Part shown: positions 1 through 64,000 of the stretch, piece by piece
Layout: each line of letters starts with the position of its first letter
Numbering within the stretch: position 1 is the stretch's first letter
From: an uncultured Candidatus Saccharibacteria bacterium
GTDB lineage: Bacteria > Patescibacteriota > Saccharimonadia > Saccharimonadales > 2-12-FULL-41-12
Length of the DNA: 64,000 bases
Direction of reading: 5' to 3'
Assembly: GCA_964615775.1 (NCBI GenBank)
Contig: CAZTQB010000005.1
Coordinates: forward strand, 1,950-65,949
Made by a program: the position numbers and the translations under genes
Notes under the pieces: model-generated
What the model was told of the DNA's origin: nothing
What the model saw: the letters and a program-made list of their open reading frames with translations, nothing else
Database searches by the model: none

Positions 1-466
1 TATAAATAACATTTTTTGATTTATCTAGGCCAATAATTGGCACAGATAGATTGTCTAGTACTGACTGGAGGTTAGACGTCAAAGTGCTGTTTTCATTGGA
101 AATATTACCGATATTAGCAGTTAAATCATTAATCTGTCTAGTGAGGTTACTTACTAGCTCCCTGCCGAACCATAATCTATTAGCATCAGGAATATTCACT
201 AAGTGCTGACTAGAAGAGAGGTGGAAAATAGACTGGGCCAAAAATTCAGTTGGCCTAATAAGAGTGCTGCTTAATATTAAAGTAAAAATTGTACCGACTA
301 TTAGTATGGCAAAAAATACAGCTATCAATATAAAATTTGGCTGTAAATCGGTGTAGTAAAACAACCCGTAAGCTATCAATAATACAGTTAATAAGCTTAA
401 GCAAATACCAGTAAATAAGATAATTACAAAATTTTTCTTAAATTTGTCTAGGTAACCACCACTCAT
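1..466 (-). CDS. Sensor-kinase-like membrane protein, N-terminal fragment (continues beyond window start)
   Basis: Minus-strand frame is open from ATG at 466-464 to the window edge (hand-translated MSGGYLDKFKKNFVIILFTG...). It has two hydrophobic TM segments, a linker, then 'LDNLSVPIIGLDKSKNVIY', which resembles the start of a PAS sensor domain. It is absent from the ORF track because no stop lies in the window. Confidence 0.5.
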   Translation of the reverse strand, partial: MSGGYLDKFKKNFVIILFTGICLSLLTVLLIAYGLFYYTDLQPNFILIAVFFAILIVGTIFTLILSSTLIRPTEFLAQSIFHLSSSQHLVNIPDANRLWFGRELVSNLTRQINDLTANIGNISNENSTLTSNLQSVLDNLSVPIIGLDKSKNVIY

Positions 467-469
467 AGT

Positions 470-1777
470 CTAAGGGGTAGCGGCTAGCTCACCGGGCGAT
501 CTAAGCAAAGTTATCCATGTTTGGCCAGCATCAAGAGCGATAGGTTTACCCGTAGCATCTTTAAAGGTAATTTGCTCTTTGTCGGCTGTTTTGGTCCAAG
601 TGCCTTTAGTCATTTGTCCATCTTGAAAAATAGTTGCTTCTCCTGAGCCAATAATAGCGTAGACCGAATAAATATCGTTTTGTGACCATGGTGCGACCAT
701 CGCTACTACCACTTTGGGCGAGATTTGCTCGCCAGAACGATAATCTGTGTGTGGCTTGCCGGCCAATGAGCGTTTGTATGTATTAGTGGCGGCATCGTAA
801 GCATAAGAGGTGTTATATAGTTGCCCAGAAATATTCATTGTAATGTTGGATATGGTTGGTGGCTGATTCTTTACCTCTTCTTTACGCAGAAAACCTTTAG
901 CATTAGATGACGTATAGCCGCGTCCTTGTGCTGCCTTGTCCAGATCAACAGTGCTACTGTATAGGTTGTGCGGTGCATATCGATCTGAAACTCGCCTAAA
1001 AGCTGCTCCATTGGCTCCATGATCGAGGTCTTTTAGGCCAAGTTCACTTAATTTATTCAAACCGTCGCCACTACCGCCAGCATGAACGAAAATCGGGTCA
1101 AATGGGGCTACAAGTTGAGCATAATATGGCCTCACGGAGCGGATTGGTCCAATATAATCTGGCTGAGCTTCCTGAAAAGATGCATTAAAACGAGTGATTC
1201 CGCCTTCAGCGATTGCCTCAAATACTACGCCGGCTTGCAACAAACCTGACTGAGGCCGAGCATCGGGGCTGTTTTCTATCTGTATAGAGGTTATTGGTCG
1301 TTTGTTAGAGCCAATCGGTACCTGAATGCCGGTTAGCGTAGAGGCTTCGGTAGTTGGCTTTGGTGGTTCAACTTTTTTCTCGGCTACTGGTTGCTTAACT
1401 TCGGCTGGTTTATCTTTTTTGAGAAATAGTGCATAAGCACCATACGAAATTGCTGCCAAAAGTAGGACTATTACAGCGATAACAATAATTTTTTGCTTCT
1501 TACTGAGAGCATTAAACTTTCTGCCTAGTAACTTAAAAGGATTCTTAGAGGTTTTTTGGGTCTCAGGTGGCCTAAAATCCATTTTTTTAGGCTGGTCGCT
1601 CGTAAAATCACTAGGGTTATTATCGTTATCAATATTAATCGGTTTATCAATGCTTGTATCTTCGGAAACTTGGTCATCTAAGGATTTATTGGGGTCAAAG
1701 ACACCTGGTTCGTCACTAATTTGGTCGAATTTTTTAAAATTTCTATCAGAGTTGTTTGGTTTTATATCATTGTTCAT
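470..1777 (-). CDS. DUF3048 (YerB-like) domain protein, membrane anchored
   Basis: N-terminal TM (IIVIAVIVLLLAAISYGAYALF) followed by 'IENSPDARPQSGLLQAGVVFEAIAEGGITRF', 'IRSVRPYYAQLV' and 'FVHAGGSGDG', the conserved DUF3048 core. Confidence 0.6.
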   Translation of the reverse strand: MNNDIKPNNSDRNFKKFDQISDEPGVFDPNKSLDDQVSEDTSIDKPINIDNDNNPSDFTSDQPKKMDFRPPETQKTSKNPFKLLGRKFNALSKKQKIIVIAVIVLLLAAISYGAYALFLKKDKPAEVKQPVAEKKVEPPKPTTEASTLTGIQVPIGSNKRPITSIQIENSPDARPQSGLLQAGVVFEAIAEGGITRFNASFQEAQPDYIGPIRSVRPYYAQLVAPFDPIFVHAGGSGDGLNKLSELGLKDLDHGANGAAFRRVSDRYAPHNLYSSTVDLDKAAQGRGYTSSNAKGFLRKEEVKNQPPTISNITMNISGQLYNTSYAYDAATNTYKRSLAGKPHTDYRSGEQISPKVVVAMVAPWSQNDIYSVYAIIGSGEATIFQDGQMTKGTWTKTADKEQITFKDATGKPIALDAGQTWITLLRSPGELAATP

Positions 1778-1823
1778 GCTTAAGGCTATTCTATCAAAAA
1801 CTCGACGAATATATCAAGAAATA

Positions 1824-3296
1824 TTAAGCTAGACTCTTTATATGACTTTGAATACGAGCTAGACTTAGTGGTTTGGCTAGTAGTTCTAATGTGTCTGCTA
1901 AGCCGGGGCTAGCTGGACTTTCTGTAGTGGCAATACGAATAAGACTAAAAAGCTCAGCTGGTTTTTTGCCGGTTACTTCTAGTAAATTATTGAGTGCATT
2001 TTGAATATTATCAAATGACCAGTCATCAATTTTATTAAATTGGTCATATGAAGTTTGTAGCAAGTTAGCTATTTCTGCACTAGATAGTTTTTTGAGCTGT
2101 TTGTGATTGCTTATCAGATCATGATTGACGGGTAGATCTTCAAAGAAAAAACGGCTCAGTCCATCAAGCTCGTCAAAAGTTTTAAGTCGCTGCTGAGTTA
2201 ATTTTAAGACTTTGAGTCGGTAGTTTTTGTCAAATTGATTATTGTAAGCTGATTTCGGCCAAAAATGTGAATTTATAGGATTGTCATTGAACGGCGAAAC
2301 AATCCTATATAATTTCTCTAAGTCCATGTCTCGGATATGCAAACCCTGTAGCCAAATTAAACGTTTTTCATCAAATCTGGCTCCTGATTTTTGAATTCTA
2401 TCAAGACTGAATTCTTGTATAAGTTCTTTTAATGAGAACATCTCTTTAGTTGTTCCGTCGTTCCAGCCCAAGCTGGCTAAGAAATTTATAAATGCCTCTG
2501 GCAAATAACCTTCCTCTCGGTACTGTAGTATGTCTTTGGCTCCGTCGCGTTTCGATAATTTCTTGTTGCCGTTTTCGTTCATAATTGGTGGCACCGAGGC
2601 GATAATTGGTGGTGAAATTTCTAAAGCCTCGTATAGATTTAGGTAGTTTGGCGTACTGGCCAAAAATTCTTGGCCACGAATAATATGTGTAATTTTCATC
2701 TCAAAATCATCGACAATATGTGCGAAATTGTAAGTTGGAAAACCATCTGACTTGATCAAAATAAAATCATCAATTGCTTCTTCGCCAGCTTTCATGTCTC
2801 CCATAACTTCGTCGTGCCATTGGTAAGCTTGCGGCCGAGACAAAAATCTAATCGGTTGGTTTTTGGCAAAAACTGTATTTAGGTTATTGGGCCGATGATT
2901 ACGGTATAAAAAAGGTTGTTTGGTAACTGTAGCTTGCTCACGGAAACCTTGGATTTCTGTTTGAGAGTAGGGGTCGATATATGCTCTGCCATTTTCCAGT
3001 AGTTTTAAGGCATACTGTCGATAAATCTCTAGCCTTTCGGACTGAAAGTAATTGTTTTTTTGAGCTTTAGGTAATGGTCCTTCATCATAATCTAGTCCAA
3101 GCCAATCTAGACTGTCGATAATATGCTTAACACTACCTTCAACCTCTCGGCTTTGGTCGGTATCTTCTATCCTTAGAATAAACTGGCCGGCTTTTTGTCG
3201 GGCTAGCAGCCATGCAAAAAGTGCTGTTCGCACGCCACCAACATGCATGTAACCCGTTGGACTAGGAGCAAAACGCGTCCGAATGTTATTGTTCAT
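1824..3296 (-). CDS. gltX: Glutamate--tRNA ligase
   Basis: Class I aaRS HIGH-type motif 'PSPTGYMHVGG' and KMSKS-type 'KLSKRDG'. Length (490 aa) and overall pattern fit bacterial GluRS. Confidence 0.93.
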   Translation of the reverse strand: MNNNIRTRFAPSPTGYMHVGGVRTALFAWLLARQKAGQFILRIEDTDQSREVEGSVKHIIDSLDWLGLDYDEGPLPKAQKNNYFQSERLEIYRQYALKLLENGRAYIDPYSQTEIQGFREQATVTKQPFLYRNHRPNNLNTVFAKNQPIRFLSRPQAYQWHDEVMGDMKAGEEAIDDFILIKSDGFPTYNFAHIVDDFEMKITHIIRGQEFLASTPNYLNLYEALEISPPIIASVPPIMNENGNKKLSKRDGAKDILQYREEGYLPEAFINFLASLGWNDGTTKEMFSLKELIQEFSLDRIQKSGARFDEKRLIWLQGLHIRDMDLEKLYRIVSPFNDNPINSHFWPKSAYNNQFDKNYRLKVLKLTQQRLKTFDELDGLSRFFFEDLPVNHDLISNHKQLKKLSSAEIANLLQTSYDQFNKIDDWSFDNIQNALNNLLEVTGKKPAELFSLIRIATTESPASPGLADTLELLAKPLSLARIQSHIKSLA

Positions 3297-3337
3297 CTAA
3301 TTTATAATAACAGATTGAGTCTTGAGACCACTAATAT

Positions 3338-4429
3338 TTATAAGCTGTTGGCTAGTCTGATAATTTGGTCACTAGATAGCTGAGTATTTCCGCCAATTTT
3401 GTAGATTATGCCACTGTTTACCCAGGTTGCATTGGAGTTATCGTAGATGTAGATAGTTTTGCCGTTGGCTTGGTAAGTTTGGTAGCAGCTGGCACATTGT
3501 TCTTTGAGAACTTGATCTGATAGTAAAGTAGAACTATTCCAGTTACTGGCAGTTTGAGTAAGTTGAAATTCATTGCCGCTACTATTGGACTTAAAGGCGA
3601 TATTGACACTACCTGGACTAGATTGAATGTTGCCAACCGAATAGCCCGCTGGTCGATAACCAGGTAGATTGGCCGAGATGCCTGACTTAGAAGCGGCCAT
3701 CTTCATTGATATAATTGCTGAGTTTTGGTAAACAAAAAAGCCTATTAGTAGAGCAAAAGCAAAGCTCATAGCTGCAATATTGGCAAAACGATTTTTTAAC
3801 CCAATTCTATTTAGTATAGGCATTTTCTTAATAACCGAATCTTCAAGTTGCTGCAGGTGTGAGTTTGCATTAAGTAGAGCATTTTCTATTTGCTCTAGTT
3901 CACTATTCACAAAATTGTTAGTCTGCTGAATAATGTTTTGAGGTGTATTACTTGGCCTTACTACTTCTAATGGTTGGTGTTTCTTGACAACTGCATGACG
4001 TGGCCTCATGTGTGCAAACCTACTAATATTTGGACTCTTTATTGACGCTTCTGCTCTTTTCTGGCGACTAATCGAATTGCCTATACCGATTACTTTTGTT
4101 GTCTTTTTTATTTCTGCGATATTATTTTTTATAGTCGGCTTTTTTAGAGACGGTCGCATGAGTGTATTAGATTTTGCTAGCTTTCTTTTAGTTTGATTAA
4201 CATTGGCAGGTTGGCGTACTTTTCTTGATTGTAAGCTAGATGCAAAGTGTTTGGGCTGATCTTTAGATTGTCTAATAAAATTATCCAAAACTTGCTGGCT
4301 TTCATGGGGTGTATTTGGTTTTACGGGTTGCGAGCTGATGTTATCGAAGTTTTTTTGAGATAAAACTTGTCCTGTCCGAGCGTCGTACCTAACACCGTTA
4401 AGTTCGATTGTTGTTTGTGAGTTTGCCAA
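3338..4429 (-). CDS. Hypothetical single-pass membrane protein
   Basis: Basic, Ser/Gln-rich N-terminal half, one TM (IAAMSFAFALLIGFFVY) and an extracytoplasmic C-terminal domain ending 'IYKIGGNTQLSSDQIIRLANSL', reminiscent of DUF4367-type C-termini. Function unknown. Confidence 0.5.
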   Translation of the reverse strand: MANSQTTIELNGVRYDARTGQVLSQKNFDNISSQPVKPNTPHESQQVLDNFIRQSKDQPKHFASSLQSRKVRQPANVNQTKRKLAKSNTLMRPSLKKPTIKNNIAEIKKTTKVIGIGNSISRQKRAEASIKSPNISRFAHMRPRHAVVKKHQPLEVVRPSNTPQNIIQQTNNFVNSELEQIENALLNANSHLQQLEDSVIKKMPILNRIGLKNRFANIAAMSFAFALLIGFFVYQNSAIISMKMAASKSGISANLPGYRPAGYSVGNIQSSPGSVNIAFKSNSSGNEFQLTQTASNWNSSTLLSDQVLKEQCASCYQTYQANGKTIYIYDNSNATWVNSGIIYKIGGNTQLSSDQIIRLANSL

Positions 4430-4573
4430 GAATCTATCCTTTTAATTTTTCGGTTTTAATACTAATGCTTATATATTAACTCTATCAATGAATTTTTTCA
4501 AAATATTTTATGAAAGTCAAAAAATTAAGGCTATATTTTATTGTAAAAAAGGCCAGTATAGTAATATTAAGAT

Positions 4574-6091
4574 ATGGATTTTCTAGACCCTGATTTCAAA
4601 AGACGCCGTAATCAAAGGCTGATGCTTGGTTATGTGTTGACAGCAACAATGATTTTTTTGATTGCTGGTATCTTGGTTTATGCCGCCTATGGCTTTAATC
4701 TGGATAGAAAAACTGGTGAGGTTGTTCACAATGGCTTGTTGTATGTAGATTCTGCCCCAGATAAGGCAAAAGTTGAACTTAAAGGAGTTGGATCGGACAT
4801 TAAACTTGATGCCCAAACGAACACTAAAGTTACTGTACCTGATGGTGAATATAATATTAAAATTTCTAAGAACGGTTACCGTGACTGGAATCGAAAGATG
4901 GATATATTAGGTGGAACAGTTTATAGAGTGACCTATCCTCTGCTTATTATGAGTGACTTAAAACAAAATAAGATAGCAGATTTTGGGGTAACAAAACCAG
5001 CATTTACCACAAGTAGTCCGGACAGACGTTGGATTGTGAAGGCTGACAATACCCTGCCTCTTGTAATAAATGTGTTTGACCTTAAATCAGTTGATAAAAG
5101 CCAAAAAGTACCAAAAAACACACAGCTGACTTTGCCAAACATCATAAAACCGGCTGATGGCACAGAAGTATTTGAAGTTGTGGAGTGGTCGACTGACAAT
5201 AAGAATTTTTTAGTCAAACATAACTATGGTAGTGGTGTCGAGTTTCTGGTTATTAACCGCGAGCAACCGCTTGAATCTGTAAATCTAAATGATCTTTCTG
5301 GCCTCAAGCCTACCAATGTTAGCTTAGATGACAAAGATGCTGAAAAGTGGTATTTTTACTCTGATAAAGACCTGACACTAACCCAGGTTAATAATAAAAA
5401 AGAGACATCCTTAATCAAAGAACGAGTCACGACCTATACATCTCATGGTAGCAACACACTAGTTTATGCTCAGAAAATTTCAGATACTGAGCAGAAGGTC
5501 TATCTACGTAAAGATAACCAAGAAAGGCTAATCGGTTCATACAAACCAGGGCGAATTGGGCTAAAAATAACAGAATTTGATGGTGATTGGTTTTTGGCAG
5601 TCTCTAGCGGTGGAGACGGCAAGACCTACATATACAAAAACCCACAAAAAGTAATCCGATCGGTAGCTAATTCTACAGGAGTAAACCCGATTAATGCAAT
5701 TGGTTTTGCTGATAGCTTGGCCAACCCAACTTTCTCGGCTAATAGCCGGTTTATTCTGGTCAATAATGACAAAAAATTTGGAGTTTTTGATGCTGAAAAA
5801 GTCGAAATCTACACCTATAATATAGATGATACGATTAATCTTCAGAACTTTAAGCCTAAATGGATGGACGGACATCGAATTATGTATTTAACAAGTCATA
5901 ATATGATAAAAATAGTTGATTTTGATAACAATAACAAACAAACTTTAGTCAAAAGTGATGATGTTGATCATGTTTTTTTTGACCGTGATTACACGGTTAT
6001 GTATACAGTGCTAAGCAGTCCAGCTACAGAATCATCATTAGCTAGCAATATCTTAAACTACACTGACCTGCGATTAGATAACGATAAGTAA
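4574..6091 (+). CDS. PEGA domain-containing membrane-anchored protein
   Basis: N-terminal TM (LMLGYVLTATMIFLIAGILVYAAY), a PEGA-like segment 'KVTVPDGEYNIKISKNGYRDWNRKMDILGG', then a long beta-rich extracytoplasmic region. Confidence 0.6.
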   Translation: MDFLDPDFKRRRNQRLMLGYVLTATMIFLIAGILVYAAYGFNLDRKTGEVVHNGLLYVDSAPDKAKVELKGVGSDIKLDAQTNTKVTVPDGEYNIKISKNGYRDWNRKMDILGGTVYRVTYPLLIMSDLKQNKIADFGVTKPAFTTSSPDRRWIVKADNTLPLVINVFDLKSVDKSQKVPKNTQLTLPNIIKPADGTEVFEVVEWSTDNKNFLVKHNYGSGVEFLVINREQPLESVNLNDLSGLKPTNVSLDDKDAEKWYFYSDKDLTLTQVNNKKETSLIKERVTTYTSHGSNTLVYAQKISDTEQKVYLRKDNQERLIGSYKPGRIGLKITEFDGDWFLAVSSGGDGKTYIYKNPQKVIRSVANSTGVNPINAIGFADSLANPTFSANSRFILVNNDKKFGVFDAEKVEIYTYNIDDTINLQNFKPKWMDGHRIMYLTSHNMIKIVDFDNNNKQTLVKSDDVDHVFFDRDYTVMYTVLSSPATESSLASNILNYTDLRLDNDK

Positions 6092-6138
6092 CCTAGTACT
6101 GCTTAGTTAGTTTAATTTTTAGCTAGGCAGATTGTAGC

Positions 6139-7383
6139 CTAGTTAAACAATCTTTGCCATAATGACGGTGAGTTACTAGGTAGCTTATCCGATTTTACAA
6201 AACTTGTATCAGATAATGAACTTTTTATATTGGTTTTTGGATCTGGAAAGATTTGTTCAGCATTAACTATGAGTCTATGTGTGGATGTGCCGGGTGGGTC
6301 GCAGGTGATCAAAGTTAGGATTGAGCTTCGTTGAGGGTCGGGTTTAAGTACGGAAAAGTCAGTTGGGTCAGTAACATGCTTGTCGTACACTTTATATACA
6401 TAACGTTTGCCATCTTTTTGAACAATTATATTGTCATCTTTTTCTAGACTTTTCAGCAGTATAAAGGCAAACTTGTATTTTCCCTTGTTTAGAATGTTGC
6501 CACTAGAGTGTCCGAAAATTACAGTATTGCCAGTTTCGCCGGGATTGGGAGTGGTGATATAGTGTACGACTCCTTTTTCTAGCCCTACCTGGACATCTTT
6601 TTCTTCGATGCTAGGCACATCATAGATTACCGGTACCTCTAAGTTTATCTTCGGGATAATTATTTTTGGCTCAGGACCAACTGGTCCACTGGAATTAGGG
6701 TCGATGATGATAGGTGTAGCACTAACGGTTCCACTGGGGCGGATAAATGGTACAATAAAACGCTCATTAAAGAAGCTGAGTAGTAATATAAAAACCACTA
6801 CAAAACCCATACTTAATCCAAATGCTAACGATTTTACATGGTGGTTTTGTTTGATTTTTGCTAATTTTCCAGGGCGATTTCTAGGGTTAGGTAAGGTTTT
6901 TTGTTCGAAAACTCGTTTGCTGCCTTTTCGGCGTGGAGTATGAGGGCGGTTTGGGTTTGTTATGTGAGTCTCGGATTGATTTTGTTGAGTGTTGTGAGAA
7001 GCATGAATAGCCGGTTTTTCGTCTAATTCATTAGCTTTTTCGGGGTGATGATGTTGCTTTTTGTGAGCTTGTTCGGCATAGAATTCTTGCCAAACTTCTC
7101 TCTTCTCTTCGTCATTTAATTTTTGGTAATATTCATGCCAAGCGGTCTGAATTTCGGCAGTGTCTTTACCGGAGTCATTAAGTCGTTTCATGTACCTTTG
7201 GTGTTTAGACAGTGGCTCCTTATAGGCGGTCATTTCCTTTACTTCATTGGCTTGTTTTTTAGCATTTGGCTCGTGGCTATAAATTGCATCTAATTTATGC
7301 CTAATAAGATTTACAGCTTCGTCATGAGTCTGCTTTTCGCTAGATTTTCGTAACTCGGGTGGAATTAGTTCGTCTGGGTTCAT
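6139..7383 (-). CDS. Sortase family transpeptidase with long N-terminal cytoplasmic extension
   Basis: TM anchor (LAFGLSMGFVVVFILLLSFF) followed by catalytic signatures 'NTVIFGHSSG' (His) and 'LTLITCDPPGTSTHRLIV' (TLxTC Cys plus Arg). About 190 aa of His/Lys/Glu-rich sequence precede the TM. Confidence 0.8.
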   Translation of the reverse strand: MNPDELIPPELRKSSEKQTHDEAVNLIRHKLDAIYSHEPNAKKQANEVKEMTAYKEPLSKHQRYMKRLNDSGKDTAEIQTAWHEYYQKLNDEEKREVWQEFYAEQAHKKQHHHPEKANELDEKPAIHASHNTQQNQSETHITNPNRPHTPRRKGSKRVFEQKTLPNPRNRPGKLAKIKQNHHVKSLAFGLSMGFVVVFILLLSFFNERFIVPFIRPSGTVSATPIIIDPNSSGPVGPEPKIIIPKINLEVPVIYDVPSIEEKDVQVGLEKGVVHYITTPNPGETGNTVIFGHSSGNILNKGKYKFAFILLKSLEKDDNIIVQKDGKRYVYKVYDKHVTDPTDFSVLKPDPQRSSILTLITCDPPGTSTHRLIVNAEQIFPDPKTNIKSSLSDTSFVKSDKLPSNSPSLWQRLFN

Positions 7384-7519
7384 ATACTAAAGATATTATA
7401 GTATAATTCTATAGATAACGCCTAACGTTGTTATGTTTATTTATAGGTTAAGGGGGCGATAGATTTTGTCTATTATGACCTTTTATAAGAGTAGCTAATA
7501 ATATCTAGCGAGGTTTGTT

Positions 7520-7605
7520 GCCGCAGTGGCGGAATTGGTATACGCGCACGACTCAAAATCGTGTTCCCTAGCGGATTGAGGGTTCGAGTCTCTCCTGCGG
7601 CACCA
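7520..7605 (+). tRNA. tRNA-Leu (anticodon CAA)
   Basis: Hand-folded cloverleaf: acceptor GCCGCAG/CTGCGGC, anticodon stem CACGA/TCGTG with loop CTCAAAA, long variable arm, T-arm GAGGG-TTCGAGT-CTCTC, encoded CCA. Confidence 0.9.
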
Positions 7606-7655
7606 AACCATCTAGATACACCAATTCCTGTTTGAAATTCAGCCAGATTGTTAAA

Positions 7656-8417
7656 TTACTCGATTATTGATGTAGCTATTGCTTGCAGCTGCTTTTTGGG
7701 TTGCTGAATAGCCCAAACCATTCCCTTGCAAAAGTTGTATTTTTGTTGGTCACAAGCAATAACTTGGCTACCTTGAGCCAGCCAGATAGTTGAGTTAGTA
7801 TACAGAGCTAACGTGGTAGGAAAATTCATAGAGATTTTGCTTAACGATTCAGCGATTAACCAGTTAGGAGAGTCCGAGGTAATTGGCTTGTCAAAGCTCA
7901 GACTAATGCCAATTTGTTGTAATGTTTTTATGTCTATCTCTAAGATTGTATTATCTCGAGCAAGTAGACTTTGCCAACCCAGGCTCAAGCTTTCTAGGCT
8001 ACTAGAGTTTATTCCTAGTAAACCTCTGTATTTGCTCAAAAATTTGTCAAGTGTCAGGGAAGTTTCACTATTTTTGCCCATATTACCTGCAAGCATTATC
8101 CCATCTACGTTTTTAGCAAGATCTAACATTTCAGACAGCGATCTCTCGGCAAAACTACCGCTCCTATTGGCTGGTCCGTAATGTATAAAAGGAATATTTT
8201 TGGTTACTTTTTGCAAAGACTCTGGTACAAGTAAAAAACATGCTCCTACACCTGCTTGTTCGGCCATAGTGTAGCTTTGGGCGACATTAGCTAGGTTGTC
8301 GGCTGAGCCACCGACTATCAATAGCTTGCCGGCTCCATTTCTATTTTCTGGGCGTGACCATAAAATGTCCGGAAAAAGTGGCTCATTTTTCTGGGTCTGC
8401 CAGTTTTGCTGCATCAT
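7656..8417 (-). CDS. YjeF C-terminal-like carbohydrate kinase / putative NAD(P)H-hydrate dehydratase
   Basis: 'GKLLIVGGSADNLANVAQSYTMAEQAGVGACFLLVP' resembles the N-terminal signature of ADP-dependent NAD(P)HX dehydratases (LVIGGS..Y.GA...A..AA.R.GAG). The rest is divergent. Confidence 0.5.
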   Translation of the reverse strand: MMQQNWQTQKNEPLFPDILWSRPENRNGAGKLLIVGGSADNLANVAQSYTMAEQAGVGACFLLVPESLQKVTKNIPFIHYGPANRSGSFAERSLSEMLDLAKNVDGIMLAGNMGKNSETSLTLDKFLSKYRGLLGINSSSLESLSLGWQSLLARDNTILEIDIKTLQQIGISLSFDKPITSDSPNWLIAESLSKISMNFPTTLALYTNSTIWLAQGSQVIACDQQKYNFCKGMVWAIQQPKKQLQAIATSIIE

Positions 8418-8454
8418 AGTTTAATTATAGCGTTTTGTTGTATTCATCAGTGAA

Positions 8455-9348
8455 CTAACTCTTACGATAATAAGCCGAGTTAAATGCACATAGAGTATTA
8501 TAGAGCGTGCCATTACACATGCTTTGTGTGTAATTTTCCTGAGCTTTCTTATCGCTAGCACTAAATCCGCAAACACCCGCAACCCTAACGGCTGCCATTG
8601 GTTCTAATCCTGTTTTTTTTAATAACTCGTTATATCTCTCAAAATATTGAATCAGTCTTGAAGGGTCTATTTTTACCGAACCATTATAATCTTTTGAGTA
8701 TCCCATAGCTTGCTTAATGCCGCTGTATGAAACTTCTGCCCCAAACAGAATGGGCATATCTTCTTTAACGTGCCTTAAGGCGTTTAAAGTCTTTTCTATT
8801 TCTCTTGGTTCTTGAAGGGCTGCTGGAGGTACGATAACAATTCCTGGTCGTCTATTTCCGTGTATTTGCTCTATTTCACCTAAAAATTCCTCTACGAGAC
8901 TAGGAGTTGCAAGCTTGCCCAGCCTTAAGCAGTATGGGTTGAAGGCTGAGTAAAAAGCTAATCGACTATGGTCATTAAGCAAAAACTTACCTAGATTAGT
9001 CATTGCGACTTCTGATCCATTGAAGTGTCTTTCAGGAGTAAGTGAATGGTTGCGTTGACCGGTCAATAAATGTGATGTGTGGAATGGGGTATCTTTCGGT
9101 AAGTCTTCGGCAGTTGTATCAGTAGCTAGGCCAATAACAGGAATTCCTGGAGCTGATTCTCTGGCTATTTTTAAGGCATGTTCTATATCTGATTCTCTAC
9201 ACACATCGAGGATTTTTACTGGACCTCGGTGTGTACCTTCGTAAATACCTATGAGCAAGTGACTCATTGCTTCAATTCTTTCTTCGCTGGCGACATACGC
9301 ACGGCTTGAACAGAGTTCCGGGCTAGTTTCTTGGTTTGTCATAAACAT
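8455..9348 (-). CDS. Hypothetical protein
   Basis: 297-aa ORF with coding-like composition. No motif I recognise. Confidence 0.5.
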   Translation of the reverse strand: MFMTNQETSPELCSSRAYVASEERIEAMSHLLIGIYEGTHRGPVKILDVCRESDIEHALKIARESAPGIPVIGLATDTTAEDLPKDTPFHTSHLLTGQRNHSLTPERHFNGSEVAMTNLGKFLLNDHSRLAFYSAFNPYCLRLGKLATPSLVEEFLGEIEQIHGNRRPGIVIVPPAALQEPREIEKTLNALRHVKEDMPILFGAEVSYSGIKQAMGYSKDYNGSVKIDPSRLIQYFERYNELLKKTGLEPMAAVRVAGVCGFSASDKKAQENYTQSMCNGTLYNTLCAFNSAYYRKS

Positions 9349-9397
9349 ACATTATACCACAAATGTCAACATTATTGTGGCTGTAACAGAAGTGTTG

Positions 9398-10192
9398 TTA
9401 TTTTGTAATTTCAATACTAACCGGACAATGGTCAGATCCCATTTGTTCAGAGTGGATTTTGGCAGATTTTATCTGCGGTTTTAGCTGTTGGCTAACCAAA
9501 AAATAGTCTATCCGCCAACCTATATTTCTAGCCCTCGCATTTGCCCAATGTGTCCACCAACTATAATTGCCATTGCCATTGGTAAATAGTCGAAAGGTGT
9601 CGGTGAAGCCTTTTTGTAGTATTTTTTCAAAACCGGCTCGTTCTTCATCTGTAAAGCCGTGTTTACCGACATTTTCCTTAGGTCGGGCTAAGTCATCTTC
9701 GGTGTGGGCAACATTTAAATCGCCGCAAAAAATAACTGATTTAATAGCTTGAAGACTATCTACATATTCTAAAAATGCTTTGTCCCAAGCCTGTTCACGC
9801 AGTTTTAAACGAGACAAATCGCCCTTAGAATTTGGCGTATATACCGTTACCAAGAAAAAGTCTTCATACTCGGCTGCAATCACCCTGCCCTCTTGGTTGG
9901 TTTTGCCATATCTATCTTCTAAGAGATATTTGTTCGCTATTTCGTCAGGTATGTCATTGATTATAGAGATTGGCTTGATTTTGCTAAATATTGCTGTCCC
10001 GGCGTAACCCTTTTTAGTAGCTGAGTTCCAGTATTCCTCGTAGCCAGTCAACTCTACTGGCGAGTCGCCTTGGGTAGCTTTAGTTTCTTGTAGACATAAA
10101 ATATCAGGATTATGCTTTGAAATAAATTTTTGAAATTCGCCTTTGTTCCAGACTGCCCTAATACCGTTTACGTTCCATGAGTATATTTTCAT
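9398..10192 (-). CDS. xth: Exodeoxyribonuclease III (AP endonuclease)
   Basis: 'MKIYSWNVNGIRA', 'ILCLQETK', 'GDLNVAH' and 'SDHCPV' are hallmarks of ExoIII/APE1 EEP nucleases. Confidence 0.9.
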   Translation of the reverse strand: MKIYSWNVNGIRAVWNKGEFQKFISKHNPDILCLQETKATQGDSPVELTGYEEYWNSATKKGYAGTAIFSKIKPISIINDIPDEIANKYLLEDRYGKTNQEGRVIAAEYEDFFLVTVYTPNSKGDLSRLKLREQAWDKAFLEYVDSLQAIKSVIFCGDLNVAHTEDDLARPKENVGKHGFTDEERAGFEKILQKGFTDTFRLFTNGNGNYSWWTHWANARARNIGWRIDYFLVSQQLKPQIKSAKIHSEQMGSDHCPVSIEITK

Positions 10193-10241
10193 AATCTAAT
10201 TTTATTATATTTACTTCTTGCCTGCTATAATTAAATTTTAG

Positions 10242-10949
10242 ATGAAATATAAAAGGATTTTGCTAAAACTATCTGGCGAGCAGCTAGCTGGTAAGTTTGA
10301 AAATGGCATCGATCCGGAGCTAGCTGCTTGGTTTGCGAAAGAGGTAAAGAAGTTAGCTGAATCTGGTACGCAAGTTGTGATTATGGTAGGTGGTGGCAAT
10401 TTTGTGCGAGGAGCTCAGATTGCTGGACATGGGATTAAGCGAGTAACTGGCGACCATATGGGTATGTTGGCAACCATGATTAACGCTCTTGCCTTGACAG
10501 ATATTTTTGAAGCTTGCGATGTTAGGACTCGTTGTCTCAGTAGTATTTTTGCACAGCAAGTTGCCGAGCCTTTTGTCTTTCGCTTAGCTAATAAACACCT
10601 AGAGAAAGGCCGCGTGGTTGTAGTGGGTGGTGGTACTGGTCAGCCTTATCTTACCACCGATACTGCGGCTGTTTCTTTGGCACTGCAAATGGACTGCGAG
10701 ATTGTGCTTAAGGCTACTAAAGTTGACGGTGTTTATGACAAAGATCCAAGCAAGCATGATGATGCTCTGAGATTTAGTGAGCTTAGTTTTCAGCGAGCTG
10801 TCGAGGACGACAACATTAAGGTTATGGACAAAGCTGCAATTGGGTTAGCCATGGAGCAAGGTATGAAAGTTGTGGTCTTTAATCCAATGGGCGAAGACGC
10901 TATCTTGAAAGTTTGTCGCGGCCAAGACATCGGCACCACCATCAGCTAA
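10242..10949 (+). CDS. pyrH: UMP kinase
   Basis: 'YKRILLKLSGE', 'VVIMVGGGNFVRG' and 'TTDTAA' are amino-acid-kinase-fold UMP kinase motifs. Confidence 0.93.
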   Translation: MKYKRILLKLSGEQLAGKFENGIDPELAAWFAKEVKKLAESGTQVVIMVGGGNFVRGAQIAGHGIKRVTGDHMGMLATMINALALTDIFEACDVRTRCLSSIFAQQVAEPFVFRLANKHLEKGRVVVVGGGTGQPYLTTDTAAVSLALQMDCEIVLKATKVDGVYDKDPSKHDDALRFSELSFQRAVEDDNIKVMDKAAIGLAMEQGMKVVVFNPMGEDAILKVCRGQDIGTTIS

Positions 10950-11274
10950 ATGCCAGACTTTTAATAAATCTGGTTTAACTAGCCTCTCAATTAATTTGAC
11001 AAACAGTTGATGCCCATAGTCCGTAGTGTCGGGCATATTAATTTGCTTTTAATCTCTAGCTCAACCAGCTTTTCATTGCTGAGTATTAAGTAATTTAAGT
11101 GGATTACTAGAGTACCTATAGGAAGGGGTAATTGATATTTTATAAATAAAGTGATATAGTATATTTTATGGAAAAAGTCAAAATCGCTGGCTTCAAAGAA
11201 ACCTTAGGACTTATCACTAACATAATTAATACAAAAGGTTTAAAGCAAAGAGTAGTCTACGAGGAGATAAATAT

Positions 11275-12615
11275 ATGAGTGTTTGGGGATATTTATCAAT
11301 TGGTCTATGTTCAATAATCATTATTCGCTCCATTCAAAATCTCTATAATTTATACAGAAGTTTCGAATGGCTTAATAGGCCTTGTAAAGCTAGCTATAGA
11401 GGAAAGACTCGATTTTTAGTGTGTATCCCTGCATTAAATGAACAAGATACAATAATAGAAACCATAGAAAGGCTCCTTAACCAATCCTACTCCGACGACC
11501 TTATATCTATCTATATAGCGACTTCGGCAAAAGAAAAATCTTTGCCAAACGAATCTACTACCAAAGAAGTTATAGATAGGTATATCGCATTGCTCGACAA
11601 TACAACTCGCAACAGGGTTCATGTACTGCATTATCCAAAACTAGATGGATACACAGCCCATCAAGTCAATTTTGTTGCAGATAGTTTACGGAGTGAGCTA
11701 AAGAAAAATGACACATATTTTGTAATCTACAATGCTGACTCGCATATAGATAAAAATATGTTCAAAATTGTGGATTCTATAATTACCAACAGAACGAAAC
11801 TTTACGATAAAAAGCCTACTATACTCCAACAGTCAGCCGTATACCAGTATGCTGGTAAAAGTATTGTAGCTGAGGGTGCGGGATTACACCAGACTCTATG
11901 GACGCTTACTCATGAAATACCAAAACTAAAAAAGCAATCTTCAAGGATACAAAATTTAAGAGGACTTAGCCTAATTGAAAGCGTAAAGAATAGTCGAGTC
12001 GTACACTGTGTTGGCCATGGTCTGTTTGTGCGTGGCGATTACTACATAAGTCACCCTCTGCCCCAAGACATATTAAATGAAGACTTACCTTATGGGTTGC
12101 GTGCCTGTGCTTTACGCGAACCTATATACCCCATACCATCGCTTGAACTTGCGTCAACGCCCAACAAAATCTTTAATGTGTATCTCCAAAAAGCTACCTG
12201 GTTTAATCCGTTCTTTGAATTTGCAAACTATGGCAAGAAACTGATTCAGCAAAAATCATATACGTCCAAATTTGAGGTATTATGGCTACTGATTCAGGCG
12301 TATACTTTGCTATGCGTATGGTTACTGCATAGTATCATCCTTGTCGGTGGTTTTGTTGTAAGTATTGTAGCCGGTTGGGTTTATGTCGGAATTTGGATAG
12401 TATCTTTTTTTCTGTATTGGGTAGTCCCCGCGTCTTTTGTTACAAGTAGAAGAATCTCTCTGGTTAATGGCGGCAGTAATTCGTATAAAGCGATACTAGG
12501 TGGGGTTCCGTATGTACTTACTCACTCTGTTGGTCCACTTATATCGGTATGTCACTGGCTTATAACGGGCATATACGGCACAAAACCCTCAAAGCGAAAG
12601 ACAAAATCGGCATGA
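11275..12615 (+). CDS. Membrane-integrated family 2 glycosyltransferase (synthase-type)
   Basis: N-terminal TM, a GT-A domain ('FLVCIPALNEQDTI', 'IYNADSHID') and 3-4 C-terminal TM helices. Confidence 0.7.
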   Translation: MSVWGYLSIGLCSIIIIRSIQNLYNLYRSFEWLNRPCKASYRGKTRFLVCIPALNEQDTIIETIERLLNQSYSDDLISIYIATSAKEKSLPNESTTKEVIDRYIALLDNTTRNRVHVLHYPKLDGYTAHQVNFVADSLRSELKKNDTYFVIYNADSHIDKNMFKIVDSIITNRTKLYDKKPTILQQSAVYQYAGKSIVAEGAGLHQTLWTLTHEIPKLKKQSSRIQNLRGLSLIESVKNSRVVHCVGHGLFVRGDYYISHPLPQDILNEDLPYGLRACALREPIYPIPSLELASTPNKIFNVYLQKATWFNPFFEFANYGKKLIQQKSYTSKFEVLWLLIQAYTLLCVWLLHSIILVGGFVVSIVAGWVYVGIWIVSFFLYWVVPASFVTSRRISLVNGGSNSYKAILGGVPYVLTHSVGPLISVCHWLITGIYGTKPSKRKTKSA

Positions 12616-13232
12616 GAGGACTTATTGGCATTGAAGGTTCTAGCTATGTAGGTAAGACTACGGTTGCTAATAAGTTATCCGATATGGGTTATGGCGTAAT
12701 CCCTGAATATGACACCTTTGGACCGTTTCCTGAGTCTGACGAAAGTGTTGCAGGGTTAAAGCGTGTGGTTGATGAGTTACTTGAACGCGAAAAACAGCGT
12801 AAAGGGCTTATCTTAAGGGGTAAGGTTAATTTTGAAGACAGAACGCCTATCTCGCTCATTACATTTGAGGAAATGAGTGCATTCGATGCCAATGCAAGCG
12901 ATAAAAAAAGGATCCATCAAGAAGTACGCGACTATACTATATTGAGAATTGTTGCGTTATCAGAAGAACAAAAGATAACTTTACCAGATAGTACTGCTGT
13001 GCTAAGAATAACCGACAAACAAAAATTTGAAGATCGTGTTAAAGGACGGGGTGTGACCGAGGTGGGTAGTCTAGCTATATTTACAACAGAACTTTATATA
13101 GCACAGAAATCTCTAGAATATGCTGAACTCTTGTTCTCCAGAAGTAAGCCATTGTTAATTGATGTTGACGCGATGACTCCGCAAGCTTTAGCGACAGAGC
13201 TGATAAAATTTGCTGAACAAATATATAATTAG
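12612..13232 (+). CDS. P-loop kinase (deoxynucleoside/thymidylate-kinase-like family)
   Basis: Start moved to ATG 12612, which forms an ATGA overlap with the upstream stop. Contains 'LIGIEGSSYVGKTT' (P-loop) and 'FEDRTPIS'. Confidence 0.55.
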   Translation: MRGLIGIEGSSYVGKTTVANKLSDMGYGVIPEYDTFGPFPESDESVAGLKRVVDELLEREKQRKGLILRGKVNFEDRTPISLITFEEMSAFDANASDKKRIHQEVRDYTILRIVALSEEQKITLPDSTAVLRITDKQKFEDRVKGRGVTEVGSLAIFTTELYIAQKSLEYAELLFSRSKPLLIDVDAMTPQALATELIKFAEQIYN

Positions 13233-13236
13233 AGTC

Positions 13237-14187
13237 ATGGCAACAAGGCAAGAGTTACTAAATAACCACAACAATGACTACGGGTTTGATGTACAAGATA
13301 TATTGTTCAAGCCAATTGGTGCAGAAAAACTACCATTAGTTTCAATTGTGATACCGTATTACGAGACTGGTGAAATCTTTAATCGGTGCTTATATTTTCT
13401 AACACAAGCAATAAGTAGATACCCAGGAGATAATGAGATTATTGTAATTGATGATGGGTCAGTTCAAAAAACAGCACTGAGCTACACTGGTGACTTTAAA
13501 AATATTAAAACCATAGTTTTCAAAAACAACCGAGGTCGTACTGAAGCTCGGAACGCAGGATTGTTGGCGGCAAAAGGTAAAGTTATATTCTTCTTAGATA
13601 GTGACATACTAGTTGATGAAGATCTAGTCATCAATCATATAAAGCTACATCTTGAGTCGCTGCGACGTAACTTGAAGGCAATTTGTGTAGGGTTCTTCGA
13701 ATTTACTGATACAAAATCTAAAAAAATAGTAAAAACTCGCCTAGCTAAACAAGATATAGATATCAATGACTTTAGAATAGACTGTATGTATGGTGCTACT
13801 TGGATTGGCTGTGAAAATGACAAACAATACATTGGTCAACACCTGCAACTTGTGAATGAAACTCAAAACTTTAGGTCGTGGAAAGGCCAGTATAAAGCAT
13901 GGGTATTGCCTAATATGGTCTTGGGCGGTGTTTTTTCAGTCATTAAAGAAGAAATTTATGCGGTTGGGGCATTTGATTTTCGTTTTAAGGGTTATGGTTT
14001 TACTGAAACATCTGCAGTTACTGGGATGATTGCAGAACGAGGTAACGTTGTCGTGCCTTGTCTTGTTGGAGGTGCTATTCACGTAGAAGATGATAGTGTT
14101 AATTTATCTCAGACAGCAAAAGATGAAATATTTAAGAAAAAGCATAATTTTTATTTCAATACCTTTCTGAAAGAAGAAGTGTCATGA
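13237..14187 (+). CDS. Family 2 glycosyltransferase
   Basis: Start moved to ATG 13237, just after the upstream stop. Motifs: 'VSIVIPYYETGE', 'IIVIDDGS', 'FFLDSDIL' (DxD). Confidence 0.8.
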   Translation: MATRQELLNNHNNDYGFDVQDILFKPIGAEKLPLVSIVIPYYETGEIFNRCLYFLTQAISRYPGDNEIIVIDDGSVQKTALSYTGDFKNIKTIVFKNNRGRTEARNAGLLAAKGKVIFFLDSDILVDEDLVINHIKLHLESLRRNLKAICVGFFEFTDTKSKKIVKTRLAKQDIDINDFRIDCMYGATWIGCENDKQYIGQHLQLVNETQNFRSWKGQYKAWVLPNMVLGGVFSVIKEEIYAVGAFDFRFKGYGFTETSAVTGMIAERGNVVVPCLVGGAIHVEDDSVNLSQTAKDEIFKKKHNFYFNTFLKEEVS

Positions 14188-14819
14188 AGAAAGTCGTCTT
14201 TGTTGATTGGAACAAAACTCTGTCATATAGCTTATTTTGGGAACATTTGCAGGACCATAGACATCTGAACCATAAACATTTGCCATCTATCGAAAAATGG
14301 TTGTTTGTGGATAATCGAGATATTATAAACCCCTGGATGAGAGGTGAACTATCTGCCCTGAGTGTAGTTAATAAGATGAGCTATGATACGGGTATTGATA
14401 AAGCACTGATAATAAATGAATTGCACCGTAGCTGCAAAGAAATGCATTACAGTATAAATAATCTTGAGAGTATAATCAAAAAAATACAAAAACGAGGTAC
14501 TAAGGTGGTTATAGCAACGGACAACATGGATACCTTTTCTGACTTTACGGTTCCTGCTATGTCACTAGATAAAGTATTTGATGGGATATTAAACTCACAC
14601 AGTATAGGATATCTAAAAGATGATGAGTTGCCTGTCGACAGAATATTGTTTTTTGATGGTTATCTCAAAAGTAATGGTTGGGAATATGCTGATGCTATAC
14701 TTCTAGACGATTCTCCTGACAGCAGTGGTAAATACAAGAAACTAGGGTTTGATCGTGTATTAATAGATAGTCAAGAAACTTTGAAGTTGGAGCTTGAGAG
14801 ATTTTTCGATGCAGACTAA
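14184..14819 (+). CDS. HAD-superfamily hydrolase-like protein
   Basis: ATGA overlap with the upstream gene. Motif I-like 'VVFVDWNKTL', plus 'VVIATDN' and 'ILLDDSPD'. Confidence 0.55.
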   Translation: MKKVVFVDWNKTLSYSLFWEHLQDHRHLNHKHLPSIEKWLFVDNRDIINPWMRGELSALSVVNKMSYDTGIDKALIINELHRSCKEMHYSINNLESIIKKIQKRGTKVVIATDNMDTFSDFTVPAMSLDKVFDGILNSHSIGYLKDDELPVDRILFFDGYLKSNGWEYADAILLDDSPDSSGKYKKLGFDRVLIDSQETLKLELERFFDAD

Positions 14820-15522
14820 ATCACTAAATATATGTCTGCATGATGTGGTGAAAGATACTTCAGGTTTAAGGACGGTTTATGATACGGCCTGGCAACAAGT
14901 TAAAGATATTGTTGAGTTACTAGAAAAGCTGCGGACAGAAAAAGTTATCGATTCATACCACATATTTTTTGACGATGGCTATAAATCTTCCCTACGTGTG
15001 GTACAAGATATCGATTTTGGCGTTAGCAATAAAAACATACACTTAGCCATTATTACAAATGATATTGGTAAGCCCAACAAATTAACAGCAAAAGATATTA
15101 TGAAGTTATCAAATCAAGGTTTTACTATAGATTCTCATGGAGTTTCTCATGCGGCACTGGCTATTTTTGCAAAAGGATCACTCCTACCATCTTTAGTAGG
15201 CGGTAACTACAAAAACACCACCTACGGTAAAGGAAATGTGTTATCGACGCAAGAAATTCAGTACCAGCTTATTGAGTCAAGTACAAGTCTTGCTGCAATA
15301 TTGGGGTATGCACCTGCATCTTTTGTCTTGCCATACGGACTTTACAACAAAGAAGTCATCGACTTGACTACTGGCAGTAGTTATTCGCGTATTTATACAT
15401 GTGATTCAGCTTTAGATGGTGGACAATTTTTAGCTCCAAGACTGTTGGTAACCCAAAAAAATATAAATCATTTAGAATCATTAATTAAGACTTTGCCACT
15501 TATACCAAAACTTTTGGTATAA
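14809..15522 (+). CDS. Polysaccharide deacetylase (NodB homology / CE4)
   Basis: 'FFDDGYKS' and 'DSHGVSH' motifs. ATG at 14809 is preferred over TTG at 14794. Confidence 0.7.
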   Translation: MQTKSLNICLHDVVKDTSGLRTVYDTAWQQVKDIVELLEKLRTEKVIDSYHIFFDDGYKSSLRVVQDIDFGVSNKNIHLAIITNDIGKPNKLTAKDIMKLSNQGFTIDSHGVSHAALAIFAKGSLLPSLVGGNYKNTTYGKGNVLSTQEIQYQLIESSTSLAAILGYAPASFVLPYGLYNKEVIDLTTGSSYSRIYTCDSALDGGQFLAPRLLVTQKNINHLESLIKTLPLIPKLLV

Positions 15523-15561
15523 AGATCGACCTTTATTTTATTATTGGCTAAAAAACTTAAA

Positions 15562-15581
15562 TTTTCTAGATCGCTAGAAAA
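15562..15581. terminator. Possible bidirectional hairpin terminator between deacetylase gene and tRNA-Ser
   Basis: Perfect 8-bp palindrome ttttctag-atcg-ctagaaaa, with a T-rich run following on the minus strand. The stem is AT-rich, so it is weak. Confidence 0.3.
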
Positions 15582-15643
15582 TAACTCAACTGATAAAAAA
15601 CCTCGAGTCAAAATAAAAACCTACAAATAGCGGATTCTCTGTT

Positions 15644-15733
15644 TGGCGGAGAGAGAGGGATTCGAACCCTCGGTGACATTGCTGCCACACACGCGTTCCA
15701 GGCGTGCCAATTCAACCACTCTTGCATCTCTCC
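15644..15733 (-). tRNA. tRNA-Ser (anticodon GGA)
   Basis: The reverse complement folds as acceptor GGAGAGA/TCTCTCC, anticodon stem CACGC/GCGTG with loop CTGGAAC, long variable arm, T-arm GAGGG-TTCGAAT-CCCTC, encoded CCA (90 nt). Confidence 0.9.
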
Positions 15734-15870
15734 TTATCTATAATTTTATCAAACCTAGGTTCTAAAATAATAGTCTTTTTTAGGAATTGAGAGAGATGTA
15801 AAATCTGCAACACTTAATAAGCATATACACTTGCGTAACACCTCTCACAGATAATACACTAGATACAACA

Positions 15871-16764
15871 ATGGCAATAATTGAAATAGAAGACGTAAGT
15901 AAAATATACGGATTCGGTGATGCTACTACTGTAGCTCTCGAAGAGGTCAGTTTGAGCGTGGAAAAAGGCGAATTTGTAGCTGTTATGGGTCCGAGCGGCT
16001 CAGGTAAAAGTACCCTGATGAACGTAATTGGTCTTCTTGACCACCCGACTCATGGAACGTACAAATTAGACAATCGGTTTGTTAGTAAGCTTCGCTCTAA
16101 TACTCGAGCAAAGGTTCGTCGTGATAAGATTGGTTTTGTTTTTCAGTCATCTAGCTTGCTAGGAGGATTGACTGCTCTTGAGAATGTGGCTTTGCCATTG
16201 GCTTATAAAGGGCGTAGTTTTGGCAAAAGAACCAAAATGGCTCATGCAATGCTAGAAAGAGTTGGCTTAGCTACTCGAGCCTACTACCTGCCCCATCAAC
16301 TCAGTGGTGGACAAGCCCAGCGTGTGGCGATTGCTAGAGCATTGATAAAAGAGCCTGGAATTGTGATTGCCGATGAGCCAACTGGTAATCTAGATACTGC
16401 TTCATCGATGTTGGTTATGGAGCTGCTTAAGGAAGTTCATGAAATGGGTAATACGATTTTAATGGTGACTCACAACCCAGAGCTGACGCGTTATGCAACT
16501 CGAGTTATTTACATGATTGACGGCAGCATTGTCAAAGACGAATATAATCAACCTGGCGAAGTTGCCAAAAGTGCAATTGAAAGTGTTAAGTATCTACCAA
16601 TCTCAGATGAAATAGCTGATTTGGAGGCCGTCTCAGCAATGGTTGAAGGTATACCAAAAGCTGGCGATGATATACCTTACAGACGAGTTAAGAAGCACAA
16701 TAAGCGTCGTGGTTCTAAAGCTAAGAAAGCTACAACAAAACGCAGTAGGGTAAAAAATAAATGA
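15871..16764 (+). CDS. ABC transporter ATP-binding protein (MacB/LolD-like) with Lys-rich C-terminal tail
   Basis: Walker A 'GPSGSGKST', signature 'LSGGQAQRVAIARAL', Walker B 'IVIADEPT'. A ~70-aa extension ends 'RRVKKHNKRRGSKAKKATTKRSRVKNK'. Confidence 0.9.
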   Translation: MAIIEIEDVSKIYGFGDATTVALEEVSLSVEKGEFVAVMGPSGSGKSTLMNVIGLLDHPTHGTYKLDNRFVSKLRSNTRAKVRRDKIGFVFQSSSLLGGLTALENVALPLAYKGRSFGKRTKMAHAMLERVGLATRAYYLPHQLSGGQAQRVAIARALIKEPGIVIADEPTGNLDTASSMLVMELLKEVHEMGNTILMVTHNPELTRYATRVIYMIDGSIVKDEYNQPGEVAKSAIESVKYLPISDEIADLEAVSAMVEGIPKAGDDIPYRRVKKHNKRRGSKAKKATTKRSRVKNK

Positions 16765-17996
16765 TGCTCTCTGATCATATAAAGATTGGCTTAGCTTCAG
16801 TCAGAAAATCTCGTTTTCGGAGCATGGTCACGATAATCGGGATTATTATTGGCGTGGTTAGTGTGGTAACTATAGTCACTCTTGGTGAAGGTATTAAAAA
16901 GCAGGTTAATAATCAGTCGGCTGAGCTGGTCAATGGGGCGATTACCGTGCGACCTGGCAAGCTGGTCAACCGCGATTCTAATGGTAAAATAACCAGTCTT
17001 AATCTACTAGCTAGCACTGCATCGGCTAGCGTTACGCCTGGAGATCTAGAAACGATACGAAAAAACCCAGAAATTAGCGGTGCGACTTCATTCTCTGCTA
17101 TTAGTGCCTTACCGTCTTACAACGGCAAGACTTTTAATGATGGCCTAGTTGTAGCTTACTCTGGCGAACTGGGTGACGTGATTGATCATAAAGTAGAGTT
17201 TGGTAACTACCCTAACGTCGAAGAGCCAAGCTCTAATCGTTACGTAGTAATCGGTGCCGGTGTTGCTCAAAAGTTATTTAACGAAACAGTTCCAATTGGT
17301 AAAAGTCTAACTATCAAAAATCAGCAGTATGTGGTTGGTGGCATATACTCGCCTTTTCGTGATACGCCTTTAGCTTCGGGAATCAATTATAATAATGCGG
17401 TCTTTATACCAGAAAATGGAGCTATTCCATTGAAGGATATAAAAATGCCCTATTTTCAAATTGTTGCTAAGCTTAAAAATCCTAGCAAAACCGATGAAGT
17501 TGCTAAGCAAATTTCAGAGTCTATCAAACAAAACCACTCTGGTCTAGAGGATTTTTCGGTACTTAAGCAAGATGAGGCTGGAGTGATTAGCGGAGAGCTG
17601 ATAGACACTTTGTCTCGAATGATTTTGGGTATGGCCACTATTACGCTGATTGTGAGTGGTATTGGGATTATGAACGTTATGTTGGTGTCTGTGACTGAGC
17701 GGACTCGAGAAATTGGAATCCGTAAAGCTATTGGGGCTACTAATCGTCAGATAACAAATCAATTTATGGTTGAAGCACTTATTTTATCAGTCTGGGGGGC
17801 AATTTTGGGCGTGGTAGTATCGATCATTCTGCACTTAGCTATAAGGATCTTTACTGATTTAGAGCCGGTGCTTTCTTGGCAGCCAATAGCGGTTGCTGGT
17901 CTAATGTCAATTATTGTTGGTGTGGTTTTTGGTGTAATTCCAGCCACAAAAGCAGCACGCAAAGACCCAATAGAATCGCTGCGTTCCAGTAATTAA
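16761..17996 (+). CDS. ABC transporter permease (MacB/FtsX family)
   Basis: ATGA overlap with the ATPase gene. N-terminal TM, a large extracytoplasmic domain and a C-terminal FtsX-type 3-TM bundle ('ERTREIGIRKAIGAT'). Confidence 0.88.
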   Translation: MMLSDHIKIGLASVRKSRFRSMVTIIGIIIGVVSVVTIVTLGEGIKKQVNNQSAELVNGAITVRPGKLVNRDSNGKITSLNLLASTASASVTPGDLETIRKNPEISGATSFSAISALPSYNGKTFNDGLVVAYSGELGDVIDHKVEFGNYPNVEEPSSNRYVVIGAGVAQKLFNETVPIGKSLTIKNQQYVVGGIYSPFRDTPLASGINYNNAVFIPENGAIPLKDIKMPYFQIVAKLKNPSKTDEVAKQISESIKQNHSGLEDFSVLKQDEAGVISGELIDTLSRMILGMATITLIVSGIGIMNVMLVSVTERTREIGIRKAIGATNRQITNQFMVEALILSVWGAILGVVVSIILHLAIRIFTDLEPVLSWQPIAVAGLMSIIVGVVFGVIPATKAARKDPIESLRSSN

Positions 17997-18011
17997 GCCT
18001 GGTTTTATCTT

Positions 18012-18455
18012 ATGAAAATCAAAATCATCTCAGTCGGTAAAAAATCTACCAAAGAAATCGCTAGTTTAGTTGAAAATTACCAGCAAAGACTTAAGCGATC
18101 CTGCGAGCTACTTTGGATATTCTTGCCGACATCTAATATTGACGGCGAGTCAGCTGCAATCTTAAAACAAATTGGTGCAAGCGACTATATGGTTTTGCTT
18201 GATCAAAATGGCAACAAATTTTCAAGCACCGACTTTGCGGCCACGATTGAGCAGATACAAAATGATTCCACTAAACAACTGATATTTGTGATTGGTGGTG
18301 CATTTGGTATCAACCATAATGTTATCGAGAGAAGTAATTTAGTTATTAGTCTTTCTGATATGGTTTTTCCGCATCAATTGGTGAGGCTAATTTTAATCGA
18401 GCAAATCTACAGGGCATACACGATACTCTCCGGTTCAAAGTATCATCACGAATAA
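18012..18455 (+). CDS. rlmH: 23S rRNA (pseudouridine1915-N3)-methyltransferase
   Basis: 147-aa SPOUT protein with 'LIFVIGGAFGI' and a C-terminal 'LILIEQIYRAYTILSGSKYH' pattern typical of RlmH. Confidence 0.85.
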   Translation: MKIKIISVGKKSTKEIASLVENYQQRLKRSCELLWIFLPTSNIDGESAAILKQIGASDYMVLLDQNGNKFSSTDFAATIEQIQNDSTKQLIFVIGGAFGINHNVIERSNLVISLSDMVFPHQLVRLILIEQIYRAYTILSGSKYHHE

Positions 18456-18459
18456 GTAA

Positions 18460-21174
18460 TTATCTAAATATTCTTTGGAAAGATTTTTTGGTGTAGATAC
18501 GAAGAAATTCAGCTGCTAGATAGTAGTACGGAAAAGCGATAATTACTAAGAATGTACTGGATAGTAGGCCAAAGATTAGTACGACCGACAACCCTTCCCA
18601 AAATGGGCTAGTTATGGCTAGCGGGATTAATGAGACGACAGCGGTCAAGCTGGTGGCAATAAGTGGGCGGAAACGCTCAGCCAACGCTTCATGTATAGCG
18701 TCTACCGGTCTCTTGCCGGCTGCCCTAGCTTGGTTGGCGTAATCTGTTAATAAAATGGTGTTTTTAATACTTAGACCTATCAGAGCAAAAAAACCTAACA
18801 TTGCAAAGAAGCTAAATGGATTATCTGATAGGTACAAGCCAAGTGCTATACCAAACAGACTAAAAGGAATGGCCATAAAGATTAGTATTGGCTGCAGGAA
18901 GCTTCTAAACTGAATAACCAACAAAACATAGATGACTAATAAAACGGCTGGAAACGCAATTGCTAAAGTTTTGAAGCTGTCTTGGTTCTCGCCTTCTTGT
19001 TGTAAATCAAAGACCATCGCATCTTTATCCAGTCCGTAGCTAGCAACTTTTTCGGGTGTAAATTTATCTTTTAGAGCTTTTTCTGTTAGGGTGAACAGTG
19101 CTGTTGTGTCACTGTCTTTATATTGGGCAGTAACAGATACATATGGTTTGTTGTTTGATCGTGAGTATACACCTGGATTTGGTGGGCTGACAGATTCAAT
19201 CTCTGCCTTACTGCCATCACTTCTTTGCAATACTAAGGTTGATAGGTAATGTTGAATATCGTTTGCGAGCTTAATTGCGGCTTGACGATCTTTGACGGTC
19301 TCGACTTTTACGGTAAAACCTGAAGCCGGTGGTCCTGCGTCAATTTGATTGATCTTAATCTGAACATCTTTGACGTTTTTTAGTTCACTACTCAAATCTT
19401 TAATAATTTGCTGGGAAGTAACTTTCCTGTCTTTGTAGTCGGTCAGGTCAATAAAGTAGTATGCATTTTGAGCGTTACTGAAACCGTTGTTGGCTGTAGT
19501 CACTAAATTATCCCCAACTACTTTTGATATGACTGCTTCTACCTCTTTAGCTTTTTCTTTTGCTTCTGGCAGTTCAGTATTTGGTGCAAAAACGGCATTT
19601 ATTGATAGCTGATTAGAGTCTTTGGATGACGGGAAGATATTAAATTTAACCTTTTTGAACAAATATCCGCCGCTACCAATAAAAGCAAAGCTAATCAAAA
19701 ATGCGACTACACAGACTACTGCTAGCTTAGGCTTAGAATTTTTAGCCAAAAGCATTGGCTTAGCGATAAATTCGGCGATCTTCGACTCGATGTTTCCAGA
19801 AAAGTCGTGCTTGTTTGCATTTTTAAGACTGTGATTTTTCTTAAATATTATAAGTCTCGCAAAAAGTGGTATAAACACTAGTGCTACGAACAAGCTTACT
19901 AGTAGAGCCGAGATAATAGTAATTGGGATTGCCCGGATAAATTCACCTAAAATACCACTGACAAAAATAAGTGGCGTAAAACTTAAGGCTGCTGTAAGTG
20001 TCGCAGCAATCATGGCTCTACTTACCTTGTGGGTAGCATTTGATATAACTGTATCGGGGTCTTTATGTTTTTTGCTCTGTGCCACGATTGCTTCTACCAT
20101 AATAATTGTGTCATCGACTATCAGCGACAAAGCTAATATTAATGAGAATAAGGTTATAGTATTAAGTGAGTTGCCAGATAAATACAAAACACCGTTAGTG
20201 ATTGCTAGTACGCTAATCATTGATAAAACAGTTACTATAGATGCTCGTACGGCGATTATAATGGCTCCAACAACTAGTACTACAACTAGTCCTTCCAGTA
20301 GAGTGCGTTGAAGCTCACTTATTTGAGCTTTAATACTTGGTGCATTTGAGGCACTTATTTCGGCAGCGTAACCGCTAAATTTAGAGTCATTTTTTACTTC
20401 AGCTAACGCTTTATTAACATTGTCGTATAGTTCTAAATTATCAGCTTTTGGAACTGATTTTACACCTATGACTATTGCTTCATAAAATTTATTTTGACCA
20501 TCGTTTCTTTTGCCAAACCTCTCAAATGATCTTTGAGCAGTTTCGGTTTGTCCAGTAACCGGATTTTTGGCTTCTTCGATAGGATTGATTATAGAAACGT
20601 CACTAACCAAGTTTATATTTTTATCTTTTAGGGCGGTAGCCATATCATTTGCTTTAGAGATGAGTGTTGGCTCATCTACTGGTTCATGTGAGTAAAAAGA
20701 GATAACCAAATCATCACCACGCTCTGTAAAGCCAAACTTGTATGGGTCAAATTTGATATTTGCTTGCTCAGGCAATATCTTTTCGGCACTTAGCTTAGAT
20801 TTCAGCTCGTTAGTTTTTTGTTCGGCATTAACCTCGTCTTTGTATTGAACTTGACCAGTGAAAAAATTGTCAAAACTTTGAGTTTGGACCGATTTTACGC
20901 CATCTTGACTGAGTAAGAAAGAACTTAATTTTGTTGCTACATCGGAGTCAACTTTCTCAGAGTTTTCAACAAAAAAGGTACCTTGAGCAATTGCATATGG
21001 TGTATTTATACTAGGAAAGCCCTCTTTTTTTAAAAGCGTGGTGTAGCAAACGGCTCCAAATAGAACCAAAGCAAGGCACAAAAGTGCGGTTTTACGAGGA
21101 CGTTTAAAGAAGTAGAGGCTAACATTTTGTAGAAAACTATTTGTTAGCTTATTAACTTTTTGGGATTTTTTCAT
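18460..21174 (-). CDS. RND-family transporter permease (AcrB/MMPL-like)
   Basis: 904 aa. Two large extracytoplasmic loops alternate with two multi-TM bundles, the duplicated RND architecture. Confidence 0.8.
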   Translation of the reverse strand: MKKSQKVNKLTNSFLQNVSLYFFKRPRKTALLCLALVLFGAVCYTTLLKKEGFPSINTPYAIAQGTFFVENSEKVDSDVATKLSSFLLSQDGVKSVQTQSFDNFFTGQVQYKDEVNAEQKTNELKSKLSAEKILPEQANIKFDPYKFGFTERGDDLVISFYSHEPVDEPTLISKANDMATALKDKNINLVSDVSIINPIEEAKNPVTGQTETAQRSFERFGKRNDGQNKFYEAIVIGVKSVPKADNLELYDNVNKALAEVKNDSKFSGYAAEISASNAPSIKAQISELQRTLLEGLVVVLVVGAIIIAVRASIVTVLSMISVLAITNGVLYLSGNSLNTITLFSLILALSLIVDDTIIMVEAIVAQSKKHKDPDTVISNATHKVSRAMIAATLTAALSFTPLIFVSGILGEFIRAIPITIISALLVSLFVALVFIPLFARLIIFKKNHSLKNANKHDFSGNIESKIAEFIAKPMLLAKNSKPKLAVVCVVAFLISFAFIGSGGYLFKKVKFNIFPSSKDSNQLSINAVFAPNTELPEAKEKAKEVEAVISKVVGDNLVTTANNGFSNAQNAYYFIDLTDYKDRKVTSQQIIKDLSSELKNVKDVQIKINQIDAGPPASGFTVKVETVKDRQAAIKLANDIQHYLSTLVLQRSDGSKAEIESVSPPNPGVYSRSNNKPYVSVTAQYKDSDTTALFTLTEKALKDKFTPEKVASYGLDKDAMVFDLQQEGENQDSFKTLAIAFPAVLLVIYVLLVIQFRSFLQPILIFMAIPFSLFGIALGLYLSDNPFSFFAMLGFFALIGLSIKNTILLTDYANQARAAGKRPVDAIHEALAERFRPLIATSLTAVVSLIPLAITSPFWEGLSVVLIFGLLSSTFLVIIAFPYYYLAAEFLRIYTKKSFQRIFR

Positions 21175-21249
21175 AAAAACTCTCTCTTAAAAACTTAGTC
21201 AGTATACTTAATTTACTTCTGATATTTTATATTAACCAAAAGGATTAGT

Positions 21250-21912
21250 CTATCTGTTCGTCCTTTTATGAACCCAATTTTTTATCTTTTTGTAATCTTT
21301 TACAATCAACTTACCATTAGCCACTTCTACACAATCCATGTCTTTTAATCTGCGAATCACGCGATTAACTGTCTCTCGCGATAAACCGGTTTTAGCGGCA
21401 ATGTATTTCTCGTTTGATGATACCGGAATGTTGTCGGTTAGATCTTTTTTATTATGACTCAGCTCGCAGTAAAGTTCATAAACTACTCTGTCAAAAGCAT
21501 TGCCAGCCATCATAGTTGTGGCTCTCATTAAAAAATCATTAAGTCCTAAGTAGAGTCTCTTGGCAAGCACAATGGCGATATCGGGGTTATCGTTTATAAA
21601 GTTAATAATTTTTTGTTTAGGAATTTTATAGGTAGTTACATTATAGATACTAGAATAATAAAAATAGTTAGTTAGCTCCATGTCTAAACTCTCAGAGATT
21701 GGTAAAAAACTACCTGATTTATAAATATGCAGCACAACCTCTTCCTTTTTATAGGAAAATGTGTACTTTTTTATTTCACCAGTTTTTATAAAGTAGACAA
21801 AATCGGATTTTTGATTGGGCTTTAAGATAATTTTTTTAGGAGGGAGACTAATAAGTTGATGTTTTTTGAAAAAATCATTTAGTTTGGTTGGATATGCGTA
21901 TGAATTATGCAC
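21250..21912 (-). CDS. Crp/Fnr family transcriptional regulator
   Basis: N-terminal cNMP-binding-like beta-barrel region and C-terminal HTH ('SRETVNRVIRRLKDMDCVE'). Confidence 0.75.
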   Translation of the reverse strand: MHNSYAYPTKLNDFFKKHQLISLPPKKIILKPNQKSDFVYFIKTGEIKKYTFSYKKEEVVLHIYKSGSFLPISESLDMELTNYFYYSSIYNVTTYKIPKQKIINFINDNPDIAIVLAKRLYLGLNDFLMRATTMMAGNAFDRVVYELYCELSHNKKDLTDNIPVSSNEKYIAAKTGLSRETVNRVIRRLKDMDCVEVANGKLIVKDYKKIKNWVHKRTNR

Positions 21913-22030
21913 TTTGACCTTTTTACTAGAGATAATCCCCCTAATGTTTTTAGTTTAACATTTATTATAGTAATCAGCCAGATTGATTAGCCAAGTTTAT
22001 CTAGCTAGTATATCCTTGAGATATAAGCTT

Positions 22031-23545
22031 ATGATTAGAAGAATTGCCAGCAAAATTAATTTTTTTTCGAAAGATATATTCAAGGCAGGTTTTTTTAATT
22101 TTTTAAGAAATCAACCAAAAACTAGAAGGATAATTGTTATTTGTTCAGCAATTTTCATTGTTTTTCATATGTGGCTGCACTTTACCAATCCGTATGCAAA
22201 AATAAATGTTTTTGAAAAGCCATACTATACTTTTGTAAACCAAAATGGAGATATTGAGTTTAGGCAAAAATACAAAATGGAAGTCTATACCAATCCAGTA
22301 GCTGACCTTTTAGGCTACTATAAGTCGGGTTTTTTGATTTTACAAAATACACTTTTTGGCGGTGGGCCGGCTAGAGGTAAAACGCCGGACGAGGTCATAA
22401 ACTCTATTCATGACAAGCGGTTTGATGCCGACAAACCATATTTAATTAGTGGCGATCAATTTAGTGTTCTTTACCCCAGAAATTTAGGTGTTTTTTATAA
22501 CCAAATTTTGAATCCAAATACCGCTCTCGACCAGAATGATTGGCAAGATCGTCAAAAACTATATTTGCAGTCAGTCCTATTTGCGATTGATGGACTTTCG
22601 GCTAGCAACTCACCAAAAACCACTATCGTACCGATTGGCCAGCGTCAAGTAGTTTTAACTCAGGTTCACCCTGGTGGCGTTGGTTCGGATCAGGTTTACG
22701 GCGTATTTTTTGCTATACATAAAATGCAAACTGCCGCGTCGAGCAACAATCATAAATATAGAATTCAGACAATTGATTCTGCAAATTTTTTAGCTTACAC
22801 ACGCCAGTCTCAGTTGCAAAAAATGTTCGATAACTACATTGATGCTGTTTATGATACCTCAACAAAGCGAGTTAAAGACAATCTTCATCTTTCAAGTGCT
22901 AGAGACGGAGTAATCAGGCGGTCGAGTTTTTACGACAATATTATCTTATATGAGACTGCTCAGTTAGCTCGTCAGCTAGGCTTGCAGGATAAATACAATA
23001 TTGCCAACTCAGAAAATAAACAAATGTTGAAGAATTTTTACTGGAATGAATCAGCAGGATTTTATAACGATGATATTAAGACAAAATCATTTTCTTCAGA
23101 TTTTTTGATTGGTTATGTTAACAATTTTTTTGACCTAAACGACCTAACTGACTTAAGTCGCACTAAAAGGACAATTGATTACTTAAATGACAGTGAGTTA
23201 GTGCGACTGTTTCCGATTAAATATCAAATCGACGGTAATCCAAATGTACCAAAATTTGTTGACTATTTTGTGGCAAATTATGGACGTAATGTTATTTGGA
23301 GTTATTGGGGTAGTCAATACATAACTTTATTAAGTGATATGCATAAAAAAACCGGTGATTCAAAGTATAAAAATGAAGCTCTTAAGTATCTTGGAATATA
23401 CGAGCAAAATTTAATTCGTGATCAAGGTCTGGCTGAGACATATAGTCCAGATGGAAGGTTTCTAAGAACCGGCATTTATAAAAGTATTCGTAGTACTGGT
23501 TGGGTGGTTCAGCTAGAACATGCTAAGTATTCACTAGAGCATTGA
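22031..23545 (+). CDS. Hypothetical membrane-anchored protein, possibly (alpha/alpha)6 glycoside-hydrolase-like
   Basis: ATG at 22031 is preferred over TTG at 21983. One N-terminal TM. 'RDGVIRRSSFYDNIILYE', 'WNESAGFYNDD' and 'GLAETYSPDG' vaguely resemble debranching-enzyme/GH-G type barrels, with low certainty. Confidence 0.45.
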   Translation: MIRRIASKINFFSKDIFKAGFFNFLRNQPKTRRIIVICSAIFIVFHMWLHFTNPYAKINVFEKPYYTFVNQNGDIEFRQKYKMEVYTNPVADLLGYYKSGFLILQNTLFGGGPARGKTPDEVINSIHDKRFDADKPYLISGDQFSVLYPRNLGVFYNQILNPNTALDQNDWQDRQKLYLQSVLFAIDGLSASNSPKTTIVPIGQRQVVLTQVHPGGVGSDQVYGVFFAIHKMQTAASSNNHKYRIQTIDSANFLAYTRQSQLQKMFDNYIDAVYDTSTKRVKDNLHLSSARDGVIRRSSFYDNIILYETAQLARQLGLQDKYNIANSENKQMLKNFYWNESAGFYNDDIKTKSFSSDFLIGYVNNFFDLNDLTDLSRTKRTIDYLNDSELVRLFPIKYQIDGNPNVPKFVDYFVANYGRNVIWSYWGSQYITLLSDMHKKTGDSKYKNEALKYLGIYEQNLIRDQGLAETYSPDGRFLRTGIYKSIRSTGWVVQLEHAKYSLEH

Positions 23546-23556
23546 CTCAAATCTAA

Positions 23557-24531
23557 TTATTTTGCCAATGAAATATATTTTAGATTTGTTTCCAAAGAAG
23601 TAACGGCTATTTTAGTATGAGCTGGAATTTTGTGAATTTCGCCGTCTATCTGAGCCGTTATTGGCTCTTTAGCAATAAAAGTTACTTTTTCTTTCTTTTT
23701 GTAATTAGGGCTTGATTTACCTGAAATAGCTAGTTTAATTAATTCGATAATAACCGATGGACTCTTTTGTTTAATTTGGGCGTGAAAAAACGCTTTTTCA
23801 TGTAGACTTATTGGCAATCGACTTACCTTGGCCATTCTCGGTCCATTAACAAAACTATGTTCAAAAAAATTGGTATCCCTGCTGTCTATTTCCATTCTAA
23901 AAACTGTGGCTTCCAGTATAGAGGCTATCACCAAAAACACCTCGCGAATAATTAAAAAAGGTGGAAAGTATTTAATAAATCTTTTGCTGGAAGAACGACT
24001 ACTTTCTAATTTATCGGCAATATAAGCACTGGCCCCAAAACTGGCATAGCAGTTGGCATAAAAAGTTTGAGCTAGTGTGTTTTTGGATTCAATGTCAATT
24101 TTTATTAGTGGCATTTTTATGTTGATGGAGTCATTAATAAGTTTCTTGCAAGAAGTAGTCTTGCTTAGACCATTTAGCATATAGGCTAGATCATTAGCGT
24201 TACCGCCCCAAAGTGGCAGTAAATAGATATTTGAATACTTACATACTTTTGAATCGTTTAGTAGTTGGTTGGTGATGCTGCTTACTGTACCGTCGCCGCC
24301 GCCAATAGCGATTAATATTTTTGAATTTTTGGAGTAGCATCTAATTTTTTCTGTTATAAGTTTAGGATTTTCTATAATATTAACTTCTGTTTTTTGATTA
24401 AAATGAAGGTTTTTTAAAAAAGATCTATGCCATTTTTTAGCCCGCAGAATATTACTAGCCTTCGGGTTATAGGCAAAGATATAATAATCAATATTTTCAA
24501 GAACTGGTTTATCTCCGTTAAGTTTTGACAT
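23557..24531 (-). CDS. Diacylglycerol-kinase-family lipid kinase (YegS/BmrU-like)
   Basis: 'ILIAIGGGDGTVSS' is the DAGKc glycine-rich motif. Size and layout fit soluble lipid kinases. Confidence 0.75.
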   Translation of the reverse strand: MSKLNGDKPVLENIDYYIFAYNPKASNILRAKKWHRSFLKNLHFNQKTEVNIIENPKLITEKIRCYSKNSKILIAIGGGDGTVSSITNQLLNDSKVCKYSNIYLLPLWGGNANDLAYMLNGLSKTTSCKKLINDSINIKMPLIKIDIESKNTLAQTFYANCYASFGASAYIADKLESSRSSSKRFIKYFPPFLIIREVFLVIASILEATVFRMEIDSRDTNFFEHSFVNGPRMAKVSRLPISLHEKAFFHAQIKQKSPSVIIELIKLAISGKSSPNYKKKEKVTFIAKEPITAQIDGEIHKIPAHTKIAVTSLETNLKYISLAK

Positions 24532-24605
24532 ACCTATACTGTATCGTTTTAAAAAATTTTCATCAATTAGTGTTTTATGGCTAAAACATATACGATATAG
24601 TCGTA

Positions 24606-25229
24606 ATGAATCTTCATAAAGTTATAAAGAGTATTATCAGAAGTATATTTACTAGGTTGGCGGCTTTTTTAAATAAAATCTTCAGAGGCAAAATTACGCC
24701 AAATATGGTAACGGTGGTTGGCTTGTTGGCCCATTTGCCGATTGTTTTTTTACTATTTGATGGTCGACTGGTTCTTGGAGGTGTTATGATAATTATCTTC
24801 GGGCTTTTTGACACACTAGATGGTGCTTTAGCTAGGGTTCAAAATGTTGCTAGCACCAAGGGTATGTTTTTAGATGCTTTGAGTGACCGGCTAAAAGAAG
24901 TTTTGATATTAACTGGACTTAGCGGTTATTTTTTGGAGATAAATAATGACTTGGGGGTTATCTTATGTATCTTAACGCTCGGTATTTCTATGAGTGTAAG
25001 TTATGCAAAGGCCAAAGGTGAAGCTGCAATTGTTGTTAGCAAGTATAAAATATCCCACGATGAACTCAATAGATTTTTTGAAGACGGCCTGGGTGCCTAT
25101 GAAATTCGGATTTTCTTAATTGCTCTTGGATGTTTGTTTGGGTATCCATCAATATTTTTAAGTATTATTTTATTGCTTGCTAGCTATACTTTGTTGTTAA
25201 GGACTATTAAAATTATGAAAGCTTTATAG
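24606..25229 (+). CDS. CDP-alcohol phosphatidyltransferase
   Basis: Complete D(x)2DG(x)2AR(x)8G(x)3D(x)3D motif: 'FDTLDGALARVQNVASTKGMFLDALSDR'. Multi-TM protein. Confidence 0.85.
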   Translation: MNLHKVIKSIIRSIFTRLAAFLNKIFRGKITPNMVTVVGLLAHLPIVFLLFDGRLVLGGVMIIIFGLFDTLDGALARVQNVASTKGMFLDALSDRLKEVLILTGLSGYFLEINNDLGVILCILTLGISMSVSYAKAKGEAAIVVSKYKISHDELNRFFEDGLGAYEIRIFLIALGCLFGYPSIFLSIILLLASYTLLLRTIKIMKAL

Positions 25230-25232
25230 AAA

Positions 25233-25790
25233 GTGCTTATAGAGATAATTTTTTGTCTGTGGTTTTTTATGCCGGCTGGCATAGGTAACGTCTGCCCTAT
25301 TTTTGCAGCCAATATACCCTTTATTCGGTTGTTTAGTATGCCGGTTGATATGGGGGCAAAATTTAATAAAAAACCACTTTTTGGCAAAAATAAAACTTGG
25401 CGAGGTTTACTTTGTGCAGTATTGGCTGGAGCTTTAGTCGGTGTATTTCAAATGTACATAGCAAGAATTTTTGCAGTCGATTTTACAAAATTTATTAATT
25501 TTGACTACCAAAGTTATCTAACTATATTTTTGGGTAGCGTGTTAGGTCTTGGTGCAATTTTGGGGGACTTAGTAGAAAGCTTTTTTAAGCGTCAGTTTGG
25601 CATAAAATCTGGCAAAAGTTGGTTCCCTTTTGATCAACTTGATTACATAGTCGGAGCTTGTTTGCTATCCAGTCCGCTGGTGATTTTGTCCGTAAAACTG
25701 TACGTTATGATTATAATAGTTTGGTTTTTGATGCACATAATTTTTAGTTATCTTGGCTATCTTGTTAGGCTTAAAAAACAGCCAATCTAA
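25233..25790 (+). CDS. CarS-like (CDP-archaeol synthase family, former DUF46) cytidylyltransferase
   Basis: GTG start 4 nt after the upstream stop. Contains 'NKTWRGL' and 'GDLVESFFKRQFGIKSGKSWFPFDQLDY'. It lacks the CdsA-type 'KD...PGHGG..DR' signature. About 5 TM. Confidence 0.65.
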   Translation: MLIEIIFCLWFFMPAGIGNVCPIFAANIPFIRLFSMPVDMGAKFNKKPLFGKNKTWRGLLCAVLAGALVGVFQMYIARIFAVDFTKFINFDYQSYLTIFLGSVLGLGAILGDLVESFFKRQFGIKSGKSWFPFDQLDYIVGACLLSSPLVILSVKLYVMIIIVWFLMHIIFSYLGYLVRLKKQPI

Positions 25791-25813
25791 GTATATAATA
25801 GCTGCTAGTTACT

Positions 25814-26635
25814 ATGCCTAAGACCAAGAACCATACCCAGTTATTTAAAAATAAAGTTGATTTGCTTGATAGTTTTGTCTTAAGTGGTGTCTTAACGGTT
25901 CTACTAACCCGTACTTACTTAGAAATCACTGGCTATCCTCAAATTGGTAGCAGCAATTTACATGTAGCCCACGTTTTATTTGGTGGATTATTTTTGTCAT
26001 TTGCCCTTTTAGTTTTGCTGCTTAGTAATAAACCAAATAAATTTTTCAGTGCAGTTTTGGGTGGTGTTGGCTTTGGTCTGTTCATAGATGAGACCGGTAA
26101 GTTTATCACACGCGATAATGATTATTTTTATGAACCGACATTTACAATTATTTATTTAACTTTTTTGATTGTATGGTTTTTGTCTAGGCTTTTTTTACTT
26201 CGTGGTAGTGGTCAGAAGTTTTTATCACCTGCTGAATGGCCAAAACCTTTTTTCGTTCGAAGCTTTATTATTTGTTGGTCTTTTTCCCAGGTTGTTTTAG
26301 TGGTTTATATTTTAGAAAATTTAGCCGATTATTCATCAATCCAAAAACGAGTTACTAGTATGATTGCGATTGGTAGTATTTCGGCAATTATTTATGGACT
26401 TCTAATAATGCTGGGATTGACGAGACTGTTTATGAAGCGAGTTGATTCAGCTGCTCATATTTTGAGAGGTTCATCGCAGATGGCGATTGTATTGATGTAT
26501 CCAATTTTGTTTTATAGCATTCAGCTTCTTGCGGCAATTGGTGTAATTTTAACTATGCTAATGATAATGGCCTTGTCAGAAACCAACCTTAGTTATTTGA
26601 TCGCCAATCTTAAGCGGTCTTATCGTAATAGGTAG
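25814..26635 (+). CDS. Hypothetical polytopic membrane protein
   Basis: 273 aa with about 7 hydrophobic helices. No recognisable motif. Confidence 0.5.
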   Translation: MPKTKNHTQLFKNKVDLLDSFVLSGVLTVLLTRTYLEITGYPQIGSSNLHVAHVLFGGLFLSFALLVLLLSNKPNKFFSAVLGGVGFGLFIDETGKFITRDNDYFYEPTFTIIYLTFLIVWFLSRLFLLRGSGQKFLSPAEWPKPFFVRSFIICWSFSQVVLVVYILENLADYSSIQKRVTSMIAIGSISAIIYGLLIMLGLTRLFMKRVDSAAHILRGSSQMAIVLMYPILFYSIQLLAAIGVILTMLMIMALSETNLSYLIANLKRSYRNR

Positions 26636-27196
26636 TTATTTTTTTCCAAATATGCTTCCACCAATGTTGATTAGATCATCAACAACACTGCCGTTGTTAT
26701 TTTTGTCTAATATGCTACCTAATATTGAGTTATTTTCTTTGCCTATTTTTTGATTTTTTAAAATATCCATTAAACCACCAGCATCCAAATTGTTATCAGA
26801 TTTGCTCTTACCTAGTTTACCTAATATAAACGGGGCAATTATGGCCATGATCATCATAATTTTGGCTGTATCTACACCAGTTTTTTTGTTTATAGCTTGA
26901 GCAGCTTTTTGATTGTTACTACCAAATATATGGCCTAAAATTTTATTACCTTCGGTATGGGTGTTCGAGTTTGAGATTGCTTCAATGACATTATCAAGTA
27001 TTGAGCCACTGTGTTTTTCGTCAATGGTACTACCCAGAGCATCCTGATCAGTCTCTTTGGCCAGGCCTCCCAAAATCATTGGTAAGGCTGAATTAATTAC
27101 ACTTTTTGTTTCCGAATCGGACGTACCAACCTGTGAGCTAATTTGTCCAATTGCTTTTGAGTTTAAATATTGCTTAATCTCTGCTTGAATATCCAT
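26636..27196 (-). CDS. DUF937 domain protein
   Basis: Repetitive Gly/Leu-rich segments ('LPMILGGLAKE', 'ILGHIFGSNN', 'ILGSILDKNNNG') typical of DUF937. Confidence 0.55.
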   Translation of the reverse strand: MDIQAEIKQYLNSKAIGQISSQVGTSDSETKSVINSALPMILGGLAKETDQDALGSTIDEKHSGSILDNVIEAISNSNTHTEGNKILGHIFGSNNQKAAQAINKKTGVDTAKIMMIMAIIAPFILGKLGKSKSDNNLDAGGLMDILKNQKIGKENNSILGSILDKNNNGSVVDDLINIGGSIFGKK

Positions 27197-27261
27197 AAAA
27201 ACCTCCTTTTTAACACAATTAATTATACGCTAATATTAATAATATATGGTAAAGTTAGGTT

Positions 27262-27519
27262 ATGAAAAAAGCATCCTTGTATAATTGGTTAGCGGCAATT
27301 GCATCTTGTGTGGGTGTTGGTATGTTGTTGGGAGCCTATTTAGCCAGTGACATGCCTTCAAAAACTCCATTTTGGATCGGTGGAATTTTAATTTTCTTAG
27401 GAGCGGTTGTGTTTGGGATGGCTGTCGGCACTAATTCTTCACAAGACTCACACTCAGATAAGACCTCTTTAAAAAATGATAAGTCTGATAGTAAGGTATC
27501 CGAGACAAGAAAATACTAA
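27262..27519 (+). CDS. Small two-TM membrane protein
   Basis: 85 aa with two hydrophobic helices and a Ser/Lys-rich tail. Confidence 0.4.
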   Translation: MKKASLYNWLAAIASCVGVGMLLGAYLASDMPSKTPFWIGGILIFLGAVVFGMAVGTNSSQDSHSDKTSLKNDKSDSKVSETRKY

Positions 27520-27524
27520 TTAGC

Positions 27525-29180
27525 ATGAAAGTAAAACGAGATTTAATAGTTTATCTCATCGCTAGTTTAGTTTTTTTGACTGGTGTAAGTTATCTATATT
27601 TTGTAATTGCAAGCATAAGAGAAAGAGAATTATCGCTTGTAATCGGCTTGCCTATTCACTATACACTAATTGGGCTTGGCTTAATTTACTTATCTCTAAG
27701 CTTGTACAAAAGACTTTATCGAGCTTGGTTAATTACGGTTGCATTGTTAGTATTTGCGATATTTAGTGAGCTTTTTTTTGCAGTTAAGTACAAAGAGTAT
27801 TGGGACTTAATCTTTTTGATTATACTTACTGGTTTGACTATTGTGTGTAAGAATGAGTTTAAAGCACAGTCTGAAAAACCAAAAATCTGGAGCAGCTTAA
27901 GTATTAGCGTTGGTTTAATTTTAATTGCTGTAATTTATGGCACAATAGGTTTTTTGCAGTTTAATAGCACCGAACATGGCTCTGGACTAAGTGTTAAGGA
28001 TGCTGCTTACGAAACAGTAAAAGTTATTACTTTTACTAATGATCGGCCAATTATTACCCATAAACATAGTCGCTCAGCTAGGACGTTTGTGCTTAGTCTT
28101 CAGACCGTTGGCTTATGCAGTATTATTATGGCTGTTTGGACACTACTTAAGCCACTTGCTTATCGTTACCAAGAAGACGAATATAAATTAGACAAAGCTC
28201 GTGAGATTGCCGAGACTTATGGTGGTTCGAGTGAAGACTTTTTTAAATTTTGGCCAAACGATAAAGATTATATCTATAGTGACGACAACTCTGCGTTTAT
28301 TGCATATAAGGTTCGCCGTGGAACTGCAATGGCAGTTGGAAATCCAGTTGGCAATCCTAAAGCCTATGAAAACGTAATCAATAATTATATAAATTTTTGT
28401 GAGAAACACGCATTTACACCTAGTTTTGTGCATGTTAGCGATAAATTAAAAAATCTGTATCAGAAGCTAGGGTTTAATTTGCAAAAGATTGGCGAAGAGG
28501 CAGTAGTTGATGCCGAAAAGTTCGTAGAAGAAACGGCACGAAATAAAAACTGGCGGAATGTAAAAAATCGATTTGAAAAACAGGGTTATAAATTTGAAAT
28601 GCGTTTACCGCCACACAGCACTACTTTCCTAGATGAGATAAAGCGGATTTCAGATGATTGGTTAGAGTCTCCAGGCCGAACTGAGAGAGGCTTTGTGTTG
28701 GGATATTTTGACGAAGAATACCTCAGTAACTGCGAGATTGGAGTATTGAGTAATGAAGAGAGTCAACTGGTTGGCTTTGTGAACTTAATAGAAAGTTTTG
28801 ACGATACTGAGGCCAATATGGACCTATTCCGGCAGCGTGAAAAATCACTAACCAACACGACAGATTATATGATGTATTCATTAATTTTTGAATTGCAAAC
28901 TAGGGGCTGCAAGAAATTTAATTTAGGTCTATGTCCACTAGCAGGCATGAATGATGAAGATGAAGGAGGAACTCTTAGTAAAGCACTAAGCTTGATTTAT
29001 AACTTTGGCGGCAAGCTCTATTCATTTAAGGGCCTGTATAGATTTAAGTCCAAGTTTGATCCGGATTGGCGAGATAGCTACATTGCTTATAAATCAAGTG
29101 CTATTGGTATTTTAAAGATTGCTCAAAGCTTGAGCGTAGCCATGAAGGTGGATAATGCAAAACTACCTAGAAAAAAATAA
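27525..29180 (+). CDS. Aminoacyl-phosphatidylglycerol synthase (MprF-like, DUF2156 domain)
   Basis: 'EDFFKFWPNDKDYIYSDDNSAFIAYKVRRGTAMAVGNPVG' and 'FNLGLCPLAG...YSFKGLYRFKSKFDPDW' match the MprF synthase domain. The N-terminal ~200 aa has about 6 TM, a shorter membrane part than classical MprF. Confidence 0.8.
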   Translation: MKVKRDLIVYLIASLVFLTGVSYLYFVIASIRERELSLVIGLPIHYTLIGLGLIYLSLSLYKRLYRAWLITVALLVFAIFSELFFAVKYKEYWDLIFLIILTGLTIVCKNEFKAQSEKPKIWSSLSISVGLILIAVIYGTIGFLQFNSTEHGSGLSVKDAAYETVKVITFTNDRPIITHKHSRSARTFVLSLQTVGLCSIIMAVWTLLKPLAYRYQEDEYKLDKAREIAETYGGSSEDFFKFWPNDKDYIYSDDNSAFIAYKVRRGTAMAVGNPVGNPKAYENVINNYINFCEKHAFTPSFVHVSDKLKNLYQKLGFNLQKIGEEAVVDAEKFVEETARNKNWRNVKNRFEKQGYKFEMRLPPHSTTFLDEIKRISDDWLESPGRTERGFVLGYFDEEYLSNCEIGVLSNEESQLVGFVNLIESFDDTEANMDLFRQREKSLTNTTDYMMYSLIFELQTRGCKKFNLGLCPLAGMNDEDEGGTLSKALSLIYNFGGKLYSFKGLYRFKSKFDPDWRDSYIAYKSSAIGILKIAQSLSVAMKVDNAKLPRKK

Positions 29181-29799
29181 TCGACTAGCATCATACTTTG
29201 CAGTGGCGTATTTTGGGCTTACTTTTTATTGGGTGTTGGCTTTTTGGCTTAATCATGACCATTCAGCAGTTCATGACTATATAAGCGACCTATTTGTAGC
29301 TAGTAATCCGTATAGCTGGCTTTTTAGAATTCTGGAGGTTATTTCTGGTATGGTTTTATGCTTGGCGGTATATTTTTCTAAAACTTTATATAATGTTTCT
29401 AAATCGTCATTAATTTTGATAAAACGTTCGTTTATGGCGATAGGTATAATGATAATTTTTGATGGAATTGTAATCAGTAACTGTACAAAAAGTGAGATAT
29501 TGTGCGGCGGTACATACCTACAAGACACATTAAGTATTCTACATGCCCTAGAAAGCATAATTGTAGCCAGTCTTATGATTTGGTTGGGCTACTATATATA
29601 TAAGAAATCAACTAATTATCTAAAGTTTTTTGCTGTGATATTTATTATATTAGCCCTTGGAGGTTTATATCATTGTTATAATTTTGGTGATGGGCCAATT
29701 AACGGAGTTGTGCAAAGAGTATTTGGATTTGTTTTTGGCGTTTTGGTGTTACTGGTATTTTTAAACTTTAGCCATAAGTCTACTAAAAAAATTCCCTAA
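29155..29799 (+). CDS. Hypothetical polytopic membrane protein (DUF998-like?)
   Basis: 214 aa with about 6 TM. Its start overlaps the end of the MprF-like gene. Confidence 0.45.
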   Translation: MQNYLEKNNRLASYFAVAYFGLTFYWVLAFWLNHDHSAVHDYISDLFVASNPYSWLFRILEVISGMVLCLAVYFSKTLYNVSKSSLILIKRSFMAIGIMIIFDGIVISNCTKSEILCGGTYLQDTLSILHALESIIVASLMIWLGYYIYKKSTNYLKFFAVIFIILALGGLYHCYNFGDGPINGVVQRVFGFVFGVLVLLVFLNFSHKSTKKIP

Positions 29800-29831
29800 A
29801 CTGTTATTTTTATATACACTATTAAATAGGT

Positions 29832-30449
29832 ATGAGTAGGTTAAAAAAATTTCGCAAAGATCAAATTATCTTATATCAAGGCGAAGCAACACCTAACATT
29901 TACAAGATAAAGTCTGGACTTGTTAAGTGCTACACCACACTTGACAATGGTAACGAGGCAATTATTTCATTATTTGGTCCAGGTGATTATTTTCCAGTTG
30001 TGGCCAATATTGAGAATCTGTTTTCTTATTTTTATCATGAGACTATGGACGATACTGAAGTAGAGTTGCTTCGTTCTGACGATTATGCGGCGATGCGAGA
30101 TAAGCCAGGTATGCTGAATGAACATCATATTAAATATCTAGGAGCCTTATTTCATGTCAATGCTCTTGTGCAGCCGACTGCTTACGAAAAGCTGGCACAC
30201 ACACTCAGATATTTAGCTATTCGTTTTGGTGAAGATATGCCTATTAAGAGGTATAGACGGGTCAAGATTAAGCTAACGCAGCAAATACTTGCTAATATCG
30301 CTAACATTTCCAGAGAAACCGCTAGCTTGGAACTAAATAAATTGAAAAAACAAGAAATTATAATCGAAAAAAACAAGTTTTACTTAGTTGATTTGGCAAT
30401 AGTTACTACTATCATTGGTGATGACATTGACAGCTCTATTAGTCTTTAG
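29832..30449 (+). CDS. Crp/Fnr family transcriptional regulator
   Basis: cNMP-binding-like N-terminal barrel ('ILYQGEATPNIYKIKSGLVKCY') and C-terminal HTH ('SRETASLELNKLKKQEII'). Confidence 0.7.
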   Translation: MSRLKKFRKDQIILYQGEATPNIYKIKSGLVKCYTTLDNGNEAIISLFGPGDYFPVVANIENLFSYFYHETMDDTEVELLRSDDYAAMRDKPGMLNEHHIKYLGALFHVNALVQPTAYEKLAHTLRYLAIRFGEDMPIKRYRRVKIKLTQQILANIANISRETASLELNKLKKQEIIIEKNKFYLVDLAIVTTIIGDDIDSSISL

Positions 30450-30835
30450 CCTTTACTAACTGGTAGAGACTCGCTGATAGTGTCGTTAATAATGCGTACT
30501 AATTCTTTTGGTGACGCCCAAGCTTTGAGCATATAGCGACTAGCACCCAATGATAGAACCTCGTTAATTTCATCTTTACTATCAAGGTTGCTAAAGACAA
30601 TTATGGGTATTTGGTATTCATTCTTAAAAGACTTTAAAAATTCTCGTCCGTCCATTATCGGCATGAGTAAGTCTAATAAGATTATGTTGGGTGTAAATCT
30701 TTCTAAGATATGAATTGCTTCTTTTCCGTTAAAAGCATTTTCTACCTCATAACCTTCTTTTTCAAGCAAAATACTAAATGCATCGCTTAAGGTGGGATCA
30801 TCTTCTACTAACAAAACCTTCTTAATTGCCGTCAA
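30446..30835 (-). CDS. Single-domain response regulator (CheY-like receiver)
   Basis: 'VLLVEDDP', phospho-acceptor context 'IILLDLLMPIMDG' and 'KAWASP'. No output domain. Confidence 0.85.
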   Translation of the reverse strand: MTAIKKVLLVEDDPTLSDAFSILLEKEGYEVENAFNGKEAIHILERFTPNIILLDLLMPIMDGREFLKSFKNEYQIPIIVFSNLDSKDEINEVLSLGASRYMLKAWASPKELVRIINDTISESLPVSKG

Positions 30836-30958
30836 CCTATCTACTAACCTTTCTTAAACTTATAACTTCTTTTTATATACTACTCAAAAGTAATGTGAAT
30901 CTATGCTAAGTAAATTTTAGTAAAGTAAAAAGTGTAATTCTGTTAGCTGGGATACAGA

Positions 30959-32746
30959 TTATTGGTTTGATAATTTTGCTGGAATTGACAAAATGAACTC
31001 GGATCCTCTATCATCTTCACTGATGACTTCGATACTGCCTTGATGAGCTTCAGCTAATTTTTTAGCCAAGAACAAGCCCAAGCCAGTGCCACCCTCTTTT
31101 TGGGATAATGCATTTGGTATTCTTGAGAATTTCAAAAATAATTTTTCAAAATCATTTTTGCTGATACCTACCCCACTGTCCTTTATAGAGAGTTTAATGG
31201 TCTTGTGTTTTTTACGAACATTTACGTAAATTTCGGTATCTGGATATGAGTATTTGATTGCGTTACTAAGTAGGTTTTCAATAATCATCCTCATATATTT
31301 TTTATCTATAACACAGTTAATCACCTTTGGCTTAGATGTAAACTTTGTCGTTATACGCTTTTGATTAGTCGTGTCTTTCATAGTGTCAATGATGTCCTCG
31401 GTGAGTTTGCTAATGTTAGTTTTTTCAAAGTTTATCGCCAACTGATTAATATCGGCTTTGGCCACGTATAAAATCTGATCAATAACTTCAAGCTGACGTT
31501 CATTAGACATGTGAGCCTTGAGAGCAATAGCTAGCTGCTCGTCAGTTAGTTTACCAAAGTAGCCATTAATAAGCATACTGACATATTGACGAACTCCAGT
31601 GGCTGGTGTTCTTAACTGATGCGAGGCCAGGGCTAGAAGGTCGTTCTTTGATTGCTCAACTTCATTTTTATAAACTTCCCTAACAAACCTGAAACGTTTA
31701 TTTAGGTAATTGTATATAAACCAAGCAACCATGATACTGCCGGCTAACGATATGAAAAATATTGTTATTGGATAATTAAAGATATTTTCATTGGTTGTTT
31801 TTGCATAAACCGAGATTTGCCACTTTCGACCAGCCAAATCAATTGTTTCTGATGCAATGTTACTTTTGGTCCCATTTAATTCTGAGTACGAGCCATAATT
31901 AAATAAATCTTCGACCTGATCACTAGAGGTAATATCAGAGATTTTATATTCTGTATCAGTGTCAAGATTCTTTAAGTTTGCAAAAATATCGTTGATTCGG
32001 GCGATAGCATATGTATAGCCAATCAAATTAGCTTCTCGTTGTTCTTTAGTATTATTAACAGTAACAGATCTGTATACTGGAAAGTAAATTAATAGACTCT
32101 TAGGTTTCTTGCTGTCTGCTATATCTAAATCTTGTTGCAATAAGACTGGTGCAGTCATGGAAGCTTTGTTAGTATCACGAGATTTTACCATTGCTTCATG
32201 ACGAGATTTTTCAGTGAACATATCAAAACCATAAGCATTTTTGTTGACATCATTATTTGGTTCGATGTATTGGATTGCGGTATAAAAATCTCTAGGATAA
32301 TCTGGTGTAATTTTGTAGTCTGTAAAACCCTGTGATCGCATTTTCTCTTCAAAATCATTAATTTGATCTGCGGGTACGACTCTAGCCAGACCAACACCAA
32401 GCAATGCCGGTGTTCGATGATCAATTTCTAGCGAAGATATGTATCGACTCCAATCATCTTTTGATATATTTTCAGGTTTTATTAGGCTAACCGTACCTGA
32501 GCCATTGATCAGTAGGTTCTCGTATAGCGAAAATCTATTTTGTAAATACGAGGTTAGTTTACTTTTCTCTTGGTTAACGTAGCGTGCTTTTTGGTTATTT
32601 TGTCTTATTAGGGCGTAACCATATAGTACATAAGATAAAATAACCCCTAATGCCAAGATTATGACTACCAAGATAGTAATTACTTTAGTCTCATCTTGTG
32701 ACTTTAGTTTGCGAAAAACCGATGTTGTATAACTTTTTAACTTCAC
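30959..32746 (-). CDS. Sensor histidine kinase with extracytoplasmic CHASE-like domain
   Basis: Two TM segments flank a ~280-aa sensor domain ('LLIYFPVYRS'). H-box 'LASHQLRTPATGV', N box 'LLSNAIKYS', G2 'GGTGLGLFLAKKLAEAHQG'. Confidence 0.85.
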   Translation of the reverse strand: MKLKSYTTSVFRKLKSQDETKVITILVVIILALGVILSYVLYGYALIRQNNQKARYVNQEKSKLTSYLQNRFSLYENLLINGSGTVSLIKPENISKDDWSRYISSLEIDHRTPALLGVGLARVVPADQINDFEEKMRSQGFTDYKITPDYPRDFYTAIQYIEPNNDVNKNAYGFDMFTEKSRHEAMVKSRDTNKASMTAPVLLQQDLDIADSKKPKSLLIYFPVYRSVTVNNTKEQREANLIGYTYAIARINDIFANLKNLDTDTEYKISDITSSDQVEDLFNYGSYSELNGTKSNIASETIDLAGRKWQISVYAKTTNENIFNYPITIFFISLAGSIMVAWFIYNYLNKRFRFVREVYKNEVEQSKNDLLALASHQLRTPATGVRQYVSMLINGYFGKLTDEQLAIALKAHMSNERQLEVIDQILYVAKADINQLAINFEKTNISKLTEDIIDTMKDTTNQKRITTKFTSKPKVINCVIDKKYMRMIIENLLSNAIKYSYPDTEIYVNVRKKHKTIKLSIKDSGVGISKNDFEKLFLKFSRIPNALSQKEGGTGLGLFLAKKLAEAHQGSIEVISEDDRGSEFILSIPAKLSNQ

Positions 32747-32979
32747 TTTTATTTAGAATAACAGATGAAACTCAAAAAAGTGTTAGCAAGCTCACAAAAA
32801 AATCGTTATTCATTCCATAGTCGTATGCATACCATCAGTTTATTATGGGGTTACAGACATGCGAGTTTAGAGCAGTGAACCTTAACAAAATAGCTACCAA
32901 ATGAGCAACTTCACTGTGTATGACAATTTAGAACTTTTCAAGCGAGTTGAAAAGATATTCTACTAAGGAGGGTAAAATT

Positions 32980-33132
32980 ATGAACAAATTATTTAAAAAC
33001 GATGATTTAGATATAAAAATAGCTAGCTTTCTAGCACGAAAAAGACAAGAATTCCCAGAAGTTTTTGAAGACGAGCCATATAAAGGTCGTCATCACAATA
33101 TATATCACAAATTAAAATTAAGTCACCAATAA
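32980..33132 (+). CDS. Small hypothetical protein
   Basis: ATG at 32980 is preceded by a strong AAGGAGG RBS. The 50-aa product has no motif. Confidence 0.35.
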   Translation: MNKLFKNDDLDIKIASFLARKRQEFPEVFEDEPYKGRHHNIYHKLKLSHQ

Positions 33133-33162
33133 CATTTAAACAAAGGAGTTGATTAAGCCATC

Positions 33163-33426
33163 ATGACATTAATGTCGGTTTTTGTATGGTTAATTTTTGG
33201 AGGTTTGTGTGGTTGGATTGCAGCAAGTATGACTGGCAAGAAACGTATATATGATTTACTGATTCATGTTTCTGTGGGAGTGTTTGGTGCATTAATTAGC
33301 AGTTTATTAATTATTGCGATAAATCAAAGTAGCGAGATCGTGCTAAATGTGCAAAATTTACTAATAGTAATATTTGGTGCGGTTTTATTTCTAATTATTT
33401 TTCAGACCATAAAGAAATCTTGTTAA
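33163..33426 (+). CDS. GlsB/YeaQ/YmgE family (transglycosylase-associated) stress membrane protein
   Basis: 87 aa with three TM. 'FGGLCGWIAASMTGK' is the typical family N-terminus. Confidence 0.7.
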   Translation: MTLMSVFVWLIFGGLCGWIAASMTGKKRIYDLLIHVSVGVFGALISSLLIIAINQSSEIVLNVQNLLIVIFGAVLFLIIFQTIKKSC

Positions 33427-33480
33427 ATTACCATAAAATAAAAATTAAAAAGATACGTTTTGTTTATAACGAGTACTAAA

Positions 33481-33527
33481 AAAGACCAAGCTAAAGTTTT
33501 AGTTTGGTCTTTTTTATTTTTTTAAGT
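33481..33527 (+). terminator. Rho-independent terminator
   Basis: Stem aaagaccaa / ttggtcttt with a 15-nt loop, followed by a T-run (tttttatttttt), about 55 nt after the stop of the preceding gene. Confidence 0.6.
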
Positions 33528-33564
33528 AAACTCAAAGGGATTACTTTTATTATTCAGTATAAAG

Positions 33565-34842
33565 ATGAATTACCCTAAAAATATACTTTACTTTTTTGGC
33601 TTTGCCTTAATTGTTGCTCCACTGTTTATTGTGCAACCAAAAACGGACACTCCAAGCGAAGTAATATTGTATATCTCGGCTGTTTTAGGTTATATTGGCC
33701 TCGTTTTTTTGCTAATTATGTATGGTCTTGGTTCAAAAAGTGTTGCTAGGTTGTTGTCGAATGATTTATCGCAAATTTATAAATGGCACAGTTGGCTTGG
33801 TAAATATGGCCTGTTTTTAATCTTTTTACACCCAATTTTTGCAATTCTGAGTTACGGTGAAAGTTGGCTATATATAATCTCTTTAAAAATTAGTCCTAAC
33901 TTTGATTTAGGCGTGAGCTATGGTCGTATTGCTTTTTTTGCTTTGGCTTTGGTATGGATCTTTTCAGCAGTTGTAAGGGCAAAAATTAGTTACAGGGCAT
34001 GGAAGTATATTCACTATTTAGTTTATGCTGCATTGCCGCTTAGTCTGCTTCATGTACCAATAACTGGCTCATCTTATATGCATTTATTGGCGGCAAAACT
34101 TTATTATTTAATTTTACTGTGGCTTTTTTTGATTTTTTGTATATTACGGCTCCGTAATTTTTTGAATCTCGACGGCTATAAATACCAAGTTATTTCGCAC
34201 ATTAATCCAAATTTGGATACATATATTTTGCGAATGAAACCGCTTGATTCAAATTACGCTATAAACTCAGTACCAGGTCAGTATATTTTTTTGAAATTTG
34301 GTATCTGGAGTGAAGAACACCCTTTTTCGGTTGTTGATAATAACACTAAACTTACTCTAATGTTTCGTGCATTTGGTAAATTTAGCCAGAAAATGACCAA
34401 TCTCAAGCCTGGTGATATTGTTCATTTATCGAAAGCCTATGGGCATTTTACTAATGAGATTGAAACTAAAGATCTTAAAAATATTGTATATATTGCTGGA
34501 GGAATCGGTGTCACTCCTTTTGTCCAGAGAATTTTTAATGCTAAAAATGTTTCCGAAATAAAGCTGTTTTATTGCAATCGTATGCCACAAACAGCTGGAC
34601 TTTTGAAACAACTTCGCGGTGTACTCGGAACTAATTTAGTTGAAATATATAGTGATAAAAACTCAAATCACGAGCTAAGAGTTAAGATTGATAAAAAAGT
34701 TTTACAAAAGAATTTGACTGACCCGACTACACATAATTATTTTATATGTGGTCCAAAAGATATGATGAATGATGTAAAAAATCAGCTACTTTTAGCTGGG
34801 GTATGTGATAAACAGATATTTACTGAGAACTTCTACTTCTAA
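33565..34842 (+). CDS. NOX/FRE-family flavocytochrome (ferric-reductase TM domain + FAD + NAD(P)H domains)
   Basis: 6-TM domain with paired His (HSWLGKYG.., HYLVYAALPLSLLH), FAD motif 'HPFSV', NAD(P)H motif 'GGIGVTPF', C-terminal 'CGPKDM'. Confidence 0.8.
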   Translation: MNYPKNILYFFGFALIVAPLFIVQPKTDTPSEVILYISAVLGYIGLVFLLIMYGLGSKSVARLLSNDLSQIYKWHSWLGKYGLFLIFLHPIFAILSYGESWLYIISLKISPNFDLGVSYGRIAFFALALVWIFSAVVRAKISYRAWKYIHYLVYAALPLSLLHVPITGSSYMHLLAAKLYYLILLWLFLIFCILRLRNFLNLDGYKYQVISHINPNLDTYILRMKPLDSNYAINSVPGQYIFLKFGIWSEEHPFSVVDNNTKLTLMFRAFGKFSQKMTNLKPGDIVHLSKAYGHFTNEIETKDLKNIVYIAGGIGVTPFVQRIFNAKNVSEIKLFYCNRMPQTAGLLKQLRGVLGTNLVEIYSDKNSNHELRVKIDKKVLQKNLTDPTTHNYFICGPKDMMNDVKNQLLLAGVCDKQIFTENFYF

Positions 34843-34845
34843 GTT

Positions 34846-35676
34846 TTAGCTATATATAATAATTGAGCTAAAGTCGTAGTGTTTTTTTAATGATTCTTCT
34901 AAAGATGGCTCGATAAATAATATTGTTGCTAAGCTATCAGCAACAAGAGCTGATTGTGATTGTACGAAGCTAGTTAAAACCTTGGTTCTTGATGGTCTAG
35001 AGCTTCGCGGGTCGATTATGTGATGATAAGATTTTTGATTATATTTCCAACGTCTTTTTTGCGAGCTAGATGCGGCTAAGGCACCTTTTTTTATTCTTAC
35101 ACTTCCTAAGGCTCGATTAGAGTTTCTCGGATCTTCCAGATAAAACTCTACTGCTGTTGAGTTCTGTGTATACAAATCTCCGCCACCGTTGATGATAAAA
35201 TTATCAAATCCATTATTTATTAATATCTTTTTATATACTTCTATCAACCAACCTTTGCCAAATCCACCAAAGTCCAAGGTTACATCAGCAGGAATATTTA
35301 TTTTTTTACCAGAAATAGTAGTTTTTTGCCAAAAATCAGGACTGATTGAATTCGCATAATCTTGACTACCGTAGCCAATTTTATGTAATTCTCCGCCTAC
35401 AGTTATGTTAAATAAGCCATTACTGACTTTATGCATTTGGCGGGCGAACTTCATCATCTCCACTAGCTCACTGGGTGGGTTTATTAACTCCCCTTCTCTA
35501 CACATTTGATTTAATAATGAGTCACCAATAAACCGTGAATAATTATTAGTAAATTCCTTTGTGTATTTTTGAATGTTATTTATTAACTGTTTATTTAAAG
35601 TTTTATCGTTTAAAACTTCTAGCCACCAGTGAGTTCCGATCGCTTCAAATTCATATAATCTATTAAATCCGGGCAT
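34846..35676 (-). CDS. apbE: FAD:protein FMN transferase
   Basis: ApbE-family pattern with 'DFGGFGKGWLIE' and 'HHIIDPRS'. Overlaps the upstream FMN-bind gene by 14 nt. Confidence 0.85.
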   Translation of the reverse strand: MPGFNRLYEFEAIGTHWWLEVLNDKTLNKQLINNIQKYTKEFTNNYSRFIGDSLLNQMCREGELINPPSELVEMMKFARQMHKVSNGLFNITVGGELHKIGYGSQDYANSISPDFWQKTTISGKKINIPADVTLDFGGFGKGWLIEVYKKILINNGFDNFIINGGGDLYTQNSTAVEFYLEDPRNSNRALGSVRIKKGALAASSSQKRRWKYNQKSYHHIIDPRSSRPSRTKVLTSFVQSQSALVADSLATILFIEPSLEESLKKHYDFSSIIIYS

Positions 35677-36169
35677 TACTTTCTATAGTCTGCAGGGTTT
35701 CATAAAATGCCTCTGAAGTTAACGAGGCACCACCAATCCTACTGGGTGAGATATCGGCTAGGTTTTTACCGACTGTATCACTTTTTAAGCTTTGCTTAAA
35801 ATTGTTTATATAAGTTTCAGACTCATGATCATTGTATTGGCTGGTGGTTGATATGTCGGTTATTTTATCGCTAACAATTGTAACTTTTGTAGTTAGGGAA
35901 TTGCTTTCACCATGCGGTACTTGATAATCAGTACTAACAGAATAAGTTCCGTCTTTTAGCTTGCTATCGGACGTGACAGACTTATCTGCACTAGGATTAC
36001 TAGAGGCTGCTGATGATAATGGTTGAGTTTGGCTAGTATTGTCATTAGTAGCTTGAGTGATTGAACTAGATTTTTGTTTATTGTTTAGCACTTTGTAGCT
36101 TATACCGCCACCAACCACCAATACAGCCAATATTGCAAATGTTATAAATAGCTTGTCTGATTGTTTCAT
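35663..36169 (-). CDS. Extracytoplasmic FMN-binding domain protein (predicted ApbE substrate)
   Basis: N-terminal TM/signal anchor, Ser/Thr-rich linker and a C-terminal FMN_bind-like domain with flavinylation-type motif 'SRIGGASLTSEAF' (..GA[ST]). Confidence 0.7.
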   Translation of the reverse strand: MKQSDKLFITFAILAVLVVGGGISYKVLNNKQKSSSITQATNDNTSQTQPLSSAASSNPSADKSVTSDSKLKDGTYSVSTDYQVPHGESNSLTTKVTIVSDKITDISTTSQYNDHESETYINNFKQSLKSDTVGKNLADISPSRIGGASLTSEAFYETLQTIESNARI

Positions 36170-36295
36170 GGGTTGCCTTTCATATTTATTGAAGTTAGTA
36201 GTAGTATACTGAGCTAATTCTGAAAACTAGCTTTAAGTTTTTTAAATTTTGCTTATTTGATTTATGTGCTAGATAGAAACAAACAATTCTATGGT

Positions 36296-36838
36296 CTAAC
36301 TAATATTTTTAGCTAAAGCCGTAATAGATTTACTGATTTCTTGGTCAACAAATTGCTGGTCATTGATTGCTCCGTCCCAACCAATTTTGTCACCTAGTTT
36401 AAATTGAGCAAAAGGTTCTACAATTTTCATTTTTACATTGTTGCCTACTCTGTCAAAAGTCTCTAGGGCAAACTTGCCAGCATTCGAGCCGTAAGTAACC
36501 ACAGTTACTGGCTTGTCTTTCCATTCAAAATATAGCCAATCGATAGCGTTTTTTTGAATGGCTGTCATAGAATGGTTATATTCAGGCATTACCAAAATTA
36601 TACCGTCAGATTCTTTGATTTTTTGTCGCCATGTTTCAACTTCTTTGTGATTAGTTTGAAAATGAGGTGAAGCTGGAGGGGCTGGTGCATCAAAATATGG
36701 TAGATTTATTTTATTTATATCAATAATTTCGCCTTTAAGCTCAGGATATTTCTTAATTATTTTCAAAACAAGATTCGAAACGACACTGTTTACACTATTG
36801 GGTCTGGCACTCCCGGTAATTATGGCTATTCTTTTCAT
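36296..36838 (-). CDS. NADPH-dependent FMN reductase
   Basis: 'MKRIAIITGSARPNSVNS' and 'ILVMPEYNHS' are flavodoxin-like NADPH-dependent FMN reductase motifs. Confidence 0.8.
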   Translation of the reverse strand: MKRIAIITGSARPNSVNSVVSNLVLKIIKKYPELKGEIIDINKINLPYFDAPAPPASPHFQTNHKEVETWRQKIKESDGIILVMPEYNHSMTAIQKNAIDWLYFEWKDKPVTVVTYGSNAGKFALETFDRVGNNVKMKIVEPFAQFKLGDKIGWDGAINDQQFVDQEISKSITALAKNIS

Positions 36839-36928
36839 TTTTCCTCTCCTTTGAAGCTTAATTAGTATATATTATAGGTTATGGTACTCACGATTACTAA
36901 TTTGGTAGGTTGATTAAAGAGGTGTCTT

Positions 36929-38845
36929 TTGGCAAAAAAATCTAAAAAGAATCCACAATCAATATTTATAAAAGACTACTCTAGACCAGTAACTGTCTAT
37001 GCAATAATCATATCTATATTTTTTGTGATTTTAATTTTTGGCATGAAGGCTTATATTGCCAATGAGAGCTTAGACGAAGTTCCGTCGAACGCAGACTATA
37101 AAAATTCAAACATAGTTGTAAGCCAGCGAGTTGATGATTTGATGTCAAGAATGACCCAAAAAGAAAAAGTTGGCCAAATGGCACTTGTAGATAAAAATAG
37201 CTTGATTAAACCAGAAGATATTAAACGATATAATCTTGGAGCATTACTCAGCGGAGCCGGTGCTAAGCCGGATAATAATACTGCTAAAGGCTGGGCAGAT
37301 ATGATCACTGGCTATCAGGACGAAGCAAAGAAAACTCGGTTGCAAATCCCGCTTTTTTACGGGATTGATGCTAATCATGGACACACTAATATACCTGGAG
37401 CAGCTGTATTTCCGCACGCAATTGGCTTGGGTGCGGCTAATGATACCGATTTAACCGCGAGAGTTGCTGCAGCAACTAGTCAGGAATTGGCGGCGACAGG
37501 TGTAAATTGGAGTTACTCTCCATCGCTTGATGCTCCAAAAGATATTAGATGGGGTCGAGTTTACGAAGCTTTTTCAGATGATCCGGAATTAATAAAGACC
37601 CAAGGTGTAGCATTTATCAAAGGTACTCAAGCTAAAAACCAAAATAATTTAGAAGTTATGGCGACTGCTAAGCATTATCTGGCGACTGGCGATCAAGTTT
37701 GGGGTGAGTCGGATAATAAAAATTTCAAGATCGATCAAGGTAGGGTTAAGCCTGATGAACAGAGATTAGAAAATGAGTATTTGCCTCCATTTAAGTCTGC
37801 AATTGATGCCGGTGTGCCAAGTGTGATGGTGGCACTGCATAAATGGGATGACCAGACAATTGTAACTAATAAATATTTGGTAAATGACAAACTAAAGAAT
37901 GAACTAGGCTTCAAGGGTTTTGTTGTTAGTGATTGGTATGGAGTGTATGAACGGGCTGGAGACTACTACTCTGCGACAGTTAAAGCAATTAATTCTGGGC
38001 TGGATATGGCAATGTTGCCATTTGATTATAAGAGCTTTGAGAAAGATATGCTAAAAGCACTAAAAAACGGTGATATAAAACAGGAACGAGTCGATGATTC
38101 GGTTAGAAGAATTTTAACTGCTAAATTTGAAGCTGGTTTATTTGACCAAAAGTCAGTTGATTATAATAGTTTTAGTCAGGTTGGAAGTAATTCGCACAGA
38201 GAAATTGCTCGTGAAGCAGTTGCCAAATCGGCTGTATTACTAAAAAATGATAATGTTTTACCACTTTCTGCGAATCAAAAAATTTTGCTGAGTGGTAGCG
38301 GGGCTAACAATGTTGGGCGGCAATCTGGTGCTTGGACTGTAGAGTGGCAAGGAATAGACGGCAACTGGCTACCTGGCTCAACCTCTATTAAACAGGCATT
38401 TGACAAGAATGATAACAATATAACTTTTTCTGAGAAAGGTAATTTTACGGGTGGAGTTTATGGCGATATTGGAGTTGTTGTAGTTAGCGAGAAACCTTAT
38501 GCCGAAGGCTGGGGAGACAATCCAAAACCAGAGATATCCACCGAAGACATGAAAGCAATTAAACTAACAAGAGAAAGGGTCAATAAATTAGTAATTGTAA
38601 TAGTATCTGGAAGACCGCTGATTTTAGATCAAGCCGAGTTAGCTAAATGGGACGGTTTGGTGGCTGTCTGGCTACCTGGTTCTGAAGGAGACGGTGTGGC
38701 AGATGTTTTATTTGGAAAGAAAGAATTCAAAGGTAAATTACCTATAACCTGGCCGGCAAACACACTTCAGCTACCCATTCAAGCAAATGGCCAAACGGCC
38801 GATTTCACTCCACCGCTTTTTCCTCGCTACTATTCGATAAAATAA
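36929..38845 (+). CDS. Glycoside hydrolase family 3 (beta-glucosidase/beta-hexosaminidase-like), membrane anchored
   Basis: TTG start. N-terminal TM. 'GIDANHGH', 'KHYLATGD' and nucleophile context 'KGFVVSDWYG'. Two-domain GH3 length. Confidence 0.88.
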   Translation: MAKKSKKNPQSIFIKDYSRPVTVYAIIISIFFVILIFGMKAYIANESLDEVPSNADYKNSNIVVSQRVDDLMSRMTQKEKVGQMALVDKNSLIKPEDIKRYNLGALLSGAGAKPDNNTAKGWADMITGYQDEAKKTRLQIPLFYGIDANHGHTNIPGAAVFPHAIGLGAANDTDLTARVAAATSQELAATGVNWSYSPSLDAPKDIRWGRVYEAFSDDPELIKTQGVAFIKGTQAKNQNNLEVMATAKHYLATGDQVWGESDNKNFKIDQGRVKPDEQRLENEYLPPFKSAIDAGVPSVMVALHKWDDQTIVTNKYLVNDKLKNELGFKGFVVSDWYGVYERAGDYYSATVKAINSGLDMAMLPFDYKSFEKDMLKALKNGDIKQERVDDSVRRILTAKFEAGLFDQKSVDYNSFSQVGSNSHREIAREAVAKSAVLLKNDNVLPLSANQKILLSGSGANNVGRQSGAWTVEWQGIDGNWLPGSTSIKQAFDKNDNNITFSEKGNFTGGVYGDIGVVVVSEKPYAEGWGDNPKPEISTEDMKAIKLTRERVNKLVIVIVSGRPLILDQAELAKWDGLVAVWLPGSEGDGVADVLFGKKEFKGKLPITWPANTLQLPIQANGQTADFTPPLFPRYYSIK

Positions 38846-38889
38846 TTTTCAATAATTTAAAAACAGGTATAGAATACTTTATATTGTTT

Positions 38890-40768
<1,879 letters not shown>

Positions 40769-40868
40769 CTACTACAAGTGTTATTATCTGTAAAATTGAG
40801 TAGCTCAAAAAATATTCAAATGTGGAGTAGTGGTGATTTTAGTTTTGATTTTTAGTTTTTTATATTAG

Positions 40869-41441
40869 CTATAAATCTGAGTGTGGTATAGGAAGATAGT
40901 TTTCTGTTCTTACTTCTCGGCCGTAGTACTGATTGGTCACTTTAACTACATCTGAACAAAGTTGGTATCTTTCGTCGACAGTAAATAAAAGTTGACTAGG
41001 TCCTTGATTTGAGGCGTTATTCATAAAAACGCTAAGACAGATAGCGTCACCGCTGTTGGTTGATTCATGTCTTGAACTGACCACTGACAGGACTTGCCAG
41101 ACACTATTTTCGGTTTTCTGAGCAATAAACCAACCAGATGGATCACTTTGTGAAACATAGTGGTCTTTAATGATGATAAGAGTTTGGGTGAGAAAAGAAT
41201 TTTCTGGGTTTGATTCGACTGCCGCAATTGGTACACCGTAGTGTCTGATACCTCTATCTTCGACATTCATAATTATACTTGATGGCTCTTCATCAAGACC
41301 AGCTGGTTGTCCGCCGTCAGGGTCTTGTCTCATGATAAGTTTGCCAAATAACTTTAAGAAATCTTCATTAGCTGGAGGCTCTAATTCAGGTTGTGTTTCT
41401 GAGTTTTTGTGTGTGTTTTCGATTGTCTCTGGGTTTAACAT
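40869..41441 (-). CDS. Hypothetical cytoplasmic protein
   Basis: 190-aa ORF, acidic N-terminus, no recognisable motif. Confidence 0.45.
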   Translation of the reverse strand: MLNPETIENTHKNSETQPELEPPANEDFLKLFGKLIMRQDPDGGQPAGLDEEPSSIIMNVEDRGIRHYGVPIAAVESNPENSFLTQTLIIIKDHYVSQSDPSGWFIAQKTENSVWQVLSVVSSRHESTNSGDAICLSVFMNNASNQGPSQLLFTVDERYQLCSDVVKVTNQYYGREVRTENYLPIPHSDL

Positions 41442-41519
41442 TTTATTACTTTAGGTAGCTATAACCATATAGATACTCCTCAAAAGCTTAACTGTCAATA
41501 ACCTTAAGATCTTTTGAGC

Positions 41520-42086
41520 TTATTTTTGAACAGCCTCTACCACTATTCGACCATCAGCCGAACCGTTAAGAGTACAAGAATAGAGAGTCAATTTTGCTTG
41601 GTCCGAGTGTTCTTCTATCTGTACGTCGGTTGGCTTTACGCTGTAAGTTTTGGTGATGGTGTAGTTATAGCGCTTTTTATTCCAATCAACAATTATCTGG
41701 TCATTTACGTTTAATTTGTCTAGATTATATAAAACTGAATCCTCTACTACTTTATCTGGTTTTAAGGCGAAAACGTAACGGTGTCCGGCTAAAACAAAAT
41801 TACCACCTTTTTCAGGGTCACCATTTTCTGGTAATCTATGCCAAATTGCACCGTCTTTTAAGGTTGCCACCCCACCTGGATTTATTAGAGCATTTATAGA
41901 TATTTTAGGAATTATCAGAGTGTTAACTTCACTGACAGCTAGAGCATGTTGTTCAACAAACTTTTGTTGAGAAGTCGATGATTGGTTAATCGGCCGTGAT
42001 CCAGCTGCCACTAAAGTCAAATAGGCGATATAAATACCGCCTATTATTAAACAAAGAGCCATTATTGATCTAAGTTTTGACTTCAT
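41520..42086 (-). CDS. Sortase family transpeptidase
   Basis: TM anchor (IMALCLIIGGIYIAYLTLVAA), 'NFVLAGHRYV' (His), 'LTLYSCT' (Cys), 'GRIVVEA' (Arg). Lies immediately downstream of an LAxTG substrate. Confidence 0.8.
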   Translation of the reverse strand: MKSKLRSIMALCLIIGGIYIAYLTLVAAGSRPINQSSTSQQKFVEQHALAVSEVNTLIIPKISINALINPGGVATLKDGAIWHRLPENGDPEKGGNFVLAGHRYVFALKPDKVVEDSVLYNLDKLNVNDQIIVDWNKKRYNYTITKTYSVKPTDVQIEEHSDQAKLTLYSCTLNGSADGRIVVEAVQK

Positions 42087-42092
42087 TTATGT

Positions 42093-42509
42093 TTAGTTAT
42101 TTTTTGGAAGAGCAGCTACTCCTGCGGCAACAAACAATACTGCGATTGCCACAAAAATGTATGAATTAACACCTGTGTTGGCAAGCCTTGCTGTAGTAGA
42201 TGGCGTTACGACGCTGGCAGTTGTTGTAATCGGATTCTCTACAGTAGTTGCAACAGCCAATTTTGGAGCCCAGTCTACTTGTGGGATTATATCTCTTGCA
42301 AATTGACCGTAGATAACTGAAGTGGTACGTAGGTTATGTGTAACATTTGCCATAACTGTATCATATAGACTTAAATCACTGTCTTGCTGTACGCCTACTC
42401 TGTCAGTGAAACTGTATTCTTCAGAGTACTCAGGATCATCAACTCCAGCTAGACGAGTACCTTTTGGCGAAAAAGTAGCCAAGTATGTATCAGAATTGCT
42501 AGTTGGCAA
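42093..42509 (-). CDS. C-terminal part of split surface protein carrying LAxTG cell-wall sorting signal
   Basis: Ends 'TTARLANTG-VNSYIFVAIAVLFVAAGVAAL-PKNN' (LAxTG, hydrophobic helix, short tail). No signal peptide of its own, and only a TTG start. Same frame as the upstream ORF, separated by one TAG. 'FSPKGTRLAG' continues the upstream '[FY]SP[DK]GT' repeat. Confidence 0.6.
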   Translation of the reverse strand: MPTSNSDTYLATFSPKGTRLAGVDDPEYSEEYSFTDRVGVQQDSDLSLYDTVMANVTHNLRTTSVIYGQFARDIIPQVDWAPKLAVATTVENPITTTASVVTPSTTARLANTGVNSYIFVAIAVLFVAAGVAALPKNN

Positions 42510-42542
42510 AAGTACATCGACGCTGCATTTTGCTGCTGTTAG

Positions 42543-43457
42543 CTAGCAGGTGTTTGCTAGATTAACATACGAGTAACTACTTGGATATTCTTCATTATTT
42601 CCGAATGAGTAAACCAAAACTTTTGATACGTCTGGAGCAACATTAATAAATACTTCATCGTAATCTGGTGTATCAGTAATCTGAATACGGTCAGTGTAAG
42701 TCTTGCCAGCTTCGATCATAAAAAGATCAGAATTATAGCTTGGAAATTCACCGTCACCAACAGCATGAGTCATAGAGAAGTATATATTGCCATTTGCACC
42801 ATAGCCGGCGTTTAGGTATCCGTCGTTTGTTGGATTGATAACATTTGTTACGGTTCCATCAACTCCAACTCGTTCAATTCTGGTTGCTTCACCACCCCCT
42901 TCACTGTGAGATCTTGTATAGCGAGTTGCAATTGCATTTGTGCCATCTGGTGAGTAAGACATATCTAATACAATGTTGGTTGATAGGTTATCTTCTGCTC
43001 CAACTGTTGCAACTGGTGTTATATCACTTACTTTTGCACCATTAACGTCTATTTTGACTGAATTATATGTAACGGTTTGAGATTGATTGCAGGATTTATC
43101 AAGCTTCTCAAATTCTTCTTCATTAACGCAACTTAGTGCTGTCTCTGCGTACATTACAGTGTTTGTTTGGTTGCTAGGAGATGTTCCAACTGGTGCTGAA
43201 ACAGTTGCCGATGTTATTGCTGACACCTCTGGTGTGCCTGTTGCAATAACCTGCGAACTGCCAGTTTCTGGGTTGGTAGTAACTACTGCTGTATTAGAGC
43301 TTTCACTATCAGGTTCACTTTGTAGCTCAGTGCTAACCAAAACTCCGTCTTCACCGGGTAATGCAGCTTTCGCAGATGACGGTGTAAATATTACACCAAC
43401 ACCTAGTGTCAAAGCCGACAAAATTAAAAATTTATATAGATTTTGCTTCATAAGCAC
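42543..43457 (-). CDS. Secreted beta-propeller-like protein (N-terminal part of split sortase substrate)
   Basis: Signal peptide 'MLMKQNLYKFLILSALTLGVGVIFTPSSAKA', Ser/Thr-rich linker and TolB-like 'YSPDGTNAIA' repeats. Terminates at TAG 42545-42543 right after 'VNLANTC'. Confidence 0.65.
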   Translation of the reverse strand: MLMKQNLYKFLILSALTLGVGVIFTPSSAKAALPGEDGVLVSTELQSEPDSESSNTAVVTTNPETGSSQVIATGTPEVSAITSATVSAPVGTSPSNQTNTVMYAETALSCVNEEEFEKLDKSCNQSQTVTYNSVKIDVNGAKVSDITPVATVGAEDNLSTNIVLDMSYSPDGTNAIATRYTRSHSEGGGEATRIERVGVDGTVTNVINPTNDGYLNAGYGANGNIYFSMTHAVGDGEFPSYNSDLFMIEAGKTYTDRIQITDTPDYDEVFINVAPDVSKVLVYSFGNNEEYPSSYSYVNLANTC

Positions 43458-43540
43458 CTCCGTTAAATGTATATAAACGAATTGTAGTACTTATTTTGTA
43501 TTATGTCTAATATAATTTATAAGTATATTTCTTATGCTTA

Positions 43541-43963
43541 TTAATTAGATTGTTCATCATGTATATTAATCATCCAGTTTACTCCAAACTGATCAGCTAC
43601 CATGCCAAATTCATCACCCCACATTTGTTTTTCAAGTGGCATCACGACGGTTCCGTTTTGACAAAAATTACTGAATATTTTGCGTAATTCTTCTGTTGAG
43701 TCACCGCTCAAGCTGATACTAAAACCGGATAATCCACCTTCATAACCCATCGAATTTGGTGTGTCGGCCCCCATTATTGCCTCGCCGCTGTCAAGAGTTA
43801 GCATGCCATGCATAATTTTGTCTTTCTCGGTTTCATCTTCGGTAGCATTAAACTCACCAAATGTGTGCATTTCTAATTTTCCGCCTAAAATGCTTTGATA
43901 ATATTCAAAGGCTTGTTTCGCATTATTTTTAAAGTGTATGTATGGGTTAAGTTGTGTTGTCAT
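43541..43963 (-). CDS. VOC-superfamily protein (PhnB / 3-demethylubiquinone-9 3-methyltransferase-domain-like)
   Basis: 140 aa. 'AFEYYQSILGG', 'IMHGMLTL' and 'WGDEFGMVADQFGVNWMIN' follow the PhnB-like glyoxalase-fold pattern. Confidence 0.72.
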   Translation of the reverse strand: MTTQLNPYIHFKNNAKQAFEYYQSILGGKLEMHTFGEFNATEDETEKDKIMHGMLTLDSGEAIMGADTPNSMGYEGGLSGFSISLSGDSTEELRKIFSNFCQNGTVVMPLEKQMWGDEFGMVADQFGVNWMINIHDEQSN

Positions 43964-43978
43964 ATCTTCTCCTCAGTC

Positions 43979-44896
43979 TTAATATTCATCAATGATAATC
44001 TTCTTTTGGTTCATCATAATTTTGTAAGCTCCCGGCTTTTTCATCAATGCTTGGTCCATATTTCTTGGGACAATTTGCCAAGACACACCGAACTTATCTT
44101 TACACCAACCACACTGTTCAGACTCGGGTACGGCAGATAATTTGTCCCAAAAATAATCAATCTCTGCTTGATCTTTGCAGCCAACAGAGTATGAGACTGC
44201 CTCTGTAAAAGTAAAGTCTTGATCGACTCCAGAATCGTTAGCAACAAACCACTGGTTTTCTAGCGTAAAGTCAGCAAACATCAAACTTTCAGTAGTAGCA
44301 GGACCGGATGGTTTTTCGTAGGCGTAGTCTAAACCTTTTTTAGAGCTTCTAAATACACTAGTATAGTAATCAATTGCCTCTTTGGCTTTATTCTGTGCAG
44401 GTCCACCAAACATTAATGCAGGAATAATATATGGACGATCATCGCCATCTGGGCTAGTTAAAATTAGTTGCCACGAAAATCCATATTTATCCTGGACCCA
44501 TCCATAATATTTGCTAAAGTCGTATTCTTGGAGTGGCATTAAGGCTTTTCCTCCCTCGCTAAGTTTTTGCCAAATTTCATCTAGATGCTCACGTGCTTTG
44601 TCGTCTTTTTTAGGGTCAAAATTGATCATAAATGAATTAGCCGGAGTTGGCTTAAACTCTGGACCGGCATTTATACCGACAAAGTTATATCCTGCCAAGC
44701 AAAATTCTATAGTTAAGGGTTTGCCAGCCATAGCTTGCTGAAAGTCGGCTAGACCTTCCTCTTTTGACTTTGGGTAATTAATGCCTCCAGTTATCTTGCT
44801 GTCGGGAAAGATATTTACGTAAAATTCACTTGCCTCATTAACGGTTCCTGCGAACCATAAATTTGGTGTAATTTTCTGATTTTGGTTATCTGTCAC
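43979..44896 (-). CDS. Tandem PhnB-like VOC-superfamily protein
   Basis: Two repeats of the same fold, each ending in a 'KYGFSWQL' or 'KFGVSWQIV' type motif. Confidence 0.72.
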   Translation of the reverse strand: MTDNQNQKITPNLWFAGTVNEASEFYVNIFPDSKITGGINYPKSKEEGLADFQQAMAGKPLTIEFCLAGYNFVGINAGPEFKPTPANSFMINFDPKKDDKAREHLDEIWQKLSEGGKALMPLQEYDFSKYYGWVQDKYGFSWQLILTSPDGDDRPYIIPALMFGGPAQNKAKEAIDYYTSVFRSSKKGLDYAYEKPSGPATTESLMFADFTLENQWFVANDSGVDQDFTFTEAVSYSVGCKDQAEIDYFWDKLSAVPESEQCGWCKDKFGVSWQIVPRNMDQALMKKPGAYKIMMNQKKIIIDEY

Positions 44897-44972
44897 AAAA
44901 GTCTCCTTTTTTATAGCTATATTTACAGTTTATCTTATTTGTTTTTTAAAAATTTGTATGTGAGCTAGGCAA

Positions 44973-45899
44973 CTATTTTCGGTTCCAAAAAATTTCACCG
45001 TTACAACCATGAGGGGTTACTTCGACGTAACCTTTTTGGCAAGTTGTCAGGTATTTTACAGTGTCAGTACTATTTTCAGAAGCCAATTCTTCGACTTTTT
45101 CCATGAATTGGCTGACTTTGCTATCTTTAAACTCTTTAACTTCATTTTCGCTGTAAACAATTTGCGGGGGTATACGAATAATTATTGAGTAGCCATCGCC
45201 TTCATAATTAGGCAAAAAATAATTAAAATCGGTGGACTTTAACACTTCTTTTATTGCTGAACCAAATAGATTCATTGAACGACTAACTACTGGATATCCT
45301 TCATCTTTTACTATTTTGGTTGAGTTAATGATGTCAGAATTTATTACAAAGGCATTCGCCACATATGGTAATTTTAATAGTAATCCTTGGCAAAGTGGTT
45401 CGTCATCTGTTAATTTGTCAAGTTGTTCAGATATGGTTTCTGTCTGGGTAGCTAGTGCTTGCATAGTAGATTGAATCTGGTTCTTATCTTGCTCGGTGTT
45501 AGGTTTAACGCAGTCTTGATCAAAGGCTAATTGAATACAAAAGTTACTTATTCTATTTATATATGTAAGGTGCTGTGGATTGATTCTGCTACTATAAAAA
45601 CCATCTTCATAGCACTGGTCGCTCATAAAATTGCCGACAGCCGTACCTGGTAGGTATATTGCTCGTCCTGCAATTTTTTGCTTAGTAAAAGCAGCCCTAT
45701 TACCAGCTTTTTCTGATATAACACAGCCAATTGTGGCAATAAGGTGGTTATAGGGGTCATTGGTATCAAGAGCCATAGCAGCACTACTAATAAGTCCAGG
45801 TAGTTCATCTAGCCGACCAGTTAAGTCAACTAAAACTTTTTCGCAGGTTTGAGCCAGCGGTCTGAATTTTCTTGGCAGTTCACTCATATCTCTGTTCAC
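44973..45899 (-). CDS. Hypothetical protein with C-terminal nucleotidyl-cyclase-like palm segment
   Basis: 'AFVINSDIINSTKIV' and 'YEGDGYSIIIRIP' resemble the two metal-Asp strands of class III cyclase domains (F.D..G.T; GD....F..P). The protein ends before the usual N..R motif. Confidence 0.4.
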   Translation of the reverse strand: MNRDMSELPRKFRPLAQTCEKVLVDLTGRLDELPGLISSAAMALDTNDPYNHLIATIGCVISEKAGNRAAFTKQKIAGRAIYLPGTAVGNFMSDQCYEDGFYSSRINPQHLTYINRISNFCIQLAFDQDCVKPNTEQDKNQIQSTMQALATQTETISEQLDKLTDDEPLCQGLLLKLPYVANAFVINSDIINSTKIVKDEGYPVVSRSMNLFGSAIKEVLKSTDFNYFLPNYEGDGYSIIIRIPPQIVYSENEVKEFKDSKVSQFMEKVEELASENSTDTVKYLTTCQKGYVEVTPHGCNGEIFWNRK

Positions 45900-45954
45900 A
45901 GAAATATATTATATAATATTCGGGTGCATAAATTAAATCTGTTAGAATGTAGTT

Positions 45955-46221
45955 ATGGTAAAAGTTAGTGAAAATAAAGGTACAGTTCACATGCTTCCGG
46001 CTGATCTAAAAAAAACGATAAATACCAGCCAAATTTCGGCAAGAGTCTGGAATGATATAACACCACTAGCTCGCAATGAGTATATATGCTGGGTAGAATC
46101 TGCTAAAAAGCCGGAGACTCGAATCAAACGAATTTTGTGGGCAACTGAGAATCTTGCCAAAAACAAACGTCGACCATGTTGCTGGGCTGGTTGTCCGCAT
46201 AGGCAGCGAAACGGAAAATAA
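45955..46221 (+). CDS. YdeI/OmpD-associated family protein
   Basis: 88 aa. 'WNDITPLARNEYICWVESAKKPETRIKRI' is typical of the YdeI/OmdA domain. Confidence 0.7.
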   Translation: MVKVSENKGTVHMLPADLKKTINTSQISARVWNDITPLARNEYICWVESAKKPETRIKRILWATENLAKNKRRPCCWAGCPHRQRNGK

Positions 46222-46269
46222 ACTATCGGTTAAACCACAGCCTAGCTTAAGAAAACGATTTGGAGTTAC

Positions 46270-46620
46270 TTAAACTATAGTTTGCAATCGAAACTCTACC
46301 ATCTGCTTGATTAGTTTTTTTGGCAAAGGTTTGTTGTGCAAAAACTGAACAGCACCCTTTGACGTTTTAAAATTAGCCAGTTCTTGCCCAAAATGTTTTA
46401 TAACTGAAGGTGTAGGATAAAAACCGATGTGATTTTTATATCCAGCGTAGTGAACCAAGTTTTTACCGTTCAGCTTAAAGGTAGGTATGCCATAGTTAAT
46501 CACCTCTTCAGCACTAGGTATTAAATCTTTGATAATCTTACGGACTGTACCTAATCTAATTAAAACTTCATCATCAAACTGTTTTAAATATTTATCGACT
46601 TCGTTTGGCTTCATAATCAT
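46270..46620 (-). CDS. DUF1801 (YdhG-like) domain protein
   Basis: 116 aa. 'EVINYGIPTFKLNGKNLVHYAGYKNHIGFYP' is the DUF1801 core. Confidence 0.7.
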   Translation of the reverse strand: MIMKPNEVDKYLKQFDDEVLIRLGTVRKIIKDLIPSAEEVINYGIPTFKLNGKNLVHYAGYKNHIGFYPTPSVIKHFGQELANFKTSKGAVQFLHNKPLPKKLIKQMVEFRLQTIV

Positions 46621-47035
46621 TTGTTTCAGTGTAGGCTCGAATCAACATTTTCTTAAAAACTGCCAGATCAATATCTTTCAAAGATTTGAAATATATGCAG
46701 CCTTTACCGCGAGTGAACTTACCAAAGTGTTTTAGCTCGTTTTCAAACTGATCGGCATCACAGCTTAGGTATAAACTATAAGCAGTTTTACGCGGACTAA
46801 AGCCAATTTTCATCCAGTCACCTTCTCGGCCGGAGGCGTATTTGTATCGATATGTACCGAAACCGATAATACTCGTTCCCCACATAATTGGTGCCTCACC
46901 CGATATTTCTTTCATTAGTTCAATTATTTCCAAGGATTCTACTTGCTTGACGTCATCAAGTGTTTTTAAGTACGATGTGACTTTTTCATTTGTGGGGACA
47001 GTTTTGTTGGTTGTCATGGTGTGATTATATATCAA
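46592..47035 (-). CDS. DUF1801 domain protein
   Basis: 147 aa. 'MWGTSIIGFGTYRYKYASGREGDWMKIGFSPRK' is the DUF1801 core. Its 3' end overlaps the next paralog. Confidence 0.7.
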   Translation of the reverse strand: MIYNHTMTTNKTVPTNEKVTSYLKTLDDVKQVESLEIIELMKEISGEAPIMWGTSIIGFGTYRYKYASGREGDWMKIGFSPRKTAYSLYLSCDADQFENELKHFGKFTRGKGCIYFKSLKDIDLAVFKKMLIRAYTETNDYEAKRSR

Positions 47036-47226
47036 TTTTGCCTAGCTATCTGCATGCCTGCCCTATGTATGGCTATAGTCTATTTTTTACGGCATCATAA
47101 AATCTAATCGCATCAACTTGAGTTGTCGTTCCATGGTTAATCAATGGACCATTATAAAAAATGTAATAATTTCCACTTTTCAGTATATACTTTCGTTAGT
47201 TAGGAAAAAGTAATATTATATATAGT

Positions 47227-48696
47227 ATGGATGAGTCTTTACACTTTCCGATATCTATTGTAATTCTGCACTTAATTAACCTATTTTGCTTGATTTTACT
47301 TATTCGGAGCGGTGTACAGATATTATACGACCACCCCAAACTTTATTGGACTGACGATACTACTGATGATAATCACTGGTTGCGATTTGGTAAAAAAATT
47401 ATGCCTAAAGACAAACTTTGGACATCGCTTGACGAGGCTGAAGATCCTGGCAAGCTAGCTCTGCCGGGTGGTACTCATAATCTTGGTGCGGCCAGGCATT
47501 GGCACTTTACAACCGCAATAATATGGGTAGTTACTGGACTTATCTATGTTTCTTATTTGTTTGTTAGTGGGCAATGGCAACGTCTATTACCGACCGATGT
47601 AGGTGTAGTTGGTCGAGCGTTTGATGTTATGCATAGTTATCTGACACTAAATATCCCTGCAGAAGGTGCAACTTATAATGCCTTACAACAACTGAGCTAT
47701 GCTGGCGTTATTTTCATTTTAGCACCTTTATCGATCTTAACTGGTCTAGCTTTATCGCCTGCTTTAGTGGCAAAATATCCTGGCTTTTTGAAGATTTTTG
47801 GCAATCGCCGGCAAGTTGCTCGTAGTCTGCATTTTATCGCTATGGGGCTTTTCTCGATGTTTATTATCGTTCATGTAACTATAGCTATTGGGCTACATTT
47901 TTATGACAGTATCAAGCTAATTACGTTCGGTAACACTGATGTTGATTTTGCACTGGCTCTAACAGTCTTTTTGATGGCCATAATTTTGCTTGTGGTATTC
48001 AATATTTGGGCATCGCTCTTTACGCTCAACAACCAAGCTCGTCTCCGGACGATTCTTACTCGGTTTTATACACCTGTCGTCAGACTATTGTTGGGAAATA
48101 TGAAGTCAAATCAGCACTATAGCAAAAAAGATATTTCACCGTTTTTTAGGGTTAATGGTTACCCGCCAAATACCGAAGAATACTCGAAGCTAAAAAGCAA
48201 TGATTTTAAAAATTGGAAGCTTAAAGTACATGGCTTGGTTGATAAGCCTCTAGAAATGTCGCTTGATGAAATTAAGTCGCTGCACAAACAAGACCAGATA
48301 ACTAAGCATAATTGTATTCAGGGCTGGACAGCTGTTGCCGAATGGGGAGGTTTACCAATGCGAGATTTGGTGAAGTTATGTAAGCCACAAAAATCAGCCA
48401 AGTATGTAATATTTCATTGCTATGATATTGATGAGCATGGCCGACCTTACTACACTGGGCTTCGACTAGACGACATGTATGATAAACAGACAATTTTGGC
48501 ATACGAAATGAATGGTGAGCCATTATCAATTGAACATGGTGCACCAGTACGTTTGAGGTGCGAGAAAAAATATGGCTATAAAATGGCGAAATACATTAAA
48601 TCTATTGAGTTTGTTGATAGTTTTGAACATATTGGCCTGGGTCGTGGTGGATACCGCGAAGATACGGTGTTCTTTGATTGGGAAGCAGCTATATAA
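47227..48696 (+). CDS. Fused b-type cytochrome membrane domain / sulfite-oxidase-family molybdopterin oxidoreductase (MsrP/YedY-like)
   Basis: N-terminal ~270 aa form 5-6 TM with conserved His (HWHFTTAIIW, HFIAMGLF..HVTIAIGLH). The C-terminal domain 'ITKHNCIQGWTAVAEWGGLPMRDL' matches the YedY-type Mo-Cys context (RC[VI][EQ].WS....W.G.P). 'HGAPVRLRCEKKYGYKMAKYI' is also present. Confidence 0.78.
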   Translation: MDESLHFPISIVILHLINLFCLILLIRSGVQILYDHPKLYWTDDTTDDNHWLRFGKKIMPKDKLWTSLDEAEDPGKLALPGGTHNLGAARHWHFTTAIIWVVTGLIYVSYLFVSGQWQRLLPTDVGVVGRAFDVMHSYLTLNIPAEGATYNALQQLSYAGVIFILAPLSILTGLALSPALVAKYPGFLKIFGNRRQVARSLHFIAMGLFSMFIIVHVTIAIGLHFYDSIKLITFGNTDVDFALALTVFLMAIILLVVFNIWASLFTLNNQARLRTILTRFYTPVVRLLLGNMKSNQHYSKKDISPFFRVNGYPPNTEEYSKLKSNDFKNWKLKVHGLVDKPLEMSLDEIKSLHKQDQITKHNCIQGWTAVAEWGGLPMRDLVKLCKPQKSAKYVIFHCYDIDEHGRPYYTGLRLDDMYDKQTILAYEMNGEPLSIEHGAPVRLRCEKKYGYKMAKYIKSIEFVDSFEHIGLGRGGYREDTVFFDWEAAI

Positions 48697-48719
48697 AATA
48701 AATTTTCTGTAAATTAATT

Positions 48720-49925
48720 ATGGCAAAAAAACAAAAAAACAAAAAAACAAAAAACTCAAAGTACATAGCTCTTACGCTGGCTGTAGCTGCGTTAGTGGTA
48801 AATTTTTGGGCTTGGTCACTACTGAGTCCTTTAGGCACAGTTTATGCTAATGAGTTTTCGCTTAGCTCGATACAGTTATCTTTATTGTTGGCTGTTCCAG
48901 TATTGGTCGGATCACTTGGCAGAATCATATTTGGCATTATTACCGACAAAATTGGCGGCCGTAGGGCTTTCACGCTTATTTGTTTGGTGTGTGCAGTTCC
49001 AGTATTTGGCTTGATGATGGCAAACACTTACTATCAGCTATTACTAATAGCTTTTTTGCTTGGTGTTGGTGGTGCAGCTTTTGTGGTGGGAATTCCATTT
49101 GTCGGTGCTTGGTTCCCGCCGGAACGCAGAGGACTGGTGCTAGGTATTTATAGTATGGGAAATGCTGGTACGGCTCTGTCTGGCTTTGCTACGCCACGAC
49201 TAGCAGATTACTTAGGCAGGGACATAACTTTTTTGATTGTTGGCCTATTGTTAGTATTTATGGCAGTATTATTTTTAATAATTGGTCAAAATGCTCCAGG
49301 CTGGAAACCACCAAAAACTTCGTCTCTAAGTTCTCTAAAAAAAGCGATGAAGTTTCAAGTAACCTGGGATTTGTCGGCCGTTTATATCATAACTTTTGGA
49401 GCATTTGTGGCTTTTGGTGTTTATTTGCCGGTATTGCTAAAAACCACCTACAACCTATCATTGACAGACGCAGCAACAAAAGCTGCTGGTTTTGTGCTGC
49501 TGGCAACTATTGCTCGCCCAGTTGGCGGTTGGTTGAGTGATAAAATTGGCGGTCGTTTAGTCATAAAAGCCTCTCTTTTAGGAGTAATAATCCTAGCATG
49601 TTTTGTTGCCTTTCAGTCTACGCTTGGGGTTAAAGCAACGATAGTCTATTTATCACTGGCGTTTATACTGGGTTGTTCCAACGGTGCGGTATTTGCACTT
49701 GTTGGTAGGTCGGTCAGTGCCGATATTATGGGCAGTGTCACCGGAGTCATTGGTGCGGTCGGTGGCTTAGGCGGTTTCTTGCCCCCGCTAGTGCTTGGTT
49801 TAACCTATCAAAAAACTCACTCATACGCTCCAGCACTAATCATGCTAGCTATTAGTGCATTCGTTGTTTTAGTGTATGTAAACTGGCGTTTCCGAGATAA
49901 AGTACTATATCATAGGTGTATATAG
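48720..49925 (+). CDS. MFS transporter, nitrate/nitrite porter (NarK/NNP)-like
   Basis: 12 TM. Gly-rich NNP-type signatures 'GIYSMGNAGTALSG' and 'VIGAVGGLGGFLPP'. Confidence 0.75.
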   Translation: MAKKQKNKKTKNSKYIALTLAVAALVVNFWAWSLLSPLGTVYANEFSLSSIQLSLLLAVPVLVGSLGRIIFGIITDKIGGRRAFTLICLVCAVPVFGLMMANTYYQLLLIAFLLGVGGAAFVVGIPFVGAWFPPERRGLVLGIYSMGNAGTALSGFATPRLADYLGRDITFLIVGLLLVFMAVLFLIIGQNAPGWKPPKTSSLSSLKKAMKFQVTWDLSAVYIITFGAFVAFGVYLPVLLKTTYNLSLTDAATKAAGFVLLATIARPVGGWLSDKIGGRLVIKASLLGVIILACFVAFQSTLGVKATIVYLSLAFILGCSNGAVFALVGRSVSADIMGSVTGVIGAVGGLGGFLPPLVLGLTYQKTHSYAPALIMLAISAFVVLVYVNWRFRDKVLYHRCI

Positions 49926-50672
49926 ATGGAAACTTACACTTTATTAAAGCAAAAGCATTTAGTCATGGTGCGGCACGGAGAGAGTGAGGGTGATGTGCGG
50001 CGAGCCTCAAAGAAATCTCGTAAAGAAGGTCAAAAACATCCTAGAGATGAGGGTCAGACAGAACTGGGTCATGAACAATCACATATAGCAGGGTTATGGA
50101 TTTCAAAATTTATTCTGCAAAAGTACAATTTGAACCAATTTGATGCCTACCTTACTTCCCCACTAATTAGGACAAAACAATCAACTATCTCACTGAGCGT
50201 AAGTAATAGCTGGACAGAAGATTTACGGTTAGCTGAGCGTGATCGTGGCGATATACAAGGACTAAATAGAAACCAACACAAAGATCAATATCCAGAAAGC
50301 TATAAAACTATGCAAGAACATCCATTCTACTGGGTGCCTCCTAGTGGCGAGTCGCTGCTGAGAGTGTCGATGAGGTTTAGTGAATTAATCAATGAAATCA
50401 CTAAGAAATATAGCTCTATACTCATGATGACCCACAGAGATGTTATGTGGGCATCGCATGTACCTCTTGGGGGGGGGTTAGATGAGATTGAAGAGGTTGA
50501 TACTGACAAAATCGGTAATAGTCATATTTTTCACTTTACCAATATTAATCCAAGTGATGGAACATTAAGTCCGGACTTAAACTGGAAAATGTCTGTTGAT
50601 CCACTCAAAACAAATGGCAAAGAAGAATGGATTGATCTTAGAAAAGCGAAATCTAGTCAAATAATCTCATAA
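49926..50672 (+). CDS. Histidine phosphatase (phosphoglycerate-mutase-like) family protein
   Basis: 'LVMVRHGESEGD' (RHG motif) and 'MMTHRDVM'. The ATG directly abuts the upstream TAG. Contains a G9 tract. Confidence 0.78.
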   Translation: METYTLLKQKHLVMVRHGESEGDVRRASKKSRKEGQKHPRDEGQTELGHEQSHIAGLWISKFILQKYNLNQFDAYLTSPLIRTKQSTISLSVSNSWTEDLRLAERDRGDIQGLNRNQHKDQYPESYKTMQEHPFYWVPPSGESLLRVSMRFSELINEITKKYSSILMMTHRDVMWASHVPLGGGLDEIEEVDTDKIGNSHIFHFTNINPSDGTLSPDLNWKMSVDPLKTNGKEEWIDLRKAKSSQIIS

Positions 50673-50744
50673 AAATATAAATTTAATAATTGGACTTTTA
50701 GAACTGTGTGATATTTGCTGGATATGCTTTAGAGGTTTTCCGAC

Positions 50745-50933
50745 TTATTTTTTGAAACTACCTATCATTGCTCTTAACCCGGTCTCATAATCTGTGGTAA
50801 TAAAGTTTGGAAACTTTGTTCTAAATTTTTTATCGGTCATGATGTATGGGTTGTCGAACTGATATAACATCTCCTTCGCTTCCCTGACGATTGGAACTAA
50901 CAAAGCTATTACATTTAACATTGGTCGCGGCAT
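50745..50933 (-). pseudogene. Probable C-terminal fragment of an NAD-dependent epimerase/SDR-type gene
   Basis: The 62-aa ORF 'LYQFDNPYIMTDKKFRTKFPNFITTDYETGLRAMIGSFKK' looks like only the extreme C-terminus of extended-SDR/epimerase-type proteins. No Rossmann part is present. Confidence 0.35.
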
Positions 50934-50960
50934 AACTGAAATTTTATACGACGAACCCTA

Positions 50961-51010
50961 TATTCTCATACGCAGTAGCCTATTTCGATGGAAAAAAGAT
51001 ATTCTTTTGT
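50961..51010 (+). pseudogene. Fragment of a HAM1/RdgB-type pyrophosphatase gene
   Basis: 50961-50991 is identical (31/31 nt) to 54506-54536 inside the intact HAM1-like gene and encodes the same 'SYAVAYFDG'. About 20 further nt are similar but diverged. Confidence 0.6.
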
Positions 51011-51011
51011 T

Positions 51012-51530
51012 CTAAGGTTTTAGATAACTATCAAAAGGACGTACGTAGTGGCATGTATAACCGCTTGGATTGTTTTGTAAATAATCTTGATGGTAATCTT
51101 CGGCTGTCCAAAATTTTGTGAATGCTTCGAGTGTGGTGACCACAGGACTATGCCAATTATTTGATTTATCAACTAATTTGATCATTTTTTTAGCATCTGA
51201 AAGCTCTGATTGGTTTTGGTAGAATATTGCTGACCTGTATGATGATCCAGTATCGTTGCCTTGACGATTGAGCGTAGTCGGGTCATGTATTCTAAAGAAA
51301 TAATCAAGAATGTGAATATATGAGGTCTTAGAATCATCATAGCTTACCTTTAATCCTTCGGCATGGCCCGGGTGATTGTGGTAGTTTGGATTGTCATTTG
51401 AGCCACCTATATAACCTACTTCAGTATCAACAACTCCTGGTTGCTGTCTCATCAAATCTTCTAAACCCCAAAAGCAGCCACCTGCTAAATATGCTTTTTT
51501 AATCATGTCTAATTTTATATTTTTTATCAA
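51012..51530 (-). CDS. msrA: Peptide-methionine (S)-S-oxide reductase
   Basis: 'AYLAGGCFWGLE' active site. The true start may be the internal Met at 51506. Confidence 0.93.
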   Translation of the reverse strand: MIKNIKLDMIKKAYLAGGCFWGLEDLMRQQPGVVDTEVGYIGGSNDNPNYHNHPGHAEGLKVSYDDSKTSYIHILDYFFRIHDPTTLNRQGNDTGSSYRSAIFYQNQSELSDAKKMIKLVDKSNNWHSPVVTTLEAFTKFWTAEDYHQDYLQNNPSGYTCHYVRPFDSYLKP

Positions 51531-51882
51531 AATCTAGTGATAATGAGTTAATGCAATAACGTACGCCTGTCGTTTCTTTTGGTCCATCATTAAATATATG
51601 ACCTAAATGTCCGCCACATTTTGCACAGACTACTTCTGTACGCCGCATACCGTGGGATTTGTCGATGACTTGTTTTATGGAATTCGGCAAAGCATGATCG
51701 AAACTTGGCCAGCCCGAGCCTGAGTCAAATTTTGTATCAGATGAAAAAAGCTGGGAATTACAGGCCGCACATTTGTATGTACCATTTTCTTTATTATGCA
51801 GGAACTTACCGCTATAAGGTGCTTCCGTAGCTTTATCTATTAAAACGGCTTTTTGCTCATTGGTTAAATGATTGTACTGCAT
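51499..51882 (-). CDS. msrB: Peptide-methionine (R)-S-oxide reductase
   Basis: ATG at 51882 is preceded by GGAAAGGAG. Zn-Cys pairs 'CAACNSQLF' and 'CAKCGGHLGHIF', plus 'GWPSF'. Confidence 0.93.
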   Translation of the reverse strand: MQYNHLTNEQKAVLIDKATEAPYSGKFLHNKENGTYKCAACNSQLFSSDTKFDSGSGWPSFDHALPNSIKQVIDKSHGMRRTEVVCAKCGGHLGHIFNDGPKETTGVRYCINSLSLDFDKKYKIRHD

Positions 51883-51950
51883 TATTTTCTCCTTTCCAGA
51901 TTTTACTAACTCCAAAGTATAAACACATTAATCATTATACCTGTCTTGCA

Positions 51951-52126
51951 TGTTAAAACTTGCAAATAACATTGAAGATCTGTACTTAAAAGTTGACCGA
52001 GATCAAAAGCGGTCTATTTTAAATCTCATAGTCTCGAACTTTCAGTTAGAAGACAAATTACTGAGGTGGAAATACAAAAAGCCATTCGATTTGATGGCTT
52101 TTTGTGCTAAAAATGCAAATTGGCTC
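51951..52126 (+). repeat. Direct repeat copy 1 (176 bp; serine-recombinase 3'-end remnant)
   Basis: Hand alignment to 54863-55038 gives 168/176 identical, with 1 mismatch in the last 127 nt. Encodes 'LKLANNIEDLYLKVDRDQKRSILNLIVSNFQLEDKLLRWKYKKPFDLMAFCAKNANWL'. Confidence 0.85.
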
Positions 52127-52496
52127 ACGTTAGTGGAAGAGCTAGAGGAGAGTTTTAAACACCCAACAGAGGTGGACGCTCTCACAACTTGCTCCCTCTC
52201 TGCAATTGAAAGCCTACTCCCCCCCTGCTAATAATCCAATCACAGATTGACAATCATGATTACGAGTCTGGATCAGGGCGTCGTACAATGTCGAATATTG
52301 TGCGATGACCCCAGCGAGTAGTTCGTATGTCGTAAAAGAACTTTTGCGACCATACCCCTACCTCCCCTTTGACACTTCTGTTTTTCTAGATTCAGTTCTC
52401 ACGCAAATTTTTTATTACTTCTATACATCCGACAAATGACCTCTGTTGTAAAAAAATGAGTAATATGTCATTATAGAATCAAGAAAGGAAGATGTA

Positions 52497-52934
52497 ATGA
52501 GTAGCCACGATATTGAAACTACTGACTACGATTCTACCCTTAGACTTTACAATTTAGACCTCAGACATAAGGTACGAGGTGTTTGGGATGAAAATATCCC
52601 TATAATTAACCATACCGTTATTGAAGCGCGTGGTCTATCACGATCATTTCTTGACTCATCAAAAAAACTAAGGGCAGCTTGTGATCAATTTTGTAATGAG
52701 GCTAATCTGAAGGTTGTAGAGCGAAGTGTGCATAACTTTAAGCCTGTAGGAAAAACGGTTTTCTATGTTTTAGAAGAAAGTCATATTTCTATGCATACAT
52801 GGCCAGAGAGTGGCTATATACACGTCGACTTAGTAACTTGTACAAAAAATGAATTGACGCCTTTAGAAATGGCCACAATCTTTGATAAATGTTTTAAGCC
52901 AACCCATATCAGACACATAAAGATGAGGTACTAG
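52497..52934 (+). CDS. speH: Pyruvoyl-dependent S-adenosylmethionine decarboxylase proenzyme (small prokaryotic class)
   Basis: 'FYVLEESHISMHTWPESGYIHVDLVTC' is the self-cleavage (E-S) and active-site signature of bacterial/archaeal AdoMetDC. 145 aa. Confidence 0.85.
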   Translation: MSSHDIETTDYDSTLRLYNLDLRHKVRGVWDENIPIINHTVIEARGLSRSFLDSSKKLRAACDQFCNEANLKVVERSVHNFKPVGKTVFYVLEESHISMHTWPESGYIHVDLVTCTKNELTPLEMATIFDKCFKPTHIRHIKMRY

Positions 52935-52938
52935 TTTC

Positions 52939-53622
52939 ATGTTAAATCATAAGGATGTTTTAAAGAACGCACAGATAATTGCAAGCCAGCGTCCCACTGC
53001 CGATTTATCAGTGGAGCAATACTTGATGACCGCAGAGAGTCTCGCTAGACAGGTAAGTTGTTTGCAGAATGTCTTTTTAGACAAAAAGGTATTGCATATT
53101 GGTGATGACGACCATCTGTCAGTACTCTTTGCATTATACCTAAACTGTCATCCTGTCATTTTAGAGTACGATCCAAGAGTAAGGAAAAGTTTGCGGTCTA
53201 GCTTTAGTAGTTTTCGTATACAAAACTACTCAATTCTTAAGTATGATGTAAGAGAATTCATACCGAACGGAGTAAAAGCTGACACGTTTTACATTAATCC
53301 ACCTTACTCATCTAAAAATAATGGTAAGGGCGTTAAAGTATGGGTAAGCAGAGCATCTCAAGCAATACCGATTGGCTCAACTTCAGTATTAGCTTATCCG
53401 ATTGATGAAACGTTACCCTGGACTATATCTTGTCTCAAAGAGATAGTCGATTACGCATACCAGTGCGGCTTAATGATCGTAGACATCAATAGAGATATAC
53501 ATACATACGAATATTTACCAAAAGACCCAGGATTATTATCGTCTAATATATATCTATATAAATTTAAAGAGTGCATAGCTCCAGAAATAGAAGATATAGA
53601 TGGCGAATCATTATATAGATAA
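52939..53622 (+). CDS. DUF43/BpsA-like aminopropyltransferase-fold protein (GDDD + NPPY motifs)
   Basis: 'VLHIGDDDHLSVLFAL' carries the GDDD motif of branched-chain polyamine synthase BpsA/DUF43. 'DTFYINPPYSS' is an (D/N)PPY amino-group-transferase motif. At 227 aa it comprises only the catalytic domain. Confidence 0.6.
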   Translation: MLNHKDVLKNAQIIASQRPTADLSVEQYLMTAESLARQVSCLQNVFLDKKVLHIGDDDHLSVLFALYLNCHPVILEYDPRVRKSLRSSFSSFRIQNYSILKYDVREFIPNGVKADTFYINPPYSSKNNGKGVKVWVSRASQAIPIGSTSVLAYPIDETLPWTISCLKEIVDYAYQCGLMIVDINRDIHTYEYLPKDPGLLSSNIYLYKFKECIAPEIEDIDGESLYR

Positions 53623-54178
53623 AAAGGGTGAGCTTATTGCTGTGTGTGGCAGTTCAGGTTCGGGGAAAAGCACACTTGTAAGGTATGCCTTATCTACAAT
53701 GGTCGATAATCTAGACTATATGAAGACGATAACCACGAGAGAGCCAAGACCTCACGAAGACGATGTTGAGTACACATTTGCCACAAGCTCAGAGTACGAT
53801 CGGATGAGAGATCGGGCCTCCGTGTGGGATGAGTCACTCATCTATGGAAATCGTTATGGCGTCAATGCCTCATTCTATATAGAGGAAATCAGAAAAGGAA
53901 GAAATTTAATTTTTTGTAGCGTACCTTCATCGACTATCCTCGATGGTATGTGTCAAGTATATGGGAAAATTACAACTGTACATCTAAAAACAGATCTTGA
54001 AACATCATTTGAGCGTCAAAAAATGAGAGATGGAGTAAAAAATCTTGGACGCCTTGCCGTCGATAGAGCAATGGACGTGCAAAAAGCCTTCACTGCTGAC
54101 TACATTATGCAGCCTACTGGAGTCATTGATGATGATAAAGCAGAATTTTTAAAGATAATAATGGGGATAATTGAATGA
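53600..54178 (+). CDS. Guanylate-kinase-like nucleoside monophosphate kinase
   Basis: 'VCGSSGSGKSTL' P-loop, 'TTREPRPHEDDVEYTFATSSEYDRM' and 'YGNRYGV' follow the Gmk pattern (TTR.PR..E..G..Y.F; GN.YGT) but are divergent. Overlaps the upstream gene by 23 nt. Confidence 0.72.
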   Translation: MANHYIDKKGELIAVCGSSGSGKSTLVRYALSTMVDNLDYMKTITTREPRPHEDDVEYTFATSSEYDRMRDRASVWDESLIYGNRYGVNASFYIEEIRKGRNLIFCSVPSSTILDGMCQVYGKITTVHLKTDLETSFERQKMRDGVKNLGRLAVDRAMDVQKAFTADYIMQPTGVIDDDKAEFLKIIMGIIE

Positions 54179-54762
54179 ATCAACCAAAAGAAATTTATTT
54201 CGTCACATCAAATAAAAAAAAGTTTGCGAGTCTTAAAAATCAGCTGGAGACGGTAGATATTACCTTAAAACAACTTGCATTTGATTTTGACGAAGGACGA
54301 GATTTAAACATTGAAGCAGTTGCAAAATACAAGTTAACTCAGGCAAAAAAAGCATTTCCTAACAAGAAGTTGATTGTAGACGATAGAGGTTTTTTCATCC
54401 CAGCTCTTAATGGCTTTCCCGGTCCATTTGTAAAGCTATTGCTAGATAGTTTTAGCTACAAAGGGCTTATAAAACTCATGGCAGGCGAAAAAGATCGAAG
54501 TGCAGTATTCTCATACGCAGTAGCCTATTTCGATGGCAAAGAAGATGTCGTTTTTGTAGCAGATGAAACAGGTTTTATTACTAATGAACCAAAAGGTGAG
54601 AATTTGCATGGCTGGACAGAACTACTATACATCTATGGCCATCCAAGTTTTCCGAGTAGAAGCCTGGCTGAATTAGATGATAGCGAATGGAAAGATTACC
54701 TAGCTGCAATCGACGATGTTGACCCATTTTCTTTATTGAAGAAACACTTTCTTAAAAGTTAA
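54175..54762 (+). CDS. HAM1/RdgB-family non-canonical purine NTP pyrophosphatase
   Basis: 'IYFVTSNKKKFASL' and 'VDDRGFFIPALNGFPGPFVK' are HAM1-like motifs. ATGA overlap with the upstream gene. Confidence 0.85.
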   Translation: MNQPKEIYFVTSNKKKFASLKNQLETVDITLKQLAFDFDEGRDLNIEAVAKYKLTQAKKAFPNKKLIVDDRGFFIPALNGFPGPFVKLLLDSFSYKGLIKLMAGEKDRSAVFSYAVAYFDGKEDVVFVADETGFITNEPKGENLHGWTELLYIYGHPSFPSRSLAELDDSEWKDYLAAIDDVDPFSLLKKHFLKS

Positions 54763-54771
54763 TAAAATTAA

Positions 54772-55038
54772 AAGAACTTCAACTTAAAGCTCAAACTTAA
54801 ACAAGAGCGAAGAGAAAGTCTCGAACTCGCCAACGAAGACTATTACAATACGGTTTCTTATCTGTTAAAACTCGCAAATAACATAGAAAATTTGTACTTA
54901 AAAGCCGACAGAGATCAAAAGCGGTCTATTTTAAATCTCATAGTCTCGAACTTTCAGTTAGAAGACAAATTACTGAGGTGGAAATACAAAAAGCCATTCG
55001 ATTTGATGGCTTTTTGTGCAAAAAATGCAAATTGGCTC
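54772..55038 (+). pseudogene. 3'-terminal remnant of a large serine recombinase gene
   Basis: The frame, open from 54772, reads 'LKLKLKQERRESLELANEDYYNTVSYLLKLANNIENLYLKADRDQKRSILNLIVSNFQLEDKLLRWKYKKPFDLMAF...'. This matches the characteristic C-terminal tail of 'recombinase family protein' genes. No catalytic N-terminal domain or start codon is present. The frame runs on into the tRNA. Confidence 0.65.
54863..55038 (+). repeat. Direct repeat copy 2 (176 bp), ending 6 nt inside tRNA-Asn 3' end
   Basis: See copy 1. The last 6 nt (tggctc) are the complement of the tRNA discriminator plus CCA region (GAGCCA). Confidence 0.85.
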
Positions 55039-55107
55039 GGGAGGCCGGACTCGAACCGGCAACCTCGAAGTTAACAGCTTCTTGCTCCACCATTGAGCTA
55101 CTCCCGA
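55033..55107 (-). tRNA. tRNA-Asn (anticodon GTT)
   Basis: The reverse complement folds as acceptor TCGGGAG/CTCCCGA, D-arm GCTC..GAGC, anticodon loop CTGTTAA, T-arm GCCGG-TTCGAGT-CCGGC, encoded GCCA (75 nt). There is one A-G mismatch at the top of the anticodon stem. Confidence 0.88.
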
Positions 55108-55203
55108 ATATTGGTTAAATTTAAAAATCTAAGTCATAAAAATAACAACTTTCGATATCAATATTCTACCGATGGGTGGCTAAAAAGTAAACCTCAAAAT
55201 CAA

Positions 55204-55665
55204 CTAATTTGATTTTTTAATTACACGTTGTGCGTCACGGGATTGATCACGTTTTTTTATTAGTTCACGTTTGTCGTATTTTTTGCGACCTGTACCGATA
55301 CTAATACGTAGTTTTATGTATCTGCCAGTTGTAATTAATTCTGTTGGAATAATGCTTTGGCCACGTTTTTTGGCCTCTGATAACTGATCAATTTCACGTT
55401 TTTTCATAAGTAACTTGCGGCTGCGGACTTGCTCAGTGTCGGAAAGCTTGGCCCCTAAAAAGCCGGTGATTGTAGCATTGAGTAAGTACAGCTCATCGTC
55501 CTTAAAAACAACGTAAGCTCCACGCAAATGCCCGTGACCTAGTCGTAATGACTTAGTTTCTTTGCCATTCAAAACTAAACCTGCCACATAACTTTCTTTG
55601 AGGTCGTAATCAAACTTGGCACGCTTGTTGGTAATTTTTTTGGTTTGAGCTTGTTTTTTTGCCAT
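55204..55665 (-). CDS. smpB: SsrA-binding protein
   Basis: 'NKRAKFDYDLKESYVAGLVLNGKETKSLR' and a basic C-terminal tail, the classic SmpB pattern. Confidence 0.93.
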   Translation of the reverse strand: MAKKQAQTKKITNKRAKFDYDLKESYVAGLVLNGKETKSLRLGHGHLRGAYVVFKDDELYLLNATITGFLGAKLSDTEQVRSRKLLMKKREIDQLSEAKKRGQSIIPTELITTGRYIKLRISIGTGRKKYDKRELIKKRDQSRDAQRVIKKSN

Positions 55666-55707
55666 AAACTAATTATGAGCTAAATTGACAAAAAACACAA
55701 TATATGT

Positions 55708-56847
55708 TTAATATGTTTTTTGATCTATTTTCGACGAAAGACTAGTCTCGTCAGCCGCCTTTGCCTGACCTATCTTGTCTTTGGCAGTATTCCATAAATC
55801 TGGATGGCCATTTTGTTTGAGCCAGTACCACCATTCTGGTCCCCATAGGTAGATTTCTCTGATACCGGTGTCAAGACCGTACTGAATTCGATCATCTAAC
55901 CTCTCGGCATCTAAAGATTTATACATTTCTGGGATATCTTTTGCCTGGTTCATCTTATAGCCCTCTGGTAGCCATGCCTCAGTTTGTAATTCGTGAATTA
56001 CCATACTTTTTCCAGAAACTATCTCACCGTAACCGGCCAAGCTAGAGTAAAACCAAGCTGGATAAGGATATTCAAAATAACGTTTTGTAGCAGTTTTATC
56101 CCAAACACGCTTATAAATCGATACTGCAAATTGATCTGGTGTCGGACTACGCATTGGCACACCGCCCCAGTTATTGCTTCGACTAATGATAAGTTTATGG
56201 TTAGAGTCAAGTCGCTTTACTAAATCTGCTTCGGCAACCAAACGATCTCGACTAAAGTCGGTACACTCACCAAACACGCTCATAAAATACTCATTTTCTA
56301 GCTGGTAGCTTTCTAGAGCGGGATTGTCTTTGTAGCGATTGACTGTGGCTTCGATGTAGCGATATAAGTCAGCTCGCCACTCTTCAATTGGTCGACCTTT
56401 TGCCCAAGATGGCTCATGACACTCTGGCCAGCGTGGTTGACGTAACCCGATAGCTAAAGATACTTTTGAGCCAGATTCCTCGGCCTTTTTAAATTGCCAG
56501 TCTAGTTCTGAAAAGTCATAAGTACCTCTGTTTGCTTCAATATTTTTCCAATAACTAACTAAGCGAAATTGTCTAATACCAAGATCATCAATCATTGCGT
56601 CCATTGTGCCTTCTGGGTCTAGTCCAAAATAACGGGCATAGTCTGGCACGAAAGTTACGCCTAATTTAAGTGGCTCGTTTTTGTGCTTGTTAATGTAATA
56701 TTGGCCACCAATGTAAGTAAAAAGTACGATAACTAAAAAACATGACATTAAAGCTGCCGCTACCTTGTATGTAACAGATAAATGATTAAACCAACTAAAA
56801 TATTGCTTAGGGTTGGTCGTTTTTTTGGTAGAAGACTTTTTGGACAT
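55708..56847 (-). CDS. Membrane-anchored clan GH-A glycoside hydrolase (GH42/GH5-like)
   Basis: N-terminal TM. 'SYWKNIEANRGTYDFSELDWQFKKAEESG' and 'YQLENEYF' (the NE acid/base motif of TIM-barrel GH-A enzymes). Confidence 0.6.
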   Translation of the reverse strand: MSKKSSTKKTTNPKQYFSWFNHLSVTYKVAAALMSCFLVIVLFTYIGGQYYINKHKNEPLKLGVTFVPDYARYFGLDPEGTMDAMIDDLGIRQFRLVSYWKNIEANRGTYDFSELDWQFKKAEESGSKVSLAIGLRQPRWPECHEPSWAKGRPIEEWRADLYRYIEATVNRYKDNPALESYQLENEYFMSVFGECTDFSRDRLVAEADLVKRLDSNHKLIISRSNNWGGVPMRSPTPDQFAVSIYKRVWDKTATKRYFEYPYPAWFYSSLAGYGEIVSGKSMVIHELQTEAWLPEGYKMNQAKDIPEMYKSLDAERLDDRIQYGLDTGIREIYLWGPEWWYWLKQNGHPDLWNTAKDKIGQAKAADETSLSSKIDQKTY

Positions 56848-56929
56848 AATTTAGCTTAAAATAATACTAAGATAGCAGAATAATCTAATGTATAATAAAA
56901 GCATAACAGCAATAAAATAAATATGGAAG

Positions 56930-57955
56930 ATGCACTATAACAGACAAGATCCCCAGCTGCCTAATGATACTTCGTGGAACTATGAATCAGATGACTTTAT
57001 ATTTTATGAAAAAATCAATCAGGTAACCGAAAAAATCAATGGTTTATCTTATGATGAAGTAAGCTCTATGTTGGAGCAGAAGATTGTCGATTGCAAATTG
57101 ACAGGTTTGAAATATCTTAAGCTCTCTAGTGACAGTAGAGTACATTCGGCGGTTGTGCATTTCAACCCTTTTGGTAACTCGTTAAATGGAAGTATGTTAA
57201 TACGGGCTTTTTATATCCAAAAAGTACTTGAAGAGTTTGACTTTAAGGACGGTAATGGTTTCTTGCCTGACATGATTAGCTTCACCGCTGTCAACGCAAG
57301 GCAGAGGTTTAAGCCAAATAGAACGCAGCTAAAAGCTATTGCTAATGGCGATTTTGCAAAGATTGCTGAAGTATATGTAAAATCGTTACAATCTCAAGGC
57401 TATACCCAGCTATTTATCATTGGTTTTTCTCAAGGGGCAACTTTGGCAGCAGCAGTTGCTCACCGAGCAGTACTTAGTGGGATAGAGGTCAGTCATGCAG
57501 TTTTTGGAGAGCCAGCAAATGTGCAAAATAGACGGAAACGAAAATTATCAAGAAGTTTTATACGTGACTACAAACACCTTAAAAAGGCTGTTGACGATAG
57601 TCGAATCGTACATCTAACACCATACTCGAGTCCAAGCAAACTAAAGATATTTACCAGTATTTTATATCGGCCAAGGCTAAATTATTCCTTGGTCGCCGGA
57701 TTATCACATGGTTCATTTGAGCGTGATTTTGAGTATCTAGCTAACTCAAAGACGGTTGTGACTATTGGCTGGAGTGGACTGGGGTCGGTTTGTCCTCCAG
57801 AAACAATAAAACAAATTATAGCCAAAACTCGCCAATTGCCTACTTCTAACTCAATTTATACGGTGTCTGTAAGTAATACTTCGCATGTATGGGCCGATCG
57901 CGTCAATTTACTGGCTACGTTTTACATCTATGGCCTAACTAGGCAGGCTGATTAG
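56930..57955 (+). CDS. Alpha/beta-hydrolase-fold protein
   Basis: Nucleophile elbow 'FIIGFSQGATLAAAVA' (GxSxG). 341 aa. Substrate unknown. Confidence 0.55.
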   Translation: MHYNRQDPQLPNDTSWNYESDDFIFYEKINQVTEKINGLSYDEVSSMLEQKIVDCKLTGLKYLKLSSDSRVHSAVVHFNPFGNSLNGSMLIRAFYIQKVLEEFDFKDGNGFLPDMISFTAVNARQRFKPNRTQLKAIANGDFAKIAEVYVKSLQSQGYTQLFIIGFSQGATLAAAVAHRAVLSGIEVSHAVFGEPANVQNRRKRKLSRSFIRDYKHLKKAVDDSRIVHLTPYSSPSKLKIFTSILYRPRLNYSLVAGLSHGSFERDFEYLANSKTVVTIGWSGLGSVCPPETIKQIIAKTRQLPTSNSIYTVSVSNTSHVWADRVNLLATFYIYGLTRQAD

Positions 57956-57957
57956 CT

Positions 57958-58770
57958 ATGGCCAGTCCTACTTTAACCATCGTGATACCGGTTTACAATG
58001 AAGAATTCGATATTGCCCAGTGTCTGTGGTCAATTGCTAAGCAAACTGTCGCACCTGACGAAGTAATAGTTGTAGACAATAACTCTAGCGACAATTCTGT
58101 AAAAATTGCCAAAAAATTTAAATTTGTCAGAGTTATACATGAACCCAATCAAGGCATAGCATATGCCCGAAACGCTGGGTTTGATGCGGCTAAAAGTCAG
58201 ATTATTGGTCGAATTGATGCTGACTCAAGGCTTAGTCCAAGCTGGGTGTCGGCGGTCAAACGTTATTATTCTTTCGAAACCAATCTAGCCACAGGCGTCA
58301 GTGGTCAAGGCTATTTTTATAACACAATTTGGCCAAAGTTTGCTGGTAAAATCCAACACAGCTTTGCCTTCAAGTACAATAAGCTAATTTTGGGTAATTA
58401 TATACTTTGGGGATCAAATATGGCTGTCCCAAAGTATCTGTGGGATATTGTAAAGAGTGATACTTGTTTTCAGCGTAATATTCATGAAGATATTGATCTT
58501 GCTATACACCTAAGTCGCATGGGTTTTCAGATAAATCACCGCAAGAGTATGGTTGTAGGTGTCAAAATGAAACGAGTAATGAATGATCGTAGCAGTCTAT
58601 GGAGTAACCTCATGATGTGGCCACGGACTTTTTGGATGCATCACTACCAGTTGTGGTTTTTGGCTGGTTTCGGAGCAATTTTCCTGTATATTATGTCGTT
58701 TCCAGTTAGGTTAACCGATTATTTTAGGATTTATGCCCTAAATAAACCAAAAAGAACTAGGAATTTTTAG
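57958..58770 (+). CDS. Family 2 glycosyltransferase
   Basis: 'LTIVIPVYNEE', 'VIVVDNNSSD' and 'RIDADS', plus a C-terminal TM pair. Confidence 0.85.
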   Translation: MASPTLTIVIPVYNEEFDIAQCLWSIAKQTVAPDEVIVVDNNSSDNSVKIAKKFKFVRVIHEPNQGIAYARNAGFDAAKSQIIGRIDADSRLSPSWVSAVKRYYSFETNLATGVSGQGYFYNTIWPKFAGKIQHSFAFKYNKLILGNYILWGSNMAVPKYLWDIVKSDTCFQRNIHEDIDLAIHLSRMGFQINHRKSMVVGVKMKRVMNDRSSLWSNLMMWPRTFWMHHYQLWFLAGFGAIFLYIMSFPVRLTDYFRIYALNKPKRTRNF

Positions 58771-58800
58771 TATAATACCTGTCGAAGATAAGGATATATT

Positions 58801-60057
58801 TTGAGAATTGGATTTTTTACTGATAGTTATTACCCTAATATTAACGGCGTAACTTTAGTGATTGAAGCAATGCGAAGTAGTCTTTGCGAGCTAGACCATG
58901 AAGTTTATGTTTTCGCTCCAAAACCTCTAAATAAAAAAGACCAAAAAATTCACGACAAACTATATGTCAAGCGTGTTCCGGCTATTAATGATATGCTTTT
59001 TCATGATCAATCTACTAGTGTTTTTTTCCCTACCACACAGTATTTACGGGTGAAAAGACTGGAGCTTGATGTAATCATTATTTTTACGCCGGCACAGATA
59101 GGTCTACTAGGAAGCTACTGTGCTTTAAAGCTGGATATACCTTTGGTATCTTATTATGCTACCGATCTTGTGGAATATATTGAACGCTACCCATTTGCGA
59201 TTTTGGGTGTTTTGGCACTGATGAGTACTACGCCGTTGGCACTTCGTATGAATACTCGTGATATTTTGCGGCTAATCAGGATAAGTATACCGGCAACAAG
59301 GAGCGATGAATTGTGGCGTAAAAAGATAGTCAAAGAGATGTTAAAAGATTTTCATGCACGTTGTTCACAGGTAATTGTGCCGTCGTACAAATCGGAACTA
59401 CAGATGCAGTCCTGGGGGGTTAAGACTCCTATTGACATCGTTCCGTCAGGAGTTAATCCACCAGCAGACCTACATACTATCAGCGGTCAGGGTTTTAGGC
59501 ATAAATATAAAATACCGACATGCATACCGGTGATTATGTATCTTGGCAGAGTTGCCAAAGAAAAAAACATTGATACTCTCATAGAAGCCATGAATGAAGT
59601 TCTAGAGGCTGTACCAGAGGCTTTTTTGGTTATTGTTGGCAACTTTGATTACCGTAAAACCCTTGAATCCAAGGTGGCAAGAATGAACTTGTCTGGCTCA
59701 GTGATTTTTACCGGCAAAGTGTCTATAGATGACCGCTGGCAGGCTTTTAAAGCGGCTGATATTTTTGTATTTCCATCGGTTACAGATACTCAAGCTTTGG
59801 TAATCAACGAAGCAGCTTTGTGCGGACTGCCAATCGTTTGGTGTGATAAAGACGTAAATGGGGTTCTGTTAGATGGCCAGAGTGGTTTACTCTGTGAAAA
59901 CACTGCTAATTCATTTGCCAAAACGATTATTAAGCTTTTAAATGATAAAGCTCTTATGGTCAGGTTGGGCCAGAGTGCCAGAGATAGAGCTACAAAAATG
60001 ACCGAATATAGCCAAGCTAAAAAATTTAGCGAAGTTTTGAGTGGTTTAGTAAAGTAG
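58801..60057 (+). CDS. Family 4 (GT-B) glycosyltransferase
   Basis: TTG start. 'MRIGFFTDSYYPNINGV' N-terminus and 'FVFPSVTDTQALVINEAALCGLPIV' (EX7E-type region). Confidence 0.85.
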   Translation: MRIGFFTDSYYPNINGVTLVIEAMRSSLCELDHEVYVFAPKPLNKKDQKIHDKLYVKRVPAINDMLFHDQSTSVFFPTTQYLRVKRLELDVIIIFTPAQIGLLGSYCALKLDIPLVSYYATDLVEYIERYPFAILGVLALMSTTPLALRMNTRDILRLIRISIPATRSDELWRKKIVKEMLKDFHARCSQVIVPSYKSELQMQSWGVKTPIDIVPSGVNPPADLHTISGQGFRHKYKIPTCIPVIMYLGRVAKEKNIDTLIEAMNEVLEAVPEAFLVIVGNFDYRKTLESKVARMNLSGSVIFTGKVSIDDRWQAFKAADIFVFPSVTDTQALVINEAALCGLPIVWCDKDVNGVLLDGQSGLLCENTANSFAKTIIKLLNDKALMVRLGQSARDRATKMTEYSQAKKFSEVLSGLVK

Positions 60058-60067
60058 CCTTCGCCAT

Positions 60068-60463
60068 TTAAGCAAAAGTACCAGCCAAGCGATTTGCACT
60101 TTCGCTCATCGCATGAGTGTCGCCTTTGCCAATAACTAAAGCTGTTTCATACTCAGCTTCTGTTAATGCTTGATTAAGTGCCAGGTTGCCCTCTAGGGGG
60201 CTAACGGCATCGTGGCTACCGCAGAAAATTCTTAACTGAGTATTCTCTTTTGAAATATTTTCTTTGATGGTTCTGGCTAAATCTTGTCTTGCTAGTGCCT
60301 GCGGATAGGTTATGAACAAATCTATTGGGTGACTTAGTGCGAGTTCGCCAATTGCCCTAACCACTTTCAGAGTAGAATCTGGCTTAAGTGTCTCTGGGTT
60401 TTCATCTATATACTCTTCGCGGTTGGCTGCCGATTTTGTAAGCATATATGGCAAATAAATCAA
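60068..60463 (-). CDS. Hypothetical protein
   Basis: 131-aa ORF overlapping cobO by 4 nt. 'FCGSHDAVSP...GDTHAM' faintly resembles the Asp/His end of alpha/beta hydrolases. Confidence 0.45.
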   Translation of the reverse strand: MIYLPYMLTKSAANREEYIDENPETLKPDSTLKVVRAIGELALSHPIDLFITYPQALARQDLARTIKENISKENTQLRIFCGSHDAVSPLEGNLALNQALTEAEYETALVIGKGDTHAMSESANRLAGTFA

Positions 60464-61029
60464 TAATCAATACCAGGGTTGGCTAAGTATTTTTGGTCGA
60501 AATGATGTTTTACTTTGTGCATTTCGGTAGCTATATCAGTTAGGTTTAGTAGCTCGCTTGGAAAGTTGCGGCCAGTTAGGCATAGGCTAGTTTTGGGTGA
60601 TTTATCTTTAATAAGTTTTTTGAGTTGAGTTTTGGTAAGTAAGCCATCGTTGACAGCGTTGTTGATCTCGTCGCAAATAACTAACTGGTACTTGCCTGAT
60701 GCTGCAGCTGTGTATGCTTGGTTGTAGGTGTCAAGAGCAGCTTGTTTGTGCTGATCTTTAGAGATATGGGCAGCACTAAGGTCGCCAGCATCGTAAAAAC
60801 CTTTGCCGCCTTTATAGAAGTACAGCTGATCTTCGTAAGTGTCTTGGATATCACGAATAAAATTATGCTCGCCGACACCCCAATATTTTATAAACTGAAT
60901 AAATGCCACATTCCAGCGGGTACCCAATGCCCTGACCATCAGCCCCAGGCCAGCCGAAGTCTTGCCTTTGCCGTCGCCAGTGTAGACTACAACGACCGAT
61001 TCTTTTGTATTAAAATCCTCAAAAGCCAT
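60460..61029 (-). CDS. cobO: Cob(I)yrinic acid a,c-diamide (corrinoid) adenosyltransferase
   Basis: 'VVYTGDGKGKTSAGLGLMVRALG' P-loop, 'FIQFIK' and 'LVICDEI', the CobO/BtuR pattern. Confidence 0.82.
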   Translation of the reverse strand: MAFEDFNTKESVVVVYTGDGKGKTSAGLGLMVRALGTRWNVAFIQFIKYWGVGEHNFIRDIQDTYEDQLYFYKGGKGFYDAGDLSAAHISKDQHKQAALDTYNQAYTAAASGKYQLVICDEINNAVNDGLLTKTQLKKLIKDKSPKTSLCLTGRNFPSELLNLTDIATEMHKVKHHFDQKYLANPGIDY

Positions 61030-61105
61030 ATATAAGATTTAGATTAGCGATAAAAGAGTTTGAGGTAAAGTAGGTTTTCTTTTAAATTTATGGTATAAAA
61101 ATAAA

Positions 61106-62029
61106 ATGGACCGTGGAGAGGCTTTTGGTATGTCACCCGAAGAATTACGTGAAAGATTTTTTATGCCGAGTTACGAACGGCCTGTTGCATGTGAAGAATT
61201 AATCGTTCCTGATTTCGGTATACCAAATATTCCTGGCAGAAATACAGATGAACTTGAGGTTCTTTCAGATCTGGTATTTGCATATAAAGCTTTTACAATT
61301 CGTGGTAACGAAACCGAAGAAGAAAAGAATCTAACAGTCGAGAAGATATGTGAGCATAATGGAATAGATTTTGTAACTTTTGATATGTCAACTTGCACGG
61401 GGGGTACTGATACAAAGAAGCTCAAAAGATTTATTGAAGAAACCTGCATAATTGATCGCCAAAAAGAAGTGATTTTGTCGGTTAATGGGCTACAGAAATA
61501 TTTATTTAGAGTAAGTGAATACATTGAAGCAAATTATGAAATTGGCAGGCAGCCGCATGCCCGTGGCACTTTTCAGAGGGGTTTGGCTGAGTTCTTTGCG
61601 TCGTCGATGAATAAATATCCGCTTTTAAGGCTATGTGCAACAATAGATGATCCTGAGGTTGTACTACCTGGTAGCTTTTATGGATGTGATGTATTTACAG
61701 AAACTGCAGAAATTAATAAGCCGGCAAAAGCAGCTCGAAAAGCTTTAATATACACTTTGGTTGCCCAACATGAATGGGATGAAGCTTACAGAGGTAGGCC
61801 AAGTATATTTGATATTGAAACAGATCAACAATACGTAAGAGATATTGTTAAAAGAACAAAAGCTAAAACATCTGACCAGATTAGAGAAAGTGTTAGAGGT
61901 GCTTTAGGTAATTTTAGTGGTGCTGTAGAAGAAGCTTATGAAGGTGAGGGCGATTTTCCGTCGATGACAATGAGGGCTTTGTGGCTACTGGTCTGCAAGC
62001 CAAAAGATGAAAAAATAGATTTTTCTTGA
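61106..62029 (+). CDS. Hypothetical protein
   Basis: 307-aa ORF with clean coding composition. No motif recognised. Confidence 0.5.
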   Translation: MDRGEAFGMSPEELRERFFMPSYERPVACEELIVPDFGIPNIPGRNTDELEVLSDLVFAYKAFTIRGNETEEEKNLTVEKICEHNGIDFVTFDMSTCTGGTDTKKLKRFIEETCIIDRQKEVILSVNGLQKYLFRVSEYIEANYEIGRQPHARGTFQRGLAEFFASSMNKYPLLRLCATIDDPEVVLPGSFYGCDVFTETAEINKPAKAARKALIYTLVAQHEWDEAYRGRPSIFDIETDQQYVRDIVKRTKAKTSDQIRESVRGALGNFSGAVEEAYEGEGDFPSMTMRALWLLVCKPKDEKIDFS

Positions 62030-62063
62030 TAATTTATTTACAGAGGTGGTATAGTATAAGTAA

Positions 62064-62312
62064 ATGTATATTATGGCCGCTAAAAAATCGTCCAAAAATT
62101 CAGAAATTGCCAAAGCTCGACTAGCGTTTATTAGTGGACTAATGGATACGTTTTGGCGTTTGGGAACAGCAGTTTTGTTGCCTACTATAGTTGGTTATTT
62201 GGTTGATCAAGCCAAAAACACTGAAAAATATGTTGTAATCGGCATTTTTGTTGGTATAATTTTGGCGGTAATGTTGATAATTAAGCAAGCGTTGGAGGTC
62301 ACACGGTCATGA
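62064..62312 (+). CDS. Small two-TM protein, putative ATP synthase protein I (AtpI/AtpZ-like)
   Basis: 82 aa with two TM helices. ATGA overlap with atpB, the usual position of atpI/atpZ. Confidence 0.5.
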   Translation: MYIMAAKKSSKNSEIAKARLAFISGLMDTFWRLGTAVLLPTIVGYLVDQAKNTEKYVVIGIFVGIILAVMLIIKQALEVTRS

Positions 62313-63100
62313 ACTGGATAGTTGCTGAAGCTAGTGGTCCACATATTGCGATTACACCAGAAAAATTATTTGAGATTGGTAGCTTTCAGATCACAAACTC
62401 AATTTTTTATGGCTGGATTTCGGCTATAATTATCGTCTGTCTCTTGCTATATATGAAGAGTAAGGTCAAACTCGGTGGCACAAAAGGCATCTCTGATCTA
62501 CTAGATGGCGGAACTGAGTTTATATTGGGTACTTTAGAGTCAAGCCTAGGTTCTCGTAAACGAGCTGTGCGGTATGCCCCGCTGTTTGTGACAACCTTTT
62601 TCTTTATTGTTATGAATAACTGGTTGGGGCTGTTGCCGGGTGTTGGACCAGCAGTTGAGTATCATGGCTCGCCTTTGCTGCGGCCGTTTACAGCAGACCT
62701 TAACGCGACTTTGTCGATGGCGATTGTAATGGTGTTAGTTGTAATCTACCTGTCTATGCGTGAGTCTAGTCCGCTTAGGCACGTGCGTCACTATTTTCAG
62801 GGTAGCCTTAAAAACCCAATGACTATTATCTTAGGTATGTTAGAGATGTTTAGTGAGCTTACGCGTATCGCATCATTGGCTCTACGACTTTTTCTTAATG
62901 TGGTGATTGGCGAGATTTTGATAGCAATTTTTGCACACCTGGGGTCATCTGCTGCACCTCTGTCTGCTTTACCCTTTACTCTACTAGAGATTTTTGTTGG
63001 CCTGTTGCAGGCCTATATATTTGTTGTTTTGTGTATTTCTTATCTGGCGGTCGCCACTTCGCATAATCATGATGAAAGTCATGGCAAGGAGATGACTTAA
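62309..63100 (+). CDS. atpB: F0F1 ATP synthase subunit a
   Basis: 'LALRLFLNVVIGE' with the essential Arg. 5-6 TM. First gene of the atp order a-c-b. Confidence 0.9.
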   Translation: MNWIVAEASGPHIAITPEKLFEIGSFQITNSIFYGWISAIIIVCLLLYMKSKVKLGGTKGISDLLDGGTEFILGTLESSLGSRKRAVRYAPLFVTTFFFIVMNNWLGLLPGVGPAVEYHGSPLLRPFTADLNATLSMAIVMVLVVIYLSMRESSPLRHVRHYFQGSLKNPMTIILGMLEMFSELTRIASLALRLFLNVVIGEILIAIFAHLGSSAAPLSALPFTLLEIFVGLLQAYIFVVLCISYLAVATSHNHDESHGKEMT

Positions 63101-63181
63101 AAGAGAAGAAACAAATTGACTAAATGTCAAAAATTATATAAATTATGTTAAGTTAAGCAGAAGTAAATTAAGGAGTAAAAT

Positions 63182-63412
63182 ATGCATTTATTAGCAGAAG
63201 CAGTTAATGTTGTACCACTAGCAAAAGGTATTGCACTAGGGTTTGGTGTGATGGGGCCAGCTATCGCCATTGGGTTGATTGGTGCGGCATTTATGAATGG
63301 AGTTAGCCGTAATCCAGAAAGTGCCAAGTTTTTGGGCCAGATGCTTGTATTCGTTTCTTTGGCTGAGTTGTTTGGATTAATCGCTTTCGCCAGCATATTT
63401 ATCATCAAATAA
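63182..63412 (+). CDS. atpE: F0F1 ATP synthase subunit c
   Basis: 76-aa helical hairpin with a Gly-rich helix 1 'GPAIAIGLIGAAF', polar loop 'RNPE' and carboxylate helix 'SLAELFGLIAF'. Confidence 0.9.
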   Translation: MHLLAEAVNVVPLAKGIALGFGVMGPAIAIGLIGAAFMNGVSRNPESAKFLGQMLVFVSLAELFGLIAFASIFIIK

Positions 63413-63566
63413 CAGGATATTTGTCTAGAATGCATGTTTCGAACAAAAAAATCCAATCTGCGTTTGTCGTACCTTCAAGCATGATTTACTTGCAGTTTTC
63501 ATTTTTTATACCAAATTTGCAATATTTTAGAAAATATTCCATTGAATGTATGAGGAATAATAGTTT

Positions 63567-64000
63567 ATGATAAATTTAATCACAAATTTTGCGAACGAAG
63601 CTGCTGCAAGCGACGGAGGAATATCGGCACTTGGCGTTGACGGCAAAGCCTTTTTGATCCAATTTATTACTTGGATTTTGGTGTTTGTCATCTTAATAAA
63701 ATTTGTTTTTCGTCCAGTAATAGATTTGCTAGAAAAGCGTCGTAAAACTATTAGTCAAGGTGTGGAGCTAACTACTGAAATGCTGAAGGAAAAAGCCAAG
63801 CTTGAAGAAGAAGTTGAAAAAACAATGGTTAAAGCTCGAGCTGAGGCTAAAGATATGATTGCTAAAACTCAAGATCAAGCCAAGGCCATCGTAAAAGATG
63901 CCGAGGACGAAGCCAAAGTAAGGGTTGACGTGATGGTCAAAGAGGCGAAATCAAAAATTGCCGATGAAACTCTGAAAGCTCGTCGCACGTTAGAAAAAGA
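63567..64000 (+). CDS. atpF: F0F1 ATP synthase subunit b (5' part; continues past window end)
   Basis: ATG at 63567 follows a GAGGA RBS. Hand translation MINLITNFANEAAASDGG...FLIQFITWILVFVILIKFVFRPVIDLLEKRRKTI... gives one TM then a long charged helix. No stop before 64000. Confidence 0.85.
   Translation, partial: MINLITNFANEAAASDGGISALGVDGKAFLIQFITWILVFVILIKFVFRPVIDLLEKRRKTISQGVELTTEMLKEKAKLEEEVEKTMVKARAEAKDMIAKTQDQAKAIVKDAEDEAKVRVDVMVKEAKSKIADETLKARRTLEK

Follow-up and report, generated by a model that had tools for sequence, protein, structure and literature searches.

The minus-strand region 42093-43457 of the 64,000-nucleotide stretch of Candidatus Saccharibacteria DNA analysed here (the window) most likely holds one gene for a sortase-anchored surface protein, broken by a young strain-specific nonsense mutation at tryptophan 303 (W303stop). 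We put the probability of this explanation at about 85%. The intact product would consist of a Sec signal peptide, a propeller of about six blades, a Thr/Pro-rich stalk, an LANTG motif, a membrane span and a basic tail. In the window strain one base change, a transition from G to A at position 42544, most likely turned the Trp303 codon TGG into TAG, and translation would end at codon 302. The product would be an exported fragment of 302 aa, or 273 aa after signal-peptide cleavage. It would lack blade 6 together with the final strand of blade 5, and also the closing strand, C309 and the anchor. Judged from the predicted structure, such a fragment would misfold or be lost from the cell, and the allele would be a loss-of-function allele. 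The final strands of the propeller, the Thr/Pro-rich stalk and the anchor are encoded by the 149 codons past the TAG (42093-42542, minus strand; the 3' 450 nt together with the terminal stop). These codons are most likely no longer translated, a relic save for background near-cognate read-through. We regard the TAG as an ordinary young loss-of-function allele and not as a recoding signal.

Translation of the minus strand of 42093-43457 gives one frame with one internal stop, which reads ...SSYSYVNLANTC-stop-LTAAKCSVDVLLPTSNSDTYLATFSPKGTRLAG...ARLANTGVNSYIFVAIAVLFVAAGVAALPKNN-stop. The premature TAG at 42545-42543 (codon 303) is the sole interruption of the frame 42093-43451, which has 452 codons and a terminal TAA at 42095-42093 and is intact in other versions from the same species. 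After the TAG come 11 sense codons and then a TTG at 42509, which opens a listed 138-aa ORF (42093-42509, minus strand). The first-pass annotation had described two ORFs in the same frame, separated by a TAG and 11 sense codons, and this is borne out by translation. Its frame and stop positions hold as well, while its start at 43457 gives way to the ATG at 43451. This ATG is almost certainly the true start, judging from the sequence context, because the GTG at 43457 overlaps a Shine-Dalgarno sequence, GGAGGT (43456-43461, minus strand; read from the sequence), that lies four bases before the ATG, and because all relatives are called from MKQ. A site of the Shine-Dalgarno type precedes only 12 of 64 window ORFs, and starts without such a site, or without a leader, are probably the rule in this genome.

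The length of the open frame past the TAG is itself unusual. Past the other 62 window stops an in-frame stop normally recurs within about 0-30 codons, and long open runs are seen only where the frame enters a neighbouring gene in the same frame. An estimate from base composition gives a chance of about 3e-5 for 149 open codons. The open frame is more than an accident of sequence, and homology across the stop settles the matter: the uninterrupted proteins of 452 and 458 aa align across it, so that one gene, as the first-pass annotation had preferred, and not two, is indicated. Of the 18 family columns that are invariant or nearly so, five (G336, P396, L423, T426 and G427) are encoded after the TAG.

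The two ends of the joined protein are those of a sortase substrate. Residues 1-29 (43365-43451, minus strand) are a predicted Sec signal peptide, MKQNLYKFLILSALTLGVGVIFTPSSAKA with ALPGEDG following the cleavage site, as judged from the sequence, family conservation and an AF2 helix at residues 3-21. In the alignment the cleavage junction, A-x-A before and A-L-x-G-E/D-x-G after the cut, is kept across full-length family members (the position before the final G being N or D). At the other end the LANTG sorting motif (residues 423-427; 42171-42185, minus strand; read from the sequence) is followed by 21 hydrophobic residues (VNSYIFVAIAVLFVAAGVAAL, with an AF2 helix at 430-446) and the short tail PKNN, which has one basic residue (span and tail: 42096-42170, minus strand). 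The L, T and G of the motif are nearly invariant in the family, where LPNTG, LANTG, LSNTG, LQSTG and LEDTG occur. The Gram_pos_anchor model PF00746 does not match the window protein at E 0.1, but it does match five of the 24 family members, with E-values no higher than 0.01. The LAxTG sorting signal proposed from the letters alone is thus present, and what had been said of the second ORF (a sorting signal, a TTG start and no signal peptide) is accurate in every point. Signal peptide and sorting signal lie on one polypeptide in all eight other same-species contigs that cover codon 303, and in the window strain the TAG stands between them. The residues LANTC just before the stop had been taken as an echo of the C-terminal LANTG. 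We dropped this idea: relatives read LTNNC, LTSGC or LLDDC here and no membrane span follows, and the resemblance is a coincidence.

Six nucleotides past the TAA of the substrate gene lies a sortase gene (41520-42086, minus strand), directly downstream as had been noted. It matches PF04203 with E 2.7e-21 over profile positions 2-123 of 125 and has the motifs LAGHR, TLYSC and GR. Public gene callers place its start at an alternative position, 42062. The protein is identical in seven same-species contigs and reaches the curated cut-off of none of the NCBIfam class models. As the adjoining PF04203 gene it is the putative partner of the surface protein. The gene order in the MAG of the 68% identical orthologue P0002 is the same as in the window: substrate, sortase, tgt, Vut_1. 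A sortase thus adjoins the substrate in the P0002 lineage; it is divergent beside P0012 and is not found beside P0003. Among the contigs, a sortase adjoins the family gene in L003-L005 and L017 and does not in L015. Sortases are widespread in CPR bacteria (PMC6744442). The missing Shine-Dalgarno site before the sortase is uninformative on translational coupling, because starts without one are the rule here, and a polar effect of the stop on the sortase through coupling to the substrate was considered and dropped.

Evidence that the TAG is derived comes from the same species. By exact look-ups of neighbouring proteins and of intact variants we collected 13 same-species contigs that are 99.5-100% identical to the window, nine of which cover codon 303. 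Eight of these (L001, L002, L007, L008, L010, L018, L019 and L020) have G at 42544, i.e. TGG, and encode an uninterrupted 452-aa protein with Trp303. They come from JGI 3300007493, ERZ27275264, ERZ27275250, SRR5933704 and ERR10643342/43/44/48, each from a different run or assembly, and their DNA identity to the window is 99.5-99.7%. An A at 42544 is found only in the window and in L009, a Logan assembly contig of run ERR3839023, which is identical to the window at 2172 of 2172 bases. A second Logan contig of the same run, L014, is identical at 1389 of 1389 bases. Tryptophan also stands at this position in P0001, P0027 and P0030 and in the orthologue P0002, and in P0001 and P0002 it lies inside a conserved C-W-L-x-A-x-x-C motif; in more distant relatives the aligned residue is M or L. 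The comparison with orthologues that had been asked for therefore returns a sense codon in close relatives, one step from a stop, in an otherwise collinear gene, as is expected of a nonsense pseudogene. Exact-pattern scans around codon 303 in genome and metagenome contigs gave no match. The codon comparison shows TGG to be the ancestral codon and TAG its derivative through a very recent G-to-A transition. Of the explanations first offered, the recent nonsense pseudogene or population variant is the one that this comparison favours: TGG in eight contigs and in the 68% orthologue, TAG in this strain only.

The surrounding variation is consistent with this. The window and L001 differ at 15 positions, 14 of them transitions, and 8 of the 12 coding differences are synonymous; over the 1359-bp gene there are no gaps and four differences. 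Strain differences are distributed among the contigs as a mosaic. They look like ordinary population variation and not like noise, since they are mostly transitions and mostly synonymous where coding. Within about 42137-43735, which is covered by eight other contigs, the window differs from every one of them three times: by a synonymous change at 43263, by Gly187 in place of Ser at 42893 and by the stop at 42544. Downstream of the stop there is no private change. The TAG allele is young, as no further stops, frameshifts or private changes have accumulated past it, and it is confined to the window strain or sample. Because TAG is recovered in two different assemblies, the most likely origin is a real nonsense mutation of this strain or sample, not an assembly slip; it is important to note that the two are independent in sequencing only if the window was not built from ERR3839023 reads. 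The gene is otherwise free of lesions, which would fit equally well with a mutation of very recent date or with a rare variant caught by the consensus.

A search with the joined sequence in 5.8 billion proteins found two clusters, both uninterrupted. P0001 (452 aa, from JGI and ENA metagenomes) is about 100% identical to the window protein, and P0002 (458 aa) is 68% identical and comes from the Candidatus Saccharibacteria MAG GCA_964648105.1. When 1.84 billion representatives were searched exhaustively with a profile, the family grew to only 25 proteins with E-values of 0.001 or lower (about 25 clusters at 50% identity), most of them 410-530 aa long. The full-length members share blade motifs such as LSYSPDG and FFSPDGxxLIGT, a WAP motif that is also common to them, and a C-terminal part made of a Thr/Pro/Val-rich linker, L-x-N/S/D-T-G, a hydrophobic span and a basic tail. 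In the alignment each of them combines signal peptide and LxxTG anchor in one ORF, and none is split. The first-pass annotation had reckoned that orthologues consistently found as two genes would overturn its single-gene reading; the relatives turned out to be single ORFs of about 410-530 aa carrying both signal peptide and anchor. Pfam and NCBIfam have no model for the family. The family is undescribed, yet it fits a known kind of protein, the sortase-anchored surface propeller. Its two placeable members, the window's own relatives and P0002, belong to Saccharibacteria.

The beta-propeller is assigned at the level of fold only. It spans about residues 34-400 (42252-43352, minus strand), with the motifs MSYSPDGT and ATFSPKGT, and is predicted by AF2 and Foldseek. 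With a 24-sequence alignment the AF2 model reaches pLDDT 78 and pTM 0.78 and is all-beta with about 24 strands; with two sequences only, pLDDT is 31. Against the PDB, Foldseek gave probability 1.00 to many propellers and 120 matches at E 0.001 or better. The top matches are the propellers of acylaminoacyl peptidase, the prolyl oligopeptidase family, DPP8/9, kelch proteins and methylamine dehydrogenase, with alignments of 355-460 columns and TM-scores on the query of 0.3-0.4. A PDB profile search returned marginal WD40/propeller matches only, the best at E 0.0022. Pfam and NCBIfam, PD40/TolB included, gave no match to the joined protein even at E 0.1, and PD40 (PF07676) matches 1 of 24 relatives, at E 0.008. 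The TolB-like repeats first described therefore stand as SPDG-type motifs and as a predicted propeller fold, while a PD40/TolB profile match does not.

The predicted model also determines how the stop is to be read. Past it the AF2 model has strands at 311-316, 322-327, 333-338, 364-369, 378-380 and 392-397, so the stop is placed inside the predicted propeller and not between domains. The description of the stop as parting a propeller half from an anchor half does not fit a propeller of this extent. Roughly the last blade and a half, the closing strand and Cys309 would be removed. Cys309 is the likely disulfide partner of Cys302, which is now the C-terminal residue. The 302-aa product is probably misfolded and unanchored, since the stop lies inside the predicted propeller and upstream of the anchor.

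An error of consensus, sequencing or polishing would mean that the organism really has TGG and that the gene is intact. It would agree with a difference of a single base, with TGG in the orthologue and in each of the eight other contigs of the species, and with the undamaged state of the rest of the gene. Against it, the Logan contig L009, made by another pipeline, has the same A within 2172 identical bases, and an error is possible only if both assemblies inherited the same miscalled reads. The two other private alleles in the gene (43263, 42893) are harmless and show the window to come from a separate strain rather than to be a noisy copy. There are no indels and no other broken genes in the window. 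Where checked, ORF ends coincide with complete Pfam domains, and the other same-frame ORF pairs (24606/25233 across a TAG, 16761/18012 across a TAA, and 51012/51499) are complete, separate genes, unrelated to each other in the first two pairs; for this reason the window shows no general assembly damage. We consider such an error quite unlikely. Another reading is that a gene for a secreted propeller protein is followed by an independent one, starting from TTG 42509, for a small anchor protein; the NCBI record of the window contig does annotate two proteins, P0029 (302 aa) and P0028 (138 aa). Exact look-ups of both fragment proteins found none, and both were later seen in the NCBI record through cluster membership. 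Apart from these two, no stand-alone half appeared in the homologue search or in the P0001 cluster, whereas full-length relatives span both parts. The second ORF begins mid-blade and has neither a Shine-Dalgarno site nor a signal peptide, and without the latter its product could not reach the sortase. The comparison with orthologues effectively refutes a two-gene arrangement, and we give it next to no credence.

It has also been proposed that low-level read-through of the stop is functional. A UAG followed by C would be decoded often enough to matter by a near-cognate tRNA, a suppressor tRNA or pyrrolysine, giving a secreted 302-aa and an anchored 452-aa form. In E. coli a UAG with C after it terminates relatively weakly. 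The stop here is indeed followed by C, and the downstream frame is wholly open. Yet the stop is not conserved, with Trp encoded in the orthologue and in the closest strains. TAG is moreover a routine terminator: the 63 window ORFs of at least 120 aa end in TAA (36), TAG (20) or TGA (7), and four of the ordinary TAG stops in the window are followed by C. Genome-wide reassignment of TAG is ruled out on this count. The three tRNAs in the window are Leu-CAA, Ser-GGA and Asn-GTT, with no tRNA-CUA among them. In the 141 nt that surround and follow the stop, RNA folding was no stronger than in shuffled sequences (z = 0.09), and an Rfam search around the stop gave no match. A stop inside the predicted propeller would, in addition, leave a short form that is no sensible stand-alone domain. 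Regulated read-through finds no footing in these results, and functional recoding is very improbable. The gene caller on L009 passed the TAG to give a 438-aa protein; this annotation and the split one in the NCBI record are both artefacts of the same lesion.

A selectively favoured loss, in which an exposed surface protein is shed to escape phage, host defence or an immune response, is compatible with the young loss-of-function allele preferred here and does not exclude it. In epibiotic Saccharibacteria, proteins on the cell surface are plausible targets. All three window-private positions in about 42137-43735 fall within the interrupted gene, which is suggestive only; three SNPs are too few for any test, a single sample has the allele, and among the ten strain contigs there is no other knock-out of independent origin. 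We hold selection for the loss to be unlikely, if somewhat less so than a consensus error. That the TAG allele is not simply broken, through a few percent of read-through at UAG-C or as a positively selected knock-out of the propeller, has in our view a small chance of being right.

A nonsense allele that truncates an LPXTG-type protein before its anchor is a well-known kind of event. The intact gene resembles LPXTG-type sortase substrates in its Sec signal peptide, its L-x-N-T-G motif with about 21 hydrophobic residues and a short basic tail, and the adjoining sortase gene with H, TLxxC and R residues. It differs in its passenger, a predicted beta-propeller for which Pfam and NCBIfam hold no model, and in that the product of the window strain stops before the sorting signal. 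LAxTG variants are handled by actinobacterial class E sortases and LPNTA substrates by class D sortases. With PD40/TolB and S9-peptidase propellers the protein shares the SPDG blade signature and the Foldseek matches, but it has no significant PD40 match and no peptidase domain; PD40/TolB propellers are periplasmic, whereas the window family would be wall-anchored. Premature-stop alleles of Listeria inlA are strain-specific nonsense pseudogenes of a surface protein. They are similar in that a single base change places a stop before the LPXTG anchor, so that a protein normally attached to the wall is released in truncated form, and in that the allele varies between strains. In contrast to them, the window stop lies inside a predicted folded domain and the allele is found in one sample only; a secreted functional fragment from the window allele is unlikely if the model is right. 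Stop read-through and TAG reassignment (pyrrolysine; code 15 phages) likewise show an in-frame TAG followed by a long open frame, and the gene call on L009 looks like such a case. The window TAG differs in that it is not conserved, serves as a normal terminator in the window and is accompanied there by no tRNA-CUA or recoding element.

For annotation, the public ORFs of 302 and 138 aa should be joined into a single gene that is marked as interrupted, and neither fragment should be taken as an independent secreted or anchor protein. Some automatic gene callers pass this TAG on short contigs, which could falsely suggest stop reassignment. If the knock-out was selected, the locus would serve as a natural marker of a protein that faces host or phage. 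The propeller family is a reasonable candidate for cell-surface interactions in epibiotic Saccharibacteria, and the window strain would provide a natural null allele of it.

The sortase-anchored surface-protein gene interrupted by the TAG codon at 42543-42545 (window 42093-43451, minus strand) is annotated in two different ways in public records. A contig from the Logan assembly of ERR3839023 carries the stretch corresponding to window 42137-43451 at L009:858-2171, and its public gene call is a protein of 438 aa with no break at the TAG, as if a TAG-recoding translation table had been picked for a short contig. In the NCBI record of the window the same gene is represented by two proteins, of 302 aa and 138 aa. 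Both the 438-aa call and the 302 + 138-aa calls are misleading for what is one interrupted gene.

Downstream of the sortase gene, a 190-aa protein without a Pfam match is encoded on the minus strand at 40869-41441, between sortase and tgt. This gene occupies the same place in all nine same-species contigs that cover the interval (L001, L002, L010-L014, L018 and L019). In the 68%-identical locus of Candidatus Saccharibacteria MAG GCA_964648105.1 it is missing and tgt directly follows the sortase gene. The terminal 113 nt of the ENA metagenome contig k141_12510 (L002:3299-3411) match window 38392-38504 with 100% identity, in inverted orientation and displaced 2.2 kb further on in the window; the cause is either chimerism at the end of this contig or a rearrangement between strains.

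When window 38000-46500 was compared with the contigs L001-L020, SNPs were distributed over the 13 same-species contigs (99.5-100% identity) as a mosaic, shared in ways that are at odds with a tree. The pattern is consistent with a recombining population represented by at least 13 different runs or assemblies. Compared with the window, L018 and L020 have a 1-bp insertion near 44884, toward the 5' end of a gene of the 3-dmu-9_3-mt family (43979-44896, minus strand). This gene is called as 307 aa in the two contigs, whereas the window call, which begins at a GTG, gives 305 aa; its start-site annotation therefore varies between strains.

Regarding translation starts in the whole window, only 12 of the 64 ORFs have a Shine-Dalgarno motif (GGAG, GAGG or AGGA within 20 nt of the start). 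In its place, many ORFs have a TATAAT-like box 5-12 nt upstream of the ATG; examples of this pattern are 8455-9348(-), 7656-8417(-), 10242-10949(+) and 1824-3296(-). Boxes at this distance suggest that this Saccharibacterium commonly uses leaderless mRNAs.

A TAG also terminates the CDP-alcohol phosphatidyltransferase gene (24606-25229, plus strand), and one codon past it, in the same frame, lies a CarS-like gene of the CDP-archaeol synthase family (PF01864; 25233-25790, plus strand). Because the domain matches are full-length in both, these are two separate genes. A CarS-like enzyme paired with a phosphatidyltransferase is notable for a CPR bacterium.

What the first reader, a model, noticed from the sequence alone, without database searches (positions are those of the whole stretch)
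51951..55107. 2.9-kb islet at tRNA-Asn bracketed by 176-bp direct repeats made from the 3' end of a serine recombinase gene
Segments 51951-52126 and 54863-55038 align by hand at 168/176 identity, with only 1 mismatch in the distal 127 nt. Both encode the characteristic C-terminal tail of large serine recombinases (...KRSILNLIVSNFQLEDKLLRWKYKKPFDLMAF...). Copy 2 extends upstream to 54772 (...QERRESLELANEDYYNTVSYLL...) and runs 6 nt into the 3' end (GAGCCA) of a minus-strand tRNA-Asn, and its frame reads on through the T-arm. Copy 1 diverges exactly after the same 6 nt. Neither copy has a catalytic domain, so no intact recombinase remains. This architecture suggests either successive or tandem integrations at tRNA-Asn followed by deletion, or duplication of the junction. 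The repeats are long and similar enough for homologous recombination to loop out a 2,912-bp unit carrying the cassette.
Basis: seen in the sequence. Interest (0 to 1): 0.6.

Follow-up and report, generated by a model that had tools for sequence, protein, structure and literature searches.

The report
Decayed serine-recombinase islet at tRNA-Asn
Two leftover tail-ends of serine-integrase genes bracket a four-gene operon beside a tRNA-Asn gene in a Saccharibacteria genome; they are scars of small mobile islands that insert exactly at the CCA end of tRNA genes, a habit shared by a whole integrase clade that I could not find described.

Summary
Segments 51944-52126 and 54856-55038 form a 183-nt direct repeat with 11 mismatches, ending 6 nt inside a minus-strand tRNA-Asn. 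Both copies are the last codons of large serine recombinase (LSR) genes. No catalytic domain survives in the window.

In 74 related metagenome loci, 41 LSR C-termini place their conserved Trp codon (TGG) exactly on the CCA of a convergent tRNA (Asn, Gln, Trp or Gly). Recognisable attB, attL, attR and attP-like junctions share the core TGGCTC. Copy 1 is an attP-like junction: LSR end, core, then the conserved left end of an element. Copy 2 is an attR junction: LSR end, core, tRNA. Two independent assemblies of the same species are 99.7% identical up to base 55038. They then carry another element (DUF2130 plus a PDC-S06 ATPase) in place of the tRNA.

The islet is therefore a recombinase-less unit in a decayed tandem array. 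Its cargo is a conserved Saccharibacteria operon (AdoMetDC, BpsA-like, guanylate-kinase-like, Ham1), not obviously foreign DNA. No loop-out variant was found.

The islet itself is an ordinary kind of thing. The CCA-targeting LSR clade, whose attP and a tRNA terminator lie inside its own reading frame, appears to be a new variant.

The parts
51944..52126 (+). Repeat copy 1: the last 61 codons of a large serine recombinase gene (…LKLANNIEDLYLKVDRDQKRSILNLIVSNFQLEDKLLRWKYKKPFDLMAFCAKNANWL). It has no start codon and no catalytic domain. Its left edge lies 28 nt from the msrB start codon.
52121..52126 (+). Core TGGCTC of the attP-like junction (LSR 3' end | core | P' arm).
52127..52413 (+). P' arm and conserved non-coding left end of an element. 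Segments 52120-52224 and 52356-52413 are homologous to the attL-proximal sequence of related elements (L104, L105, L169, L113, L122). The reading frame of copy 1 runs on through this region (WLTLVEELEESFKH…) to 52231.
52497..52934 (+). Cargo gene 1: S-adenosylmethionine decarboxylase (PF02675 at 89.9 bits; TIGR03330 at 80.2 bits, above its cut-off).
52939..53622 (+). Cargo gene 2: 227-aa BpsA_C-type (DUF43) putative aminopropyltransferase.
53600..54178 (+). Cargo gene 3: divergent guanylate-kinase-like P-loop kinase.
54175..54762 (+). Cargo gene 4: Ham1/RdgB-family nucleoside-triphosphate pyrophosphatase.
54772..55038 (+). Repeat copy 2 with its upstream extension: the last 89 codons of an LSR gene, starting 9 nt after the Ham1 stop codon. 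The repeat proper is 54856-55038.
54986..55017 (.). Hairpin AAAAAGCCAT-N8-ATGGCTTTTT inside codons KKPFDLMAF. On the tRNA strand it is a terminator-like stem plus U-run 15 nt after CCA. The same hairpin is in copy 1 at 52074-52105.
   Evidence: (I1)
55033..55038 (.). Core TGGCTC of the attR junction. It is the complement of the last 6 nt (GAGCCA) of tRNA-Asn. TGG is both the conserved Trp codon and the complement of CCA.
55033..55107 (-). Intact tRNA-Asn(GTT), the integration target.
50961..51008 (+). Fragment of about 40-48 nt from the middle of a Ham1 gene, 95% identical to 54506-54546. It is the trace of a former second copy of the operon, lying beyond msrA/msrB.
   Evidence: (D2)

Best explanation
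The window comes from a Candidatus Saccharibacteria genome. Its tRNA-Asn gene is the attachment site of small integrative elements driven by one clade of large serine recombinases (LSRs).

In this clade the element's attachment site (attP) lies inside the recombinase gene itself. The conserved coding sequence ends with a Trp codon, TGG, which is the complement of the tRNA's CCA. Recombination happens at or next to the core TGGCTC.

After integration the LSR gene abuts the tRNA and reads on into it. The other end of the element carries the conserved P' arm. When elements sit in tandem, the LSR 3' end of the outer one is joined through the core to the P' arm of the inner one.

The window shows exactly that arrangement after decay:

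- [LSR remnant 1 - core - P' arm and ~290 nt of element left end]
- [four-gene operon]
- [LSR remnant 2 - core - tRNA-Asn]

Both recombinase genes have lost everything except their last 61 and 89 codons. The 2.9-kb islet is therefore a recombinase-less unit that keeps att-like ends, comparable to a cis-mobilizable element. It could move only with a recombinase supplied in trans, or be lost by homologous recombination between the repeats.

The retained LSR tail also carries a hairpin. On the tRNA strand this hairpin is a terminator-like structure in the position of the tRNA's native terminator, which may be why these tails persist.

Shown by the data: the identity of the repeats, the register on the tRNA across the family, the four junction types, and the strain polymorphism at the core. 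Inferred: the order of events, how the operon came to lie inside the element ends, and any present-day mobility.
For: 1. The repeat and the tRNA overlap are real.

2. The fragments are homologous to the extreme C-terminus of ~500-aa proteins with Resolvase, Recombinase and Zn_ribbon_recom domains.

3. Family rule. Of 72 family C-termini in 74 metagenome loci, 43 have a convergent tRNA within 60 nt. In 41 of these the Trp codon sits exactly on the CCA. Targets are Asn 20, Gln 19, Trp 3 and Gly 1. Thirty are reading frames of at least 470 aa.

4. All junction types are found with the same core:
- empty attB with a native terminator (L164, L182);
- attL, native flank-TGGCTC-P' (L104:242, L105:1137, L016, L164);
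- attR, LSR end-TGGCTC-tRNA;
- attP-like, LSR end-TGGCTC-P' (window copy 1, L004 copy 2, L164, L124).

5. Window 52120-52224 and 52356-52413 are homologous to the left ends of related elements.

6. L001 and L004 are 99.7% identical to window 45906-55038 and diverge exactly after 55038. They continue into a class-II P' arm followed by DUF2130 and a PDC-S06 ATPase.

7. Recombinase-less islets that retain 60-95 LSR codons at the tRNA recur independently in L143, L156 and L169. The intact 9-kb relative L104 carries Lamassu plus the LSR.

8. No intact LSR is present in the window.
Against: - The cargo is not obviously foreign. Its GC content matches the surroundings.
- The operon is conserved in more than 60 homologous Saccharibacteria loci. 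In the closest one (L182) it lies natively next to an unoccupied tRNA-Asn site.
- None of the LSR loci collected carries this operon as cargo.
- Characterised LSRs recombine only attP with attB, so tandem insertion into an attR- or attL-like site is not expected from known enzymology (own knowledge of the phiC31 and Bxb1 literature).
- The islet itself shows no presence/absence polymorphism in the few assemblies available.
- The window could be an assembly collapse of an L004-like three-element array, because contigs of this species break at the repeat or the tRNA in several assemblies.
Confidence: 0.8

Rival explanations
1. One islet unit (P' arm, operon, truncated LSR tail) was duplicated in tandem, for example by unequal exchange between sister chromosomes. 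The left copy then decayed and acquired msrA/msrB. On this view the two repeats descend from one remnant, not from two separately integrated elements.
For: The last 127 nt of the two copies are identical in L004 and differ at one base in the window. A 40-48-nt Ham1 fragment, 95% identical to the islet's gene, lies to the left of msrA. That is where the Ham1 gene of a left-hand copy of the unit would be.
Against: The first 55 nt of the repeat differ at 10 positions (~18%). That is far more than the rest, so at least part of copy 1 has a different ancestry or a conversion tract is needed. The duplication would still require an att-type junction to form, so this is a sub-variant of the main model rather than a true alternative.
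Confidence: 0.2
2. The operon is native chromosomal DNA next to tRNA-Asn and was never cargo. The two LSR fragments are unrelated scars on either side of it, so there is no 2.9-kb unit.
For: In L182 the orthologous operon (AdoMetDC 79% identical) ends 197 nt from an unoccupied tRNA-Asn 3' end with its own terminator. The operon is widespread in Saccharibacteria. No LSR locus collected carries it.
Against: An LSR-end-core-P' junction plus ~290 nt of element left end lies directly upstream of the operon, away from any tRNA. The only simple origin for such a junction is the boundary between tandem elements, which puts the operon inside an element. The operon is framed very tightly, with 83 nt upstream and 9 nt downstream. 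A second Ham1 trace exists 3.5 kb away.
Confidence: 0.12
3. The repeat, or the difference between the window and L004, is an assembly artefact.
For: Contigs of this species from several samples end inside the tRNA or the repeat. This is what assemblers do at repeats. A collapse between copy 2 and a third, near-identical LSR end could have removed an L004-type element from the window.
Against: The two copies differ at 11 positions and lie in unique flanks. The same structure was assembled independently in JGI and ENA data. A collapse would change the number of elements in the array, not the nature of the junctions.
Confidence: 0.05
4. The 93-aa reading frame (51950-52231) and the 60-aa reading frame (54892-55074) are functional small genes, such as stand-alone regulators derived from the recombinase tail.
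For: Both frames are open. Short proteins of this type are numerous among the database hits.
Against: Related remnants carry stop codons and frameshifts (L002) or are fused to unrelated N-termini (P0003). Remnant lengths vary from 26 to 137 codons. There is no Pfam, PHROG or NCBIfam family for them. Copy 2 has only a TTG start codon and no evident ribosome-binding context.
Confidence: 0.03

Closest known systems
Dehalococcoides ssrA genomic islands, with the large serine recombinase DsiB (McMurdie et al. 2011, PMC3146451)
   Same: These are small integrative islands driven by a CcrB-like large serine recombinase. They insert at the 3' end of a t(m)RNA-type gene and form tandem arrays. Many islands lack the integration module and were proposed to be cis-mobilizable.
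   Different: There the target is the T-loop of the tmRNA gene, the repeat is a 20-bp copy of ssrA, and the integrase lies next to attL with a second small recombinase. Here the target is the CCA end of ordinary tRNA genes and the LSR gene abuts and overlaps the tRNA. The repeats are recombinase coding sequence because attP lies inside the reading frame.
Tycheposons of Prochlorococcus (Hackl et al., bioRxiv 10.1101/2020.12.28.424599)
   Same: They integrate site-specifically at tRNA genes. Newcomers push older elements into the island. The islands contain fragmented integrases, and the elements are cargo-carrying units without transfer genes.
   Different: 910 of 937 use tyrosine recombinases, and the repeats are partial tRNA copies. 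The passages I read do not describe the geometry of the LSR-bearing minority.
Cis-mobilizable elements and accretion-mobilization in streptococcal ICESt1/ICESt3 (own knowledge; concept cited in PMC3146451 and PMC5704250)
   Same: These are units flanked by att sites that have lost their recombinase. They were produced by tandem site-specific accretion followed by deletion, and can be excised in trans.
   Different: They depend on tyrosine recombinases and 3' gene-end targets with identical core repeats. Mobility in trans has been shown experimentally there but not here.
SSV1-type archaeal integrases (own knowledge)
   Same: attP lies inside the integrase gene and matches a tRNA gene. Integration therefore changes the integrase reading frame, and int fragments accumulate at tRNA genes.
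   Different: They are tyrosine recombinases and the gene is split near its 5' end, which inactivates it. Here only the last ~10-20 codons are exchanged, and the integrated gene stays full length (30 reading frames of at least 470 aa).
Characterised phage serine integrases (phiC31, Bxb1, A118, TP901-1)
   Same: Full-length relatives have the same domain architecture: Resolvase, Recombinase, Zn ribbon and a C-terminal region.
   Different: Known members target protein-coding or intergenic sites with attP outside the gene. A 2020 survey stated that use of t(m)RNA genes by serine integrases had not been reported (PMC7192596). A 2022 large-scale LSR survey does not mention tRNA in its text.

Membership tests
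Large serine recombinase (serine integrase) | N-terminal resolvase catalytic domain | tested here: not met
   This domain is absent from both window copies and from the whole window. It is present in full-length homologues whose C-terminus matches the fragments. The window therefore holds gene remnants, not a recombinase.
Large serine recombinase (serine integrase) | Homology of the fragments to the C-terminal part of proteins with Recombinase and Zn_ribbon_recom domains | tested here: met
   phmmer gave 515 hits. For example, P0014 (501 aa) matches at residues 418-490 with E = 8e-16. Domain content is and tblastn results.
Large serine recombinase (serine integrase) | Short attP and attB sites recombined at a 2-bp crossover, with directionality controlled by a recombination directionality factor | not testable with these tools
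   Only the junction sequences are available. The shared core is TGGCTC, and the crossover dinucleotide cannot be placed within it.
tRNA-linked integrative element or genomic island | Boundary at the 3' end of a tRNA gene, with the tRNA left intact | tested here: met
   The repeat ends 6 nt inside an intact tRNA-Asn. The same register holds in 41 related loci.
tRNA-linked integrative element or genomic island | Variable presence among related genomes, with an empty site | tested here: inconclusive
   An adjacent element is polymorphic, with its breakpoint exactly at the core (L001 and L004 against the window). Empty tRNA-Asn sites exist in L164 and L182. The islet itself is present in every contig of this species that reaches it.
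tRNA-linked integrative element or genomic island | Atypical base composition | tested here: not met
   GC is 0.36-0.40 across the islet and its flanks.
Cis-mobilizable element (recombinase-less unit in a tandem array) | Flanked by att-type junctions in direct orientation | tested here: met
   Copy 1 is LSR end-TGGCTC-P'. Copy 2 is LSR end-TGGCTC-tRNA.
Cis-mobilizable element (recombinase-less unit in a tandem array) | No recombinase of its own | tested here: met
Cis-mobilizable element (recombinase-less unit in a tandem array) | Excision or mobilization by a related recombinase in trans | not testable with these tools
   No circle or deletion junction was found in the assemblies.
Polyamine (aminopropyl) biosynthesis module | AdoMet decarboxylase plus an aminopropyltransferase | tested here: inconclusive
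   AdoMet_dc scores 89.9 bits and BpsA_C 45.2 bits, both above their Pfam thresholds. The partner kinase-like and Ham1 genes are not part of known polyamine pathways, and the substrate is unknown.

The most novel reading that the evidence does not exclude
This clade of large serine recombinases has its attachment site inside its own reading frame, at the Trp codon that is the complement of the tRNA CCA end. Integration and excision therefore exchange the enzyme's last ~10-20 residues. The free form would carry a conserved element-encoded tail (for example LTTIEEVITxIKxDL). The integrated form carries a tail translated from the antisense tRNA. That exchange could act as a built-in sensor of integration state, controlling recombinase stability or directionality.

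The same coding tail also supplies a replacement terminator for the tRNA. That would explain why 26-137-codon tails are what survives when these elements decay. The islet in the window would then be one of many tail-bounded cassettes that such recombinases can still shuffle.
Probability: 0.25. Interest if true: 0.8.

Novelty: new variant of a known kind. Interest (0 to 1): 0.6.

Why it matters
Islands at tRNA genes containing integrase debris are familiar, and on that level the islet is ordinary. What stands out is the recombinase.

Serine integrases are generally held not to use tRNA genes. Here a whole clade does so with single-nucleotide regularity, in Saccharibacteria and other candidate-phyla bacteria and also in human-gut contigs.

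The clade has several unusual features:
- its attP lies inside its own gene;
- two alternative C-terminal tails are encoded on the two sides of the crossover;
- a terminator-like hairpin inside the coding sequence is kept through compensatory changes.

The elements are small (about 2.6 to 9 kb) and mostly carry defence systems. This offers a concrete mechanism for how the reduced genomes of these bacteria exchange defence and accessory cassettes.

The clade also offers a set of naturally diversified LSR and att pairs aimed at universally conserved sequences, which is of interest for genome engineering. All of this can be tested directly with plasmid recombination assays.

Tried and rejected
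- Pfam, PHROG and NCBIfam give nothing for the two fragments themselves. The word-indexed protein search with the fragment found only three short hits. The exhaustive HMMER search was needed.
- Two viral-contig scans, one with the LSR fragment and one with the BpsA-like protein, found nothing. The BpsA-like protein has no match in the phage collection.
- I looked for an intact recombinase in the window and found none. Further att-like sites (P' class I, P' class II, native B-arm hairpin) were also absent elsewhere in the window.
- I looked for a deletion variant, an empty site, or the far junction of the third element using exact look-ups of SmpB, MsrB and MsrA. All contigs stop at the tRNA or the repeat, and MsrB is not on record. 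The DUF2130 protein of element 3 occurs only on the L001/L004-type contigs, the longest 11.9 kb.
- Genome-collection relatives found through SmpB share synteny on the smpB side only. The closest one (79% identity) ends 74 nt after the tRNA, though its flank already reads like an LSR tail.
- Rfam and the promoter/terminator scans of the islet found nothing beyond the tRNA.
- PADLOC gives no convincing defence assignment for the four cargo genes.
- I considered that paired LSR genes in L128, L136 and L146 were tandem copies of this family. The distal gene belongs to a different LSR subfamily, so I rejected that.
- I considered calling the window's P' arm degenerate because it lacks the CTTCGCAAC motif. 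I dropped the idea because the Trp-type arms have a similar ELEK-coding variant.


Full report
**1. The observation**

The window holds a 183-nt direct repeat, 51944-52126 and 54856-55038, at 94% identity and 2912 nt spacing. Of the 11 mismatches, 10 fall in the first 55 nt and one at 52108.

tRNA-Asn(GTT) lies at 55033-55107 on the minus strand (Rfam 64.5 bits). The repeat ends at 55038, so its last six bases, TGGCTC, are the complement of the tRNA's terminal GAGCCA. Copy 1 departs from copy 2 immediately after the same six bases.

Copy 2 is preceded by 28 more in-frame codons back to 54772, nine bases after the stop codon of the upstream gene. Its frame runs on into the tRNA (…NANWLGRPDSNRQPRS*).

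Two independent assemblies of the same species contain both copies with the same cargo: L001 (JGI 3300007493) and L004 (ENA ERZ27275264). The repeat is therefore not a duplication made by one assembler.

**2. What the repeats are**

Curated profile libraries do not cover the fragments, and a word-indexed search found only three short relatives.

An exhaustive HMMER search against 1.84 billion representatives gave 515 hits. The hits of about 500 aa carry Resolvase and Recombinase domains, and most also carry Zn_ribbon_recom. They match the query with their extreme C-terminus (for example P0014 residues 418-490).

tblastn with six full-length relatives finds nothing else in the window, so no catalytic domain remains.

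**3. A family rule that explains the geometry**

Many full-length relatives end in peptides such as …NWLPGSDSNGQP or …NWLRGLDSNQQPSR. These are translations of the antisense strand of a tRNA T-arm.

I scanned metagenome contigs with an alignment of the C-terminal region and obtained 74 loci. Across them I found 72 family C-termini:
- 43 have a convergent tRNA within 60 nt.
- In 41 of these, the conserved Trp codon TGG lies exactly on the complement of the tRNA's CCA.
- The other two are offset by 34 nt because a partial tRNA end is duplicated.
- Targets are tRNA-Asn (20), Gln (19), Trp (3) and Gly (1). The six-base junction changes with the tRNA: TGGCTC, TGGCTG, TGGCAG, TGGTGC.
- Thirty of these are reading frames of at least 470 aa.

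Two unannotated human-gut contigs in the phage collection show the same overlap with tRNA-Glu and tRNA-Leu.

Database names attached to close relatives include Saccharibacteria, Uhrbacteria and Ignavibacteria.

**4. The four junction types**

Searching the loci for the sequence that follows TGGCTC in copy 1 gave 61 sites. All but one, a likely chance match, lie in the orientation of the LSR gene. Reading them side by side shows four types:
- **attB, unoccupied:** a native flank with a terminator hairpin, then TGGCTC, then the tRNA (L164, L182).
- **attL:** the same kind of native flank, then TGGCTC, then a conserved P' arm. It lies 2.6-9 kb upstream of an LSR-tRNA junction (for example L104 at 242 and 9283, L105 at 1137 and 10256).
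- **attR:** LSR 3' end, then TGGCTC, then the tRNA.
- **attP-like:** LSR 3' end, then TGGCTC, then a P' arm. Examples are window copy 1, copy 2 of L004, L164 and L124.

In a chromosome, the attP-like junction is what forms between two elements lying in tandem.

The window's sequence after copy 1 is homologous to the left ends of related elements over 52120-52224 and again over 52356-52413. The left border of the islet is therefore a genuine element end, and the right border is a genuine attR.

**5. The polymorphism**

L001 and L004 match window 45906-55038 at 99.7% and stop matching exactly after 55038. In place of the tRNA they continue with a class-II P' arm (WLTTIEEVITAIKQDL…). This is followed on the other strand by a DUF2130 protein and an AAA ATPase that matches the candidate defence family PDC-S06. 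A breakpoint that coincides with the core to the nucleotide is the signature of site-specific recombination.

That test is only half answered. The neighbouring position is polymorphic. The islet itself is present in every contig that reaches it (L001, L004, L005, L006).

I found no deletion variant. Contigs of this species from other samples simply end in the tRNA or the repeat. That pattern also means I cannot exclude that the window is an assembly collapse of an L004-like three-element array.

**6. What intact and decayed relatives look like**

L104 is the closest full element on tRNA-Asn. It is 9 kb between attL and attR and carries a Lamassu system (LmuA, LmuC, LmuB) plus the LSR and a few small genes. 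It has no phage or conjugation genes.

Units that have lost the recombinase but keep 60-95 of its last codons at the tRNA recur independently:
- L169: Gabija plus a KAP NTPase.
- L156: an NsnA/GmrSD-like nuclease, a HEPN protein and a GIY-YIG protein.
- L143: a protein kinase and a TPR protein.

Close remnants in other Saccharibacteria contigs sit beside Gabija-like genes or a DNA methylase and NYN genes.

The window's islet therefore belongs to a recurrent class: a recombinase-less, att-bounded cassette in a tRNA-linked array.

**7. The cargo**

The four genes overlap or nearly abut and read in one direction. They are:
- an AdoMet decarboxylase;
- a 227-aa BpsA_C-type putative aminopropyltransferase;
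- a divergent guanylate-kinase-like protein;
- a Ham1-family NTP pyrophosphatase.

This is not typical island cargo. GC content is the same as the flanks. The BpsA-like protein has more than 60 homologues of the same length at 36-68% identity. In the four loci I examined, the same genes occur in the same order among unrelated neighbours.

In the closest locus, L182, the operon ends 197 nt from an unoccupied tRNA-Asn 3' end that keeps its own terminator. None of the LSR loci collected carries the operon.

A 40-48-nt piece from the middle of a Ham1 gene lies at 50961-51008, beyond msrA and msrB. It is 95% identical to the islet's copy. The genome therefore once held two copies of the operon in direct orientation.

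The operon may be native to the flank of tRNA-Asn and have been captured into an element. Alternatively, the unit may have been duplicated and the left copy decayed. I could not distinguish these two histories.

**8. The mosaic repeat**

The 5' 55 nt of the copies differ by about 18%, while the last 127 nt are identical in L004 and differ at one base in the window. A more distant remnant, L002, is diverged throughout. The identity is therefore not a family-wide constraint. It indicates gene conversion between the two copies, or a recombination breakpoint inside the LSR tail.

A tract of 127 identical bases is enough for occasional RecA-dependent loop-out (own knowledge). No evidence for or against loop-out is available.

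**9. Two features of the recombinase tail**

First, the hairpin. Codons KKPFDLMAF form AAAAAGCCAT-N8-ATGGCTTTTT. On the tRNA strand this is a 12-bp stem and U-run 15 nt after CCA (-17.4 kcal/mol, z = -4.4). Native flanks of empty sites carry a terminator in the equivalent place. Across 48 distinct family sequences:
- the stem is paired in 82% of cells, against 26-48% when the partner strand is slid;
- the KEPF..MVL clade keeps the stem through paired changes (AAG…GCTT to GAA…GTTC) that alter the amino acids on both sides;
- the Gln/Trp clade uses a re-registered CCG/ACGG stem.

These changes may represent few evolutionary events, and coding constraints confound the counts, so I treat the hairpin as a good lead rather than proof.

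Second, the P' arms. They fall into conserved classes. Class II has an invariant DNA core, ATAGAGGAAGT. Around that core it shows synonymous variation that preserves W-L-x-T-I-E-E-V-I-T-x-I-K-x-D-L, and a stop codon follows 15-20 codons after the Trp. This suggests that the excised form of the enzyme carries a conserved tail, which integration replaces with a tRNA-encoded one.

**10. Comparison with what is known**

- The general process is described for tycheposons: repeated integration at one tRNA, older elements pushed inward, integrase fragments left behind.
- The Dehalococcoides ssrA islands use a CcrB-like serine recombinase, form tandem arrays and include integrase-less islands proposed to be cis-mobilizable.
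- A 2020 survey found 14 of 297 serine-integrase elements at t(m)RNA genes. It stated that such use had not been reported and needed proof.
- A large LSR discovery paper does not mention tRNA.
- Searches combining serine recombinase or integrase with Saccharibacteria, Patescibacteria or tRNA found no description of this clade.

These searches cover open-access papers and preprints only.

**11. Verdict**

The islet is a decayed, recombinase-less member of a tandem array at tRNA-Asn, which is a known kind of structure.

Three things differ from known cases:
- the recombinase family;
- its nucleotide-exact use of the tRNA CCA end, with attP inside its own reading frame;
- the resulting repeats, which are made of recombinase coding sequence rather than tRNA sequence.

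Present-day mobility of the islet, the order of insertions and the origin of the cargo remain inferred.

Noticed in passing
window 50961-51008: An orphan piece of about 40-48 nt from the middle of a Ham1 gene, 95% identical to 54506-54546. It lies between a short minus-strand ORF and the 3' end of msrA, and indicates a lost second copy of the operon.
   Followed up: partly
window 54986-55017 and 52074-52105; alignment A3: A 10-12-bp hairpin inside the conserved KKPF..MAF codons of the recombinase. It looks like a terminator for the tRNA. It is kept by compensatory changes in one clade and re-registered in another.
   Followed up: yes
L001 8934-11528; L004 9129-11923: Same-species contigs carry a further element after the core: a class-II P' arm, a 427-aa DUF2130 protein and a PDC-S06-type AAA ATPase. 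The far end, and any intact recombinase, was not recovered.
   Followed up: partly
L104, L169, L156, L143, L096-L100, L094: Related elements and recombinase-less islets at tRNA genes mostly carry anti-phage systems: Lamassu, Gabija, an NsnA/GmrSD nuclease with HEPN, a kinase with TPR, and a methylase with NYN.
   Followed up: partly
L182 2570-5107; L178, L180, L181: The operon AdoMetDC, BpsA_C-like, guanylate-kinase-like, Ham1 is a conserved four-gene unit in Saccharibacteria with varied neighbours. In L182 it abuts an unoccupied tRNA-Asn. The pairing of an aminopropyl-transfer module with a nucleotide kinase and an NTP pyrophosphatase has no known pathway that I can name.
   Followed up: partly
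P' arms in L001/L004, L002, L016, L115, L124, L164, L172, L174: The sequence after the core encodes a conserved tail (WL.TIEEVIT.IK.DL) with synonymous variation and a consistent stop codon. This suggests that the excised form of the recombinase has a different C-terminus from the integrated form. Other classes are WL.LVD.LRN, WLGLVD.FQE and WL.LQVTN.
   Followed up: partly
L164 6643-10864: Four P'-type junctions lie within 3.5 kb, about 650 nt from a tRNA-Asn that keeps its native flank. This is an array of very short units next to a reconstituted empty site.
   Followed up: no
L176 (MT836653.1) 7574-9156; L177 (MT837677.1) 844-2389: Unannotated 'Bacteriophage sp.' contigs from human faeces encode related recombinases (32-34% identity) whose 3' ends overlap tRNA-Glu and tRNA-Leu. 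In the tRNA-Leu contig a Trp codon lies exactly on the CCA. The tRNA-targeting habit therefore extends beyond candidate-phyla bacteria.
   Followed up: partly
window 47227-51915: The DNA to the left of the islet groups three methionine-sulfoxide repair functions: msrB, msrA, and a fused cytochrome-b/molybdopterin oxidoreductase of the MsrPQ type. An MFS transporter and a histidine phosphatase lie with them. This side of tRNA-Asn is not syntenic in relatives, whereas the smpB side is.
   Followed up: partly
L007-L013, L101 against window 55012-55088 and 51.9-52.0 kb: Contigs of this species from at least six sequencing runs end inside the tRNA-Asn gene or the repeat. This is consistent with population heterogeneity or repeat-induced breaks at this locus.
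   Followed up: partly
L018 10725-15995: A Patescibacteria genome has a full-length family recombinase 3.2 kb from tRNA-Asn with a tRNA-like tail (WLPGLGSNQT) but no tRNA called at its end. A stray tRNA 3' fragment lies about 100 nt after the tRNA-Asn gene.
   Followed up: no

Follow-up and report, generated by a model that had tools for sequence, protein, structure and literature searches.

The 64-kb window analysed here, a stretch of a contig from an uncultured Candidatus Saccharibacteria bacterium, contains a cassette of four ORFs on the plus strand at 52497-52934, 52939-53622, 53600-54178 and 54175-54762. In order, they encode a class-1b pyruvoyl S-adenosylmethionine decarboxylase (AdoMetDC) proenzyme of 145 aa, a catalytic-domain-only BpsA_C-fold transferase of 227 aa, a divergent guanylate-kinase-fold NMP kinase of 192 aa, and a Ham1/ITPase-family nucleoside-triphosphate pyrophosphatase of 195 aa. 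A TAG-TTTC-ATG junction leaves a 4-nt gap between genes 1 and 2, genes 2 and 3 overlap by 23 nt (ATGGCGAATCATTATATAGATAA), and genes 3 and 4 share an ATGA overlap. The initial annotation had read the locus as four packed genes of these families, and its coordinates, all three junctions, the family assignments (profile matches to PF02675, PF01861, PF00625 and PF01725) and the motifs it named (VLEESHISMHTWPE, GDDD at residues 55-58 and NPPY at residues 120-123) were borne out.

The cassette lies in a 2912-bp unit between two 183-nt direct repeats that were found by repeat search at 51944-52126 and 54856-55038, 94% identical and spaced by 2912 nt. The left copy includes a palindrome (52074-52105) and the 3' end of an ORF that has decayed (fragment 51950-52231). 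After it, still inside the unit, comes a 370-nt plus-strand leader (52127-52496), where no ORF matched a family and promoter predictions did not rise above chance. The right copy abuts the 3' end of a minus-strand tRNA-Asn (GTT; 55033-55107, ARAGORN), likely an integration landmark. Two related contigs diverge from the window exactly after 55038 (L113, L114), while a contig from another sample (L115) joins 55038 back to 51951, as in a circle or tandem array; the right repeat is a recombination junction. A 35-nt relic at 50961-50995, detected by repeat search and tblastn and 97% identical to 54506-54540 in gene 4 (peptide FSYAVAYFDGK), is left over from a previous copy of the cassette or from a rearrangement. 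The repeats and tRNA-Asn uphold the proposal of an islet, but there is little to back the recombinase remnants said to flank it: searches of Pfam, NCBIfam and PHROG with the repeat ORF gave nothing, and its single tblastn match (E=0.06) is to a Legionella plasmid gene annotated 'recombinase family protein'.

The same gene order, AdoMetDC-transferase-kinase-Ham1, recurs at 14 or more non-identical Saccharibacteria loci whose flanks are unrelated, including yebC/ruvC (L004), pilin genes (L005), a PAS kinase (L001) and NUDIX/TyrRS genes (L002). Because these loci share the order while differing in their neighbours, the arrangement is far beyond chance. At least six archaeal-type (DPANN-type) loci (L017, L019, L023, L119, L120 and L122) carry AdoMetDC, an NPPYGSK transferase, Ham1, an AAA_17 kinase and a B12/radical SAM protein; their kinase is of a different P-loop type, non-orthologous to gene 3. 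The claim of a single operon is thus strengthened by movement of the four genes together between unrelated contexts and between bacteria and archaea, which supports their acting as a single selected unit. Recurrence did not extend to phage: searches of 50,697 phage records and of IMG/VR gave no homologue.

Some relatives, from Micromonospora, other Actinobacteria and Phycisphaerales, consist of AdoMetDC and transferase only, followed in the Actinobacteria by a conserved 2-TM protein. The core pair can therefore function with no kinase or Ham1 of its own, these being accessory to it, and its acceptor could be something else; the idea of a dedicated kinase and pyrophosphatase holds insofar as they can be swapped for non-orthologous enzymes rather than lost.

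Gene 1 matches AdoMet_dc PF02675 (E=1.7e-25) and bears a clade-specific N-terminal extension of ~38 aa. Aligned with the Thermotoga maritima AdoMetDC 1TLU, it has conserved counterparts of Ser63, His68 and Cys83 (ESHISMHTWPE...VTC), residues with catalytic roles in AdoMetDC (PMC10407285), and is predicted to make decarboxylated SAM (dcSAM). Among non-identical homologues, transferases with GDDD and NPPY adjoin an AdoMetDC at 20 of the 24 loci with readable upstream sequence, whereas those with GDGD and NPPY do so at none of 29. Because the GDDD motif covaries with an adjacent AdoMetDC, dcSAM is well supported as the donor, as initially suggested. At a few loci (L005/L006, L110) AdoMetDC is frameshifted or pseudogenised while the remaining cassette genes are intact.

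Gene 2 matches BpsA_C PF01861 (E=8.9e-12), and Foldseek with its AF2 model (pLDDT 90.8) returned BpsA first (TMq 0.80), followed by METTL5/PH1948 m6A methyltransferases. With BpsA, the branched-chain polyamine synthase (N4-bis(aminopropyl)spermidine synthase, EC 2.5.1.128; PDB 5XNC, 6J27), it has in common the catalytic-domain fold, the GDDD motif that places the dcSAM aminopropyl group, and an adjacent class-1b AdoMetDC (SpeD). In contrast, BpsA is about 350 aa long with an N-terminal domain that gene 2 lacks, its motif IV reads DPPE or DPPYT where the gene 2 family has NPPY(S/G)SK, and its C-terminal acidic carrier cluster is replaced in that family by an invariant Tyr(-Arg) end. The gene 2 motifs are GDDDH (motif I), NPPYSSKN (motif IV) and the invariant C-terminal YR. 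The initial annotation took NPPY to be an added motif; it is present, but D/N-P-P is common to the whole BpsA_C family (DPPE in Tk-BpsA). What distinguishes the gene 2 clade is instead Asn in place of the polyamine-activating Asp: Asn120 aligns to BpsA Asp225 (within DPPE), every family member has Asn there, and Asp225 of Tk-BpsA helps activate spermidine (PMC12979288).

This substitution, the missing N-terminal domain and the m6A methyltransferases as next-closest folds point to a non-polyamine acceptor. The amino-directed (D/N)PP(Y/F) class-I methyltransferases (METTL5, RsmD, RlmL, Trm11, N6-A DNA enzymes, PrmC), second-best structural matches of gene 2, have the same Rossmann fold and NPPY loop position. 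However, their motif I is GxGxG rather than GDDD, pointing to dcSAM over SAM for gene 2, which is predicted to transfer an aminopropyl rather than a methyl group and to act on a free nucleotide. Gene 2 is thus a predicted dcSAM-dependent aminopropyltransferase on a nucleobase amino nitrogen; the donor is well supported, and a free purine NMP as acceptor and the sequence of the steps are inferred.

Gene 3 matches Guanylate_kin PF00625 in its N-terminal half only (25.5 bits; cut-off 25.2) and phrog_1815 guanylate kinase over residues 10-171 (3e-17), and guanylate kinases make up all top 50 PDB matches of its AF2 model (TMq at most 0.78), which shows the complete Gmk fold. Its P-loop and NMP-site residues are invariant across the family, T43, R47, R50, Y58, E78 and Y86 corresponding to yeast Guk1 Ser34, Arg38, Arg41, Tyr50, Glu69 and Tyr78. 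Lost, and replaced by V88 and C106/V108, are the near-universal residue of YG(T/S) and the DxD within (L/I)DxDxQG, which in the 1GKY structure contact guanine O6 and N2. Gene 3 would then keep the GMP phosphate and N1/N2 contacts and lose two guanine-edge contacts, and it is predicted to phosphorylate a modified NMP to NDP.

Gene 4 belongs to the Ham1 family (Ham1p_like PF01725, E=1.6e-23), and its closest solved relatives are archaeal PH1917 and MJ0226 (1e-31) and KomB of Kongming (PDB 8ZSG; 3e-27). Like RdgB, ITPA and KomB, it has the Ham1 fold and keeps the (S/T)xN..K N-terminal motif and the catalytic Glu, Lys and DD motifs; unlike them, it is always operon-linked to the transferase and stays far short of the NCBIfam equivalog thresholds (104.3 vs 203; 81.2 vs 145.35). 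The N-terminal catalytic motifs are kept in cassette Ham1 proteins, while GFGYDPIF and SHR of the base pocket are replaced, in matching fashion in bacterial and archaeal cassettes, by RGW(T/N)ELL and an acidic DD segment (residue roles here are presumed from ITPase structures). The description of gene 4 as a purine NTP pyrophosphatase stands as to family, with its purine specificity only putative, since the base pocket is remodelled. Its predicted activity, NTP to NMP and PPi, may supply substrate or control the modified-nucleotide pool. Encoded side by side, the kinase and this pyrophosphatase might drive a futile cycle unless they differ in specificity.

We tentatively prefer, at somewhat short of even confidence, the reading that this is a horizontally mobile operon making an N-aminopropylated purine nucleotide, most likely guanine-like and modified at an exocyclic amino group. 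Gene 1 would convert SAM to dcSAM, as suggested by its intact catalytic triad, HMM score and gene-neighbour covariation, and gene 4, by the chemistry of its family, would cleave a purine NTP to NMP and PPi. Gene 2 would then move the aminopropyl group of dcSAM onto an amino nitrogen of the NMP, releasing methylthioadenosine, with GDDD holding the donor amine as in BpsA and NPPY placing an uncharged amino or amide nitrogen in the manner of N6-A/N2-G methyltransferases. Gene 3 would phosphorylate the modified NMP to NDP, from which a general NDP kinase could give the NTP; the archaeal version may add a B12-radical-SAM step and use its different kinase. Candidate products include N2-(3-aminopropyl)-GMP or -dGMP; we infer the acceptor, regiochemistry and ribo or deoxy form. 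The product might be built into nucleic acid (DNA or RNA) or act as a small-molecule nucleotide. Weighing against this reading are the relatives with the core pair alone, the possible futile cycle, the loci with a damaged AdoMetDC, the lack of homologues in the phage records and IMG/VR, and a bacterial cassette that includes no polymerase, glycosylase or reader gene. We found no description in the literature of a dcSAM-derived aminopropyl group attached to a purine nucleotide.

This logic resembles that of pre-replicative base-modification pathways in phages, in which T4 encodes gp56 dCTPase, gp42 dCMP hydroxymethylase and gp1 dNMP kinase, and Z-genome phages encode MazZ/PurZ (and DatZ). In each, an NTP pyrophosphatase yielding NMP, an NMP modifier and a kinase yielding NDP are co-encoded, roles that the cassette would share, and one related locus (L038) even pairs a MazG-like enzyme with Gmk as in the Z clusters. 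The cassette, however, resides in cellular CPR/DPANN chromosomes; its modifier is a methyltransferase-fold predicted dcSAM transferase rather than a thymidylate-synthase or PurA homologue; and its predicted target is a purine amino group, with DNA incorporation only one proposed fate. The 'polyamine-independent' AdoMetDC systems reportedly described by Li, Kurihara, Kim, Liang and Michael in 2019, cited in PMC11107197 and PMC10407285 and comprising AdoMetDC, an MFS-SpdSyn-like fusion and DUF350, are likewise said to combine a functional AdoMetDC with an aminopropyltransferase-like protein whose acceptor is no known polyamine. Their transferase, however, is reportedly SpeE-like, whereas that of the cassette is BpsA_C-like, and the system is reportedly membrane-bound and includes no nucleotide enzymes.

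Alternatively, and with a distinctly smaller but still appreciable probability, gene 2 may aminopropylate G or A within DNA or RNA (rRNA or tRNA), with the kinase and Ham1 handling the modified mononucleotides released by turnover, either for salvage or for exclusion from the NTP pool. NPPY methyltransferases such as METTL5, RsmD and RlmL place methyl groups on bases within nucleic acid, and, BpsA aside, gene 2 is structurally closest to small rRNA m6A methyltransferases comparable to it in size. Gene 2 also has a weak PADLOC match to the MADS DNA methyltransferase mad2 (6.8e-7), the actinobacterial versions need no kinase or Ham1, and the classical role of Ham1 enzymes is to sanitise the pool. 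In sister clades the transferase is fused to or adjoins EVE modified-base readers (a transferase-EVE fusion, P0187, and M78-transferase-EVE triads) and HhH-GPD, the latter at L038 together with rSAM-SPASM, guanylate kinase and a MazG-like protein; at L034 the transferase adjoins NUDIX. These loci also count for our preferred reading: with them, the partners of a single transferase family span three pyrophosphatase superfamilies (Ham1, MazG-like and NUDIX) and two types of kinase, and they link the NPPYGS clade in general to nucleotides or modified bases. Nevertheless, a dedicated NMP kinase that returns modified NMP towards NTP contradicts a sanitising Ham1, and its retention through non-orthologous displacement (Gmk-fold or AAA_17) argues for phosphorylation of a particular NMP as a pathway step. 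Neither a nucleic-acid-binding domain nor a partner such as TRMT112 is present in the cassette.

It is more doubtful that the aminopropyl-purine nucleotide is never polymerised and works instead as a signalling molecule, as an antimetabolite or antiviral nucleotide analogue, or as an intermediate in biosynthesis, its phosphorylation state being set by the kinase and Ham1. Parallels exist in viperin plus kinase loci, oxetanocin OxsA/OxsB and Kongming, where a Ham1-like protein handles dITP, and the relationship of gene 4 to KomB is consistent with them. The cassette is sporadic and mobile, as accessory traits are; its archaeal form includes a B12-radical SAM tailoring enzyme; GDGD relatives occur in defence-island-like or BGC-like settings; and the conserved 2-TM protein that closes the actinobacterial triad could be an effector or exporter. 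Yet effector, sensor and exporter genes are all missing from the Saccharibacteria cassette, and PADLOC gave no match for genes 1, 3 (P-loop only) or 4. The first three steps are in any case common to our preferred explanation, and only the fate of the product differs.

The ordinary alternative in the initial annotation, that genes 1 and 2 are an acquired long or branched polyamine module (SpeD and a BpsA-like enzyme) beside housekeeping gmk and rdgB, is unlikely. True polyamine synthases also have the BpsA_C domain and GDDD, true BpsA-like DPPY genes of about 320 aa also adjoin AdoMetDC (L025, L028, L030), PEIEDIDGE near the gene 2 C-terminus recalls the BpsA aminopropyl-carrier tail, and there is no second gmk or rdgB within the 64-kb window. 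But the gene 2 family as a whole does not conserve the acidic tail, and the four genes travel jointly through at least nine unrelated contexts as well as archaea. Ham1 and Gmk-like kinase neighbour GDDD+NPPY transferases at 17/29 and 16/29 loci, respectively, and the DPPY/BpsA-like clade at 0/5; the kinase scores 53.5 bits against TIGR03263, far under the equivalog cut-off of 160.45, and its family members, found by word-index search, lie on contigs of the same sizes as those of gene 2 homologues (8776, 2540, 3213, 16155 and 9767 bp). Nor is the cassette Ham1 the sole one, because a second, more canonical copy sits just upstream at L092, L107 and L109. Cassette linkage, GDDD/AdoMetDC covariation, the partners of sister clades, the Asp-to-Asn change and the altered kinase and Ham1 sites together largely contradict this alternative. 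Least probable is neofunctionalisation of gene 1, as a SpeD homologue, into a pyruvoyl arginine or ornithine decarboxylase that makes no dcSAM, with SAM or another donor for gene 2: such homologues are widespread in CPR and DPANN (PMC10407285) and gene 1 passes the TIGR03330 cut-off narrowly (80.2 vs 75.65 bits), but the covariation is that predicted for a donor-supplying enzyme, the HTWPE proline probably equates to the conserved Pro that marks bona fide AdoMetDC (PMC10407285), and no agmatinase, SpeE or HSS lies near gene 1.

Our preferred reading places the modification on the free nucleotide. Should modification instead take place within nucleic acid, the handling of released nucleotides would matter in CPR and DPANN organisms, which live on salvaged nucleotides.

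The four genes of the cassette lie on the forward strand as tightly packed as the initial annotation had described. AdoMetDC (gene 1, 145 aa, 52497-52934) is followed after a 4-nt gap by a BpsA_C transferase (gene 2, 227 aa, 52939-53622), which overlaps a Gmk-like kinase (gene 3, 192 aa, 53600-54178) by 23 nt, and the kinase in turn shares an ATGA stop/start overlap with a Ham1 protein (gene 4, 195 aa, 54175-54762); rereading the ORF coordinates reproduced each of these junctions exactly. The four proposed families were likewise recovered by profile searches, namely AdoMet_dc (PF02675, E=1.7e-25), BpsA_C (PF01861, E=8.9e-12), Guanylate_kin (PF00625, 25.5 bits), and Ham1p_like (PF01725, E=1.6e-23). 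Promoter and terminator scans gave counts no better than chance, and the islet does not stand out in base composition.

We favor, tentatively and with somewhat less than even confidence, a mobile operon that makes decarboxylated SAM (dcSAM) and then aminopropylates an amino group of a guanine-like purine mononucleotide, with the Ham1 protein and the Gmk-fold kinase flanking this step. Gene 1 would make dcSAM, Ham1 would turn an NTP into an NMP, gene 2 would place the aminopropyl group of dcSAM on an amino group of the guanine-like purine mononucleotide, and the dedicated kinase would phosphorylate the product to the NDP. Unless the kinase and Ham1 differ in specificity, they would form a futile cycle. 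The T4 gp56/gp42/gp1 and Z-genome phage MazZ/PurZ clusters follow a similar logic of pyrophosphatase, modifier, and kinase, and the cassette resembles them in encoding together an NTP pyrophosphatase, a candidate NMP-modifying enzyme, and an NMP kinase. It differs from them in not being virus-encoded among 50,697 phage records and IMG/VR.

Alternatively, DNA or RNA could be aminopropylated after its synthesis, in which case the kinase and Ham1 would handle the turnover products; we consider this unlikely, though it retains an appreciable chance. More doubtful is the possibility that the cassette makes a small-molecule nucleotide that serves as a signal or an antimetabolite.

The favored reading of a nucleotide-level pathway treats the four genes as belonging together, and their distribution bears this out. 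We gathered 112 loci from genome and metagenome scans and contig look-ups, called ORFs, and classed the transferases by motif. Homologs of gene 2 form 63 clusters with 36-100% identity, and those with a named source are assigned to 'Candidatus Saccharimonas'. The order AdoMetDC, transferase, Gmk-like kinase, Ham1 occurs in at least 14 non-identical loci with unrelated flanks: the cassette lies between yebC and ruvC in L004, adjoins type IV pilin genes in L005 and a PAS histidine kinase in L001, and is found beside NUDIX, Asp/Glu racemase, and TyrRS genes in L002, among other settings. NUDIX genes flank the Saccharibacteria cassette in L002, L004, L076, L102, and L110, which could be a matter of chance in CPR genomes. 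A DPANN-type archaeal arrangement, in the order AdoMetDC, NPPYGSK transferase, Ham1, AAA_17 P-loop kinase, and B12-binding radical SAM protein, is present in Woesearchaeota (L017, L023), in a MAG labeled Methanosarcinales (L019), and in L119, L120, and L122. Thus, the kinase has been swapped for a non-orthologous one rather than lost, and the four cassette genes are one selected unit.

Decay has affected individual genes of otherwise intact cassettes. Two samples share the same frameshift in AdoMetDC (L005, 7588-7997, and L006), AdoMetDC is a pseudogene in L110 (6600-6965), and the Gmk-like gene is split into 70 and 124 aa in L010 (6665-7257). Only AdoMetDC and the transferase are present in Micromonospora (L012), the high-GC loci L103 and L104, and a Phycisphaerales MAG (L018), which suggests that the two core genes can do without a dedicated kinase or Ham1. 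In the actinobacterial loci the pair is followed by a conserved protein with two transmembrane segments (L012, 6667-7317; L103, 2276-2848; L104, 7446-7982) of 178-216 aa and 30-39% mutual identity, for which we found no family match. The gene order, whose recurrence the initial annotation proposed to check, does recur in CPR genomes. For phages, a tblastn search with gene 2 against the phage records (INPHARED) gave no match, a scan of IMG/VR gave no confirmed relative, and a phage origin was set aside. A known defense system was also rejected, as PADLOC returned only a generic methyltransferase match (mad2, 6.8e-7) and P-loop noise.

In regard to the nucleotide substrate, the kinase is informative both in what it keeps and in what it has lost. 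Its PF00625 match of 25.5 bits only just exceeds the cut-off of 25.2 and covers the N-terminal half, and its TIGR03263 score, 53.5 bits against a cut-off of 160.45 with only residues 11-105 aligned, is far under the level of a housekeeping Gmk equivalog. The AF2 model (pLDDT 76.5) is nonetheless a complete Gmk fold with P-loop, NMP-binding domain, and LID, and the top 50 PDB matches are all guanylate kinases (TMq <=0.78). The P-loop GSGKST is invariant in the gene-3 family, as are T43, R47, R50, Y58, and Y86; E78 does not vary in the A5 alignment, and L005 alone has a replacement. We take T43, R47, R50, Y58, E78, and Y86 to be the counterparts of yeast Guk1 S34, R38, R41, Y50, E69, and Y78, the residues that presumably contact the GMP phosphate and N1/N2 in 1GKY. 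Because these residues and the P-loop are kept, gene 3 is predicted to act as a genuine NMP kinase on a substrate whose N1/N2 edge resembles that of guanine.

Two other features are near-universal in the canonical Gmk sequences that we compared and are altered here. The Ser/Thr after YG is V88 in gene 3 (V, L, T, or A in its family), and in place of the Asp residues of (L/I)DxDxQG gene 3 has C106-S107-V108-P109-S110. Presumably, the YG(S/T) residue and these Asp residues contact guanine O6 and N2 in the 1GKY complex; the loss of such guanine-edge contacts would suit a substrate altered at the O6/N2 edge, although it does not prove one. The kinase also evolves faster than its cassette partners (45-52% versus 60-70% identity). 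A word-index search found only 13 relatives, 5 of which lie on contigs equal in size to contigs with gene-2 homologs (8776, 2540, 3213, 16155, and 9767 bp).

A similar combination of retained catalysis and a remodeled base pocket is seen in gene 4. The scores of this protein are far under the equivalog cut-offs for RdgB/XTP-dITP diphosphatase (NF011396, 104.3 against 203; TIGR00042, 81.2 against 145.35). Its N-terminal catalytic motifs are kept, with E40, K53, and D70 invariant across bacterial and archaeal cassettes, and the base-pocket motifs GFGYDPxF (GFGYDPIF) and SHR are replaced by HGWTELLYIY and AAIDDVD. Across the cassette Ham1 family, (R/H)GW(T/N)ELL and an acidic segment stand where RdgB-type proteins have GFGYDPIF and SHR, and these unusual features are common to archaeal and bacterial cassettes. 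Given this replacement, the substrate of gene 4 is unlikely to be simply ITP or XTP. Its nearest relatives are the archaeal PH1917 and MJ0226 (1e-31), and KomB of the Kongming system also matches (3e-27).

These observations bear on the more ordinary reading, in which a polyamine module happens to adjoin housekeeping gmk and rdgB genes. No second gmk or rdgB is present within the 64-kb window. In three related Saccharibacteria loci (L092, L107, L109), a second, more canonical Ham1 of 183 aa (PF01725, 6.4e-33; best match E. coli RdgB) lies directly upstream of the cassette, so at least there the housekeeping role does not fall to the cassette Ham1, and we regard the ordinary reading as improbable. 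A conserved 124-aa protein without an assigned family accompanies this second Ham1 upstream of the cassette (L092, 1777-2784; L107, 669-1734; L109, 2960-4288).

The transferase itself points away from a polyamine acceptor. The AF2 model of gene 2 (pLDDT 90.8) is nearest in fold to BpsA structures (TMq 0.80; Foldseek E=1.7e-13 against 5XNC), followed by the m6A rRNA methyltransferases METTL5 and PH1948. Like BpsA, the branched-chain polyamine synthase, gene 2 has the BpsA_C catalytic domain and a GDDD motif, whose residues G55-D58 are invariant in the gene-2 family. Unlike BpsA, it has no N-terminal domain (227 aa, compared with ~350 aa), such that the alignment begins at 5XNC chain residue 127 (native ~107), and in the sequence alignment the DPPE of BpsA is paired with NPPY, placing Asn120 opposite Asp225. 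Asp225 of Tk-BpsA is reported to be one of those that make spermidine more nucleophilic (PMC12979288). The D/N-P-P pattern is common to the whole BpsA_C family; what is specific here is Asn in place of Asp, with a conserved (S/G)SK after the motif. Asn120 is invariant in 16/16 and 10/10 family members. A neutral Asn at motif IV is what amino- and amide-directed methyltransferases use. Where BpsA has a C-terminal acidic cluster that serves as an aminopropyl carrier, the window protein has an acidic stretch, PEIEDIDGE, which is not conserved in the homologs P0059-P0063 or in archaeal members; at the C-terminus only the final Tyr(-Arg) is invariant across the family. The acceptor of gene 2 is probably not a polyamine, to judge from the fold neighbors, the missing N-terminal domain, and the Asp-to-Asn change. 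Of the basic residues that are invariant in the family, BpsA also has R80 and R105. We dropped the idea that the transferase surface is more basic than that of BpsA-type relatives (median pI of 5.87 for GDDD/NPPY and 5.88 for GDDD/DPPY), as the catalytic domains of the transferase clades do not differ in median pI or net charge.

The identity of the donor is suggested by gene 1 and by its association with particular transferases. Gene 1 scores 89.9 bits against PF02675 (cut-off 25) and narrowly passes TIGR03330 (80.2 against 75.65). Alignment to 1TLU pairs VISESHLTIHTWPE...FTC with VLEESHISMHTWPE...VTC of gene 1, in which the equivalents of T. maritima S63, H68, and C83 are kept; the proline of HTWPE is also present. 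In T. maritima AdoMetDC, Ser63 (the self-processing residue and pyruvoyl precursor), the catalytic His68, and Cys83 are essential (PMC10407285). AdoMetDC adjoins 20 of the 24 GDDD+NPPY transferases whose upstream sequence is readable and 0/29 of the GDGD+NPPY transferases, counts of non-identical proteins from a sample that is biased by having been gathered with NPPY/GDDD peptide patterns. The BpsA-like GDDD+DPPY proteins (~320 aa, with the N-terminal domain) are adjacent to AdoMetDC in all three cases and never to Ham1 or the kinase. Because Asp159 and Asp160 of the GDDD motif position the aminopropyl amine of dcSAM in Tk-BpsA (PMC12979288), this covariation is what would be expected of a dedicated supply of dcSAM, and together with the HTWPE proline it lends indirect support to gene 1 being a SAM decarboxylase rather than an Arg/Orn decarboxylase. 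Neofunctionalization of SpeD homologs to Arg/Orn decarboxylases is common in CPR and DPANN (PMC10407285), but it is very improbable for gene 1 because the Ser63/His68/Cys83 equivalents and the HTWPE proline are kept.

Mobility of the islet is well supported. The cassette is bracketed by a 183-nt direct repeat of 94% identity (51944-52126 and 54856-55038, spaced 2912 nt apart), the right copy of which abuts the 3' end of tRNA-Asn (55033-55107, reverse strand). In a Logan contig from sample ERR10643339 (L115, 2941 bp with a 29-nt terminal overlap), position 55038 is joined back to 51951, so in that sample the 2912-bp unit, comprising the cassette and one copy of the repeat, is either circular or arrayed in tandem. 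Two strains that are 99.7% identical (L113, L114) depart from the window exactly after 55038, where a DUF2130 gene replaces tRNA-Asn and smpB. A 35-nt relic of the Ham1 gene to the left of msrA (50961-50995; peptide FSYAVAYFDGK), 97% identical to 54506-54540, looks like a trace of an earlier copy of the cassette or of a rearrangement. The repeat contains the 3' end of a decayed ORF, and its description as a recombinase remnant is plausible yet weakly supported: searches of Pfam, NCBIfam, and PHROG with the ORF gave nothing, and its sole match, by tblastn at E=0.06, is to a Legionella plasmid protein named 'recombinase family protein'.

Our findings fit into a broader family. The NPPYGS clade of PF01861 (formerly DUF43) is large and uncharacterized, and its members tend to be annotated as 'bis-aminopropyl spermidine synthase family' or 'putative methyltransferase'. 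A CPR/DPANN-like metagenome cluster (L038, 5683-13130; also L036 and L034) encodes a GDGDH/NPPYGSK transferase with an NAD_binding_4 reductase, an rSAM-SPASM protein, an HhH-GPD glycosylase-like protein, a bona fide guanylate kinase (72.9 bits), a MazG-like pyrophosphatase, an Asn-synthase-like protein, and a UbiE methyltransferase, and it looks like an uncharacterized purine hypermodification pathway. In L034, a GDGD-type transferase is accompanied by NUDIX and rSAM-SPASM proteins. On Agrobacterium plasmid pLN1-233332 (L118, 18316-20342), an AAA_17 kinase-like protein, a GDGD transferase, and a family-less protein of ~190 aa (190-194 aa) form a three-gene module that is also carried by Pseudomonas koreensis plasmid p1 (L117) and adjoins an AAA ATPase, a helicase, and an ImmA/IrrE peptidase, a defense-island-like setting; the RefSeq product name in L118, 'bis-aminopropyl spermidine synthase family protein', is probably misleading. 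Triads of Peptidase_M78, GDGD-type transferase, and EVE proteins recur (L058, L065), and BpsA_C-like domains of the GDGD-type sister clades are fused to an EVE domain in P0187 (436 aa) and to a radical SAM domain in P0110 (494 aa). Overall, the transferase family is partnered with NTP pyrophosphatases of three superfamilies (Ham1, MazG-like, and NUDIX) and NMP kinases of two types (Gmk-fold and AAA_17), and NPPYGS members recur with radical SAM, HhH-GPD, and EVE domains as well. These neighbors point to a family of putative nucleotide or nucleic-acid hypermodification systems in CPR, DPANN, Firmicutes, and plasmids.

Two further neighborhoods are worth recording. The commonest neighbor of GDGD transferases is a ~190-aa family with the motifs FWGYGG..CHP and RGRVDKAC (L057, 3286-3867, and 18 other loci), which has no Pfam, PADLOC, or PHROG match. 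In Streptococcus pneumoniae, pseudopneumoniae, infantis, and mitis (L013-L016, L062-L066; ~765-9739), a conserved cluster for which we found no description contains a GDGD/NPPYGSK transferase (279 aa), two ABC exporters, two ATP-grasp proteins, a family-less 179-aa protein, a protein with class-I aaRS-like motifs recognized by eye (no Pfam match), and, also by eye, a putative ASCH-like protein.

Searches of open-access full text yielded no account of these genes in combination or of nucleotide aminopropylation, although such absence is not proof. A 'DUF43' mention in PMC4294206 proved to be DUF433. On this open-access basis, we rate the cassette as a candidate nucleotide-level base modification with an unprecedented donor/acceptor pair. 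To our knowledge, dcSAM is known almost only as an aminopropyl donor for polyamines, and a nucleobase acceptor would thus be new enzymology for AdoMetDC and the BpsA_C fold. As a compact (2.9 kb), self-contained unit, the cassette lends itself to a direct test of the hypothesis by heterologous expression.

A bolder proposal, which we hold to be doubtful, is that some Saccharibacteria and DPANN archaea carry an N-aminopropyl purine (N2-aminopropylguanine, for instance) in place of part of a purine in their DNA or RNA, and that they make it from dcSAM via the nucleotide pool with this ~3-kb mobile cassette. Such a base would be a cationic modification analogous to putrescinyl-thymine, on a purine. 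If true, no pre-replicative base-modification pathway would have been described before in cells as opposed to phages, and a nucleobase would join the acceptors of aminopropyltransferases for the first time. Were the product to enter DNA, the restriction and phage resistance of these episymbionts would be affected, as would the sequencing behavior of the genomes that carry the cassette.
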